A stretch of 64,000 bases of DNA from Utricularia gibba (GCA_002189035.1 NEEC01000013.1:3100001-3164000); one strand, 5' to 3'. Positions 1 to 64,000 are shown, numbered from the stretch's first letter. Numbers and translations: made by a program. Notes: generated by a model from the sequence alone, not told the origin.

Positions 1-536
1 AACTACATCAGCATCCATTACTTTTTTATTTTCAACGGAAAATCTATTCAAAAGTCGCCCACCCTTAATTAACTACCATTTACGGAAGATTCAGAATACC
101 GAACGAGCGCCAACGAAACCGAAGCGGCGCGTGAATGCCACGCTACCGGTGAGTGGTGTGGGCCATTCAAGTTCTCTGTGCTGAGTTTTCTTCCTTTGAA
201 GACCCTGCGGTAAACCCAAGGAGAGTGATTCGCCGGTAAACCTGAAAAAAACAAGGTTACCTTCCTTCTGCATTTACGTAGAAACCCTAGATTTCAATCG
301 CTGGTCTAGTTTTTATTTTATTTTATTTTATAAAAAAAGTCAAATTCCGAAACGACCCACGAGGTGTGGTAACAGTAAAAGTAAAAAATGAAAAGCTCAG
401 GAGCTCGCAGTAAATTCGAATTACAGTGGGTTACTTATATTAAAGAAAATAAGAAATATTTCTCCAATAGAAAAGAATTCTGCGCCACGACGGCGATGAG
501 ATGGCGGTCCACGGGTGGGATATTGGATTCTTAAGG

Positions 537-590
537 TGACGTGGATTTCAACCAACCAATCACAGACCCCCTGCTTATCCTCTTCAGATG
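537..590 (+). promoter_or_regulatory. Light-responsive elements upstream of Lhca2
   Basis: TGACGTGG (G-box/hex-like) at 537-544, AACCAAT at 554-560 and an inverted GATA/I-box CTTATCC at 584-590, all within about 120 bp of the ATG at 659. This set is typical of Lhc promoters. Confidence 0.55.
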
Positions 591-658
591 ATACCCTCTA
601 TACAAATCTCTCCTCTCCGACGCTTCTCTGAGGACGCACCTATCGAATATTTCCCGAC

Positions 659-1693
659 ATGGCCGCCTCCGCCTCTGCCTGCGCTTCATCGGCCGTCGTA
701 TTCGCCTCCCCAAGGCAAGTTTCCCGGATCGCGTGTTGATTCGCCTCCAATTTCTGACTCCATTCCAACATATTGCATTGCAGTTCCAACGCAGGGGCGG
801 CCAAGGCTTCCTTCTTCGGAACAAGAAAGCTCAGAGTCGGAAAGTTTGCGACAGAATCTACCGCAAGATCGGTCGCTGTTCGCGCCGCCGCTGATCCAGG
901 TAGACCTATTTGGTTCCCCGGCAGCACTCCGCCGGCGTGGCTCGACGGCAGCCTTCCGGCCGATTTCGGCTTCGATCCTCTCGGGCTAGGTACAGAGAAT
1001 TTTAAGAGCCTTCGAGACCTAAATTTTTTTCCTTTTCAAATGACAAGGAACCTGGAATTGTTGCAGGATCCGATCCAGATAGCTTGAAATGGAACCAGCA
1101 AGCGGAGTTGGTTCACTGCAGGTGGGCAATGCTGGGTGCCGCCGGAATCTTCATCCCCGAATTTCTTACAAAGATCGGAGTCCTCAGCACCCCGTCTTGG
1201 TACACCGCCGGGGAACAAGAGTACTTTGCGGACACAACCACGCTGTTCATCGTCGAGCTCGTTCTCATAGGATGGGCTGAGGGTCGGAGATGGGCTGATA
1301 TCATCAAGCCCGGCAGCGTGAACACCGACCCGGTTTTTCCCAACAATAAGCTCACCGGGACCGACGTTGGATACCCGGGCGGGCTCTGGTTCGATCCGCT
1401 GGGATGGGGATCTGGCTCGCCGGAAAAGGTGAAGGAGTTGAGAACGAAAGAGATCAAGAACGGTAGATTAGCGATGCTGGCGGTGATGGGTGCGTGGTTC
1501 CAGCACGTGTACACCGGAACTGGGCCAATTGATAATCTGTTCGCTCATCTCGCGGATCCTGGTCACGCCACCATCTTCTCTGTGAGTACAACTCATTTGG
1601 AATGATACACATAAATGAGAACAAAAGCAGGGAATTTTGGGTGCTGAAACTCTTCCCTGGATTGAAATTTTGCAGGCTCTGAGTCCTAAATGA
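659..1693 (+). CDS. LHCA2: Photosystem I chlorophyll a/b-binding protein 2 (LHCI type II)
   Basis: Exons 659-714, 784-989, 1067-1581, 1676-1693. Motifs: transit peptide [73 protein letters not shown]. Intron 1 is GC-AG. Confidence 0.95.
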
Positions 1694-2920
1694 GAGACGC
1701 GGCTGCCAGGCGGCGGTGGAGCGTTCGCTTCTAGTTCTCCGTGGATCAAATTCATAATGCAAATGATTCTTGAAACTAGCTGTTAATGCATTTGTACAAG
1801 TGCCTTCTAACTCCATACAATGATTTCAAGAATCTGCAAAATACCCAGAAACAATGTGGAATCACAGAAAAAAAAAAAAAAAAGTTCAGAAAACTTGTCT
1901 AAAATAGATACCGAGTCCCCGAAGTCCTGACGCAGCTCAAGAAAGGGAAAGCATCTTCTCCTCAAAACTGTGATTCAAGATCATGGACACCTGCACACAA
2001 TGGACTTCACTTCAGTATTGTGTGACAGGCATCAATGATCAGAATACCTCCCCAAAAATGAATCTTGCGAGGCTCTGTCAACTGAAAGAAATCGTGGGAG
2101 TGGACGCCATCTTAGCATTGCGGGAGCAGATCTTAATGAAACTTTAAACATCCAAATCACCTACAATATTACGGTGTGGAGCCTTCAGCGCCATGTCAGT
2201 CCCTACATGAACAAAATTCTCAGCCTTCGTTGAGATAAACGAATCCTCTATAAAAGTCATACAGTGCATTACGATTCACTGAAGAATGCGATCCTCTATA
2301 TATTCTCCTGTTCCACCAATTTTTGCCTGGTTTGCCCGTGGCTGTTAAGGGAATGATTTATGCTAAATTTCCAGGGTGCTCTATCTCCATTTTCTGTGTT
2401 GTGTAGCTCTTTGTAGGTATACACATATCCGGATTGTCATAGATCGCTCATTAACAGCAAAATCGCCCAGGGACACCATCCTGTTTTTTTTTTTTTTTTT
2501 TTTAATTACTGGAGCAGAGCAAAATATAGATGCAGGGCTTTGATCATAAATCATGAAACTCATGCATGTATATGCATGCTTGCCATCAAATGGATTTTAC
2601 GCTCAGTGGTATAAATAGCGCATAACTAGAAAGGGATTTTGGGGTTTAGGAATGTATATCTCATACGAGAAAAACCAGAATTGCAGGTGAAGCAGACCAA
2701 TGACACAGGAAAAAAATAAGCAAGCATTCAGGCATAGCAGCACACCGGTACAGAAAACCAAGTAAGTGGGTAGTCACAGCCCACTGAAGACACACGTAGA
2801 AGCTGAAGCAACAACGAGTTTTCACATAACACATAATAAAAACACTTGATCATCATCACTCATACCATTAGAGCAATATCCTGAATCTTCTGAGGACCTT
2901 GATCTTGAATGCTTGTTATC

Positions 2921-5900
2921 TTATCTAGCCTTTGGCCCCAGAATATCACTAGCTCCGCCGATGCTTAAACTTATGCCTTGGCTGCTTTCAGCACACTGTG
3001 CCATCGCGGACTTGAGATTTTTCACGATATCTTCCATGCTTGGTCTCATGGAGAGGTCGCGAGATATGCATATGAGGGCCATTTCCACGATGACCCAAGC
3101 CATAATTTCATTGTAATTTCCATCAAGGCGGGGATCAATAATAGCGTGAATATTTCCTCTCTCGATATTCTCTTTCACCCAGTGAGACAAGTGCCTTCTT
3201 TCTGGCAAAATGGGACGTCTCCCTGTCACTACTACCAGTAAAACCACTCCAAAGCTGTAAATATCCAACTTCTCAAACGCCTCCTCATGACGCCTGCAAA
3301 GAGTATAGTGCTCTATATCATATGAATCATGACTCATTCACATACATTCTGCTAATAGGTACTCACAAGGGGTCGAGGTATCCAAGAGTGCCAACTATGG
3401 TACTTGCCATGTATTGACTAGTGAAGAGTCTTGAGAGACCAAAATCTGCTAATTTGGGTTCGAAGTCCTCCGTGAGGAGTATATTTGCAGGTTTGATGTC
3501 TCGATGGATTATAGGTGGCCTACATCCATGGTGCAGATACTCCAAACCTGCATTCATCACCTTAGCAATCCTAGTGTTACTTATCTATAACTGGATGTCT
3601 CTGAAGTACCTTGTGCTGCACCAATAATTATGCTGGCCCTCTTCTCCCAACTCAACACAGGATTCTCAGCTGAGGAAGTTGTGAAATCATTTCACAAATG
3701 TAAATAATAGTTGTTTCATGATAAGGAAAGATCATATGCGAGTTTTTTCACCTGACAAATGGTGTTCCAAGGTGCGGTTTTCCACGAATTCCATCACAAC
3801 TGCCCTTGTAGTCTTGCCGTTGCAATATCCAATAATTCTTGTCAAGTTTTTGTGATACACGGTTGCAAGAATTTGTACCTGAATTGATTGGGAGGGGTTA
3901 TATGCATGGACGGCAGACGCTCATGTTTCACATAGACTTGAGAATGTGGGCATTGAGACCCTTACCTCAGACTTAAACTGTCTAGCGCTTTGCTCACTGC
4001 ATCCATCGAGTATCTTCACAGCGACGTAACTCCCATCCATGAGGCAAAGGTAGACGGTACCAAATCCGCCTTTACCAAGAACTCTTTTATCATGTATGAG
4101 ATCATTCACCTCAGATGGCTTAAATCTTCTTAACTTTGAGGATATGATGGAACTTCCTATCCTTTCCGTAGACTTGGGAGATTCTGTTCCAAAAAAATGA
4201 GGTGGGATAATGTATTTACTTACTGATAAGCACTCACTGTATTAAGCTGATTTTTTTTTTTTAACCTCGGGGAGGATACTTATATTTGGACTTGAGAACG
4301 AAGAAGACGACCAGAGAAAGGCAAATCAAGGCCCCCAAGATTGATATCGATATTGCGATAATGACTCCAATATTCCTATGAGCCCTGAAGGAGATTACTG
4401 TTAGGAATGAAATGTTTGTTATGCTTGCCTCAAATATAGAAAGCATACCTTGAAACTTTCCCCTGAGTTCTATCAACCCGTTTTTCTGTTTCTCGAGCAG
4501 AGCAGATGGCCACGACCCTGTCATCTTGTTACCTTCAAATGATCTACAGTCAGTCACACATGATTAGTAGAATGTTAACTCATCATATTCCACTTTTGAA
4601 CAACAGAGTTACAGTTTTTCCAACTCACATGAAGGTCAGGTTTTGAAGATGCAATAAAAAACCGGGAACGGTTCCACTTAGATTGTTGAAGGATAAGTCC
4701 CTTGAGAAGAGAACAAAATTGGGATGTACCACGGGTGTTAGAATGATCGAGATGATGCAATAGGACCACATTGTACTTACATTCTTTCTAGCATCGTAAA
4801 ATTGGCTATTGCCTGAGGTATGGCCCCGCTCAGTCCACAGGATGACAAGTTTCTGGGGATATGACAGCTTAGCTTTATCTGTATGTGAGCGACAGAGAAA
4901 CTAACTGAAACATTACTCACAGTTGCGTGACCCTTGGAGGTTCACTTGCATTGTAAGCGCAGGTGATGCCAGTCCACGTCTGGTTTTGAGGTAAGCAGGG
5001 GTCTGCTATCCATTGCCAACCCTTGGCTTTAATGGCGTCTCTGAAGTAATTCTTTATGGCAGTAATGGCGACGACTGATAGAAGATGAGATTATCATCAA
5101 AATGCAAGCCATTCATTCATTCATAAGGAAGTAACACATGGTAGTATGGTTTGGTGCATCGGCACTCACCATCACCCTCGTTTGTTTCAGCCAGCTCAAA
5201 GGGTATGATTCGGTATACCTCATATGCATTGAGCGAGGGTGGTGGGGCACCACTGTCTTGTACCCAGATGTTGAGATTCAGGCGGCTTGCATCTTGTGTT
5301 ACTGTGAACATGATGGGATATGTGGAAGCCTGGAGATAACTGGGTGCCGATATCCCCACTTCACCCTGACACTGAGCTGTAACTCTCAATGCCGGGGTGC
5401 AGAGCGTCACGTTCATGGGTCTTTGAACGCCCTGCACGAGCTCTGCAAAATGCAACAGCACGTAGAATGTTGTGTTCCTTGGTTGGTTGTTGTTGAAACC
5501 AATGGTGATCATAGAAATGTTGTTGATGGGTGTAAATGCCCTCCTGAGGACCTTCCATGGGGGGCAGTACTCGTCATTAACGTTCAGGTTGGGGGCACCG
5601 CTTCTGAAGTGTTGACTCCATAGATGCCAGTAACTGCTGGCGGCATACGTTGCACATCCCAGATCCGATCGAACCTATCGTCGGGAAACCTAAACCAGAG
5701 AATGCGTCTTGGTGTGCTATTTATTTTGTACGGCCGAGTGTAAAATTTATCAAATTATAAATCCCATTTTAAACACGCACCTAATACTTTGTGTAATATC
5801 AGCAAATGAATAGCGAGAACGTTCACCGGTGCCCTGCTGCAGCGATCCCATGCTGGTGGCGTTATATATGTTTCCTGAAAAGGTCCTGAGCTCGAGGTAA

Positions 5901-6507
5901 TTTATGAAAGGATCTCCGTGGCCCGTATCCACAAAGCACAAGTGTATATGATTTGAGGTTGCAGCGAGAATGATCTCCGCATACTGCCAACCACCAGTGG
6001 ATGAGTTCACCGTCGTCCAGTAATTAACTCCCAGATGCAGATCGAAGGCTGTCTCCCCAGGACTGCTGACGTCAAAGTAGAAGTAGGCTCTCAGCAGAAA
6101 CCTTACCCCTTTGGTTATGTTGAAGCTGTAGCAACCTGTGCTTCCATCTTCATGTCGAAAACGTCTTCTGGTCCTCATTAGGCTGGGGATATATGAGTCG
6201 TATGGTGGATTACCAGTAACTTCAACTCCTTCCTTTATCCCATTTTCCACGAAATCATCGTCTGCCTGGTACGCTACAAGTGTATCGGTTGAGTAGCTGG
6301 CGCTAGTTGTGGACTCATTCAGGCCACAGTCCAGATTGATCCAACCTTCATATTCGTTCATTCATTCATTCATGCATGCATTCATTCCATTCCGGTGGGA
6401 GTGCTAGATTAGTGAGACAGACACGCACCTGGTGGCGTTTGAATTGTGACCTGGGCACTCACATGGAAAAAACCAAGCAGAAGCCGTAAGAGAAGGAAGC
6501 AGCTCAT
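2921..6507 (-). CDS. Malectin-like LRR receptor-like kinase (LRR-I, IOS1/At1g51800-type), with one apparent frameshift
   Basis: Signal peptide [52 protein letters not shown]...WTGITC, LRR exons, a TM helix, then [23 protein letters not shown] and the ending GPKAR*. One base is missing at the G5 run 5591-5595. Confidence 0.85.
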
Positions 6508-6797
6508 GCTTCTCAACCCCATCTTTTTGATTCCTTGATTGGTTCAGGCATGCTGCACCCAGCTGTATATATAATATATTATTACATGCATGTATTGCGC
6601 TAGGGGCAAGAAGAAAAATAAATTAAATTCTGGCAAACATTATTATTAACTTCTTTGTTATTGCAGTCACGAGACTCAACCTCAATCAATCCCTTCTGCT
6701 TCACCCATTAGTATTATTCTCTTTTCTAATGGTTCAGAATTGCTTACAAATCTGACCACAAAAACTGATTATTGTTGGTCTTTGAGTCTTTGGAGCA

Positions 6798-6819
6798 TTG
6801 ACTTGCATTTAATGGTCAA
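6798..6819 (-). promoter_or_regulatory. Paired W-boxes upstream of the LRR-RLK
   Basis: TTGACT at 6798-6803 and GGTCAA at 6814-6819, about 300 bp upstream of the ATG. A TATATA element lies near 6565-6571. W-boxes are WRKY-binding sites typical of defence RLK promoters. Confidence 0.4.
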
Positions 6820-7149
6820 TGGCCATAGCAACTTATTGGATCCAAAAGATGCGTCAGTTGTGGCCCCCCAAAAGCAGACGACGGTTCAACAAACTAAACA
6901 TAGGACGAGCAAGTGGATGAAGAGGGAGGAAAGAGGAAGAAATCATTGAAAGAGAGACAAAGCCTGCACAAATTGGCTTTTAATGCTTGAGTGTGAACGT
7001 TTTATAAGCTGATGTAATTTACAGAGCAAGAATCCTAAAAATTCAATCCCTTCTTTACATTGATCCCTTAATTTGTTTCTTGATTTATGATGCTGGCATG
7101 ACTTACCAATTTGCGGAGAAATCATCTCTATGGAAGCTTGCCCTGCTTA

Positions 7150-7760
7150 TTGACACGATCTTAAGCAATGTAACCCAAGACTGCACTACCTCTAATCAAC
7201 AGAACAACCAACTTGCGAGTAACCAAGTTTGAAGATCAAAGAACGAAACAAGACGAATTTCAACGAGGAAATCCTTGCGGGAGAAAACCTCAGATGCTCC
7301 AGACTAGGCTGAAAAATCCACTATCAACGATGTGAATGATCGGTTCAATAACAGTTTCAAAACAGGTTTTAGAACCAAACAATCACAGCAAGATTCTGCC
7401 TAATCCTCACACAGGGGTTTTCTACAGAGCAAAACAGGAACACAGGCTTAAAGCCTTTCTGCTCAATCATTCACTGGATCGTTTTCTTGTAGAGATCCTC
7501 TTTTGGTTCTTTCAGATATTCTGAGACTCACGCGGATGTCTCCCCCTGCCCCCTAGGGGATTCTTAACGGTTAGCCGTTATTCATAGTGGGCTTTTCGTG
7601 GGCCTGGTATGAGACGGCCCACCACATTTATCACACCTCATACATTACCAAGTTTATATCTTTTGTTTTATTGCTCCGATCACAGTATCTGTTTACTTCC
7701 ACTCAACCGAAGCCGAGTCCAAGCTTTGTAACAGAGATTGCTCTTTCTTTCCATTTGTTG
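7150..7760 (-). mobile_element. Possible LTR or 3' flank of the copia relic
   Basis: Lies just downstream of the RNase H remnant. Contains ATAGTGGATTTT...GGTTTTCTCCCGCAAGGATTTCC on the minus strand, reminiscent of copia LTR U5 motifs. No second LTR or TSD was identified. Confidence 0.3.
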
Positions 7761-7799
7761 TGTCATGTTCTTTATATGGGTAAGGGTGCATCTGTCTTC

Positions 7800-9240
7800 T
7801 TAGATATTGGAGTCTTTTTCTGTCCACATTCTTTTTTTGAATAGATCGGCAATCTGATACGTTGTGGAGATGTGATGAGTGATCAAGTATCTAACTCGAT
7901 ATGCTTGCTACAAGCATGATAGATTGGCTTGATGGTGAGAGAGAGAGCAGTGAGGTTTTTCATAGTAGAGGCATGGCATTTCTTTGAATCAGACATTGAG
8001 ATCTCAAACAAGTAGTAGTCAGTCACATCACTTCAGCAGCTACATGCAGCATGGAATGATACTTGGCCCCTGTACTAGATCATCTTAAGATTATATGTTG
8101 CTTCTTTGAGTTCCACTTGGAGTTGCTTTTCGAGGTAAATTAGGCAGCATGTCCCACCATACCACCATCAGTTACTGGAAGAGTCTACGTCATGCTTGTT
8201 AGAAATTGAGATCCTTAATGCAGTGAAAAGCAGTTGCCTTGATGTAGTGAAAAGTTCGCATTGCTAGTTGTTGATGATACATTGTTGGTTGCTGCATGAA
8301 CTGAGACATATAATTTGCACCGAACACGATATCATGTTTCGTGAAGTGAAGGTACTGAAGTGGTCTAACCAGTGAGCATAAGTCAGTTGAATTGGATTGT
8401 TCAGCATCAAATCTGTGGCTTGCAGTTTGATCTTTGAGGGTTCTGGAGTCACTACCGGTCGACATTCTTTCATACTGAACATGTCCAAAATAGATAAAGC
8501 AATGTGAATTTCATTCAGTTAGACGTAATCCGTTACTTGTGTCCTTCACCTGAATGCCTAAAAAATGGTGTAACTCTTGTAGATCCTTCCTTCATCGCAA
8601 ATTCTTCTATCAATGACTGGAGGAGGGAAGCCAAGCGATCATGAGTACTTGCTACATAAAGTAACAAAATCAGTATTCCATGAGTAGCATGCAAGATAAA
8701 TAGAGAAGGATCTACAAAACTACATTTACAACCTTTGTGGAGTAGAACACGATTGAACCAACACAACACACGAAAGTCAGTCCTGCTTTAACCCGCGCAA
8801 CAGCACATGCACATGCTTGGGAGAATAGGAATCTGACAGGAACATACTTTCACTAATATTTCCATGCAACACCACGTTTTTTGCATCAAAGAGACACTGA
8901 TTACTAATCTTACTGTGTGTTGGTGAGAGATGGCCATCAATTTGATCATAGACAAGTGAATTGATGGCGTAATGCAAATTCCCGTTCCTGTGAGTCTTAT
9001 TTTTCAGTGCTTCCTATATGCCATGTGCTATGCCATCACACTCCAACCCAATACAAAGGTTACAAGATTCTTCTGACATTATGCCCATTTGGAAATCCAA
9101 CCTCTGATGCATTGGTTCTCTTGTGTTGCTGATGCATTTCTAGCATTGGTGGTGCTGCTGTCTCTCCGATCATGAGTTCATGGCTTTCGACTACGTGGAT
9201 AGTTGCAAGACAATAAGCCGGATGTGACAAAGTTGTAGAT
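7800..9240 (-). mobile_element. Degenerate Ty1/copia retrotransposon RT-RNase H fragment
   Basis: Broken-frame matches to copia pol: FDAKNVVLHGN (LDVKNAFLHG), LRGLKQ, VDPSLFILH..LLLYV, LQYLHFTKHDIVFGANYMSQFMQQP, an SST-AKY-like motif, and QIADLFKK. Many stops and frameshifts. Confidence 0.85.
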
Positions 9241-9689
9241 ATTGAGGGAAAAAGTGTTGCTCATCGTTGCCAAGCCAGCGTGTCTCTACGAAGCAGTAGA
9301 AGTCGATGCGCAAGAGGAGGAAGAAGAAATCATTGAGAGAGAGAGACTAATGCTAACAGGTGACGATGAAATGAAAGGGGCAGTAGGGAGAAGAGAGAGA
9401 AAGGCTACACATATTGGCTTCTAGTATTCGAGTGGAAACGTTTACAAACGCCTGGAACTTATAGAGCAAGAAAAACAAAAGAGTGGAGGTAATTTTGAAA
9501 CGTAGGCCACCTCGGGCTCATTTATAAAAGTGGTTACCAATCCACGTTAAAAAACTTACAGGATATTCAATTTTGTGTTACAGATCACCACCCTTATACA
9601 CACACTAACTTAAAAAAAAAAAAAGTGTTACACATCCCCTATTTTCTAAATCATCCGATCACGGGGAGCAGGAAGGCAGGCAGGCAGGC

Positions 9690-9699
9690 GCCACGTGGC
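9690..9699. promoter_or_regulatory. Perfect palindromic G-box upstream of LTPG
   Basis: GCCACGTGGC, about 220 bp upstream of the ATG at 9922. Confidence 0.5.
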
Positions 9700-9921
9700 G
9701 CATCGGTGCATGTCATTAATGGGGCAGGCAGGGGGGAGTAGCAAACGGATAGCAGCTGAGCTGATCGGCGCCAGAAATGGGGTTGATTTCAATGCCCCAA
9801 CAGTGTGCTCCATTTCTCACCATTAATTCCTTCACTTTTTCTCTTTTGGTCCGCATAGTCATAGTTATAGTGCGCTTCTCTTCCTCACTCCCTTGTTTCA
9901 CGCAAAGCAAAAACCTCAAGG

Positions 9922-10579
9922 ATGGAGAAAGCAACTGGGTGCACGACTCTGTATCTGCGGCTCCTTTCCTTCTTCTTCGTCTTCAGCCACGTCGCCGCCG
10001 CGGACGACTCCCTGATGACGACCTGCGCGCCGGAGTTTCAGAAGGTGACGCTCTGTTTGCCGTTCGTAACGGAGAAATCCACGCTGCCCACCAAGGAATG
10101 CTGCGACACTGTCGTCGAGCTGAAGAACACGAAGCCTGTGTGCATGTGCTTTTTTGTACAGCAGATTCATAACGGGACCAACGAGGCAACTAAAAGCTTG
10201 GGTATTAAGGAATCGCAGCTCCTCCGCCTCCCCGCCGCCTGCAAGGTCGTCAACGCCACCGCCGCCAACTGTCCTCGTAAGCCACCGCCGCCAACAGTCC
10301 CCCTTTCCTAAAAAAGAACAAAAAAAAAAAGACTTGCATTCACTCACACTCAAGCTCATTCCATACCAACTTCGCAGGTTTGTTGAATTTGCCGGAGAAC
10401 TCCAGCGACGCCGCTATCTTCGCTGATCCTCCCCGAGTGGCGCAGCAGCAGCAACAGTAAGCGGTTCTGGTACGGCGGCGAATGAAGCCTTTTGGGAAAA
10501 ACCTCAGGTTGTGTTTGTTGCGGGAATCAGTTTTTTAATCCAGTCGTTGGCCGCTACTCGTCCTGGAATGTATTTGTGA
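9922..10579 (+). CDS. GPI-anchored non-specific lipid transfer protein (LTPG1-like), with one apparent frameshift
   Basis: Signal peptide, 8-Cys motif (C-C-CC-CxC-C-C), exon 1 9922-10276, exon 2 from 10378 (RLLNLPENSSDAAIF). Adding one C at 10431-10434 gives a Ser/Ala linker plus a hydrophobic GPI tail (VVFVAGISFLIQSLAA...YL*). Confidence 0.85.
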
Positions 10580-11096
10580 GGTGGTATTGTTTCATGGGCG
10601 TCTCTGTGGTTCGCTGAAACAATCCTTCTCTAGCTGCGAAATCTGCATTGCTTTTCTTTCCTTTTTTTTTTTTTTGTGCGTGTGATACGAGTGTACCAAT
10701 AACCCTGAGGCGCCTGCTTCTTCATTTGACAATGCATAAAAACAGATGGTTATTGAAATTTCCAGATTTACTGCATCTGTGCTCAATTCTACAAGGCATC
10801 AAAGCAAGGGGTTGGTGATCCGTTTGCTTCAAAAAACGACCCCAGAGTTGTCAGGAATCTACCACCCATTTGGACAGCGTGATAGAGAGAATTCACTGCG
10901 GGTGGTGATTCCCCTGTATTCAAATGCAGACAGTTAACTACTACCATCAACCCGAAGCGGCTAGAAGAATCACACTTTAGAGATAAATATTCCAATCTTG
11001 GTGGTGGTCCTCCTCGAAACAGACCAGGGAAATTGAAAATAGGTCTGAAATCATGTCTAAACTGTACCCAAAAATTTTGGAGGTTTTAAAACTAGC

Positions 11097-12794
11097 TTAG
11101 TAGAAGAAACCGAACTGGGAGCTGGTTTTATCAGTCATTTCGGGACCATTTTGGTAGAACCCAGGCTGCTCGGGCTTATGTGTTGCCCTCAGCACCTGGC
11201 TGCTGCTTTCCTGATCCTGAGCCTCCTGGGTGGAATGTGCTGATGAGTGATGATGCCCTGAAAGCAAAAAATCCGGCAAAGCTTCTTCGGCTAGTCCCAG
11301 TCCGAGACCATACATGGCGGGCACCCGCGGCTCAGCTGCGGGAGGGAGCATGATTCCTTGGCAGTGAACTGGAGCGGGTAGTCCGCATGAACCCCAAGAA
11401 TTGCTGCTGTTGTTTGTTGACAGAAGAGAGAGAGCACGACCGTACTCTGTAGCTGCTTCCATATGGGGAGGAGGAGGAGAAGCGATGAATGATTCCTTGC
11501 AACCTAATAACCACCAACCCAGTTATGGTACTAGACTTGTAACCACAAACGTTCATCATTTTCTGGAGCATGAGCAAAGGGGTAATACTAAGACTGACCC
11601 GAGTCCAGAAAACCAGGTGTGGATATCTTGGATGAGAAAAGGCCGGCGCTGGTGGGGATATGCATCGCATGGTTGTTGGAGAGCTCGATTACTGGGGCAT
11701 GCATAGGATCAGTGATACCTTCATCTCCTTCACACCTGATAGAATGGTCTCCGCTCAGGGTAAACTTGGTGGTGCTGCAGTGTCTAGTGCTGATGTGTGA
11801 ACCATTGGTCAGGAAAAAACCCAGTTGTTCCCTTCCTCCTGCAATTCCAAAGGGATTAGATAGAATGCACCATTAGCCTTCAGGTCTTCTGTGACAGTGG
11901 ATGACGAAAATGCATTTAGAAGTAGTTTAGTGCCATTCCTGTCCTAGACAAGAATAAAAATTCCCCAACCACACCCAGGTGCAGTAACTCGATTCATAGT
12001 GCTAGACGTACCGTAGAAAGGTGACGAGGGGGCAGCAGAACTGAACAACATGCTTTCTTGCTGCGGCTTCCTACGACGAGCATTGTGATCAAAGAGCCTC
12101 CTCCTACAGCTGCGCTTCTTATCATCGAATTCCGACAGGTTATGGAACCTTCATCATACAGAATGAAGAGTGCTAACATCCATGAAAGAGAGTGACATGT
12201 GCGCGGTATGACATATTCTTACCTGCTGCACTGTTGGCAAAACCGGCGTTCAACACCGCCAACTATGACCTTGGAGCTTTTCGAATGATTGTCGCAAACT
12301 TTATGTTTCCGATGGTATTCCTTAGCAGTGGAGAGGTCGAGAGCACAGCCCTCAACAATGCAACGTGGGATGGGGCTACTCCTGTACGCTGATTTACTTC
12401 TGTTAGACGTACTCAGTTTTCCAGAGGAGGATGACGCCTTGTCATTTCCCACCGGACCGGCATTCTCAAAGTAGGTCCTCTTTCCCAGCTTCAGGCCGAT
12501 CAGGGGCTCCACCTCACCGAGTCCACATACCTCCGCTTCCTTCATCGAGTGTCTTGCAGAGTCTTTCGAAATCATGAGCTTGAAGGTCGGGTTCCGAGTC
12601 TCATCTCTTGTAGAAGATTCAGCAGAGGCATGGTGCCCGTCGGAGACGGACGAGAGATTGAAGGGCGAAGTGGTGTCAATTTCTCCATCCATCAGAAACA
12701 CGTCTCCCAACCCCAGCTTCCTTGGACCATATGTTGCTTTTGAACCAAAGGAAACAAGATTATCCCAATCCCATTTGCCATTCCAGTCCATCAC
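11097..12794 (-). CDS. SPL: SQUAMOSA promoter-binding-like transcription factor (SPL2/10/11 clade)
   Basis: Exons 12223-12794, 12012-12148, 11599-11838, 11097-11503. N-terminus [23 protein letters not shown], a complete SBP domain ([38 protein letters not shown]), and RALSLLS encoded by the miR156 site. Confidence 0.93.
11418..11437 (-). promoter_or_regulatory. miR156/157 target site in the SPL CDS
   Basis: The minus strand reads GTGCTCTCTCTCTTCTGTCA, the canonical SPL miR156 response element. Confidence 0.95.
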
Positions 12795-14575
12795 AACTCT
12801 GGTTGCTCCTCCTCGGGATCTCAGGGCTTCAGTATCCTGTCAGCAACAAACACCCATCCTGAACAAAGACCTTGTTCTGTTGTTGATCCACAGAATCAGC
12901 GAAAACAAAAAGAAATGACACACATGGCCGAAAGCAAACGCTATGAAACTGCAACCTATATTTCCAATCTGCAAGCGTTCAACCACGCCATCTCGAAGTA
13001 GCATTACCCTGTTTTCAGAAGCTGCATAAAACCAAAAGGCCATGAGAAGAAATCAGCCCCATCTCAAGAAAGCGTCACCAGATCAGGGAAGAGCCGTACT
13101 TGTCGTTTCAGCAAATGAAACTTTCGCTTCCCTACGCACCCCCTCTCATGCGTGGACCAGAGTGAAGAAATCTCCCACAATCTTCACCTATTTAATCACT
13201 TTACAGGGTACGATCAAAACTCTCCTTATCTTCTCTTTTTCCTTTTCTCCCTGTGAAAAAATGGGATTTCAGTACTACCCCACGCCGGAAAAGAGAAGTG
13301 CGGCCAAGCATGATTAGAGGCGCATAGAGACAAGCAAAAGATGTCCTTTATGTTCATGAATAATCTTAAAAGGAACCCGATACAAGATACTCCTCCTGCC
13401 TTCATTACCTTTCCAACATGACTTCACTGGCCCCCAAAAGCCAAAGCCAAAAAGGAAAATTACTACTTGGAAAAAAAAAAGAGAGAAAAGCATGACTTAG
13501 ATTCAGTGTATTGGGACCTGGTCAAAATCAAGGCTGGGTTGGACAGAACTGTGGGTTTAGACACCCTGCACTTCTTACAAGCCATACACAAAATCAACAG
13601 CAGTGTTCTTAAAAGCGGTGGCCATTGGTCGAAACCGCACCCACCGACAGTGTAGCTTGGCCACAGTCAAACCGACTCAACACTTGGTGAAGGCACCCAC
13701 GAATTAAAAAGCCGTTTGGAAGGGCAAAAATTGATCTTGGGTACACACACCTTTATCTCTTAAAGTGAGCAATAATATTTCGTTCGACAACATTTCCCTT
13801 GTTTCAGGCTGCCGGAGAACTTGGAAAAACAAAATGCACGTACTTTGATACAAACATAACATAGCAGTTCATTTATGAGAAGGCAACTGGAAAAAAAAAT
13901 GGTAAGAATCTGATGTACTGTACGGATAAAGGAGAATGAGTTCCCAATTGAATACCCACTGGGAAACAACAAAAAATTTCTCAACGCAACTCCCAAAGCT
14001 TGTTTTGTTTCTGCAAAAATAGAAATTACCACAAGGAAAACCATATGATTTTCACTTTCACCATCGTCATCGTCTTCCCATTTGAAAGCGTGTAATCATT
14101 TGAAGCGAAAGATAAGTTCGTTATCCTCTGAGAATCTATGTTTGGTTAAAGGGCGTAAAAAACCAAGGATGGGTGAAAAAAGAAACAAGTTACCTCGGTG
14201 AGTACAGAAGATAAGAGCAAGAAACGAGCTTGGATAACAGGGAGGGAAAAAAAACGAAAAATAAAAAGAGAAAGAGAAACGGGTAGCTGGGAATTGAAGA
14301 TAATGTCGAGAAAAGGCGAAGAAGGAATTGGAATTGGAGTTGGAGTTCCGATTACTGGACAAGAGAAAAGATGGAGGGAGCTGGCTGCGGAGCAGGCAGG
14401 GTATGGGCCTGCGTTAAGCTTTAATGGCGATTCGAGGTCGGAATAGGGTGCGGCCGAGTCCACAGAGGATCCACTAAACCAACGGCCCCGATTCGGCGAT
14501 GCCGAAAGGCGTGATCTGGTGGCGTCGGATCGGGTAGTCATTACTGATACCAGGATGGGGGTAACGAGACACTGA

Positions 14576-14759
14576 GGCCCACAACGGCCTCCACTGGCCC
14601 GCTTTATTAAATGATGTCTGGTTTATACAATATTCCACAATGACAAAAATGCACAGTCAATTTTCGTGCTTGAAAATTAATTTTATTGAAGCCAAGAATG
14701 GTGGGCTTGGGCCGCGGGAAGCACGTTACTTCTATTGGGCTTTGGGCCCACTAGGCCCA
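14576..14759. promoter_or_regulatory. Cluster of site II (TGGGCY) elements in the divergent SPL/LCR promoter
   Basis: TGGGCC, TGGGCT or GGCCCA at 14576, 14702, 14708, 14736, 14743/14745 and 14754. Confidence 0.6.
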
Positions 14760-15144
14760 TTCCACGATGATTTTGTCCAGGCAACTGCGCATTGTAATGA
14801 ACCTGGCCTTTGTCTCCTATTACACCAAAACAAAGGAAAAGGAAATAGAAAGACTGCTTTTACAAAATTTCTGGTGTAAAAACGTTTGCAGGTGCGGGGG
14901 AAGGATTTATATTTGCAGTCGGCTCCAGGTGACGTGTACGAATCTGAGTGGTTGAATGCCTCTCGCTCCCCTCCCCTTCCCTCCCCTCGGCTCTTGTTTT
15001 TATTTAACAAAATGCACACGCGCTTTCAATCGCGTGTCTGTGTGTTCATCCTTGTAGCTTAGCAACGACTGGGAAAAGTTTGGGCTGCACCTGGGAATAA
15101 GGGAGCAAGCATTGAGGAGGACTGCCTCGCAAATGGAGTGACTG

Positions 15145-17181
15145 ATGGAGGAAGGGTTGCTCTTGAGGCAGCGTATGGGCGGATTGGAAGAGGGTTTGGA
15201 GGTTTATGGTTCTCCGGCTGCGCCATCTTTCGATTCTTTTAATGAGTTTCAAGCTCAAAGGCAGCTCGCATCTGGGAAACGGTCCGCCAGGTTTATACTT
15301 CGTTTCTTTGATTTCGATGCTGTTTTTTATTCCCGCCACGTTTAGTTTGACCTTTCGATGGGGTAAAAAATGCGATTCTTGTTCTTGTTTTGTGCTTTGA
15401 CCAGGACTCAACACAACTTTGCTTGGTTTTTCATTCTAGGGATTTTTTGTTGCTCGTTTCATCGGGTTACTGAGTTATTTGAGACTTGTTAAGATCGACT
15501 GTTTTCCTATTTGCAAAAAGTTCACTATTATGAATCGATTGTCGGAAAGCTGGGTTTTTTTTGCTCTTGTTTAACGACTTAATCGGCAGGGGCATGGTCT
15601 CTGTGAGCTTAATCAGCATGCCATTATTATTTTCTGTTTTCCCACTCCATATGTTTTTCTTGTCTTCTGAAAGTGATAGTTATCTTTGGATCATATTGTT
15701 TCTGTCTGGATTCATTCCACACATCTAGCCGCTTCTTCAGATCATGCATCCCTGGCTTGCAGCATTTGTGCTGGGAACTTTATGGAATCGATTCATCTGG
15801 TTTTGATTATTTCAATGAGCCTCTGTTTTTTTTTTTCCCACGACCCTGATTTTACAATGTGATTCCTCTTATGACATTTAGTTTCATTGTATGGTTTCCT
15901 GTTCATACCCGAACTCTTGGAATGTTAAGATTTTGACTATTTTGCAGGTGGGGAGTCTGCGATTCAGGAGCTAGCTCATTTAAATACGGCTGCCAAAATC
16001 CTTTAATGACAATAGGAAACTCTGAAAATATGAGAATTCTGGAACCCAGAAATCCTCCTAAGAAGGCTCGAAATGAGTGTAGCCCTGAAAACAAAATTGT
16101 GTCTGGAATCTCATCTGAAGTGATGGATGAGAATATCTGGAAGAAGTTTCCTGAAGACCTGTTTGAAGCCGTAATAGCAAGACTTCCTGTAGATGCATTT
16201 TTTCGGTTCCGATTAGTCTGCCGCAAATGGAACATGTTACTGAATTCTCCAAGTTTTTCCCAACAGTGTGCTCAAAAGAAGCAAGCTCAAACTTGGTTCT
16301 ACACTATGAGTCACACAAATAGAAGCATGGGGTCAATTTACGATCCTGCCTCGAAGAGGTGGTTCCATCCAACCCCACGGCTCCTTCCAAAAAAAAGAGT
16401 TCTGCCTGTGGCTTCAGAAGGCGGGCTTATCTGCTTCCTTGAAACCGGGGAGCGAAATCTCTACATTTGCAACCCTCTAACTCGGTCGTGCAAGCAGCTG
16501 TCTCCTATGTCTATTGGAGTCATGTCACGAGTGTCTGTTGGGATGACTCTTAACGGGCTCTCTACTCAGTCAGGTTACAAGATTGTACTGGTTTTTCATG
16601 GTGGGGAATATGGGATTTATGACTCCATCAGCAACTCTTGGATTCGCCCTGGAAACTTACCATCTGCTTGTCTTCCACTCACGCTCAACCGCAGGTCCCA
16701 TGCGGTTTGTATTGACAAAACTCTTTATTTTATGCGTCATAATCCTGATGGAATTTTGTCCTATGATGTGGAAAATGGGGTTTGGGAACAGCTTGCCATT
16801 CCTGCACCTCAACGTCTAAGTGATCAGATCCTTGCCGTGTGGGGCAGCAGGATCATGCTCGTAGGGTTGCTGACAAAAAATGCGGCTACCTGCATCTGCA
16901 TATGGGAGCTGCAGAAGATGACTTTGCTGTGGAAGGAGGTTGACAGAATGCCAAACTTATGGTGCTTGGATATTTACGGAAAGCACGTTAGAATGACTTG
17001 CCTTGGAAACAAAAGCTTGCTCTTGCTTTCCCTGCGATCACGGCAGATGAACTGGCTCATCATTTACGATGCAAGGACTCGTGAATGGGTCAAGGTCCCT
17101 AGCTTCGTCCGGCCGGAGGCTAAGAGGAGGCAACTCCTTTATGCCACTGGGTTTGAGCCTTGCTTGACTGCACTGCCTTGA
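15145..17181 (+). CDS. LCR: F-box protein LEAF CURLING RESPONSIVENESS / F-box only protein 6
   Basis: Exons 15145-15290 and 15948-17181. IWKKFPEDLFEAVIARLP F-box and LLTKNAATCICIWELQKMTLLWKEVDRMPN.WCL..YGKH, which is diagnostic of LCR. Carries a miR394 site. Confidence 0.93.
16935..16954 (+). promoter_or_regulatory. miR394 target site in the LCR CDS
   Basis: GGAGGTTGACAGAATGCCAA, one mismatch from the complement of miR394 (UUGGCAUUCUGUCCACCUCC). Confidence 0.95.
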
Positions 17182-17615
17182 CTGTCTGCTTTTGCTGTGT
17201 TTTTTCATTTTTTTTTCTTTTTGATCTGAATATCTCTTCTTCTGTATACTAAGTTTTTCTTTCAAGTACTGGGCCTTTTATGTTTTGGTTATGTTTTCGC
17301 TAACCCATGCCAAGCTTTCCAAGGATTACTTGGCTTATAAAGTTTTCCCTTTTATTTCATGACAGTGCACATTGCATTTGAAAAAACAGAATGAGAATCA
17401 GAATCTGGATTAGAAACAAGAAACTTAGTAATACAAAGTAGCTGACGCAACGTGTTCCAACATAGAGTGGGAGGGGGGCACAGAAGTCTCACAGAAGTTC
17501 GGGATAGCATGAAAAAACAAAGACCATCTTTATGAATATAATTGCACACAGAAGTTGGAGATGATTCAACTGGGAATCAAGAGATGAACTGGTCTGGTTC
17601 CATCCGGAGGAGAAA

Positions 17616-20600
17616 TCACAGCATCCAGCTTGCCATGTAGTTTGCGTTAACACTTGGACCGGCTCCTCCGGCAGCTGCAGCTGATAGGTGATCTGGCTGG
17701 TAGCTGAGCACGAGAAGAGTGAAACATCAGACAGAATAGGCTGAAGTCTGTGGAAGAACAAGGGAGATTGCATGTTGTGTTACCCGATTTGCAGTGTTGG
17801 CTCACAGTCGAGAGGATGAAAGAAAACATCTGGCTGGGTCTGGTGATGAGGTTGCCTTCCATAAGCAGCATCGGAAGCACTTGCATTCCACTGCAGGCTT
17901 ATCTGGCTTCCTTCCATCAACTGTAACAACACGGACAAACCTTCTTTCAAGCAATGATAGGAAAGTGTGGAGGATTCAAACAAACACCAAAGACAAATAT
18001 GATTACCCTCTGCTTCAAGTTCTTGTTAGCTTCATTGAGAGCGTGCTCCTGACCATGAAAACAACATAAAAGACCAGTGATACTTGGATTAAAGCAACTT
18101 ATTGATGTATTTTGAGAGCGCCAACATGAAACCATGGCGGATTTGGATACCTTTCTCTGAAGGTCTGTGAGCGTGTCTAGCATTGCTTGAGTCTGAATAA
18201 AAAAGTGTTGTCATGAAAAAGTTGAAGCATTGGAGTAACTCCGACCCATAACCACAGCAAAAATTCACATTCTCAGGAATGAAACAGGATACTAAGCTAC
18301 AAACCCGAGTTGATCGGATCAGCTTGAGTGACGAATCAAGTTGCCTCTCCAGCGATTCAAGTTCTTTGCTGTTCAAGGGGCCAAGATCCTCACCAAGAAG
18401 ATTCCTGGGCATAGAGTAAAAACACCAGCAGTAATCACTAGCGAATGCTTCCTGGTTACTTTAACAAGATGGCCCTCTGATCTATAAGTTCATGCTCTAA
18501 GTCGTGTAAAATATGCTACTTAACAACTGAACGCAGAAATTCTGCAGTGGAGAATTGCAACACTCAATGAAGCTCCAAACCTTTGGGTTCGCTGCAGAGC
18601 TTCATATCGTGCTTTAAGCTTCAAATACTCCTGCTGGCTACTCAGTTCCTGAATCAATATTTTCCGTTGAGAATTTGGTAGTCATGAAATCCACATAGAA
18701 TAAATCCGCATGTAATAATAAAACGAAGAGGAACAGAAGAAATCTCCTCCCAAAAATCCAGGAATTCTGCTACATAACAAGTAGGAAAGGTCTTATCTTT
18801 TGGAGGTTGACGAAATTTATTTGCAAAAGTTGCAACGACATTGCATTTCAGAAATATTCCCAAAATTCGGCGTAAAAGCAAATGGAAACAGCTGATAACA
18901 AAAAAAATGCAGCAAATTCTACTATCACAAGTTTCAATTCTAGACAACTAAAAATCATGAGTGTTAAATCTTGTACGACTCGGAGAATTTGGGCAGAAAA
19001 TTAAGCCCCAGAAAGAAAAAAGTGCTAAAATCTATAGTGAATAAGACAAGAACAGATTTAGGACAAAAGGTGAGATTTGAGAGAATCTTGTAAGAAAACG
19101 GCTGTAATATTGTTACCTTGTTTACATCTCTATACATATTCTATTTGTTCTTATTTAAGGCAAACTCAAGGTCTACGGTCTGAAGAATTACTGTCACCAC
19201 GAGTTTTTCTAACTAATTTTCCCTTCAAAGGAAGGATACCCCTTACACATGCAAGACCAATATCGCTGATTGACGTATTTGTCTCCAATAATCTCTCCTG
19301 ATTCATGAAAAATGTTCTATTTAGTACAACTGCAATTTTCTAACTTCACCTTTTAAGCAACGGCAAGTTATTTACCAGAGGTTTCTGATTTACCACTGTG
19401 TGACATTTGATGAAAACCCCACTCTACTAGTCTTTCCAGTCTTCATTACCCGGTAAGGCTCTTCTTCACATCTTTTTTTTTTTTATCACATAGTAGCTTG
19501 CAAGATCTGTAAGACTAGCCTTTCCAAAGGGTCTACCTTTCGTTTCTATTCAACACAAAAAATAAGTCTGACCATAAAAAATGCCAACTTTTCTAACAAA
19601 TGAACTGCGTGCTTCATTTTTCAGATTGCACTATTGGTAAAGGACGTCAAGCATGACTACCACAAAGAGCTCGAGGGTTGAAAGGTTTAAGGGAGTTGTC
19701 CCACAACAAAATGGACACTGGGGAGCGCAGATATACACGAACCATCAAAGAATATGGCTTGGTACATTTAAATCAGAGGTTGATGCAGCCATGGCTTATG
19801 ATAGTGCGGCCATCAAGCTAAGAAGTGAAGATTCGCAAAGGAACTTCCCTTGGACGAGTATAACTGCCCAAGAACCTAGTTTTCAGAGTCTTTTAACCAA
19901 AGATGCAGTTCTGAACATGATCAAAGATGGTTCATTCTCGTCCAGGTTCGCTGATTTCCTGAGGAGTCGACAAGGTGGAGCAATTGATGAAGGCTCGAAA
20001 GGCTTATCCCTCCATAGAAATGATGATTTCTTGTGCACTTTGCTCTTCCAGAAGGAGTTAACACCAAGTGACGTTGGGAAGCTTAATAGACTAGTGATCC
20101 CTAAGAGATATGCTATCAAACATTTCCCGAATGTTCCCGAATCTAGTGAAGCTATCAATACAGACTCGGAAGTAGGCAATGGAGTACAGCTTGAGTTTTT
20201 TGATAGCCAGATGAATTTATGGAAATTCCGGTATTCATACTGGAAGAGCAGTCAAAGTTTCGTCTTCACAAGAGGCTGGAGCCAGTTTGTGAAGGAGAAG
20301 AGATTGCGACAACAAGACATCATTGCTTTCTACTTGTATGAAAGCAGAAATGGAGGTTGTTGGAGACAGCCATTTTTTATGATTGATGTTGCCAGGAAAA
20401 ATGATTCAGAAAACAACGAAACAAAGAGGGAAAAGGACGTTTCACTGGAGCATCCAAGTACCGGTGAGGAGGAGAAAGGTTTCCGGCTTTTTGGTGTTCA
20501 GATTAACTGACCTGAGCTTGCTCCAGCTTCACTGTGAATCCTACTTTCTATTGCCTTCATCCATAATTTGGTAATTCTTAATTTATTATCTCAAAGTTGA

Positions 20601-22425
20601 TCATTGTAAGTATTCCTTTTGCATTTCCAATGCAAGAGGTAGGAAACTACTTGACTTCCCTTTCGTTCCTTTTAAGTGATAAGCAAGTGTTTTGATAATT
20701 TGACTAAACCCAAATTTCACACCTTGCACTTAGTAAATTTTAAGCATGAACCACATAAAGACACTTCATCAGGACCTTATGGTTATTCACTTATTGTTAG
20801 ACAATAAAACATCAACAACCTGAAACAAAATATAGCAATAACAGGATACGTAGTAGTTACCAGTGCCTCCCGGGTAGAAACATTTGTCTCTGGTGCTCCA
20901 TAGTTGGATTTCTGGTATCTCTCCAGTGTCTTGAGCATGCTGCTAAATACCCAGGAAAAAGCAATAAAACAAAAGTTATATTTCAAAAACATTCATTAGG
21001 ATCTTTTCTGAAGCAGAAAGCAACTGTCCAATCACCCGTTTGGACAGAAAAAAAAAACTGCCTGAACAGATAACATGTGTGTAAAGGAGAGAACTTTCTC
21101 AATTTCCGTGAGATAAATCGAGGAATCTTCTTACAGTTCATGCATTCGCACATGAAATCAAGTTCCTGAACGTAGCCCAACGGTAAGTTGCAGATTGTCA
21201 GGATTACATAAATAATTGTTTGCAGCTTTTAAAGATCTTTGAGATGAGGCTAATCTGAAGACCCCGTGATTAAAAAAATATTTTTTAAAACAAGGAATCG
21301 CACAGTTCACGGGATTCTATTGAGAAGAGAAGTAAATTTCCCAAACCAAACCCTAGGGCAAAATTCCCAAATCCGGCTTCCTCCTCACAAAGTTTTAGTT
21401 AGGAGTATCCCAGGAACCCATGAAAAAAAGTTTTAATAAGTGAAACTTTGTGCAGTAATTAAAGACATGCGAGAGTGCGGGACAGATTCATATCTTTGAA
21501 CTTTCAACACCAAGCCCTAATTGCAAAGGCAAAATTCCCAAATCCAATGCAATACAACAAAATGAAAGGAAGAAAAGCTCAGAGAGAGGGGACCGGCGGG
21601 ATAAGCTAAAACTGAGGGTTTGAAGAAAAATTCTCGGGAAAAGAAAAGCTTTAAAGAAGGGGCATCTCCATTGACCCTGGGGGTTCTGCCATGAAGGGAA
21701 GATCATGGGAAAAACCCTAGTAACCGCGTTTTGTCCAAAGAAAAAAAAAAAAAACCATGTATATGTATACGTATCTATCGCACTGTGAGATCTTTCTGGA
21801 GCCTAAGAAAAGGTTGAATGAAGCTTTCTGGGCTTGTGCTCTCTCTCCACTGAACCAGAGACAAGCAAAGGATCAACGGAGAAGAGTTAGGTATTTGCTC
21901 GGAAGACATGGATCTTGTATCTTCAAAAACATAGATCACCATTGAAGAGACAAAGGAAAGAAAAAAGAGAGGTAACGTTGAAGGTAGAAGAAGTAAGTGA
22001 TGGTTTTTGGAGTTGCAGATCTAGGCAAACCCACAAGCGCAGAGCCCCATAACAATCACAGAAACGGCAAAAAGAGAGAAAAATGCTTTTCTCTTTTTCC
22101 ATCAAGATTGAATTTTGGGACCAAACAAAGCCACAAATCTATGAAAACCAGAATCTTTCGGACTAAAAATTGGAGAGTAGAGAAAGAAAAGGAAAAGAGC
22201 CGTGGTTGCGGCTGGTTGATGTCTGGGGTGGTTTTGATACCTAGAGCTACTGCAGAACTCGTACAGCTTTCCCCTATTGGAGAAGATAATGAGTGCAACC
22301 TCGGCGTCGCAAAGAACGGAAAGCTCGTAAGCTTTCTTCAAAAGCCCATTCCTCCGTTTGGCAAAAGTCACCTGCCTGTTGATCTTGTTCTCTATTCTCT
22401 TGAGCTCAACCCTCCCTCTCCCCAT
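17616..22425 (-). CDS. SEP3: MIKC MADS-box E-class protein SEPALLATA3 (FBP2/DEFH200-like)
   Basis: Eight exons: 22241-22425, 20861-20939, 18581-18648, 18305-18404, 18151-18192, 18007-18048, 17784-17920, 17616-17703. All are GT-AG and in frame. MADS box, [21 protein letters not shown]-box, [15 protein letters not shown] and [11 protein letters not shown] motifs. Confidence 0.95.
19653..20510 (+). CDS. AP2/ERF and B3 domain RAV-type transcription factor (At1g50680/At1g51120-like), nested antisense in SEP3 intron 2
   Basis: Uninterrupted 285-aa ORF with an AP2 domain ([36 protein letters not shown]), a B3 domain ([35 protein letters not shown]) and a C-terminal RLFGV repression motif. Confidence 0.93.
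   Translation: MTTTKSSRVERFKGVVPQQNGHWGAQIYTNHQRIWLGTFKSEVDAAMAYDSAAIKLRSEDSQRNFPWTSITAQEPSFQSLLTKDAVLNMIKDGSFSSRFADFLRSRQGGAIDEGSKGLSLHRNDDFLCTLLFQKELTPSDVGKLNRLVIPKRYAIKHFPNVPESSEAINTDSEVGNGVQLEFFDSQMNLWKFRYSYWKSSQSFVFTRGWSQFVKEKRLRQQDIIAFYLYESRNGGCWRQPFFMIDVARKNDSENNETKREKDVSLEHPSTGEEEKGFRLFGVQIN
21357..21545. repeat. Exact 18-bp direct repeat in SEP3 intron 1
   Basis: GGCAAAATTCCCAAATCC at 21357-21374 and 21528-21545. Confidence 0.8.
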
Positions 22426-23658
22426 CTCTCTCTTTCTCTCAACAGAGACAACAACGGCGAGTTGCTTCTCTTTCTTTCTTGTACAGCCATCCTTCTTTAT
22501 ACACTGTCTTTTCGTACGTGTAGGTGCGTGGGCGCGCGTGTGTGCGTGTATACATACATACATACATATGCGCACAAGCATCACCATTCTCACGTATGCG
22601 TACTACGTCTCTGAAGGCCAGGGTGGCACACCCACACATTCTCAAAGCTTCATCATCCCCGGGCGGTGAGTGATGGCCCATCGGAAATTAATTTGTGTGG
22701 TTCCGCAAAACACTCCACTCGGCTCGGCTCCGGGTGTACGTAGCAGTAGTATCGTAGAGAGGGAAATGAATGAAGGGTGTTGTTACGTGTTACCATCATC
22801 ATCATCCGGCCCTCCTGGTCCCCAAGGAGATGAGGATGCGTGACCTGACCTTGCTCATTTTCTTGATGCCAAGCAATCCATTACCGCCCGCCCTAACCCC
22901 GCAACTTCTTTTCATTTGATTCACGGGCATGGGCATCCCGCATCCATCTAGAAATGGTCTCTGTTCTTAACCCGGGAGGGGGAGGGGGAGGGGGGCAAAA
23001 GCGTCAGAATGATGAGGCGCGCGCAGGTCGCGTCAGACTTGTTAGCCTGAAACGAGGAAACACCCTCTCCTTCGCCTCCCCATAATTCAAAGCCCACTCC
23101 CTTTTGGGAAACTCCTCTTTAAACTAACTTGTTACGTCCATCTGGGGCCCACCCCCCTCCCATCCACCTCTCTGGTTTGGGCCCGGGTGCGATGCAGCAA
23201 CATTTTCATTTGTTGCGGATGGATGGATGGATGGCCCGCCCAGCAGGCATTGGGCTGGAAGGTCTCGTGTGAAGAGCAGCCAGCCTCCCTCCCCTGTCTC
23301 ACTACCACTATTTATTTTAACTGTTGTCATCAAAAAATGGAGCCGCCATTGTCCCAACAGACCTCAGAAGCTGGGGATTCAGGCCTTGGAGTAAGTTGTC
23401 AGACGTAGGCAGATTGGCTCCTTGTGGGCCTGGAGACCATGGGTACAGAAGTGCTCCAGTTACCACGTACACAATGGGGGCTGGCAGCGGCTATTAAGAG
23501 AACTAATCTAGGCCTATCACCACAATAAAAGACAACCAGTCCTTTTACATGATTGGTCGGTCGTGTACATTGTTATATAAGCAACTTTTTAGCGCACGAA
23601 TTTGGGAGGGTGAAAAAATGCTTACAGCAAGCAACCTTTTGACCTCATATGCCAGTCG

Positions 23659-26600
23659 TCAAGTTCCCTTGGAACTAGTCTGCAGTAAAATGTAAATCAC
23701 TAATATTCAAGCCACATATCACCAGTAACAGATAATGCACATGCGACAGCAACTGATATGATTACCCGTGATTCCAGTATCTTTTTGCTCTCGCTGTAAT
23801 ACTGATTTGGATGATTAATTCCCTCATCACAGGATGCACCATGAAGAGCTTCAAATGTCAGCGTGCAAGCCAACTGCAAAAAAAAAAAAAAAGAAGAATT
23901 GAACTTAGACTTTTAGTCCATACAATAATAATTCTAAAAAGGCATAACCTGATAGTGTCGATTCCGAGCTTTTCCCAGAATGTCCTCAGATGCACGGTTG
24001 CCAACTCCCACATTGCTTAGGGCAGCTCTCAAATTCTCTTCACTGCACATGCGACGCCGAAAAGCATCATCAATACGGCATACATGCCCAAAAAACGCCA
24101 AAAAAGTGCACCATGCTTAACAAATACATTTTAGATAGATATAATCAGCCCCTTCATAAAAACCAAGGCCAAAGAAAATGGTATCTAGTGATAGGCGACT
24201 ACACGAAATCTGAAAATATTTCAATTGTAAGATGATGCATAGCATAGAAATGACCTGAATTGACGAAATGGGCAGCCATGATGTTCTCCCACGCCTGGAG
24301 TCGAAGATATGACCTTATGGCATGAATAAGGGAGTAATCCTGCATTGTTAATGAATTTAATCAGCTCAAGTGCTGAAGACGCCATCGACGTTGCCTCTGA
24401 AACCCAAAAATGGGGCCGCACTGAGAAGTATCTTTTTGAATATTACAGACTTAGCAAGGAATCCTGAAAACCCAAACACGAGGAAAAATGGTGAACATGG
24501 GAAAAGTACATTACCGCCCTTTTCCCTTCTTTCCCATACGAGTGCCGTATGCTGTAAGCATATTCCTTGTCAAACCTTTCAGCAGAAACCTACGCAGTAC
24601 ACGTATGCTTTTACTGAGGATACACATTTCCAAAAGCAAAAATTAAGACAAAGATAATTGCGCTTTTCAGTTCCCTCTCAGATTATGTCCAAAATAACTA
24701 TGCGTGATTAAAACCGTACAAAGCAGGATGAGATGATTCATCATACACGATAAATGTATTCTTTCTGTGGCGTTATTCATGTTTCATTAAATTGGATACC
24801 AGAACGTATCATCACCTTCCTGGTGAATTCTGATTTCCAGAAAGCAAGAGCATCATCCAGTTTGAGTCCAATTCCCTAAGAATGAAGTGGAAAGAAAATC
24901 AGCCTTTTGAAAAGGAATGAAGCATCTTCAAATTTCAACTTTTACTACATAAACCAGTGCATAAAGGAACAATAGAAACAAAATCTAAGCTTCAGAAAGG
25001 AGATATCGCTTCAAAATCACTACAACTGGCCTTCGGCATGGAAGTATGTGCACCTTAAAAAAGAGTCCTAGTTGCATACGGCCTCCATACTTCAAGTGAT
25101 GATCATCTCTAAGCTGCACGAATAATTACAAAAGAATAAGTGATTGCGCTTGGCAGAAAAAACCACTGGACTGGAAAGTAATAACAGACTTGATACCTTA
25201 TAAAATAAGTGGCGCATACATAGAGGGAATGAGCTTTTAGCAACTCGATCAATATCCGTCAGTGATAACTCCACAAACTCTTTAGGCTAAAGTGGCATTC
25301 GTGGATTAACATACGTTTCGAGGAACTGAAATAGCAAGGACGGATATAAACTTCCTCACGAACCTGGCTATAGTCAGGACCTAAGTAGCTTGTGGGCAGG
25401 GCTTCAATGATCTGCGCAATGCAAACAGTTAGATTTTTCTTGACATAAATGGGCATAAAACGCACAACTTTTTCTGATGCATACAGGCGTCAGCCGGTCT
25501 TTCTCTTGCTCTTTGATCATAGATGTCCATTTTCTAAAAAATAATGACTTTCCATTAGTTACATAATGCTAAACAGAAAAATAAGTCTTTTTGACTAATA
25601 AACCTCTAATGTGAATGAATATAAAATAAAAGAGTCAAAACGTGATAAGGTCATTAGAATCCTTTTTCTAAAAACAAATGGATGACCAGTACATAACGGA
25701 AACGTTTCATACCGGTTAGTAAGTACTAGGGCTTTTGAGAGATGGCTCCGGTATTGTGTCATCAGGAGGTGAACCACCTGCAGAAGGCCAGGACTCAACA
25801 ATGATATGGTGGAGTTTATCTTACACATACATCTTTTATGGCCAAAGTAAATAACCTGATTCATTGCAACATATGCATAACCCTTGTGAATGAACACCTT
25901 GCGATCTCCGACTAGATTAGGAACTTCTTCAAATGGCACCTTTATTAAACATTGTATCAACAGTTGTACGAAACTAGTGAAAAGACCAGTAAATCTAAAA
26001 TGTTTGCAATTCATTTAACAGGGTTACTCCGACTGGCAAAGAGAAAGTTAGAATGAACAGGAAGGTTACCTTGTAGAACATTGAGTCAGCTGTGAGGGTT
26101 CAGAGAAGAAAAAAACACAAATCAACAACCACAGAATCCTTCCGTCTCAACCAATGCAAATTTGTCAGGAAAATGTAGTACATACCACTGGATAAAGATT
26201 GGCCTACAGAACGAACCACCTGATTCAGTTTGTCCTTGACAGCCTGAAACAAGAAGACTCGTTGTCATTCCATTTAGTATAACCGTATGAAGGAATGTCC
26301 AATAAAATGCAGTACAAAGGCTTTGCTGTTTCATGCAATGACGCCTCTTAAAGGCAGGATGAAAGAATTCCTGACCTCGTATTCTGAAGAGCTAACAGCT
26401 TTATACGGAAGGTCAAACTCCCCCAATAATGCTCTCTAACAAGAAGCCGAATGAGCAAGATTAGCCATCAATACAGCCCCACAAGCACTGCAGTAGTAGA
26501 ACAGCTTTTTAAGTTTGATCGGTGCGTACCTGCGCCTCGGGGGTTTCTAGCAGAAAACGATACTGGAACAAAGCAGTCTCCATGGAAAGAAACCTCCTCC

Positions 26601-27236
26601 GTAATTCCTCCCTATATTGACATAAAGTTCACACAAACACACGTGAGCTTGAGCGCGGAGTTTCATTTTACAAAGTGCTAGTGGACCAACAAGGAAAGAA
26701 AATGAAGAAGAAACTCACTCTCTGCAGAAGACAAGCCGCAAAACAAAATGAGAAATGATATCCTTGTTGACAGCATGAGCCTCATCTGGATGACTCATGT
26801 TTTCCTTCCATAATTTTTTTACCTACATCACGGACACTCAGATGAAAACATGAAGGAACGCAATAAAAGCATCCAACAGCTAAATCATTATCCCTTAGAA
26901 TCAGATATGGCAGTACCGTACCAAATCTTCCATCTCACTGGGTTTCTTTCCACGAGAAAGTGCATCTGAAATCCCTTTGTGAACTGCCAATTGAATAAAT
27001 GTTAGTGGAATGCTAATTGAAGTTCTGAATTCCTGTTTCCTATAATGTTTGCACGGGGCAGGGCGCCCCACTTTTCGGGAAGTCAGAAAATAACCTCGAA
27101 GGCGATGAACAGCATACAGCTCGAAGTCTTCCAACCGAACCTCGAGTTCCGGAGCCTCCCGGTACAAGGGAAATGTCGAAACGACACCGTCTGCGGAGGA
27201 GAGCGATGATCTCCGCCGGGGCCCAACAATTTCCAT
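23659..27236 (-). CDS. PRIM2: DNA primase large subunit (p58, 4Fe-4S), with one apparent frameshift
   Basis: About 17 exons. LYREAPELEVRLEDFELYA, FPLCMRHL, HHLKYGGRMQLGLFLKGIG, EYAYSIRH.YGKEGKR, PYSC.K.I..PG.G.HHGCPF, ACTLTF...INHPNQY. One base is missing at the G3 run 24330-24332. The last exon is tentative. Confidence 0.92.
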
Positions 27237-27334
27237 GAGCAAATCCAAAGGCCAATAAAAAACTACCGGAGGAGCCAAACAAAAGGTACAACGGCGAACA
27301 GTAGGAGGGAATACTGAAGACGATCTGAAAGTGC

Positions 27335-27342
27335 GCGGGAAA
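27335..27342 (-). promoter_or_regulatory. E2F/DP binding site of the primase gene
   Basis: TTTCCCGC on the minus strand, about 100 bp upstream of the ATG. This is the canonical site in DNA replication gene promoters. Confidence 0.75.
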
Positions 27343-27657
27343 GTAACCGTTCGCGCCGCTTCCACGGAGCAGGGCCGAACTGAAATCGAAATAGCCCATT
27401 TAAATGCAACAGAGCCAACCCTTGCTAAAATGGGCCAGAGGGCATGGCCTAGAGCCCATGGACGTGATTATGAAACCCACTTTTAAGCGTTGCTGTTCAG
27501 ATTTACTTTCAAACGGTATCAACTGAAATTAAAAACCAAAAACGGGGAGACTCCAGTTTCTAACCTGCTTTAACGAGGACGACTCTAAGGAAACTGATCG
27601 ACGTCCGTCTCCTCTACCTCCGAAATCATAGCAACGCAAGTGGGGGAAACTAAAACT

Positions 27658-30122
27658 CTACAATTCGGGGAATAAGAATAGCGGCTGCCCCTTCCCCCTC
27701 GCAAAAATATTGCTCTGCAAATACGAATCTTTGTCTGTTTGTAAAATGCCACGTAACGCCGACCATAAACCCCAGGAGTTTCTGCCCAACACTGCTGGAG
27801 CAGCTTGGTCGGGCGACTCGGTGAGGGGTGGACGTTGCTCGTCGCTCTCTGTAGCTTCATATATTCCTGCGAGCCCCTATAAAATCACACCTCAGGGATG
27901 CAACTCGAGCAGAGATGAATGATACTGGGAGGTACTTACTACCTTCAAGCCCCATCCAAGGGCGGCACTCTGGCTCTTTTGACGTCCATTCGCATGACCT
28001 GGGGATGGTGGCTCCACTGATGGGCTAGCGGGCAAAAATAGAGCCTGCAAAGTGGAAAGCGCAACCGCAGTCTTTAATAGCTTGATCCCTCAATTCACAG
28101 AGGGTGTGTATCTATGGACATACCCTTAGAGGAGTTGCTTCTGAACATTCAATGGCCGACATGGAAGTGATTGAGCTAGTACCCTACAAGATCCATTCTC
28201 AGAATTATATCAAGCATGACAACGGCGACATAAAATCAAATGAATATTATCCTTGCCCTTGCCTCAATCTGCACGGTGCTTCGATCACTTTTAATATTCC
28301 TTGCAATAGAAACCAAATTCTTCAATCCATCAAGCGTCTCATCCTGCACAAATTACACGATGCAAGAGGCTATAAATGCTAGAAACCAACACCGGTCACC
28401 ATCTAAGAGTCTAGGAACCTGTAATGCAGCTGCTGAAGTGATACCTGCTGATCCTCTATGCTGCTAATTGTAGTATTCTGCAGCAAAAAAGGCGCGGTAT
28501 CACGGACCACAGTTCTGTAAAACCCATCTAGGAAAGTAGATTCATGGAAAGAACATCATTCACCAGAGATTGAACTTTTTTGTGAATAAACTGCACATCT
28601 GCCCCAATTTGGTTTAGATCAACACGAAGAAGAGGAACCTGCAGAGATTCAATGAGCGACGGTCTCAGTGAAAAACACGCACCCAAACTCTAAAAATCAG
28701 CAAGGATGCCTCACATCTTCTTTAATGGAAGAAGTATTCGCCAAACATTCATCAACTTTGGAATTGACTGTATTAATTCTTGCAGACAAATTCTTCCTTG
28801 TAGCCTAGAAAAGCATAACAAAAAAATGAAAAATTATTAGTCAACACCTTTTTCCTTTATATCAAATAAAATGAGTTTCATGCATGCCCCATAAGAAGTA
28901 TACGGCTTACATTGCCTAATCACACAAAGTGAAAAAAAAAAAAAAAAACTAAAGAAATATCATTCACATTTGGAAAAGAAAACTTGCCGCAACCGAGGAA
29001 TAAACAGTTTCAAGCTGCTTAGCAACAGAAGCGCATGCATCATTTAATCCACCCCTCGTTGCGAGCATCATGTCCGGTATTTTAATACCCTAGTTGCAGA
29101 TACTGCTAAGCGTATGACCCTTGAAAATTTATGTAGCTAATGAAGAAAAAAGCCAATTACCTTCCACCAAATGTAGCCAGATCCAACAACTACTACAAGA
29201 ACTACAAGACCAAGCTTACGAGAACCTAATTAACATACGGCAGGTCAACAAGAGCTCTGCTCTAAGATCACACAATCAACATACACATGCAAATTAAAGG
29301 AATAAAAACCAAGGCCCAGAACCACAAAAAAAAAGCAGATACTTGAAGAGTCGAGGAGAAACATATGGATTACACCTTCAGAGCACTAGCACTAAAGATG
29401 CTATGTGCCCAACAGTGAATGAACAAATAATGTGTAAGCGGTTTGTAATTTTCTCAAACGATAAATTAGGGCATATCAGAACTTGGCAGAAACCTGATCG
29501 ATTTTCCGTGACAATGGTTAAGCATCCGCTTGAGGATGCAAGGATTTGCAGCTCCCTTCGCAAGCTATTAATCTGCAGAAATGTAATATTCAACTAAATT
29601 CAGCCAGTTGAGTTGAATAGTAAATGCCATTGCTACAACATGCAATATTACAAGCCACGCGTGCTGTTTGCTGATCAGGAAAAATCAAAGGGAACCCACA
29701 AGAGAACCAACAGCAACCTGTTGCATCAAAACTTCATTCTTGGGATTTGAACCCGAAAAGGACGAATCATCTCGCCCAAGTGGATTTAAGACAGTCTGCT
29801 TGTAGAAAGACACGTCATAAGTAATTTGTTAAGCTGAAAAATTGTTAGACATCTCGAGATGACGCCATGGAGAACCACCCCTACTGAAAACTTATAAAAC
29901 TACCTTAATCGCACCAGAAAGAATATCAGCTAACCGCCCTTCTTTAGCAAGAACTGTCCCCAGATAGCCTACGAATGTTTTTATGATTATCACAACATTG
30001 GGGACGAGAAACGCCGGCACGAGAACCATAGTGCCCAAAAACTTTATTAAATACCCCGATCAAATGATAGAGCACTAACCGGCACCGAGGAGGAACGTAA
30101 ACTTGGCGAGAGGAAGCGCCAT
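27658..30122 (-). CDS. DUF1664 family protein
   Basis: 13 exons assembled by hand: MALPLAKFTFLLGAGYLGTVLAKEGR, INSLRRELQILAS, VVVVGSGYIWWKGIKIPDMMLATR..L.DACASVAKQLE, a coiled coil, and GWGLK. Two GC-AG introns. Not visible in the ORF track. Confidence 0.85.
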
Positions 30123-30677
30123 TCGCTCCGATTAAAAATCGATGTACCCAGATGATGTTATCAAGCGACTAAGAAGACATCCGAGGCATTCTAAGATAAC
30201 ATTCAAGTGAAACAATGTGCGAGCGACGGCTACAGGGAGTTGATGAATCAGAAGACCTCCACGACGTACTCGACCTGCTGCCCATGTTTTCACCGCAGAA
30301 TTTTTCAACGGTTCCTATATGGGCGGGCCAGCAGCGGACTATTGGAGGCGCGTGAAGCCCCTATAACCTAAGATGGATCGTGTAATTAAAAGTTATGCTG
30401 TGGGGCCTAGAATATTGTATCGGCCCGAGCCCAGTAATAGCACAAAGTACGGAGATGCCCTAATTGGACATTTGATGAGTTGGGTTGGAATTTTGAAACA
30501 ACGGCTGTCGTATTTATGCCACGGCTGGGCTGGCTGCATGAAATGAATGCAGCCGTTCCCCTCCGTGCATGGGATGCTAATGAAAACGAGAGTTGGGGAA
30601 TTTCGTTACAAGGATCGCTGCTTTCATTTCTTTGCAAGATGAACGCAACCTGGAACGATACAAAAAAAAAAAAAGAG

Positions 30678-31061
30678 TCAAAGCCAGAGAGCTCCGGCTT
30701 CCTTGAGCAGGGGAACCAGAGTGCCGCCGATATGGGAAGCCATGACTCTGTCTACCGCGCCGACCAGCTTACCGCCGACGAAGACCACCGGCACGGAGGA
30801 GGCAGCGCCGCCGAGAAGCAGAGACAGCGTTCTCTGGATCTCCTTTCCTCTGGGATGTTGGTCGAGCTCGTAGACCGTGGGATTGACTCCCATTCCGCAG
30901 AAGAGGCGTTTGACGGCGTGGCACATGCAGCAGCCGCTCAAACTGAATACTACGACGGCGCCCCCGGAGGCCATGCGCACTACCCTTTCCAAAGCGTCCA
31001 TCGTGGGATACACGCCGCGGAAGGAAGGCGCGTAGTAGCATCGCTCAGCTTGGTATTGCAT
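30678..31061 (-). CDS. ROXY1: CC-type glutaredoxin (ROXY1/GRXC7-like)
   Basis: Intronless 127 aa with the CCMC active site, LVPLLKEAG and a terminal ALWL TGA-interaction motif. TATAAAA at 31273-31267. Confidence 0.92.
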
Positions 31062-32854
31062 ATTTTGTTCAGCAGCCCAGTAACAAACCACACCTGTCGT
31101 GCTCTGCTCTGAGACGCAAGAATGGTAGAGGAATGTGTGTGCCTGTGCGGCTGTGCGTGTACACATATATAGATAGCTGCAAGCTGGTGTAGACTTGAAT
31201 TGACTAGGGTAGCTCTGCTCCGAGTGCCCTCTATTAATGGCAGGGCGCACGCATTTTTAAATATCCTTTTATAGCTCCAACTCTCTCCCAATGTGTGTTG
31301 AAAGAAAGGAGGAATAGAGAAAAAGGAGGGCCGGATGTCTGTCTGTCGGTCTGTCTCCCCATTTGAGAATGCTGGTTGCGGTTTTGGACATTCAAACTAT
31401 GGCAGGCATTGATTTCAGGGAATGAAAAAATTTATGAGGTTTGCATAAGGTGGTGGCGTCGGCGTCCGATCCAGAAGCAGCTCCCCTCCATTTATATTTA
31501 CTAATACTACTACTTTTTTCTTGCAAGTTGTGGGTACAAAATACAAATCGAGAAGCGGGCGAGGCTTGGTGGGGTAGGCTGGAGGAGCTTCATTTGGAGT
31601 TTTGGCCGACTGACAGACAGTCGGTTTATAGTTGTGGTTGCTTGTCCCCGGCCGGGCCCCCACCCGGCCTCCGGCTCGGCCCCCATCCCCATTGATTAGA
31701 GCACCCACCCCACCTTCCGGGACGGGAATGCTTCGGCCTACCCACAGGCTTTCAAAATTTGAATGGTGTTATGAATTACAGACCCAAACCCAGACCCTGC
31801 CTGCCGGGGTACCATACCATACCATACTATCACCCATTAATATCATTCCATTTCCCGCCCATTTCGGAGGCTTTGAAATCATAATAATAAAACAAATAAA
31901 ATTGCATTTTGGGCTTTCCGAGGTCCAAGAAAGTTTCCCGTGGGCCCACACCTGCGCCGCCTATTTTGGGTTGGTTATTTGGGGTAACCGAGAACCAGTC
32001 AGTTAAATTTGATGGGATGGGCCTGGGGGGTGTCTCCATAATCTCTATCTCATTCTCGGCAATGAGACAGCCGAACCGAACCACAAGGCTTTTCTTGTCC
32101 GAGATTGGAATGCGCATTGGATTGTTGGGATGGATCGTGATGTCATTAACTCAAAACTTCCAACCGGATATTGTTGCAATCAACACTTCATCGCCACGCT
32201 TCTTCCTGGTAGATTTCTAGATAGTGAAACCCATTGAAAAGCTTCAGTCTTTTTCACCTACCTTCGCCTTACTTCCATTCATCTGCACAAGCCTCCAACT
32301 TTATTCGGCTCAAGACTCTTCTTGGTTCTTGCGTCAGGATTGGATGCAGGAAAGCGTGATTCTTTACAGGGGGTTGGGCGAAACTTGAGCTCATTTTTAC
32401 CCAGCAAGTGGATTTGGTGTCGGAGGAGAGAGAGACATGGGATGCTGATGTATCCGCTCGTATAAACCGCGTACGGGTATGATAGTAAAAACCACAAAAC
32501 GGAAGGCTACAAATTTATGCAGACCGCGAACTTGTGAGTTCCCCCCAAGTGTCAAAAGATTTCTTTCTCTCCAGCTGAATTATAGCGGAGGTGCCTTATT
32601 TGCTGTTTTCTTGTACTGAATACTTTTTTTGTTCTTACTTGCTCTTCTCCTTTTTTCGCGTTTCCTTTTTTTCATGGTGCTGCCTCAACCGCTGAGGCAC
32701 GGCTGGATGGATTGTGTTGGGTTTTAGGACCAACCATAGTTTCTTCTGAGCACTGATTGTGGGTTTTTTTTTTTTCAAGAGACTAAATGTTACTGACTCT
32801 GTATTGTTCATCGAGAAGAAGGGATACTAACACATTTGATTACTGATCGAGGAA

Positions 32855-34873
32855 ATGGGTTGTTTTCCTTGTTTCGAATCGAGGGGAGAGGACAAACTCA
32901 ACCTAAAGAAAAGTAGAGATGGTGAGATAGAAGTTCACCCGATTACTCCCTCAAATATATCCTTGTTATCATCTGGTTAGCGTTATTTTCTGTGCCACAG
33001 TTTCCTGATTGCGTTTCCTTTTTGATCTTATTGAAAAGTGGATGATCTATTGATCACAAATATGATCGGATTCTCCTGATCTATTTGATTTGTCGATTTA
33101 GACCTAGTTTATCTCATACTTTGGCGTAAGAGCTGTTACTCTGGATTTAGGAAGTTCTTCTTCGTATCTTTAATTTTATCCTTATGATCGATCGATATTG
33201 GCTGGTGCTGTTACTAATAGGAGGAGACAGGCTAAAATCCAGGAGCGGACTGGGTGTAAAAAAGGAGTCGTTAGAGCAAAAAAACGCCCCTGATGGTCAG
33301 ATTGCAGCACAAACCTTCACATTCCGCGAGCTTGCCAATGCTACAAACAACTTCAGACAGGAAAGCTTCTTAGGCGAGGGTGGTTTCGGGCGTGTTTATA
33401 AGGGAAGGCTTCCCAATGGCCAGGTGGAATTGATGCTGTTAATCAGCCATGAGTTTTGAGTTTTCGTTACTGAAATTTTTTCAAACGCGTTGCTAGCATT
33501 CAAGATGATGGAGCAAAGGCATATGCTCTTGGTTTTTTATTCATGACTACGTATTAAGTCATGACAACTTCTGCAGGTTGTAGCGGTCAAGCAGTTGGAT
33601 AAGGATGGGCTGCAGGGTAACCGAGAATTTCTGGTTGAAGTTCTAATGCTTAGCTTGCTTCATCATCCCAACTTGGTGAATTTGATTGGTTATTGTGCCG
33701 ATGGAGATCAGAGGCTGTTAGTGTATGAGTTCATGCCCTTGGGATCACTAGAAGATCACCTTCATGGTAAATGCTGTTGTGCTGCTTATCTAATACTTTC
33801 TGCTTTATGCCGAAGTCTAGCCCCAAAAGTAGGTTGAGTTGAAACGCCACCGGAACTTCATTCCTTCCATACAAACAAGCTATTGCTGCCTCAAAAGTCT
33901 TTTCCTGGAATGCTGAAATCTCTAGACTTGGAGACTGGAAGTGAATTTGATCTTGATGTCTCATTGATTTTTTATCTAGATCTTCCACCTGGGAAGGAAG
34001 CGCTTGATTGGAACACAAGAATGAAGGTAGCAGCTGGTGCAGCCAAGGGACTGGAATATCTTCATGATAAAGCTAAACCCCCCGTCATATACAGAGATTT
34101 CAAATCTTCCAACATATTGCTGGGGGAAGGCTACTCCCCGAAACTTTCAGATTTTGGACTTGCAAAGCTGGGTCCAACTGGAGACAAATCGCATGTATCA
34201 ACCAGAGTGATGGGCACTTACGGCTATTGCGCCCCGAGTACGCAATGACAGGGCAATTGACAGTAAAGTCGGATGTCTACAGTTTTGGAGTTGTGCTCTT
34301 GGAGCTCATCACTGGTCGTAAGGCCATTGATAGCACACAACCACAAGGCCAGCAAAACCTTGTTGCATGGGTAAGTTAAATACCTACTCAAACCTGTACT
34401 GTTTCTTTGTGAGCTGCTGCTGCATTCTGTTCATATGTATATGACAGGCACGTCCGATGTTCGGTGACAAGAGGAAGTTCGCGAAGCTTGCTGATCCGAA
34501 GTTGCAAGGGAGGTTTCCAATTCGAGGGCTGCATCAAGCTCTAGCTGTGGCTTTAATGTGCACTCAAGAACAGGCTGCTGCTCGTCCCCTGATCGGAGAC
34601 GTTGTGACCGCGCTTTCATATCTCGCAAATCACGCCTATGATCCCAACAGAGCTTCCAGCGACGAGCGAGTTGGGAAACTAGTGAAGAATGAAGAGGGTG
34701 GCGGTTCAGGAAGGAAAGGGGATACGGAGGGGTATGAGAAGGACGATTCTCCCAGGGAAACTACTGGGAGGACTTCCAACCGGGACTTGGACCGCGAACG
34801 AGCTGTGGCGGAAGCAAAAATGTGGGGAGAAAATTGGCGAGGAAAAAGGAGAGATCCCAGTAGCAAGTTTTGA
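32855..34873 (+). CDS. PBS1: RLCK-VII receptor-like cytoplasmic kinase, PBS1-like, with one apparent frameshift
   Basis: Exons start at 32855, 33221, 33577, 33980 and 34448. MGCFPC acylation motif, [19 protein letters not shown] (AvrPphB cleavage motif), STQPQ loop, [17 protein letters not shown] tail. One base is missing in GCC-CC(C)-GAG-TAC (APEY) at 34232-34235. Confidence 0.9.
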
Positions 34874-37378
34874 TGAATAACGTGCAGTGTGGTGAATTAC
34901 ATCATAATATCTACTTTCTGTGGCCGTGGTGACAAGTTTTTAACGTGATGGCGAGAAGCTGAGTGAGCATGTATCTGAGTGCTGTGTATATTCCCGGGAA
35001 GAAGATGCTTCTGAAATCTCTTCATTGCAATCTTGGACCGCTCAACTGATACTTCCACAGGTCCATTTCAGACCAACCAACTGATCAAGAGAAGCCTTAA
35101 ATCGCTGGTGATCAGTGTGTGCTATTCAAAATCTTAAATTGAGGTTTGACAAGTGAAAACGATGACTGTAAACGGATGGTGAGATCCCCAGATGCCAACC
35201 GGAAACTACCCACCAATCCTGATAGAATGTTATCTCGAGAGAAAGGGGAGAGGGGGGCCGGAGATGATCCCCCCTTCGACTGACTCTCCTCCACTACCAC
35301 ACGAATCCCATGTATAATGTGACATAGGAAGGCCTGTGGAGTTCGTTCCCTGTGGCCACATGAAACCAGGAATCCTTCCAACTGTCGAAGTTGGAGCTCT
35401 TCCCGTTGTTTCCTGCTCCACTCTGTTTCATCCAACAAGCAACATCCAGCTACGATTTGTTCTACAACTTTTTCTTTTCTCTCCACTCCAGAACAATCTC
35501 GTATGAATAACAAAAGGCGAGATGGGGCCAAGTGGAAATCACACTAGCGATGCGTGAGCATGATTCCTCTCTTCCCCCTTTTTCGGGGAACTCCCTCTTC
35601 CTTCAACAAGTACCTGTCCCTTGTCTTTTCCCCGACGAAAACTTTTACTTTTCACGGGTGCATTGTTCCGGACACCTTCCAATTCCTGTTTTGAGGTGTC
35701 CTCACCACTAGCAGATGGCTCATGAATTCCTCCTCGAGGTAGGAAATAATATTAGCATGGGATGGATGACCCATGAAGCAACAACATTGTACACCCATGA
35801 TGTGGATGGTGCATCAAAATATATTACTTAACGGCGAATTTCCTGGATTCCTAGAGCTTTATCATAAAGATTCATCTAAGCATCCACTAAAATCTTTTGA
35901 CCATTCTGAATTCCAAGTGCGCGCGCATCCCCCTCTTCCTCCGTACGAGTATCCTCGTTCCTGTAAAAGGGTGGCTGTACAGGGAAACTTGGCTGGATTG
36001 CATTTGCGTACCCGAAACTTGGAAGGCCAGGCAGGAGGAGTTTCAGGAATCCAGAAGCCCCAGATTCCATCTATCCTTCACAAATTAGGCATTCCCCCGG
36101 GGTGAGCTTGCCCATTGAAATGGCGAAAAAGGGCAGCATAGTCATTTCATCACGTCTCTGGTTCCGGTGTGCGGTCCACAGTATCGATGATTTTACTGAT
36201 CCAATCCCCGAGCTCCCCTCATCCTCGGGGACTCCGACGTGGAAGACAGTCGTTACGACTCGGGGCAGCCGCCGGTCCCACTGCCGATGCGCAGGCAGGC
36301 GAACTTTTCGCCATGACTAATTTGCCCAGTCTCTCTTTCATACGACTCGGCTCGGGATTGATTTTTTGTTTGTTCACTGTTTAGCCTAAAGCATGTGTAT
36401 TAAAGAGCATTTGTGTTGGGCAAGCACACTTGCTGGATTAGTGCAAGGAAATGCAGGGCAGGGGAATCCCATCTTGTCAAGCATCTGCACTCTTAATAGG
36501 GCCCCGTTGCTTTTCGCTATGCTCATCAGTGGCGTGTGGGGGTCTGTAGTGTGATCAATATCGGGCACTTGGGTTGCTTGCTTCTGTAGCATCCTTGTCT
36601 GCTACTGATACCACTGCATCTTGGAATCAATCTCCCAGGAAATCAATGCCTTTCAAGAAAACTCTCCTCTCCATCTACAAGAAATGAAATGCTTTCTCAA
36701 GCTTTTGGCGATATGTTTTTGCTACGAACCTACCCACTTTCTCATGAACAAGGGGAACCTACCCAATGGAAAAAGTGTGTAAGAACAAGCTAAATGATCT
36801 GTAGCTACGGTAAGCATGACACGCGGTGACTTCATCTCGAAATTTCTGTGCAAAGCCTATGCGCACACTCAATTGTCGGAATTGCCCTCCTCTGTCGACA
36901 GTATGCATGCTCGCCACTCCCCTGTCTTCTCCGATCCTACTTGACCCTCGGAGAGGCGATTTCTCAAAACTTTGCAATCGGAAATTCATTCATTTCTCCC
37001 ATGGCAAAAGTTTTTTCCCGGAAAATGACAACAGACGTACGCACAGGTACAGACCAATTAGATGAGATGCTTGAGAAAGTTCAAGGGGGATTGAGTCTGC
37101 TTCACGCTAACATGTTCCCTTAGCCTTCATTGACCCTACTTGTTTACGTATGATAAAGCAGAAGAATACGACCAGTATACATGCATACCCCCGTTTTACT
37201 ATATAAGAGGTGGACCGCTGGGTGTTCTTGTTCAGCACTATCCTGCAACAAATTAAACCTAAATCCCCCTTTCTGCTGCGTATAAAAATTTTATCTTTTC
37301 GCTGTTGTGGTGGGGCGTGAGTTGCTACTGAAACTTAGCTTAAAGGGATCATCTTTTTGTTGTGGGAGAAGAGGGGAG

Positions 37379-38277
37379 ATGGAGAGAATGATGAAAAATG
37401 GGGTGATGAGATTGCCTCCTGGATTTCGATTTCACCCCACCGATGAAGAGCTTGTTGTTCAGTATCTGAAGAGGAAGGTATTCTCTTATCCATTGCCTTC
37501 CACAGTTATCTCCGAGTTTGAGGTTTGCAGAGAAGACCCATGGGATTTTCCTGGTACAGATTTGATTCGCGATTGCAGCGGAGCCTAAATCCTGTCTTCT
37601 TGTTCTTCATCTAAGTGCTTCTTTTTTTTTTTTTGGTTCGTTTTCTTGTTCCAGGTAATTGGGAACATGAGAGATACTTTTTCACCACGCGTGAGGTGAA
37701 ATACTCAAAGGGCAACCGATCAAATCGGTCTACCGCCTCTGGTTACTGGAAGGCGACGGGTTTGGACAAACAGGTTGTGAGTACGAGGAGCAATCATGTA
37801 GTCGGAATGAAGAAAACGCTGGTGTTCTATCGCGGGAAGCCGCGAAAAGGGTGTAAAACGGATTGGATTATGCACGAATATCGTCTCCAGAATCCCCAGA
37901 GTTCAGCTAAGGTAAGAATTCCGGCGCGGCGGATTTGTGAAAATTTACCCTGAAATGAAATCATGCCCTGACTTTGGGTCCTGGTTCTCTTGCAGGTAAA
38001 CTGGGTCCTTTGCAGAGTATTCTTGAAGAAAAAGGGCAGCAGAAATGGAAACGATGAACGGTTCCCAACTCAAACTCCGGCGGCGGAGTCGCCGGTTTTC
38101 TACGATTTCATGGCGAAAGATGTGAATGTGCGGCCGGCGAACTCATCCTCGGGCTCCAGCGACGTGACGGCGATTTCACCTAGAAATGAAGCAGTGGATC
38201 ATGGAGACGACAGCAGCAGCTGCTGCAACAGCTTCATCGCGTGTGCCGGAAGCAATCAACGCCCCTCGTGTAATTGA
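37379..38277 (+). CDS. NAC transcription factor (NAC83/VNI2-like)
   Basis: Exons 37379-37553, 37655-37911, 37996-38277. [57 protein letters not shown]. Confidence 0.92.
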
Positions 38278-38860
38278 TACTAGGCTTCGGAGAAGAGCGA
38301 AAGAGCTCCCTCACTTGTTCCTTGAATCATCCCGTCCAATCCAATTACATCTTTTTTTTCCAGAAGTGAAATTGAATGCTAATTTGATAAGGGATCTCCG
38401 TACGGACATCGGACTTCAGGTTAGGGGTGGGGGGTCCCCATCCCAATCTCAAAAGGTCAATGCTTGGGACTCCCGGTGAAAAGGTCACCGGACAAAATTA
38501 GGCCATGGCCTTTTGGAGGAAGTGGCGGGTGAGAAGAGAGATCTGCTTGCTTCTTTACAAACTTTGGTCCCTCGTGGAAAAGGATTGATCAGTTGTTTAA
38601 TCTGTTCCTACGCCTGCACCACAAAACCTTTGATGACGCCTCATTGAATTCAGTACTTGGATGATGCCGTGCAAAAATTGGAGAGTGCGACCCACCAGGG
38701 TAGCTCGAGAATCCTCCTCCAACTCCTCCGTGTGTTTCAAGCAGGTGGCGGGGGTGGACACGATGATCGGAGGGGAGCTATCATTATGCTACTCGAATAC
38801 CATACTAAAACACAAAGCTGGCCTTGGTGAAGTTGTGCACGTTACAGCTTATCCATACGC

Positions 38861-38880
38861 GCCGCGCCGCGCCGCGCCGC
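38861..38880. repeat. (GCCGC)4 microsatellite
   Basis: gccgcgccgcgccgcgccgc, read directly in the NAC-Mei2 intergenic region. Confidence 0.7.
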
Positions 38881-40969
38881 TCTAATTAATAATGATGCTT
38901 CTTACTGGGATTGGAGAGCAAGAAATTATGGAGTCCGAGAGTGAGGGAAGAAGAGGATCAAGAAGTTCGTTCTTGGGGTAAGGAGCAATGGAGAATGGGG
39001 TTTGTTGGGTCATCCGGTCTCATGAAAGCCATTTAAGCAAGGCTGGCCCAACAACCAGCCCAGCCCAGCCATCATCATACATTCATACTCATGGCCTCGC
39101 CTGCAGTGCATTTGCTGATAGTTCAAAGTGCAACCACCTTCACCTTTTTCCTCTTAAAAAAATGATTTTGAATCTAATACAAAGGGGAAGAAGGCCATGC
39201 CTTTCACAAATGCAGAAAGTAACTAGAGTGGCGATTGCGGGGGCAGGCAATAATGAGTTTGGTGAACAGGTGTGGGCCGGACATGATCACATGTGCGCCG
39301 AGTAGGACCTCCACCTCCACCCCTCTCCTCTGAATCTGATCTCATCCGATATCTGGGCGCTTGGCTACCGGCTAGCCCCGCCCTGGTGTCATCATGTATG
39401 CACACCGCGGAGGAAATTCATTTCAACCCAACAATGGGAGGATGAATTCCCCAGTGTTTTCCTGCATCTTTCATTCCAAGCCCACAAAGCATGGGATAAT
39501 TTGTGTGTATGATGGAATCTGAATAGATGCACTGCTCTGTGTGTGTGTGTTGTTATGGTCCTGGTTTGCGAGAGACACCAAACAAGGGGCGGGGCCGGAC
39601 GCACGCCGTTCCGCACCCAAAGGGGGAGGACGACCCCGCAGGGACATGTGCTGTCTGCTGGCTTTTCAACCCCATGGCCATGGCATGGACTACTACAATT
39701 TTTAAAAGTTGGTTAGTGGCGAAATCGGAAGGTTGGGGATGTTAATGAAGAGAGGGACCTGGAGCTGGACCTGCCGCCATCCAGATCCGGCTCATGAGTT
39801 CTGATATTAGTTAATTAATAGCATGGCGTTCTTCCCAAATTAGATTACCCACTCCGGTCCATAATTGTCATTAGGCAATCAAATAATGCGAATCTACCGT
39901 CTTCACATTGTAGCTTACCACATTGAACCCAATTACTTACTACTCGACGCTTCCTTCCTAGCTTGGTACAGGAACAAGAAGAAGAAGGCATGCTGCACAA
40001 GCAAGGCGCTCCCTGATCTCGACTGCCAACTGCATCCTCGTCCTTGTCCCAACTCCGAACCGCTCTGCCCTTGTGCTCTTGTGTCCGTATCTCACAGCCT
40101 CCCTATTTAATTTGCACGTGCATTCAGTTGACGTGTTGAGGAAGTGGAGCTCGCCGTCCTCCCTCCTCGTGAGCGAAGAAGAAGCACAGGGATTCAGGAG
40201 ACTCGCTTCATTCGTGCGCTCCAAAGAGTGGATGATACTACATCATGCTGTCTACGTGCAGCGTTTGAACAGCAACAGCAACGATGACATGAAGACAGAG
40301 AGAAAGAAAAACGGGATCGCGCCGAGGAGCTTATTTGCACGCCACTAATACCTAAATTTCTTCTCCTTTTTTGCCTAATCCTTTTCTGGCATTTTATTCC
40401 GTTTACTCGTCTCTTGGATTCTTACCGGCTTCCTTCTCTCTCCATTTTCCGCTCTTTCTGGCTTTTCTATGCCTTTTTAAGCTTCCTCTGGGCGGGCGCC
40501 CATCGCCTTTTGCTCCTTCTCTTCGTGGTTTTTGGTTCCGGGACAACGGTTTGATACCGCATGGTGGCTGCTTATTCAGAGAGGTGAGTTTGCCCCTGAA
40601 TCTTTTCACGTTGTCCAAGTTTCGGACACCCTGACTTTACGCTGAATTTCTTGTCTAAATTCTCTGAGTTATACAGCCTCGTGGTTTGCTCGATTACAAA
40701 AGTTTGTACCTTGTGAGAGGGAGGTTGTGTAAGCAAAATAGACGGGATGAACTGTTTGACGGTTGCGCCTGCACGGAGGTTGTGTTTTTTCCATAAGAAA
40801 AAATTCTACATTATTCAATGAGCTCATCGATCCGTTTAGAAAGTTTGGCTCAGTTAAGGCAAGTCAAAGTGCAGTACTTCGTCATGAATAGTGTTTAAAT
40901 TTCTGCAGTTGAGAAAATCTTTTATAAGAGATTCTCTCTCAGGTATGAAATCAGATGCAATGTTAAAGG

Positions 40970-43900
40970 ATGGATGGCACTGTTTCGTCTCCGTACACAA
41001 GTAGAATAACTCTGCTGGATCAAAAGATGGTCAAGGATCTTCTTCTCTCTGACAGTCATTTACTTCATGGTCGAAACGTTAATCGGCCATTCGGAGAAAA
41101 TTGCGTTGAAGCCGAAATTGTGGCCGACAGTACCTTGTGGGGCGCGGGTGATCAGGATTTGGAGTCTCGATCCAAACAACATGCAGAGTCTGCTTCTCTC
41201 TTTTTTGGAGGTAAAAGGAATCTTGCAGGTGTTCATTTTGCTTCCGACTTCTTTTCAACTTCGTTGTCTCATTTGTATATTAGGAATTGTGATGTGTACT
41301 CGTTTATCTAAATCACTACTCTTCCGCATTCAGATCATTCAGTTGCTGCGAAAGATGTGGTTACTTCCAGTTATGAGGAATTCTTTGAGTCCCTTGCAGA
41401 ACTTGAGGCTAAAACTATCGGCAATCTTCTCCCTGATGATGATGATCTGCTGTCTGGTGTAACTGATGGTTTTGCTCATCATACTAACGGAGAAGAAACA
41501 GAAGAGTTAGACTTGTTTAGTAATGTTGGGGGGCTCGAACTTGGAGAAGATGGCTCCCTGCAAAGAAGCATTGAGCTATCTGAGGCTAGGCGGGTAAAGT
41601 CTCATGGTACCTTCGGTGAGCTTTCCATGGTCGAGCACCCATCCAGAACACTTTTTGTGAGGAATACAGATAGTAATGTCGATGACTCTGATTTAACTGA
41701 GCTTTTTGAGGTAATCTCTTTGCCGTATGCCATTTTTGTTGTGGTGAGTAGCAATCATGTTGCCTGACCTTTTTTTTTTCCGGTGGGGTAAATCTTGTTA
41801 CTGCAGCAATATGGCGACATTAGCACCCTGTATACTGCATGCAAACATAGGGGTTTTATTATGATCTCATACTATGATATAAGAGCAGCTTGTAATGCAA
41901 TGAAGGCTCTCCGGAGTAAAGCATTAAGGTCTAGGAAACTTGACATACATTTTTCTGTTCCCAAGGTGGCATTCCTCTCCCTTCACGCTTCCTATCTACC
42001 CACAATGTTTATACAAAACCGTGACTTCTTAACCTGTACATATCATTGTTTTTCGCTCTACATACTCTTCAGGAGAGTCCCTTAGGTGAAGATATCAATC
42101 AGGGAATTCTTGCAATCCATGTTGGTTCTTCTGTTTCAAATGATGAACTTCACGAATCTTTTAGTTTGTATGGTGAAGTGATGGAGGTGAGCTGAATTAT
42201 CTCATGAATGTTGGGGTCACATTCGGACGGACCTTTCTATCCATCACATACCTCCTTTTCAGATTCGTGATACACCCGTTGGATCATCTCATCACAAGTT
42301 TGTTGAGTTTTATGATGTTAGAGCTGCAGCATCTGCCCTCCGTAATTTTGGTAGTGAAATAGGTGGAAAGAAGATAAAGCTGGAACCCGTTGGACCAGCT
42401 GATTGTAAAAGGTGAATCACCTCCAGCTTTTTGACCCCATCCCTTCATCTGCGTTTAAGCCTTTCCACCTATCTCTCTTTTTTTTTTTTCTTAAACTGCA
42501 TCGAGTATTGGTTTCCTGGGTGGGAAAGTTAACATCTGAATCTGTAGATTGATGCAGCTTCATTATTCCCAGCAAGAGACTGGAGAATCTGATAGTATGC
42601 TACCGCAGCACAGTCCACTTAGTAACTTGACTGCTGCATTTTCTGGTAATTCTATTATGTTTGTTATCCTTTGGTTAGCTAATGGGGAATTGACCTATTT
42701 AAAATTCTACAACAGGATCACTTTTACTTGGCAGCATTTCATCTTGTACAGAGATCGGGACAATGTTAAGCCTGCAGTCTACGGAAGGAGGATCTGTTAG
42801 TCATCTTGTTGATGATGGAGCAACATCATGTGTATCGATCAGCTCGCCATTATGTCCTAGGACTGAGCCCCGAAAGCATTCCAGTATGTCTGATTATGGC
42901 CACATAAGAAACCACTCAACATGTGAGATCCAGGGGCCGACTAATTTTCAAGCTCATTCTTTCCCTGATTACGATCATTCTTTATCAAATGGTCTTTGGT
43001 TGGGATCTCCTGGTAATTTTAGTTCCTGGCCATCTGAGATCATCTATGGCCAGCAACTCAACAGTTTTGTTCTGGATGCGCAGCCGGTGGAGTCAAGGAA
43101 AGGTGATACAAGTGATATGCCCTTCTTTGATGCTTGGGGATCCCCTTTGTGAGTCTGACCGCAAGTTTCCTTTCTACAGCTTTTGGTTTCTCTGCAAGTG
43201 GAAGCTGTCGTCCTCCCCTGCATCACATGTGGAACCATTTGCATGGGCCTCGGCCTATTTGTCCTAGTTCACCATCGTTCATCTGTGGAATTAGTGCAAT
43301 CTCTCTTCGACAGATGCATGGACCGCCTGGATCTCCACTTATTCTCGATTCTGGTTTACCTCTTCGTAACATTCATGTGGGATCAGCACCATCTTTCAAC
43401 GGATCCGCCTGGGACCAACATCATGCCTATTCCAGGGAGTCTCCTGATGCTAATGTGTTTCATCCAGGTTCACTTGGTTCTGGTAATTCACCACGTCCAA
43501 ATGAATTTGTTCCTCGCAACAGCCTTCCTCGTGCTGGTGCGAATCGTATGGATATGTCAACCCCTACCAAAAATTTTGGGATGCATCCCCATCATCATTT
43601 TCCTCCAAGAAACCAAACATTTCCCATCTTTAGTGCGCATGAGTCTCTGAATGAAAGAACTAGAAGTCGAAGAAATGAAGCCAACTTGAGCCAGGCTGAC
43701 AAGAAACAATTTGAGCTTGACATAGACCGAATTATGCAAGGAGAAGACAGGCGGACTACTCTTATGATAAAGAACATCCCTAACAAGTATGTTGAAGTTG
43801 AAATGTGCATGCAGATAATTTTTTTGCTGCGTAATCTTTGGTTAACCTGACCCAATTTTTGACATGATTTGTTTCGGAATGCTGATAGGTACACCTCAAA

Positions 43901-44622
43901 GATGCTTTTGGCTACTATTGATGAGCGGCATAAAGGGACTTACGATTTCATCTACTTACCCATTGACTTCAAGGCAAGTTATCGTTCTCATTGGAGTTGG
44001 GGGCATCTTGTTTTCCTGACCTGGGGTTCCCTCATTGCCTTCTCCTTTGTTTCAGAACAAATGCAACGTGGGGTATGCCTTTATAAACATGACTGAACCT
44101 TCTCTGATAGTCCCATTCCACAAGGTACCTATCTAGTCCGTACCCTTATCATTTGCCTGCTCCTGCTTTCCTAGTAACTGGTTTGATTTCCTGTCATAGA
44201 CGTTCCATGGGAAGAAGTGGGAAAAATTTAACAGTGAAAAGGTTGCATCCTTGGCATATGCTCGAATACAGGGAAAACCTGCCCTGATTGCACATTTCCA
44301 GAACTCGAGCCTGATGAACGAAGACAAGAGATGTCGTCCTATACTCTTCCATACAGATGGTCCTAACGCTGGAGATCAAGTAAGAACTCCTCCCCCTATT
44401 CCCTTGGCCCCAGAGAGGGCCGTGCCTTGTTGTTGTTGTTGTTGTTGATTTGGATTAACTCAACAGGTTCCGTTCCCGGTGGGTCCTAACATTCGGGCGA
44501 GACCTGGAAAACATGTTCGAACGGAGGAAAACGGTAAAGAAGAAAGGGCGGCCTGTGTTGTTGGGGATGAGTTTTGTAGTGGAGATTCATCATCGTCTGG
44601 TTCAGGCAGAGATTCAGACTAG
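40970..44622 (+). CDS. Mei2-like RRM RNA-binding protein (AML1/AML4 clade)
   Basis: IGNLLPDDDDLL, PSRTLFVRN (RRM1), KHRGFIMISYYDIRAA, RTTLMIKNIPNKYTSKML, YDFIYLPIDFK|NKCNVGYAF, KWEKFNSEKVASLAYARIQG, DGPNAGDQ. The true start is uncertain. One GC-AG intron. Confidence 0.9.
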
Positions 44623-44747
44623 CCCTGCCCCTGCCCCTGCATTTTGTAGAGAGGGAAAACGTAACGTTGTTTAATTCAAGTGTATAGAGAGAGGTTGGTT
44701 TCTATTACGTGATGGAGAAAACAGATCAACAGAACGCGCACAGCTCA

Positions 44748-44961
44748 GGCCCATCCTACGACCAAAGCTTATCATTCTATTTTCCGTGAGCTGGACGGCC
44801 CTTCCTCTTCCTGTGTGGAAGCTGCGCTGGACGCAGTGAGTGAGCCCGTCGGAGTAAATGTCTACTGGGCTGGCCTTATCAACGGTTTGAATTAATACTA
44901 ATAAATCTGGCCCATCGGAGCCATTATAAATCCAAAAGTGACGGTCCGATCCCTAGGGTTT
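44748..44961 (+). promoter_or_regulatory. Site II elements plus telo-box in the RPS27 promoter
   Basis: GGCCCA at 44748, TGGGCT at 44866, GGCCCA at 44909 and TAGGGTTT at 44954-44961. This combination is the classic plant ribosomal protein promoter. Confidence 0.75.
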
Positions 44962-45008
44962 CGAGCTGCCCCGAATCGTCTGCGTTCCGCCGTGGTTGTG
45001 AATCGAAG

Positions 45009-45527
<519 letters not shown>

Positions 45528-46836
45528 TACCCGGTTGATTTTTTGGCCTGCTCTCTAGTTGATGAACTGCCTGAAATCAAGTTTGCTCATGTTTTCTGTG
45601 TTTTAGCTATGGATGTCTCTTCTGTTGTGTTGGCATTTGGTTCCTTATTCTTATCACAGCGTGGTATTTCTGGCTCCTCCACATGTAGCGACTTTTGGTC
45701 TGAATATCCCAATTTCGCGACGGAATAGATACATTTCTTTGCAATATCGTGGGAGTCGCCAAGTTGAAGCCTTTTCATTTCTAGTTGGTTCACCCGTTGA
45801 GTGTGAAAGTTAAAATGAGGGAGAAGTGCATCTCGATCCCGTGTAGCAATATATCGATGAAGGGTTTGTTCACAGTATTATGAAAAATACTAGTTTATGT
45901 GTCACAGGTAGTCAGTCACCTAGTAGTTACGTACTGGTTAATGCAAGCATGTAAAGATGATGCTGGGACAAAATTCCGGAATACTCTTCCACGTGCTGTG
46001 GTATGTTGTTGTGGGCTGAATTCCGCCAACTCAGTGAGTGAATTTGTTCCACAGTTAAATTTCTGTGTCGCTGCCCAGTCAGTCGGCAGTGGCCGGTTCT
46101 GCGTTAAAACGTTTGACCGGCCAACCCAAAAAATACTAACCACGGGTTGGGTCAGTGGAAGGGGTTATGATGCTTGAAATCTGCAGCAGCCGGAGGAGAC
46201 CTGCGTGGCATTAAATTCAGTCAAAGGAGGTGAGGTGTCTGTCTGGCATTGGGTGGGTGGATGAAGAAGATAAGATATGACTGCAAATCCGAAGAGGCCA
46301 CCCCCCACCCCACCCCACCCGCCACAGGTTGTCTTCCAACTTTTGCCATGGCATTTCCCAAGTTCCATTTTCAACCCGCCACAAGTTCTCGATCAATCAT
46401 TTTGGTCGGCACGCTATTTTTCTTTTGAAGTGGAGCGAATGAAGGATTGCGCCTCTGCCCTGCCCTGCCTTTGCTCTCACACCTGCCCAACGCCTCTGCT
46501 TTACTTTACTACAGCTGCTTTTTTGAATTTGAAATGGTGTCCGCTGACCACATCTGCTTTCTTGTCATAAAACTCCAAAAAAGCGTGGGATTTAGTGATG
46601 AAGGCGGGATTGGATTAGGATGGAAACCGGACAAACAAAGACTTGTGTAAATGGCTGGCTGGCTACTGTTCTGAACGAATTTTCTGTAATATTGTTGGCT
46701 GGTTTGTAAGGGATGCACTTGGAATGGAATGTGTGTGTGATCCACCGGTGGACTTGCTCTCCATTTTTTGTCCTGGTGTTTTATACTACAGACAGACAGA
46801 CAGACATACATACATCCAAGCGCACCCAAACAACAA

Positions 46837-47499
46837 CTAATCGTCTTGCCGCCTCCGTCTCCCGGTAGTGGTCTCCGCAATAGTGTCGAGTTTGGGTCTC
46901 CAGGGGCGGCGCCGCCCCACAAGCTGGTCGTATTCCCGCCGTAATTTTGGAGTCGTGCAGACTCTCGTGTTCGAAGATTCCTCCTCCTGGTTCTGGTGCG
47001 GGTGGCGAGTAGTATCGTTGGTCTCCTTGATCCGTAGTTTCCCAGAAGGCGTCATCTCCACCTGGAAGTCGGGCATACACCGGATGAAAGTAATGAAGGA
47101 GACGGCGGATTGGGAGAATACGGCCGGCAGGAGAAAGTAGCATTCCCCCTTCTGAAGACGGTGGTCTCCGGATAGAGCGGGGGCCTTTTGGCCGATGAAA
47201 AAGCAATCCGAGCGGCAGACCATGTGCTTGGGGAACTCCTCCATCACCTCCCTAACCTTCACCGCTCGCTCGTACTGTATAACCCCGCCGTCGCATTTTA
47301 TGAGCCGGATAACCTCACCGCCGGTGTCAGCCTCCGGCGAGGGGAGATGTATGCAAGCGATGCGGTGGAACAGGCGGCGGGGGAAAAGCGCCATCCCCAT
47401 CACCAGCTTCTTCTGCTTGCTCCGGTGGAACTGTTGTTGCTGTAGTCGGAGAAGACAGGCGAACGCACGAATACCGATGTTGAGGCAGAAGAGATTCAT
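46837..47499 (-). CDS. DUF4228 (PADRE) domain protein
   Basis: Single 220-aa ORF: IRLIKCDG, V.V.EVM.EFPKHMVC, L..D..L..G..YFLLP, and a terminal WRPKLDTIAE motif. The start could be the internal MGM near 47400. Confidence 0.8.
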   Translation of the reverse strand: MNLFCLNIGIRAFACLLRLQQQQFHRSKQKKLVMGMALFPRRLFHRIACIHLPSPEADTGGEVIRLIKCDGGVIQYERAVKVREVMEEFPKHMVCRSDCFFIGQKAPALSGDHRLQKGECYFLLPAVFSQSAVSFITFIRCMPDFQVEMTPSGKLRIKETNDTTRHPHQNQEEESSNTRVCTTPKLRREYDQLVGRRRPWRPKLDTIAETTTGRRRRQDD

Positions 47500-49055
47500 C
47501 TAGTGGCAGAGCACGGTCGGGGTCGGCTCACGTATATATACATAGACACATGGATGCGTATGCGCAGCGGTGAAGGCATGGCAGACAAAAGATTGCAAGG
47601 CATGGTGATGGAACGGGACGAGAGAGATGATTCAAAAAAATGGGTCAGTGAATTTAAAAGTTCAAAAATTGGTCAAATGAAAAAGAAGAAAAAGAAGCAA
47701 TAATCCATACACTTTTATTGTGGTTTTTAATAAATTCAATAAAAGTGGCTGCCTTTTACTTTGACTGGGCAGCAGCGTCGGAACGTGGACGACGCAGGCC
47801 CGGGCCCACGCCGTGCGACTGCTGCTGACTGCCCTTTCCGTTTGTTTGGGTTGCAGCTCTGGGCCCTGGCCCCGCCCACTATTTCTATATTGCCCACTTG
47901 ATTTTCCCGCCACCGGCTTCACTCGCTCGTCGTCCTTCGGAAATCGGACGATGATCTGAAAAGTACGGTGCGGTCCGACATCGGCCAGTCGGTCAGTAAT
48001 GATGTCTTTATTTCATTTTACTGACAAAACAAAAGTATGTCTGTTCGGGTAATCGTGAAAACGAGAAGAATGGCATACGGTGGTTGTTACTGTTGGGTTC
48101 ATTCTGTAAATCACATTAACCAGGTTGCTTGGGGATGGATATTTCAACTAATTCATGTTTCCCTTCTGGAAAAAGGAGCACTGTGGTTTGGTTCTGCAAC
48201 TTGTGCTGGCTTTTGTTTTTATTCTGATGGATTCAGGGGGGTGGGATTACACCAGGCCAAACTATTTTTTCTTTTTTTTTTGGTGGGGAATTTGAAAGCC
48301 TGGAATGAGAAAAAAAAAAAAAAAAACGGACAGCTGGAAGAGATGTGTGTGACTAAAAAGGTCATGTGCGGGCATTTGAAGGTGTTTAGTGTTGGGTGGG
48401 CAACTGCACATGCAGCATAAAACCCCAGACTTCTAATTATTCGTATCACTACACGGCCTTATTCGCTTTTGTTTTGTTAGTTTCCTGTCAAACTCTCAAC
48501 ATGATGTGGTTCCTTCCCCCCTGTGGCAAGATTGTGAATCAATCTGTGGTGCCGACTTGCCCAACCCCATTTTCTAATCCTGCTTCCGTAACTAACAGAT
48601 ATTGCTTAGTTTGCTTGAGTACTTTGGAATGGCCTTTCTTTTTTACCTGAGCAGTCTGGAGATGCATATATAAGACATGAACATGTGTGTCTGAGTGTAA
48701 AGGTAGGCACAAGAAACATATTTCATGGTTTTCCTTGTCTGTCATTTAGTCTATCTGTTTGACAGTTTGACTCCCCAAGCCCAGCTGACTGCCTAGCTGA
48801 AAAGTTAAAAAGGAAAACTCCTCATCCCAGAAACATTTGCACATGAATGTAGATGTGCGTTAGTGTCTCTGGGTCCCAAGGGCGGAGACGTGTATATGCA
48901 AATGGGTCATAGCCCTTGTTGCTATGGGAACTTCAGGCCCACTTCCCTTTCTGAAAAAGTTTTGCATCCCCTCTCTATATAAGGTTGATTTCATCAGCTG
49001 TTGCTCATCTCATTCGCTGAAAGGGGAGTTCCAACGTTCTAATTTTGCGCTTAGG

Positions 49056-50188
49056 ATGCGCTCCCAACTTTTATGTGGCATAGTTCTTGGCTTGTTTGTT
49101 CTCGTCAATGTGGCTTCTGGTGCTGCACCAAGAAGGCCAGTGGATGTGCCTTTTGGCAGGAACTACATCCCAACTTGGGCCTTTGATCACATCAAGTATT
49201 ACAATGGTGGGTCAGAGATTCATCTCTCTCTTGATAAGTCTACAGGTGAGGAAACACATGTTTACCTTGAAAGAAATCAACCATTTAGTTGAATATGTAT
49301 GTAGTAGCCTTGATGATGCTTTTTTGCGTTCAGGGACTGGTTTTCAGTCCAAGGGTTCCTATCTTTTTGGCCACTTCAGTATGCACATCAAGATGGTTCC
49401 AGGAGATTCTGCTGGCACCGTCACTGCTTTTTATGTGAGAATAAAATGACATCATGTTGTATTTTGCTTCCTTTTGAGAGTCCACGTTCATTATTCTCTT
49501 GTCGGTTGCAATGCAATTCACAGTTATCTTCCCAAAACTTGGAGCATGATGAAATAGACTTCGAATTCTTGGGGAACAGAAGCGGGCAGCCGTACATCCT
49601 CCAGACAAATGTATACACGGGTGGCAAAGGAGACAGAGAACAAAGGATATATCTCTGGTTTGATCCCACGAGAGAGTTCCATACCTACTCTGTCCTTTGG
49701 AATCTTTACCAGATAGTGTGAGTTTCAAGATGTTAAAGCCTGTTTGTGTTGTTTCTTATGATGTGATTCATGGAACGCGGTAAAGCAGGTTCTTTGTGGA
49801 TGATGTACCCATCCGAGTATTCAAAAACTGCAAGGACCTGGGGGTGAGATTCCCATTCAGCCAGCCGATGAAGATATACTCGAGCCTATGGAACGCCGAC
49901 GACTGGGCGACGAGGGGCGGCCTGGAGAAGACGGATTGGAGCAAAGCCCCCTTTGTGGCCTCCTACAAGGGCTTCCACGTCGATGGATGCGAGGCCTCCG
50001 TAGCAGCCAAGTTCTGCAACACTCAGGGGATGCGATGGTGGGACAAGAGAGAGTTCCAAGACCTTGACGCATACCAATGGCGCCGGCATCAATGGGTCCG
50101 GGCCAAGTACACCATCTATAACTACTGTCATGACCGCGTACGGTACCCAGCGGTGCCTGCTGAATGCAGGAGGGATAGAGACATATGA
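49056..50188 (+). CDS. XTH: Xyloglucan endotransglucosylase/hydrolase (group I, XTH4/XTH5-like)
   Basis: Exons 49056-49245, 49334-49434, 49524-49717, 49789-50188. Catalytic [31 protein letters not shown]. Confidence 0.95.
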
Positions 50189-51169
50189 GGGATGAATACA
50201 CAACACTGACAGACGACAAAATTTACCATTCATCCACTCCGTCGTATCTGTTGCTCCTTGTTCTGTCTGCAGTGCGTATCTGCGAATGCTCGGTTTGTTT
50301 TTTTTACTAAATAAATCCCCTTGCAAACAGAAGTGGATAAAAAGAGTAGGGTGCAGTCCTCTGAATTGATCACGGAGGAGTCTCCCACCCTAACGTGATC
50401 CCTCTGGGCTCGGAGATGCTCAGTGGACAGCTTTTGCCGGATTCCGATGACGGAAAACTGCAGAACCGTTGACAAGCCAGTCAGTGAAGAAAGAAACAGA
50501 CGACATGCACATGGATGTCAACCGCACAGCACATTACAATTGTGTGCTGCTGCTACGTCTATACAAAAAGCAAAGAACAAGACATCAAGTGGTCACCTGG
50601 CAGTCTTTCAATTTTAAAATGAATCCATGAGAATTATTGAGGGGCCCTTCGCTCACATGTCCGCAAAAAGCAGAACACAACAAAACCACTGGTTTTGGAG
50701 CGAAAAAAAAAAGAAGAAAGATAGGAGCAGCGACTACCAAAGTTCCAAGCCACCGAAAGAAGAACCTTGATTTGACTGAAAGACCATTGCATCAGGATTG
50801 ATTTCATGATGAAAACTGTTCACTAGAGCTGGAATTTCTTCATTCACTAGAATATAAATGGATTGTTTCAGCAGCAGGGGTTGCACACAGGAAACTTATC
50901 TCTTTCGGAAGTGGATGAGTGGGAGCCAGCGGAGGAGTATATCAAGAATTCGTTGTCTGTCACTCATATTCGGCGATTCGACTAAAACAATTTACTTTCT
51001 TGTCCTCCGCAGAAAATTTGTAATCTTGATGCCTAGACAGACGCATGTAAAGAAAAGCGGGTTGTATGCCTGCCCCTGCTGGTCAACTAAAAAGTTGTTC
51101 TTCACAGATAAAGCTCCCTTTTCACGGGTTGGTCTGGAAACGCATTTCCAATGCAAACGACTCTCCATC

Positions 51170-53166
51170 ATGTCAGAAATGTGCAATCTGCAGATATACA
51201 TCAATGGCCAACAAGTATTCTTCGTCTCTGAGGTAAGCCCATGGTTGCATACACCTTATTTACTGACTATCAATGTAAAATGCATCATACTACGTGATAA
51301 ATCCTTTACTTTTGGTTACTGGAATCCAGAGGATTATGTCCAAGTATTGTGGGAAGTTGAGAAAGATAATCAAGCAAGAGAAACGAAGAACTCAGATCAG
51401 CGGGTCAGAGATTGAGATTGATGATTTTCCAGGTGGGGCTGATGGGTTTGAGCAGATTGCCAGATTCTGCTATAACAATGGAAGCATTGATATTAGTGTT
51501 TCCAATGTTTCCCTTCTCTACTGCTCTGCAGTGTTTCTTGACATGTCTGATAGGGCGTCCACAAATCTTTTGCATCAGGCTGAGGTGTTTCTAGAAGGGA
51601 TTTTCTACTGGTCCTGGTACGAAATTCTTACAGGTCTCAGAAACTGCGAACCATTTATTTCCTTGGCACAGTCCTGTGGCCTCATTCAGAAGCTATTATC
51701 TGCTCTCGTTTCCAAGATTGCGCACAAATCTGATGCCGCGCATTTTCCATCCGTCTCTTCTTCTTCTTCAACTTCTTCCCCTGAAACGAGTCTCAGTTCT
51801 ACCTCCCCTTCTCTGTTCAAAAGCTGCTCATCAAGAAAAGCAGCTTGCAGTTGGTGGTATCATGATATGACCACCTTAAGCCCAAGGATCATCGAGGAGT
51901 TCCTAGGAGTCTTGGGCTCTTATGGAAGTGAAAATAGGAATTTGATGGTGACAAAATTTCTGCTGCATTATCTGAAAAACGCTCATCGCTCTGATGGCAA
52001 AAGCTCATGCACGGAATATGCAGGTTTAGCAGCCACTGCAGTCCATGGAGTAGTTTTAACGGGAAAGGCTACCTTTTCATGCAGATCACTCTTTTGGGTG
52101 CTGAAGATTACTTCCGGTTTCGGGGTTAGCCCTGAGCTCCGCGCTCAACTGGAGAAGCTGATTGGAGGAATGCTGGATCAGGCAACACTAGACGATTTGT
52201 TAGTATCTGGAGAAGGCAATAGTGGTGTTTATGATGTGAATCTTGTCCTTAGACTGGTCAAGTTATTTACTCAGCACCAACAAAAGCCTTCCTTGGAGAA
52301 AATGAAGAGAGTTGGGTATCTCATTGATAAGTACCTAATTGAGATAGGACCTGATCCCAACCTCAAGGCCTCCAAGTTTCTTGGAGTTGCGGAGAGCTTG
52401 CCCGATCACGCAAGGGATTCTTTTGATCAAGTTTACAGAGCAGTTGACATCTATCTCGAGGTGATCCTGTCTACTCACTTTCATCTGCATTTACACACCT
52501 GAAATAGCCAGTTCATACCCACGAGAATGCCCTATCTCTATCAAGTAGTCAATAAATTTTACTTGCTCCCTTAACAAGCTTTGCTAACTCTGGCTGCAAA
52601 AGGGGGAATAAGCAGATTCTTCTAAGTTGGGGCAAAAAAAAAAAAAAAAAAGACATTGCCATTCTATACTTTCTGTAACTTGTGGCTTTTCATAGGGGAG
52701 CATAAACTGGAATCTTTTTTTGGTGTCTTCTAGTCTCACCCATCGCTTTTTGAGGTGGAGAGATCAAGACTGTGCAGATGTTTAAACTACGAAAAGCTTA
52801 GCCTGGAGGCTTGCAAAGACCTAGCAAAGAGCCCTCGGATACCTCCGAGAATTGCTGTGCAAGCTCTGGCTTCCCAGCATCGAGCTTTGCAGTTAAGACG
52901 GTTTGTGCACCTTAACTATCAACAATGCATATGCATACATTCATCAGGCCTTGAGAGAAGGTAACTCCAACGATATCATCTGTATTAACAGTCCCCTGTC
53001 AATCGTAAATAGATTGGAGACACAGAGCTCCGGCAGTGAAGATAAGGAAGATGCAACACTAAACCTGGACAAGATGCAATTGAGAGTGAAGGAAGTAGAG
53101 AGACTTCTGAGCCGAAGAGTGAAACTTGGCCCGCAGCTTAGCAAAACCGTCCCCAGGATGTGCTGA
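51170..53166 (+). CDS. BTB/POZ-NPH3 domain protein (NRL family, At3g19850-like)
   Basis: Exons 51170-51232, 51330-52460, then from 52734. [72 protein letters not shown], and a PRMC* tail. The last intron boundaries are uncertain. Confidence 0.9.
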
Positions 53167-53507
53167 TTGAAGACCAAATCCAGTCTCCATCCATTCTCTA
53201 GAGTCGACTGGTGGATGTACTTTTCAACTTCTATGTAAATGTTTGTCCATGTGAACATATGTGCCATGCAATCTGATTTATTCAAACAAAACAACATTGT
53301 TTCTGTGTAATATCTGATATTCACTTTCCTTCAAGAGGCATGCCCCTAGTCGTGGATAATGGCTAAAAGATTAGCAGGAAGAATTTTCAATGCCAGGATG
53401 TTGTTGGAAAAAAAGAGGAGCTGGAAGAGTCCTAAAGAACCACGGAACTCTGCGGCGGCTGTACTTTTGCTTCTACTAGGCTTAGGTGATCAGATAAGAC
53501 CATTTTC

Positions 53508-55415
53508 ATGGCGGCAGCGGTGGCGATCACGTCGGCGCTTTTCCGTATCGGAGCGTCGAGGAACAGCGTGTCGTCGTCGGCAATCAAGAGAAATATTAGA
53601 CGCCCGGAGAATGTTGACGGTGACTTGTTTGTTGGTACTTTCTTTCTCCTGCATTCCCTTCCCTGTCCTTTTGTCAGCTATGAAGCAATTGAACAGAAGA
53701 CGATTGAAGCGTGATTGCTGCTGAAATATAAACCAAAAACCGAAATCGAACTACCCCCTTAGCTCAGCTTGTATACCCGGATTCCTAAGATTTATCAACT
53801 GTTGTTACCTCCTCTGCAGACAACACCTGCATAGATTGTGACACATGTCGATGGATGGCTCCAGTAACTCTTCCTTCCATCCGCTCGGCTCCTCTTTATG
53901 AACCAGCGACTGTGAATAATATGTCTAAGCTTACTCTCTTCAGGAAATATTCAACAGACAAGGTGGTCAGTCGGCCGTGTTCAAGCAACCGTCCTCTCAT
54001 GAAGAGAGAGTCAGAGCCCTTCAGGTTAGAGTAGGTTAGGGATACCTCCCTGTGTCATTCCAGTCCAAGGCTCCCGCTCCCGAAATTCATGCTGCTATTT
54101 CTTTCAAGGCGTTACTTTGTTGCCCTACAAACTCCATCCGCACAGAAAGATTACCTCAGGATATTCCGGATGTTCAGCGGACGTTTCCCATCCCGGTGGA
54201 CGACCACAGAATTCAGGCAGGCATCCTTCTGCTCTAGCAAATATAAATTTAAAAGTGAAGGCAGGCTCATGCAACATCTCTGTTCTGCTCCGCAGGGAGT
54301 ATACCACTGTGGCTACCATTCTGAAAAATCATACGGGGCAGCGTCCTATGTCATTACTCACCCAAACGGCAATATACTCATAGACAGGTACAACCTCCAC
54401 TCCCTCACAGTAAGTAGGTGTAAGTTTTAACTCGGGGAACAGTTGAGCTTCCCAGGCTGATACATTTTTTTGGTAACTTGCAGCCCTAGATATTCGGCGC
54501 CGTTGGCAGACAGGATTCGGAAGATGGGAGGAATCCGCTACATGTTCCTCAGCCACAGGTGTTAAACGTTATACGTTGTCTCTCATCTATTACCGCCTTT
54601 TGCTTATCTTTGTCGGTCGCTTCATGGCAACACTGACTTGTGACTGAGTGCAGGGATGATGTTGCTGATCATGAGAGGTGGTCAAAAGAGTTCGGCTGTC
54701 AAAGGATTCTTCATTCCGAAGAGGTAAACATACATTGCCTGGAAGCCACTTTCAGAAAAAAGATCACACATTAGACGTGATTTACCAGGTTGGTCCGGCT
54801 ACAGCGGATGTCGAGATGAAGCTAGAAGGAAGCGGGCCATGGACGCTCGATGATGATCTTACACTGATATTCACCCCTGGCCATACACAAGTTAGTTCGT
54901 CCTCACATTTTTCCCCCGGACTTCTGCTCCATGATTCTTAGGTTCTACTGTTCGACAAATCTTAGGGAAGTGTGTGCCTACTTGACAAAAAGAGGAAGGT
55001 GCTTTTCACAGGGGACCATCTTTCCATGGGGGAGGGAGAATCCGGGTTGCTCATTTCAGAGGAACACAACTGGTTTTCAGGTTCTGTTCTTGAGTTTTTA
55101 GTCTATTCCATTTTCGTGCTGATCTTCGATTCAAGAATATCACATTCTCTGAACTCCCTGCAGTTCCCTTGCAACTGAAGAGCGTGGAGAAATTGCTTGA
55201 CTGGGATTTTGAATGGATACTTCCAGGCGAGTATAAATTTTCCAGCTCGCTCTATTGTATCCCTCTGCTGATCAAACCTTACTAGTCTGGGAATGACACC
55301 CAGAGATGGACATAACGATCATGACTTTTCAGGGCATGGGAGGAGAGCTAGTTTTCAGAGCATGGAGGAAAAGAACCAGGCTGTGAAGTCTCTGTTGGCT
55401 GCATATGGGAAGTAA
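53508..55415 (+). CDS. Metallo-beta-lactamase-fold protein with an N-terminal ferredoxin-like domain (At4g33540-like, plastid-type)
   Basis: 10 exons: [80 protein letters not shown]. Two GC-AG introns. Confidence 0.9.
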
Positions 55416-55575
55416 GAACCCAGTTCAGGAATGTTTCCGTTTACTTTTTTCTAGGAAAAAAGGAACCGAAATCCGGGCCTTATCAGAGTACATGCAATCA
55501 GAATACTTGTTCTTTGGATACTAACTTATCACGAACACCATTGATGGTCAAATAAAAAAGAAAGACGAGATCATT

Positions 55576-58500
55576 TCATGGCAACCCCAGCAGCTCCAAG
55601 TTCCCTTGGCTTATATTCCAGTCTCCTCTCTCAATCTCTGCGAATAGTTGCTCCCATGCCCAGCCAGAATATCCCAAAAAGAACCTGAAGTCATCAAGTG
55701 AGCGGTCGCCAATTCTGATTTCTTCGATTACACCGAGAATGGCAAATTGATCAATGAAGTGGATGTTTGGCAAAACCTCGACGGATATGTCTTGTATTGA
55801 ATTGTTTGTTAGAGCAACAAGAGGCATCCCACGAGTCACGACAGGACCACCAAAAAATAAGGCGGCTTCTTTGAGCAGCATAAGATCCTGCCCAAGTTCA
55901 ACAGAATCCCAGGTGATAGGTTTGTTGGTAATCAGACCCTGAAATCCCGAGATTTCATCTGCTTTAACTAACAGGATTCTGGATTCGTCAAATGGGTGAA
56001 TACCGAGAAGCTTCCCAGTAGCTATCAAAACGCAGCCAACAGGGAGATGGCTTCTTTCGTGTGAAGCGAAAGGGGGCTTGGCCACAATCTGGTCATGTTC
56101 AGGCAATGCATTATGCGATCCATCTTTAAGAATGACTTCATGGTGGAAGCTCCGGCTCCTAGGAGCCCGTTTAAATGCTTTGAGGCCATGCAGGACACCT
56201 AAAGGAAGAAAAATAAATCATAGCAACACCAGAATGATAAGTAACAGAAGTATGGATCACACACTTTTTAAACGGAAAACCCAACGTGATGCAAACGCCA
56301 ATGGATTACATAAAAAGGTAATCGTAGAATAAAAACTCACTTTTATCAATGATAACATCTCTTACATCGCTACCATGGACTGCAAGAAAATTGAGAATAC
56401 CACATACTGAAGCATCTCCTTCATAAGATATTGTATTGTTCTTCTTTCCTGCAGGGAATAGCAGAAGACGTGGATATATTTCCCTCTGCAAATTCAAGTG
56501 CATCAGACATTAGTATATATAATGATAAGAGTTGCAATTGTAAAAAAGACCAAAGTATAAGGCATCTATAGTGGGATAAAAATATTGAATAATTTGATAC
56601 AACAAAAGTCGAGTACTTCAAGTGCCATGACCTGCAATTGTTGTTGTGTAATAAAGCTGCAGTCGTTTACGGTGCAATCCATCTTATAAATGAGCGGCAA
56701 CTTTGATGGCATTTCTTCAGCATAATCTACCATAATCAATAATGCAAAACGTTGCTATTATAAGTTGCTATCCATGTTCAAGCTCTAGAATGCCTTTCCC
56801 GATAATTATGGCATTCACAGAAAGTCAGTCCACTACCGAATGCTACTGGCTACTCTAGAATAAAATGAGTGGAAAGAAAAAAAACAAGATTTAGAAATTG
56901 CCATCTTCAAAAAGAACACATTTTTAAGGATACTCCATCTCAGTTGTTAAGTAGAACATGGAAGGCTAAGAAGTTCAAGAAGAATAAAGATGAAAAATCA
57001 CAAGTGAATCTTTGAAATCACGACAATGTTGACAAAATGACCTTACTCGTCCATTTCCCTTCTCTTGAGGTACTACTCCTCATCGCATGTTTATAGACCT
57101 TAACTGCATGTTGGACTTCCCGTACAGCAAGTTCCATCCTTTGGCAAAATCCACACCAAATATTGCTGAAAAGGACTAATACGTTCTTGTTCCATGAATT
57201 ATTAGAATTCTTAGGGTCAGAAGTGTTACCATAAACCAACTCAGCAAAAGTCCGGCTGGTAACCACTGGAATAGACCCTTTCTCATGAAAATCAAGATTA
57301 ACAAACGGTGGATTTTGTTCAGCTCTCAAGGCAGGAACTGAGACGCCTGATTGAATAAAAGGTAGAAGGTGTCCAGCGACAAAGTCCTTCACAAATGTAG
57401 ATAGTGAAGAGCGATTTACCAGATCCTCATGCAAGACGTAGTGTTTATGCGAACTTGGATCAATTATAACAACTGAGGGAACCTTCAATCCTCCAGTAAG
57501 AGTTTCTAGCAATGTGTAGTGTCCATCAATAAAATAAAAAAAGAAAGAATAGAATTCTTCTTGGCCTTCATTTATTTCTGAGAATCTGGTCTCTGTGGCT
57601 TCTCTTTCCTTGGCTCCCCCTTCCGCTTCAGAATCCAAAGAATTATTTTCCACCAAATCATCTTTGTCCTCAATAACAATAGGCTCAATATAGGATGGAT
57701 TATTTAGCTCTGCATGCTGTATACTGGCATCAGTAATCAATGTCTGCTTCTCATTGCTTTCAGAACTTTCAGATTCAGCAGGTGTTTCCTTAAACAGTTG
57801 ATTAACTTGACCGCCACTTTTTGATGGTAAACCATCAACAAGTTCAATGTTAAAATCCTGAGACAGCAGTTGAAACCCTGCACTCTTTGCAATTGAACTC
57901 AGTTTAAGTTCATTACTCTTCAGTGCATAATTTAAGATCTCCTGCACCGAGCTACCTTGCATATTTGGGGCGAGGTTTTCCAAGGTAACTTGTTTTCCAT
58001 CTTTCATGATCATTACAGACATCCTATCTGTAAGTACTATCTTTTGTGACAAAGGGAAAGAGTTCAACCTTGGATGTCTGAATCTATTAAGTGATGCTCT
58101 GTTACTTTTGCTAGTAGTACTGTCAGGCCTCAAACTTCGAGGTTTCTGCATGCCATTAAACATCCTTGTCTCCTGTACGAAATCTCTAAAATAATTGAGT
58201 GCCCTTTGGCTTTCTCTTCTCACTTTCGTACTCTCGGATGACCTGTCGACAAAAAGAAGTATTGTAGGCCCTTCTGCATGCAAGGCAGCCTCAACTCCAT
58301 GACTGGCATCGTCTAACTGCATAATGAAACGTTATACGCGTCGTAAGTATAGAAAAATCCCAGTAACAATTATTAACTAGAAATTAAAATGGAATTGCAG
58401 TTTATTCGAACAAAAAACGCACAGCCCCATGTGAGAAAAAGAACGTCGATTCAGTGGTGTCATGCTTCTGGAAATAAAAAACGAAAATGATTAGACGGAG

Positions 58501-60048
58501 TAACTTACCTCTAAAACAGGTGACACCTGAGCTTGCAGGATAGTATGCAGATTCTCAGTTTGCTTGACAAGCTTATAACAATTGGGAAAACCAGCCAAAT
58601 GGATAGCCATCAACCATGGATGCGGCTCCTCAATATTTAGCAGAGGTAGAAGTGACTTCTCATAAACCACAGCAAATTTGTGCCGCTCAGGAGGCAACAA
58701 GAACTGTCTAGAAAGTACTACAAAATTCTTCAGAAATACTTCGAAATTTTTGAATTCGTATTCAGTACAGTAGCCTCCATAATCAGTTGTAGCATTCCAA
58801 AAAGTAAGCATAGGCAACTTGTTTGGCTCATTAAACCCACTATCCATACCGCAAACTAGGCTGTCGTCATCAGTAACCTATCCACATGGAAGAAGATTAG
58901 GAATCACATTTTCTTAAATGCAATCAATAAGAAATGTGATACAAAGAATCAAGAGACTACCGTCAACCTTCTTGTTATCGTTTTCTTGAAAATTAAAGCC
59001 CACATTGTCCATTCCATTAAAGTCTTCCCCGAGATATTTCATCCCTGAATGAGCTTTACATTGTAATCATCAGATGAAATCAAGCATATACCTTGGGTAT
59101 TCTCAAATGTTAAAAGCATACAATAAAGGGCAAAAAATTCACTGCAAATTATGAAAGCTTTACTGCTTACATACATGGTTTATTTTTTGAATGAATATGT
59201 TTGGCAAGTAATCTCTGTGTCCATCCACAAAATTCCAAGAGAAGTACAAGTTTGTCACTTGATTGAAGAAACTGATGCAGTTCATCAGGGGTGTTCAAAG
59301 ATCTAAAAGGAAGGTCATCAGGTGAAAGAGACATAGCATGGTGGATGGAGGACAAAATATTTTGCAAGCGAAGCCTCCCCGAATATTTATAAGAAAGTGA
59401 ATGGCGGTGATAAAAGAATGTTATTCCATCATTAGCTCCAAGTGCATCAGCCAGCATCTTTTCCTCATGTTTGTTTAGGAACATAAGCTTCAGTTCACCG
59501 AGCCTATGTTCATCACTTGCAACAGCTTGAGCCAATTCCCTCATTAGAGACCTTGACTCACCGCACCCTAAAAAAAGATAAAAATATGAGATACAATTAC
59601 TGAATGAGGGGCACGGCCATCAAGACTAGTTTTTTCGATGTTCAAGATCGGGTCATCAAAAAAGCATGAAGACTTCATTATTGAAGCTTCTCCCCTAGCA
59701 TTAATCTAGGGCAAAAAAAAAAAGCGGCAGATTCAAAGTTAACTCGCACCGTGGAATGAAGGTCAGGCCTTTAAAGTTTTAAGCGCTGAATTTTCGCGCA
59801 GGACTACTCAGGTTTATGATCAACATCACGCGGATACAACCATAAAGCAGAAGGGTGAAGGTATTTACAGGGCACGGACACAAGGAGAAGCAGATGGTCA
59901 TGCAGTCGAATCTGATAAGTGTAGTTTAACTTGGTGAGCATCTGCCATTGCACTTCCCTCCAGGCCCGTCGCAATTCACTGGAAAAAGAAATAAAACGGC
60001 GAACGCCGCCAGGGCCAGAAGCCCTCCGTCGCGGCAATAATTAAGCAT
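55576..60048 (-). CDS. Secreted thioredoxin-like plus DUF179 (AlgH/YqgE-like) protein (At3g19780-like), with one apparent frameshift
   Basis: Signal peptide from the ATG at 60048, QWQMLTK..QIRLH..VPWCGESRSLM, WCGFCQR, MDCTVNDC, REIYP.LLLFPA, and a C-terminal HPFDESRIL..GGPV..FFLGYSGWAWEQL..EI..G.W. One base is missing at 59956-59958. Confidence 0.88.
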
Positions 60049-60562
60049 ATGCCTATTATCTTGACGAAATCGGGCAGATTCTTTGACGCCTGCGAGATAT
60101 CTGGAATGGCGCTGCGGGAAAGGGCAGAAGAAAGATGGACGCGACTAACTAAAACAAGCGTCCGATACAAATTGGGTTGATAAAATAGGCAAGGCAAAGC
60201 AAAGCAGAGGGGTGGTCCTCCTGCGGCGCATTTTATTTATTTATTTATTCATAACAGTACGCTCCTTTTATTTGATTTGATTACCATGCCCTACACTTTT
60301 TTTAAACGAGAAAATGGTGTGGGTTTTTGTTGTGCACATGGCTCTTGTAGCTCCTGGATTTTCTGCCTCCTTAGGGTAAAAAAGAAATGCAGCCCGTTGC
60401 AACTTTCAAAGCAGCTCATTATGCGAATTAAGTTTCCAGGATGACTATCGTATGTCCAAGGACACTCTACTTGTCAACTTCGGCGTCGCATCACACTCTA
60501 ACCTGTGCTTATAAATACACATTCTAAAGACACCGGCAACAAACATTAATTTCTAAGCAAAG

Positions 60563-62722
<2,160 letters not shown>

Positions 62723-62931
62723 TGGTTATTGATTATTGGTGGTGTTTATTGCAAAATCCAAAAAGTCAAGATTTGAACACCAAGGCTATTACCCACTTCC
62801 CGCGACTAGAAATAAAAAAATAATCAATGTGAGGGAAGGCGTCTTCCCTCCCATTGGCCTGCAAACAAATGCAACTTCTTGTATATAATAACACGGCCAA
62901 ACCCGTCGTGCCAACATAGAGGTGGCCAAAA

Positions 62932-64000
<1,069 letters not shown>

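Follow-up and report, generated by a model that had tools for sequence, protein, structure and literature searches.

A RAV-type gene on the opposite strand within intron 2 of SEP3: a probable ancient nested gene pair of eudicots

The SEP3 host gene

The minus strand of the window, by which the whole 64,000-nt stretch of DNA analysed is meant, carries at 22425-17616 a MADS gene of the SEP3/AGL9 type, SEP3 being among the most-studied developmental genes of plants. Its eight exons (185, 79, 68, 100, 42, 42, 137, and 88 nt; Table 1) are joined across introns that all obey GT..AG and yield a coding sequence of 741 nt, without internal stop, for a protein of 246 aa. The first exon, 185 nt long and encoding the MADS (SRF-TF) domain as in other SEP3/AGL9 genes, shows 100% identity over 61 aa to SEP3 of Erythranthe and Coptis, the K-domain exon 4 matched SEP3 chains only among PDB entries, and the protein ends like SEP3 of Vitis and Aristolochia, with a C-terminus of ..GPSVN.NYM..W type. 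With its MADS and K domains, SEP3-type C-terminus, and eight exons and seven introns, a structure that SEP genes are reported to have throughout the angiosperms (PMC9656651), the gene resembles the rest of the SEP3/AGL9 clade, but differs in that its intron 2 houses a second protein-coding gene.

The initial annotation had described in-frame splicing of exons 2 and 3 across a 2.2-kb intron, in a setting where most introns are about 80 nt. In the sequence this was confirmed: exon 2 continues in frame into exon 3 over an intron 2212 nt long with GT..AG ends. A host mRNA spliced in this way is indirectly supported by these in-frame canonical sites, by the layout conserved in other species, and by RNA word shares (0.10-0.12) that would fit exons only. 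The short-intron background applies to SEP3 introns 3-7, which span 80-176 nt, but not to intron 1 with its 1301 nt. Intron 1 also contains an exact direct repeat of 18 nt (21357-21374 and 21528-21545) and a poly-T tract (21728-21768).

Table 1. Features of the SEP3 host gene and of the RAV gene within its intron 2, in window coordinates.
Feature	Position	Strand	Evidence and remarks
SEP3 exon 1, MADS domain, ATG start	22241..22425	-	Pfam SRF-TF 5.7e-28; GT donor 22240
SEP3 intron 1, 1301 nt	20940..22240	-	GTATCA..TAGCAG boundaries
SEP3 exon 2, 79 nt	20861..20939	-	joins exon 1 in frame
SEP3 intron 2 (host intron), 2212 nt	18649..20860	-	GTAACT..ATTCAG boundaries
Possible RAV poly(A) signal, AATAAA	20803..20808	+	motif scan; 293 nt past the stop, 53 nt short of SEP3 exon 2
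RLFGV core of B3 repression domain, residues 278-282	20484..20498	+	read from the translation
B3 DNA-binding domain, residues 132-231	20046..20345	+	Pfam B3 1.5e-21
AP2 DNA-binding domain, residues 11-58	19683..19826	+	Pfam AP2 2.3e-6
RAV ORF, intronless, 285 aa + stop	19653..20510	+	uninterrupted; AP2 + B3
Conserved noncoding block	19267..19301	+	352-386 nt upstream of the RAV ATG; blastn
SEP3 exon 3, 68 nt	18581..18648	-	homologous exon downstream of RAV in every nested locus
SEP3 exon 4, K domain	18305..18404	-	30/33 identity (91%) vs Arabidopsis SEP3, PDB 4ox0/8cra, E 2.6e-11
SEP3 exons 5-8	18192-18151, 18048-18007, 17920-17784, 17703-17616	-	introns 102, 86, 80 nt

The RAV guest gene and its subfamily

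The guest was recovered as first annotated, an intact antisense ORF of 285 aa with AP2 and B3 domains and an RLFGV motif, and it lies wholly within intron 2, leaving 1004 nt of intron 5′ to the ORF and 350 nt 3′ to it. Its AP2 domain scored 28.2 bits in Pfam, under the gathering cut-off of 33.3, and a similarly weak Pfam score was seen in many orthologues; residues 9-103 nevertheless matched the solved AP2 domain of TEM1 (PDB 7et4) at 4.3e-19, identifying the domain. The B3 domain follows C-terminal to AP2, the order that defines the RAV family, and it matched the solved B3 domains of TEM1 (7et6, 3.2e-30) and RAV1 (1wid, 3.8e-29). The protein ends in ..FRLFGVQIN and so contains the R/KLFGV core of the B3 repression domain, to which a role in repression is ascribed (PMC4836749); a motif of the [R/K]LFG[V/I] type was present in 111 of 120 homologues. 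Judged from these domains, the nested protein may act as a DNA-binding repressor; RAV factors are characterised by recognition of bipartite CAACA / CACCTG sites and by repression of transcription.

The assignment to the RAV/TEMPRANILLO flowering repressors made in the initial annotation was not upheld. Among the best 120 matches, those with names, assigned automatically, were nearly all called At1g50680-like or At1g51120-like, others being uncharacterised, and none bore the name TEM1, TEM2, or At1g13260, while one protein (P0102) carried the depositor label ‘Transcription factor RAV1’. Similarity to TEM1 (At1g25560) was limited to the two DNA-binding domains, and orthology to TEM1 or TEM2 (At1g68840) was not found. 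On the automatic names of its matches, the gene probably belongs to group B (At1g50680/At1g51120-like) of the RAV groups defined in PMC4836749. Like At1g50680 and At1g51120, it combines AP2 and B3 domains in one unbroken ORF and carries a C-terminal [R/K/M]LFGV-type repression motif. It differs from group B in having RLFGV where the Thellungiella members have M/KLFGV (PMC4836749), and in a very short N-terminus. TEMPRANILLO1/2 and RAV1 (group A) possess the same two DNA-binding domains and share the RLFGV core, but constitute another subfamily; the flowering-time role was demonstrated in group A and therefore cannot simply be transferred to this group-B-like gene. Arabidopsis At1g50680 and At1g51120 are free-standing genes distant from SEP3 (At1g24260), inside which they are not known to lie.

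Occurrence of the nest in other species

An antisense RAV gene within SEP3 intron 2 was found in Genlisea (L001), Erythranthe (L010), Vitis (L003), Tetracentron (L011), and Coptis (L012), each in its own assembly, and this recurrence in five other species excludes chance. The lineages concerned are Ranunculales, Trochodendrales, Vitales, and three families of Lamiales, some with very compact genomes. In Vitis the RAV gene is spanned by one MADS gene model, and in Erythranthe a 245-aa MADS model (7468-12843) surrounds RAV (10001-10936), so that in both the nest already stands in the annotation as gene models that overlap. The annotations of Genlisea, Tetracentron, and Coptis instead place a MADS-only model on one side of RAV and a K-box-only model on the other, a mis-splitting of SEP3 caused by the guest gene; in the latter two, RAV is flanked by exons 2 and 3. 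Homologues of exon 2 were located by tblastn in all five species and in Aristolochia. The arrangement proposed from a single case thus turned out to be common to four orders and already annotated in two genera, which lowers the novelty of that case and raises its evolutionary interest.

The split annotations could be taken to mean that an ordinary intergenic RAV gene lies between two partial MADS genes, or that the region is misassembled. Such an artefact is extremely improbable, as exons 1-8, bounded by canonical splice sites, read without interruption as a single SEP3 protein of 246 aa, the window contains no MADS or K-box exons beyond the SEP3 set, and the identical layout occurs in six species with their own assemblies, including a single gene model in Vitis and Erythranthe.

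Other arrangements were also encountered. In the magnoliid Aristolochia (L013), SEP3 exons 2-8 occupy 18510-13078 (-), and RAV, at 10552-11460 (+), is a convergent neighbour 1.6 kb beyond the SEP3 stop codon, which suggests that SEP3-RAV linkage may predate nesting. Populus has lost the nest, and its RAV is free-standing. The free RAV of Primulina adjoins a DUF1664 gene whose counterpart occupies 28552-30122 in the window; the locus is therefore syntenic, and SEP3 was lost there. Species were sampled via the RAV protein only, and from that side no monocot or ANA-grade RAV orthologue appeared among the matches; one matched protein from Actinidia (P0024) was absent from the assembly collection.

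Selection and the conserved upstream block

All 10 orthologous RAV ORFs examined were intact. The window protein is 67% identical to Genlisea M569_12025, and the dN/dS comparison suggested at the outset revealed purifying selection, with dN 0.174, dS 2.39, and omega ~0.07 for this pair. Usable values were obtained only for the window-Genlisea, window-Primulina, and two other pairs, as saturation of synonymous sites left the ratio undefined for most. A dN of 0.17 against a saturated dS marks the ORF as subject to strong purifying selection. In the RAV tree the window sequence is sister to Genlisea (SH-aLRT 98) within Lamiales (99). Vitis is placed with weak support (SH-aLRT 80), so that the guests of Vitis and Lamiales are regarded as orthologous chiefly because they occupy the same position.

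Conservation extends into the noncoding sequence upstream of the guest. In blastn comparisons the upstream block matched Genlisea at E 1.8e-8, with 78% identity along 59 nt, and Erythranthe at E 1e-4, with 71% identity. Its core, AATCTCTCCTGA, is invariant in the aligned nested loci and partly retained in the free Primulina copy. The block is likely a promoter or 5′UTR element of RAV. A search of 15000-25000 for Rfam RNA families found none, and a scan for bacterial-type promoters and terminators was disregarded as irrelevant to a plant gene.

Transcript words and regulatory motifs

Four RNA runs contained 0.10-0.12 of the words of 18300-22700, about the share of the SEP3 exons alone, and the two of these for which RAV shares were listed (X1 and X4) contained 0.00 of the RAV words. 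This suggests the presence of SEP3 mRNA without RAV in four small runs; it is also the one indication, an indirect one, bearing on the floral expression and E-class function that mark the SEP3 clade. The listed organism-A RNA runs, X1, X4, X5-X8, and X11, all gave 0.00 for RAV, whose words were detected, at 0.08-0.09, in two metatranscriptomes only. The runs with the SEP3-like share are very small, at 25-29 million letters, and in Thellungiella group-B RAVs were hardly detectable (PMC4836749), so the missing RAV words mean little.

The zero shares would also fit a RAV ORF that is a silent relic in the window genome, unexpressed or decaying but still open. Also in keeping with this are the absence of the exact window protein from the assembly collection, the 11 residues preceding the AP2 core (19 in Genlisea and ~35-45 in other Lamiales), and a terminal branch of 0.42 against 0.15 for Genlisea. 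A relic is nonetheless very unlikely, for 285 codons persist without a stop, both DNA-binding domains match solved TEM1 and RAV1 structures strongly, the motif at the C-terminus is preserved, dN falls well short of the saturated dS, the upstream block is conserved, and part of the ORF occurs in the two metatranscriptome runs.

The same RNA shares are compatible with SEP3 being on while RAV is off, as would be seen if the nesting were functional, that is, if colliding transcription, antisense RNA, or a common chromatin state made SEP3 and RAV expression exclusive and this coupling in cis were selected. The two-gene floral switch of the initial annotation is a proposal of this kind. That neither intron nor orientation differs between Ranunculales, Trochodendrales, Vitales, and three families of Lamiales, very compact genomes included, would accord with such selection. 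Against it, a free RAV with the core of the upstream block survives the loss of SEP3 at the syntenic Primulina locus, RAV is free in Populus too, At1g50680 and At1g51120 are not known to lie inside SEP3 in Arabidopsis, and neutral entrapment likewise predicts long retention, while the absent RAV words carry little weight for the reasons given above. CArG and the RAV-type CACCTG/CAACA motifs, scanned as hints of cross-regulation, occurred at or under chance: one CArG was present in the locus against 0.6 expected, no enrichment, and one CACCTG against 2.6, the single site lying within SEP3 coding exon 1. Functional nesting is thus doubtful, though compatible with an ancient nested pair, and both may hold.

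A probable ancient nested pair

The locus is most probably explained as an ancient and conserved nested gene pair, in which a SEP3/AGL9 host holds an autonomous, intronless group-B RAV guest antisense in its intron 2. As the nest is found from Ranunculales to Lamiales, it would date to the common ancestor of eudicots, and the Lentibulariaceae-like window genome would have inherited it. Convergent adjacency of SEP3 and RAV, as in Aristolochia, probably came before nesting; we infer this polarity, with adjacency ancestral rather than derived, from loci of eudicots and of the magnoliid Aristolochia. A recent retroposition or transposon carrying RAV was rejected, there being no flanking direct or inverted repeats, and is ruled out by the deep conservation.

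Purifying selection maintains the nested RAV, which most likely possesses an intronic promoter of its own, marked by the conserved upstream block that accompanies RAV also after the disappearance of SEP3. That intron 2 has kept ~2.2 kb in an otherwise short-intron SEP3 would reflect the need to accommodate the RAV transcription unit. Long persistence may be explained most simply, on grounds of parsimony, by entrapment, since any deletion or rearrangement freeing the guest would be likely to harm the essential host. Release would then come chiefly through duplication, which allows SEP3 to be lost from one of the copies.

Known parallels and significance

Nested genes are a known kind of arrangement, of which the SEP3-RAV nest is a new example. 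The openly accessible literature searched contained no account of a RAV gene within SEP3, and the SEP and MADS evolution and synteny literature covered did not mention a guest gene in SEP3 intron 2. In animals, guests on the opposite strand wholly within a host intron have been described, are long conserved, and have been linked to proposed transcriptional interference (PMC3933685, PMC3192792). The present guest is likewise intronic, opposite in strand, and long conserved, but the animal cases involve very large introns, whereas here the host is a compact plant regulator and both genes encode transcription factors. The SEP3 locus shows a further linkage of deep conservation, the SEP3-FLC tandem microsynteny (Ruelens et al. 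2013, as cited in PMC4852290). An FLC-like MADS gene indeed adjoins the nest in Erythranthe (L010, 1-1328), and none was found in the window. That tandem consists of paralogous MADS genes, in contrast to an unrelated transcription factor gene within the SEP3 transcription unit.

The nest offers a rare, datable case of a long-lived nested pair in plants, and with a plausible precursor state in Aristolochia and several independent resolutions it could serve to test entrapment against selection. It also has practical consequences, in that splitting of SEP3 models by the guest can skew MADS-box gene counts, and CRISPR, T-DNA, or VIGS experiments aimed at SEP3 intron 2 or at RAV may affect both genes. 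Coupling in cis of a floral activator with a putative repressor is testable in tractable Erythranthe and in grapevine. A bolder proposal, which we regard as improbable, is that the nest constitutes a selectively maintained cis-regulatory module ~130 million years old. Convergent transcription from the guest repressor into the 5′ portion of SEP3 (exon 2, exon 1, and promoter) would then exclude SEP3 transcription through the guest, and vice versa, at this E-class locus of floral identity. If this were true, eudicots would possess a built-in bistable switch, and lineages without the nest would have rewired its control.

Structure of the Host and Guest Genes

The minus strand of the window carries a complete MIKC-type MADS-box gene of the SEP3/AGL9 type, modelled with eight exons, the same structure as that of SEP genes across angiosperms (PMC9656651). 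All seven introns start with GT and end with AG, the spliced coding sequence of 741 nt encodes 246 aa with no internal stop codon, and the PDB matches of exon 4 are SEP3 chains only. Intron 2 holds, on the plus strand, an open reading frame (ORF) of 285 codons without interruption; this antisense RAV ORF within SEP3 and its coordinates, as described in the initial annotation, proved exact to the base.

Features of the SEP3-RAV nest, its neighbours and related loci (coordinates of the window, or internal to each locus where one is named)
Feature	Position	Strand	Basis or remark
SEP3 exon 1	22425-22241	-	MADS domain, Pfam SRF-TF 5.7e-28
SEP3 exon 2	20939-20861	-	gene model
SEP3 exon 3	18648-18581	-	gene model
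SEP3 exon 4	18404-18305	-	30/33 identity to Arabidopsis SEP3 K domain (4ox0, 8cra)
SEP3 exon 5	18192-18151	-	gene model
SEP3 exon 6	18048-18007	-	gene model
SEP3 exon 7	17920-17784	-	gene model
SEP3 exon 8	17703-17616	-	gene model
SEP3 intron 1	length 1301 nt	-	gene model
SEP3 intron 2	18649-20860, 2212 nt	-	gene model; contains RAV ORF
SEP3 introns 3-7	176, 112, 102, 86, 80 nt respectively	-	gene model
RAV ORF	19653-20510	+	in SEP3 intron 2
Upstream block	19267-19301		noncoding, 352-386 nt 5' of RAV ATG
AATAAA	20803		candidate RAV poly(A) signal (motif scan)
18-nt direct repeat	21357-21374, 21528-21545		SEP3 intron 1
GC-rich stretch	22450-23500		upstream of SEP3 start
F-box/Kelch gene	16006-17181	+	intronless, 391 aa
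DUF1664 homologue	28552-30122	-	counterpart of Primulina gene (L002 13053-16739)
Genlisea aurea (L001)	exon 2 4097-4008; RAV 2715-3560; exon 3 onward from 1749		K-box-only model called
Vitis vinifera (L003)	exon 2 17651-17550; RAV 10127-10999; exons 3/4 7718-7434		RAV spanned by single annotated MADS gene
Erythranthe tilingii (L010)	exon 2 11270-11190; RAV 10001-10936; exon 3 8456-8388		245-aa MADS model 7468-12843
Tetracentron sinense (L011)	exon 2 13080-13006; RAV 10001-11059; exon 3 onward from 6744		SEP3 in two models
Coptis chinensis (L012)	exon 2 12658-12563; RAV 10001-11068; exon 3 onward from 9196		SEP3 in two models
Aristolochia fimbriata (L013), SEP3 exons 2-8	18510-13078	-	exons together
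Aristolochia fimbriata (L013), RAV	10552-11460	+	1.6 kb past SEP3 stop
Erythranthe tilingii (L010), FLC-like MADS gene	1-1328	-	directly downstream of nest
Nelumbo nucifera (L006), other MADS-box gene	19292-21101	+	8 kb downstream of free RAV-B

Several further features surround the host. The copies of an exact 18-nt direct repeat in intron 1, spaced by 171 nt, are embedded in two longer similar stretches and could represent a duplicated regulatory element. Upstream of the SEP3 start, GC content is unusually high for the window (0.50-0.54 vs ~0.40), with GTAT/CACG microsatellite-like runs immediately 5' of the ATG. An F-box/Kelch gene (Pfam F-box 4.4e-8, Kelch_6 4.3e-12) converges with the SEP3 3' end, and because only 435 nt lie between its stop codon (17181) and that of SEP3 (17616), the 3'UTRs may overlap.

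Family Assignment of the Nested RAV

The B3 domain of the guest ORF is matched by Pfam (1.5e-21) and by the B3 domains of TEM1 (7et6, 3.2e-30) and RAV1 (1wid, 3.8e-29); its AP2 domain falls under the Pfam gathering score (2.3e-6) and matches the solved TEM1 AP2 (7et4) at 4.3e-19. The C-terminus, FRLFGVQIN, includes R/KLFGV, the core motif of the B3 repression domain. The RAV family comprises two groups, A (RAV1, TEM1, TEM2, RAV1L) and B (At1g50680, At1g51120), and in Thellungiella the group-B members were hardly expressed and behaved differently (PMC4836749). The closest match of the window protein is Genlisea aurea M569_12025 (67% identity), and nearly all other named matches in the protein search are "At1g50680-like" or "At1g51120-like", in keeping with what appears to be a group-B RAV. 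The RAV identity first given to the gene stands; the TEMPRANILLO-type role as a flowering repressor is not simply transferable to a probable group-B member.

In an IQ-TREE phylogeny, the window RAV is sister to that of Genlisea (SH-aLRT 98) within Lamiales (99), on a long branch, which points to a Lentibulariaceae source akin to Genlisea, possibly a Utricularia. Ahead of the AP2 core stand 11 residues in the window, 19 in Genlisea and ~35-45 in other Lamiales; this progressive shortening of the RAV N-terminus in Lentibulariaceae (window 19653-19690, plus strand) parallels genome miniaturisation.

Conservation and Origin of the Nest

The genomic surroundings of RAV orthologues were fetched and SEP3 exons placed by tblastn with the window SEP3 protein as query. 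A RAV ORF lies between SEP3 exons 2 and 3, on the opposite strand, in Genlisea, Vitis, Erythranthe, Tetracentron and Coptis. The same nest thus occurs in Lamiales and Vitis, two of the lineages that the initial annotation had named for dating it, and also in Tetracentron and Coptis. Because Ranunculales and Trochodendrales diverged earlier than the core eudicots, the nest can be traced to the eudicot ancestor. The linkage of the two genes may be older still, as SEP3 and RAV are tail-to-tail neighbours in the magnoliid Aristolochia; judged from the eudicots and magnoliids sampled, such adjacency is the likely precursor of the nest.

The arrangement can also disappear: for Populus, Nelumbo, Cinnamomum and Primulina, the RAV copies inspected had neither SEP3 exons nor a spanning gene model up to 10 kb away. 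The free Primulina RAV adjoins a DUF1664 gene whose counterpart in the window shows the same order and orientation; because this neighbour is collinear, the Primulina locus is syntenic with the window and SEP3 has disappeared from it, probably in one copy following duplication. The window DUF1664 homologue is a useful synteny anchor for this loss. The tree separates at least two paralogous RAV-B lineages in core eudicots, the asterid clade of the window being placed on one side together, weakly, with Vitis and a rosid clade including Populus. Arabidopsis SEP3 (At1g24260) presumably lacks a guest gene, with At1g50680 and At1g51120 elsewhere on chromosome 1.

In Nelumbo, a different MADS-box gene, with a MADS domain 84% identical to that of SEP3, lies on the same strand as the free RAV-B, the copy compared here; a second RAV-B paralogue (P0151) is also present, as is a second one in Cinnamomum (P0126). 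The FLC-like gene beside the Erythranthe nest, whose MADS domain starts MGRKKLEIKRIE, fits the SEP3-FLC tandem, a conserved linkage described by Ruelens et al. 2013 according to PMC4852290. No second MADS gene was found throughout the 64-kb window, so an FLC-like neighbour is seemingly missing there.

Constraint, Expression and Mechanism

All of the orthologous RAV ORFs are open (10/10). The dN/dS comparison that the initial annotation had named as a check gave, for the window and Genlisea, dN 0.174, dS 2.39 (saturated) and omega ~0.07; for most other pairs, divergence was too great for dS to be estimated. Judged by its sequence, the guest gene is alive. The noncoding upstream block has the core AATCTCTCCTGA and is conserved in both Genlisea and Erythranthe; the core is also present 5' of the free Primulina RAV. 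Because it accompanies RAV where SEP3 is absent, the block is read as RAV-linked rather than as a SEP3 intronic enhancer, and is a putative RAV promoter or 5'UTR element. Neither flanking repeats indicating a mobile element nor Rfam families were found in the region.

Four RNA runs of small size labelled organism A contained 0.10-0.12 of the words sampled from 18300-22700, about the share expected from the SEP3 exons and 5'UTR alone (~410/4370 31-mers). The two of these covered by the search with the RAV ORF (X1 and X4) contained 0.00 of its words, a value to be read against their size of 25-29 million letters each, and two metatranscriptomic runs under another label contained 0.08-0.09. These shares fit SEP3 mRNA being present without RAV mRNA in those samples; they are no evidence for mutual exclusion, because the runs are small and expression of group-B RAVs was low in Thellungiella, the only species studied (PMC4836749).

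The best-supported reading is that an autonomous guest gene became trapped in an essential host. Entrapment would account for the long retention of the nest and for intron 2 remaining long in an otherwise compact gene, and the nest losses after duplication are consistent with it. From its domains and motif, the guest product is a putative DNA-binding repressor, and RAV transcription would run toward SEP3 exon 2, exon 1 and the promoter, head-on to SEP3 transcription, with only 350 nt between the RAV stop codon and exon 2. A functional cis-coupling of the two genes, proposed initially as a two-gene floral switch, is unlikely, and none of the results establishes it: a motif scan found CArG and CACCTG motifs not enriched at the locus, and RAV survives away from SEP3 while retaining the upstream block's core.

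Significance for Genome Annotation

Nesting of one gene in another is already known, and the SEP3-RAV pair adds a further case. In the openly accessible papers searched on SEP/MADS evolution and synteny and on the RAV family, SEP3 is nowhere said to contain a RAV gene; the overlap is already visible in the public Vitis and Erythranthe annotations. In the Tetracentron and Coptis annotations, MADS-only and K-box-only models flank RAV, and in Genlisea there is a K-box model only; these split or truncated SEP3 models are annotation artefacts due to the nest. The pair is noteworthy for its age, the identity of its host and the splitting of SEP3 models in several annotated genomes, which could skew MADS-box family counts.
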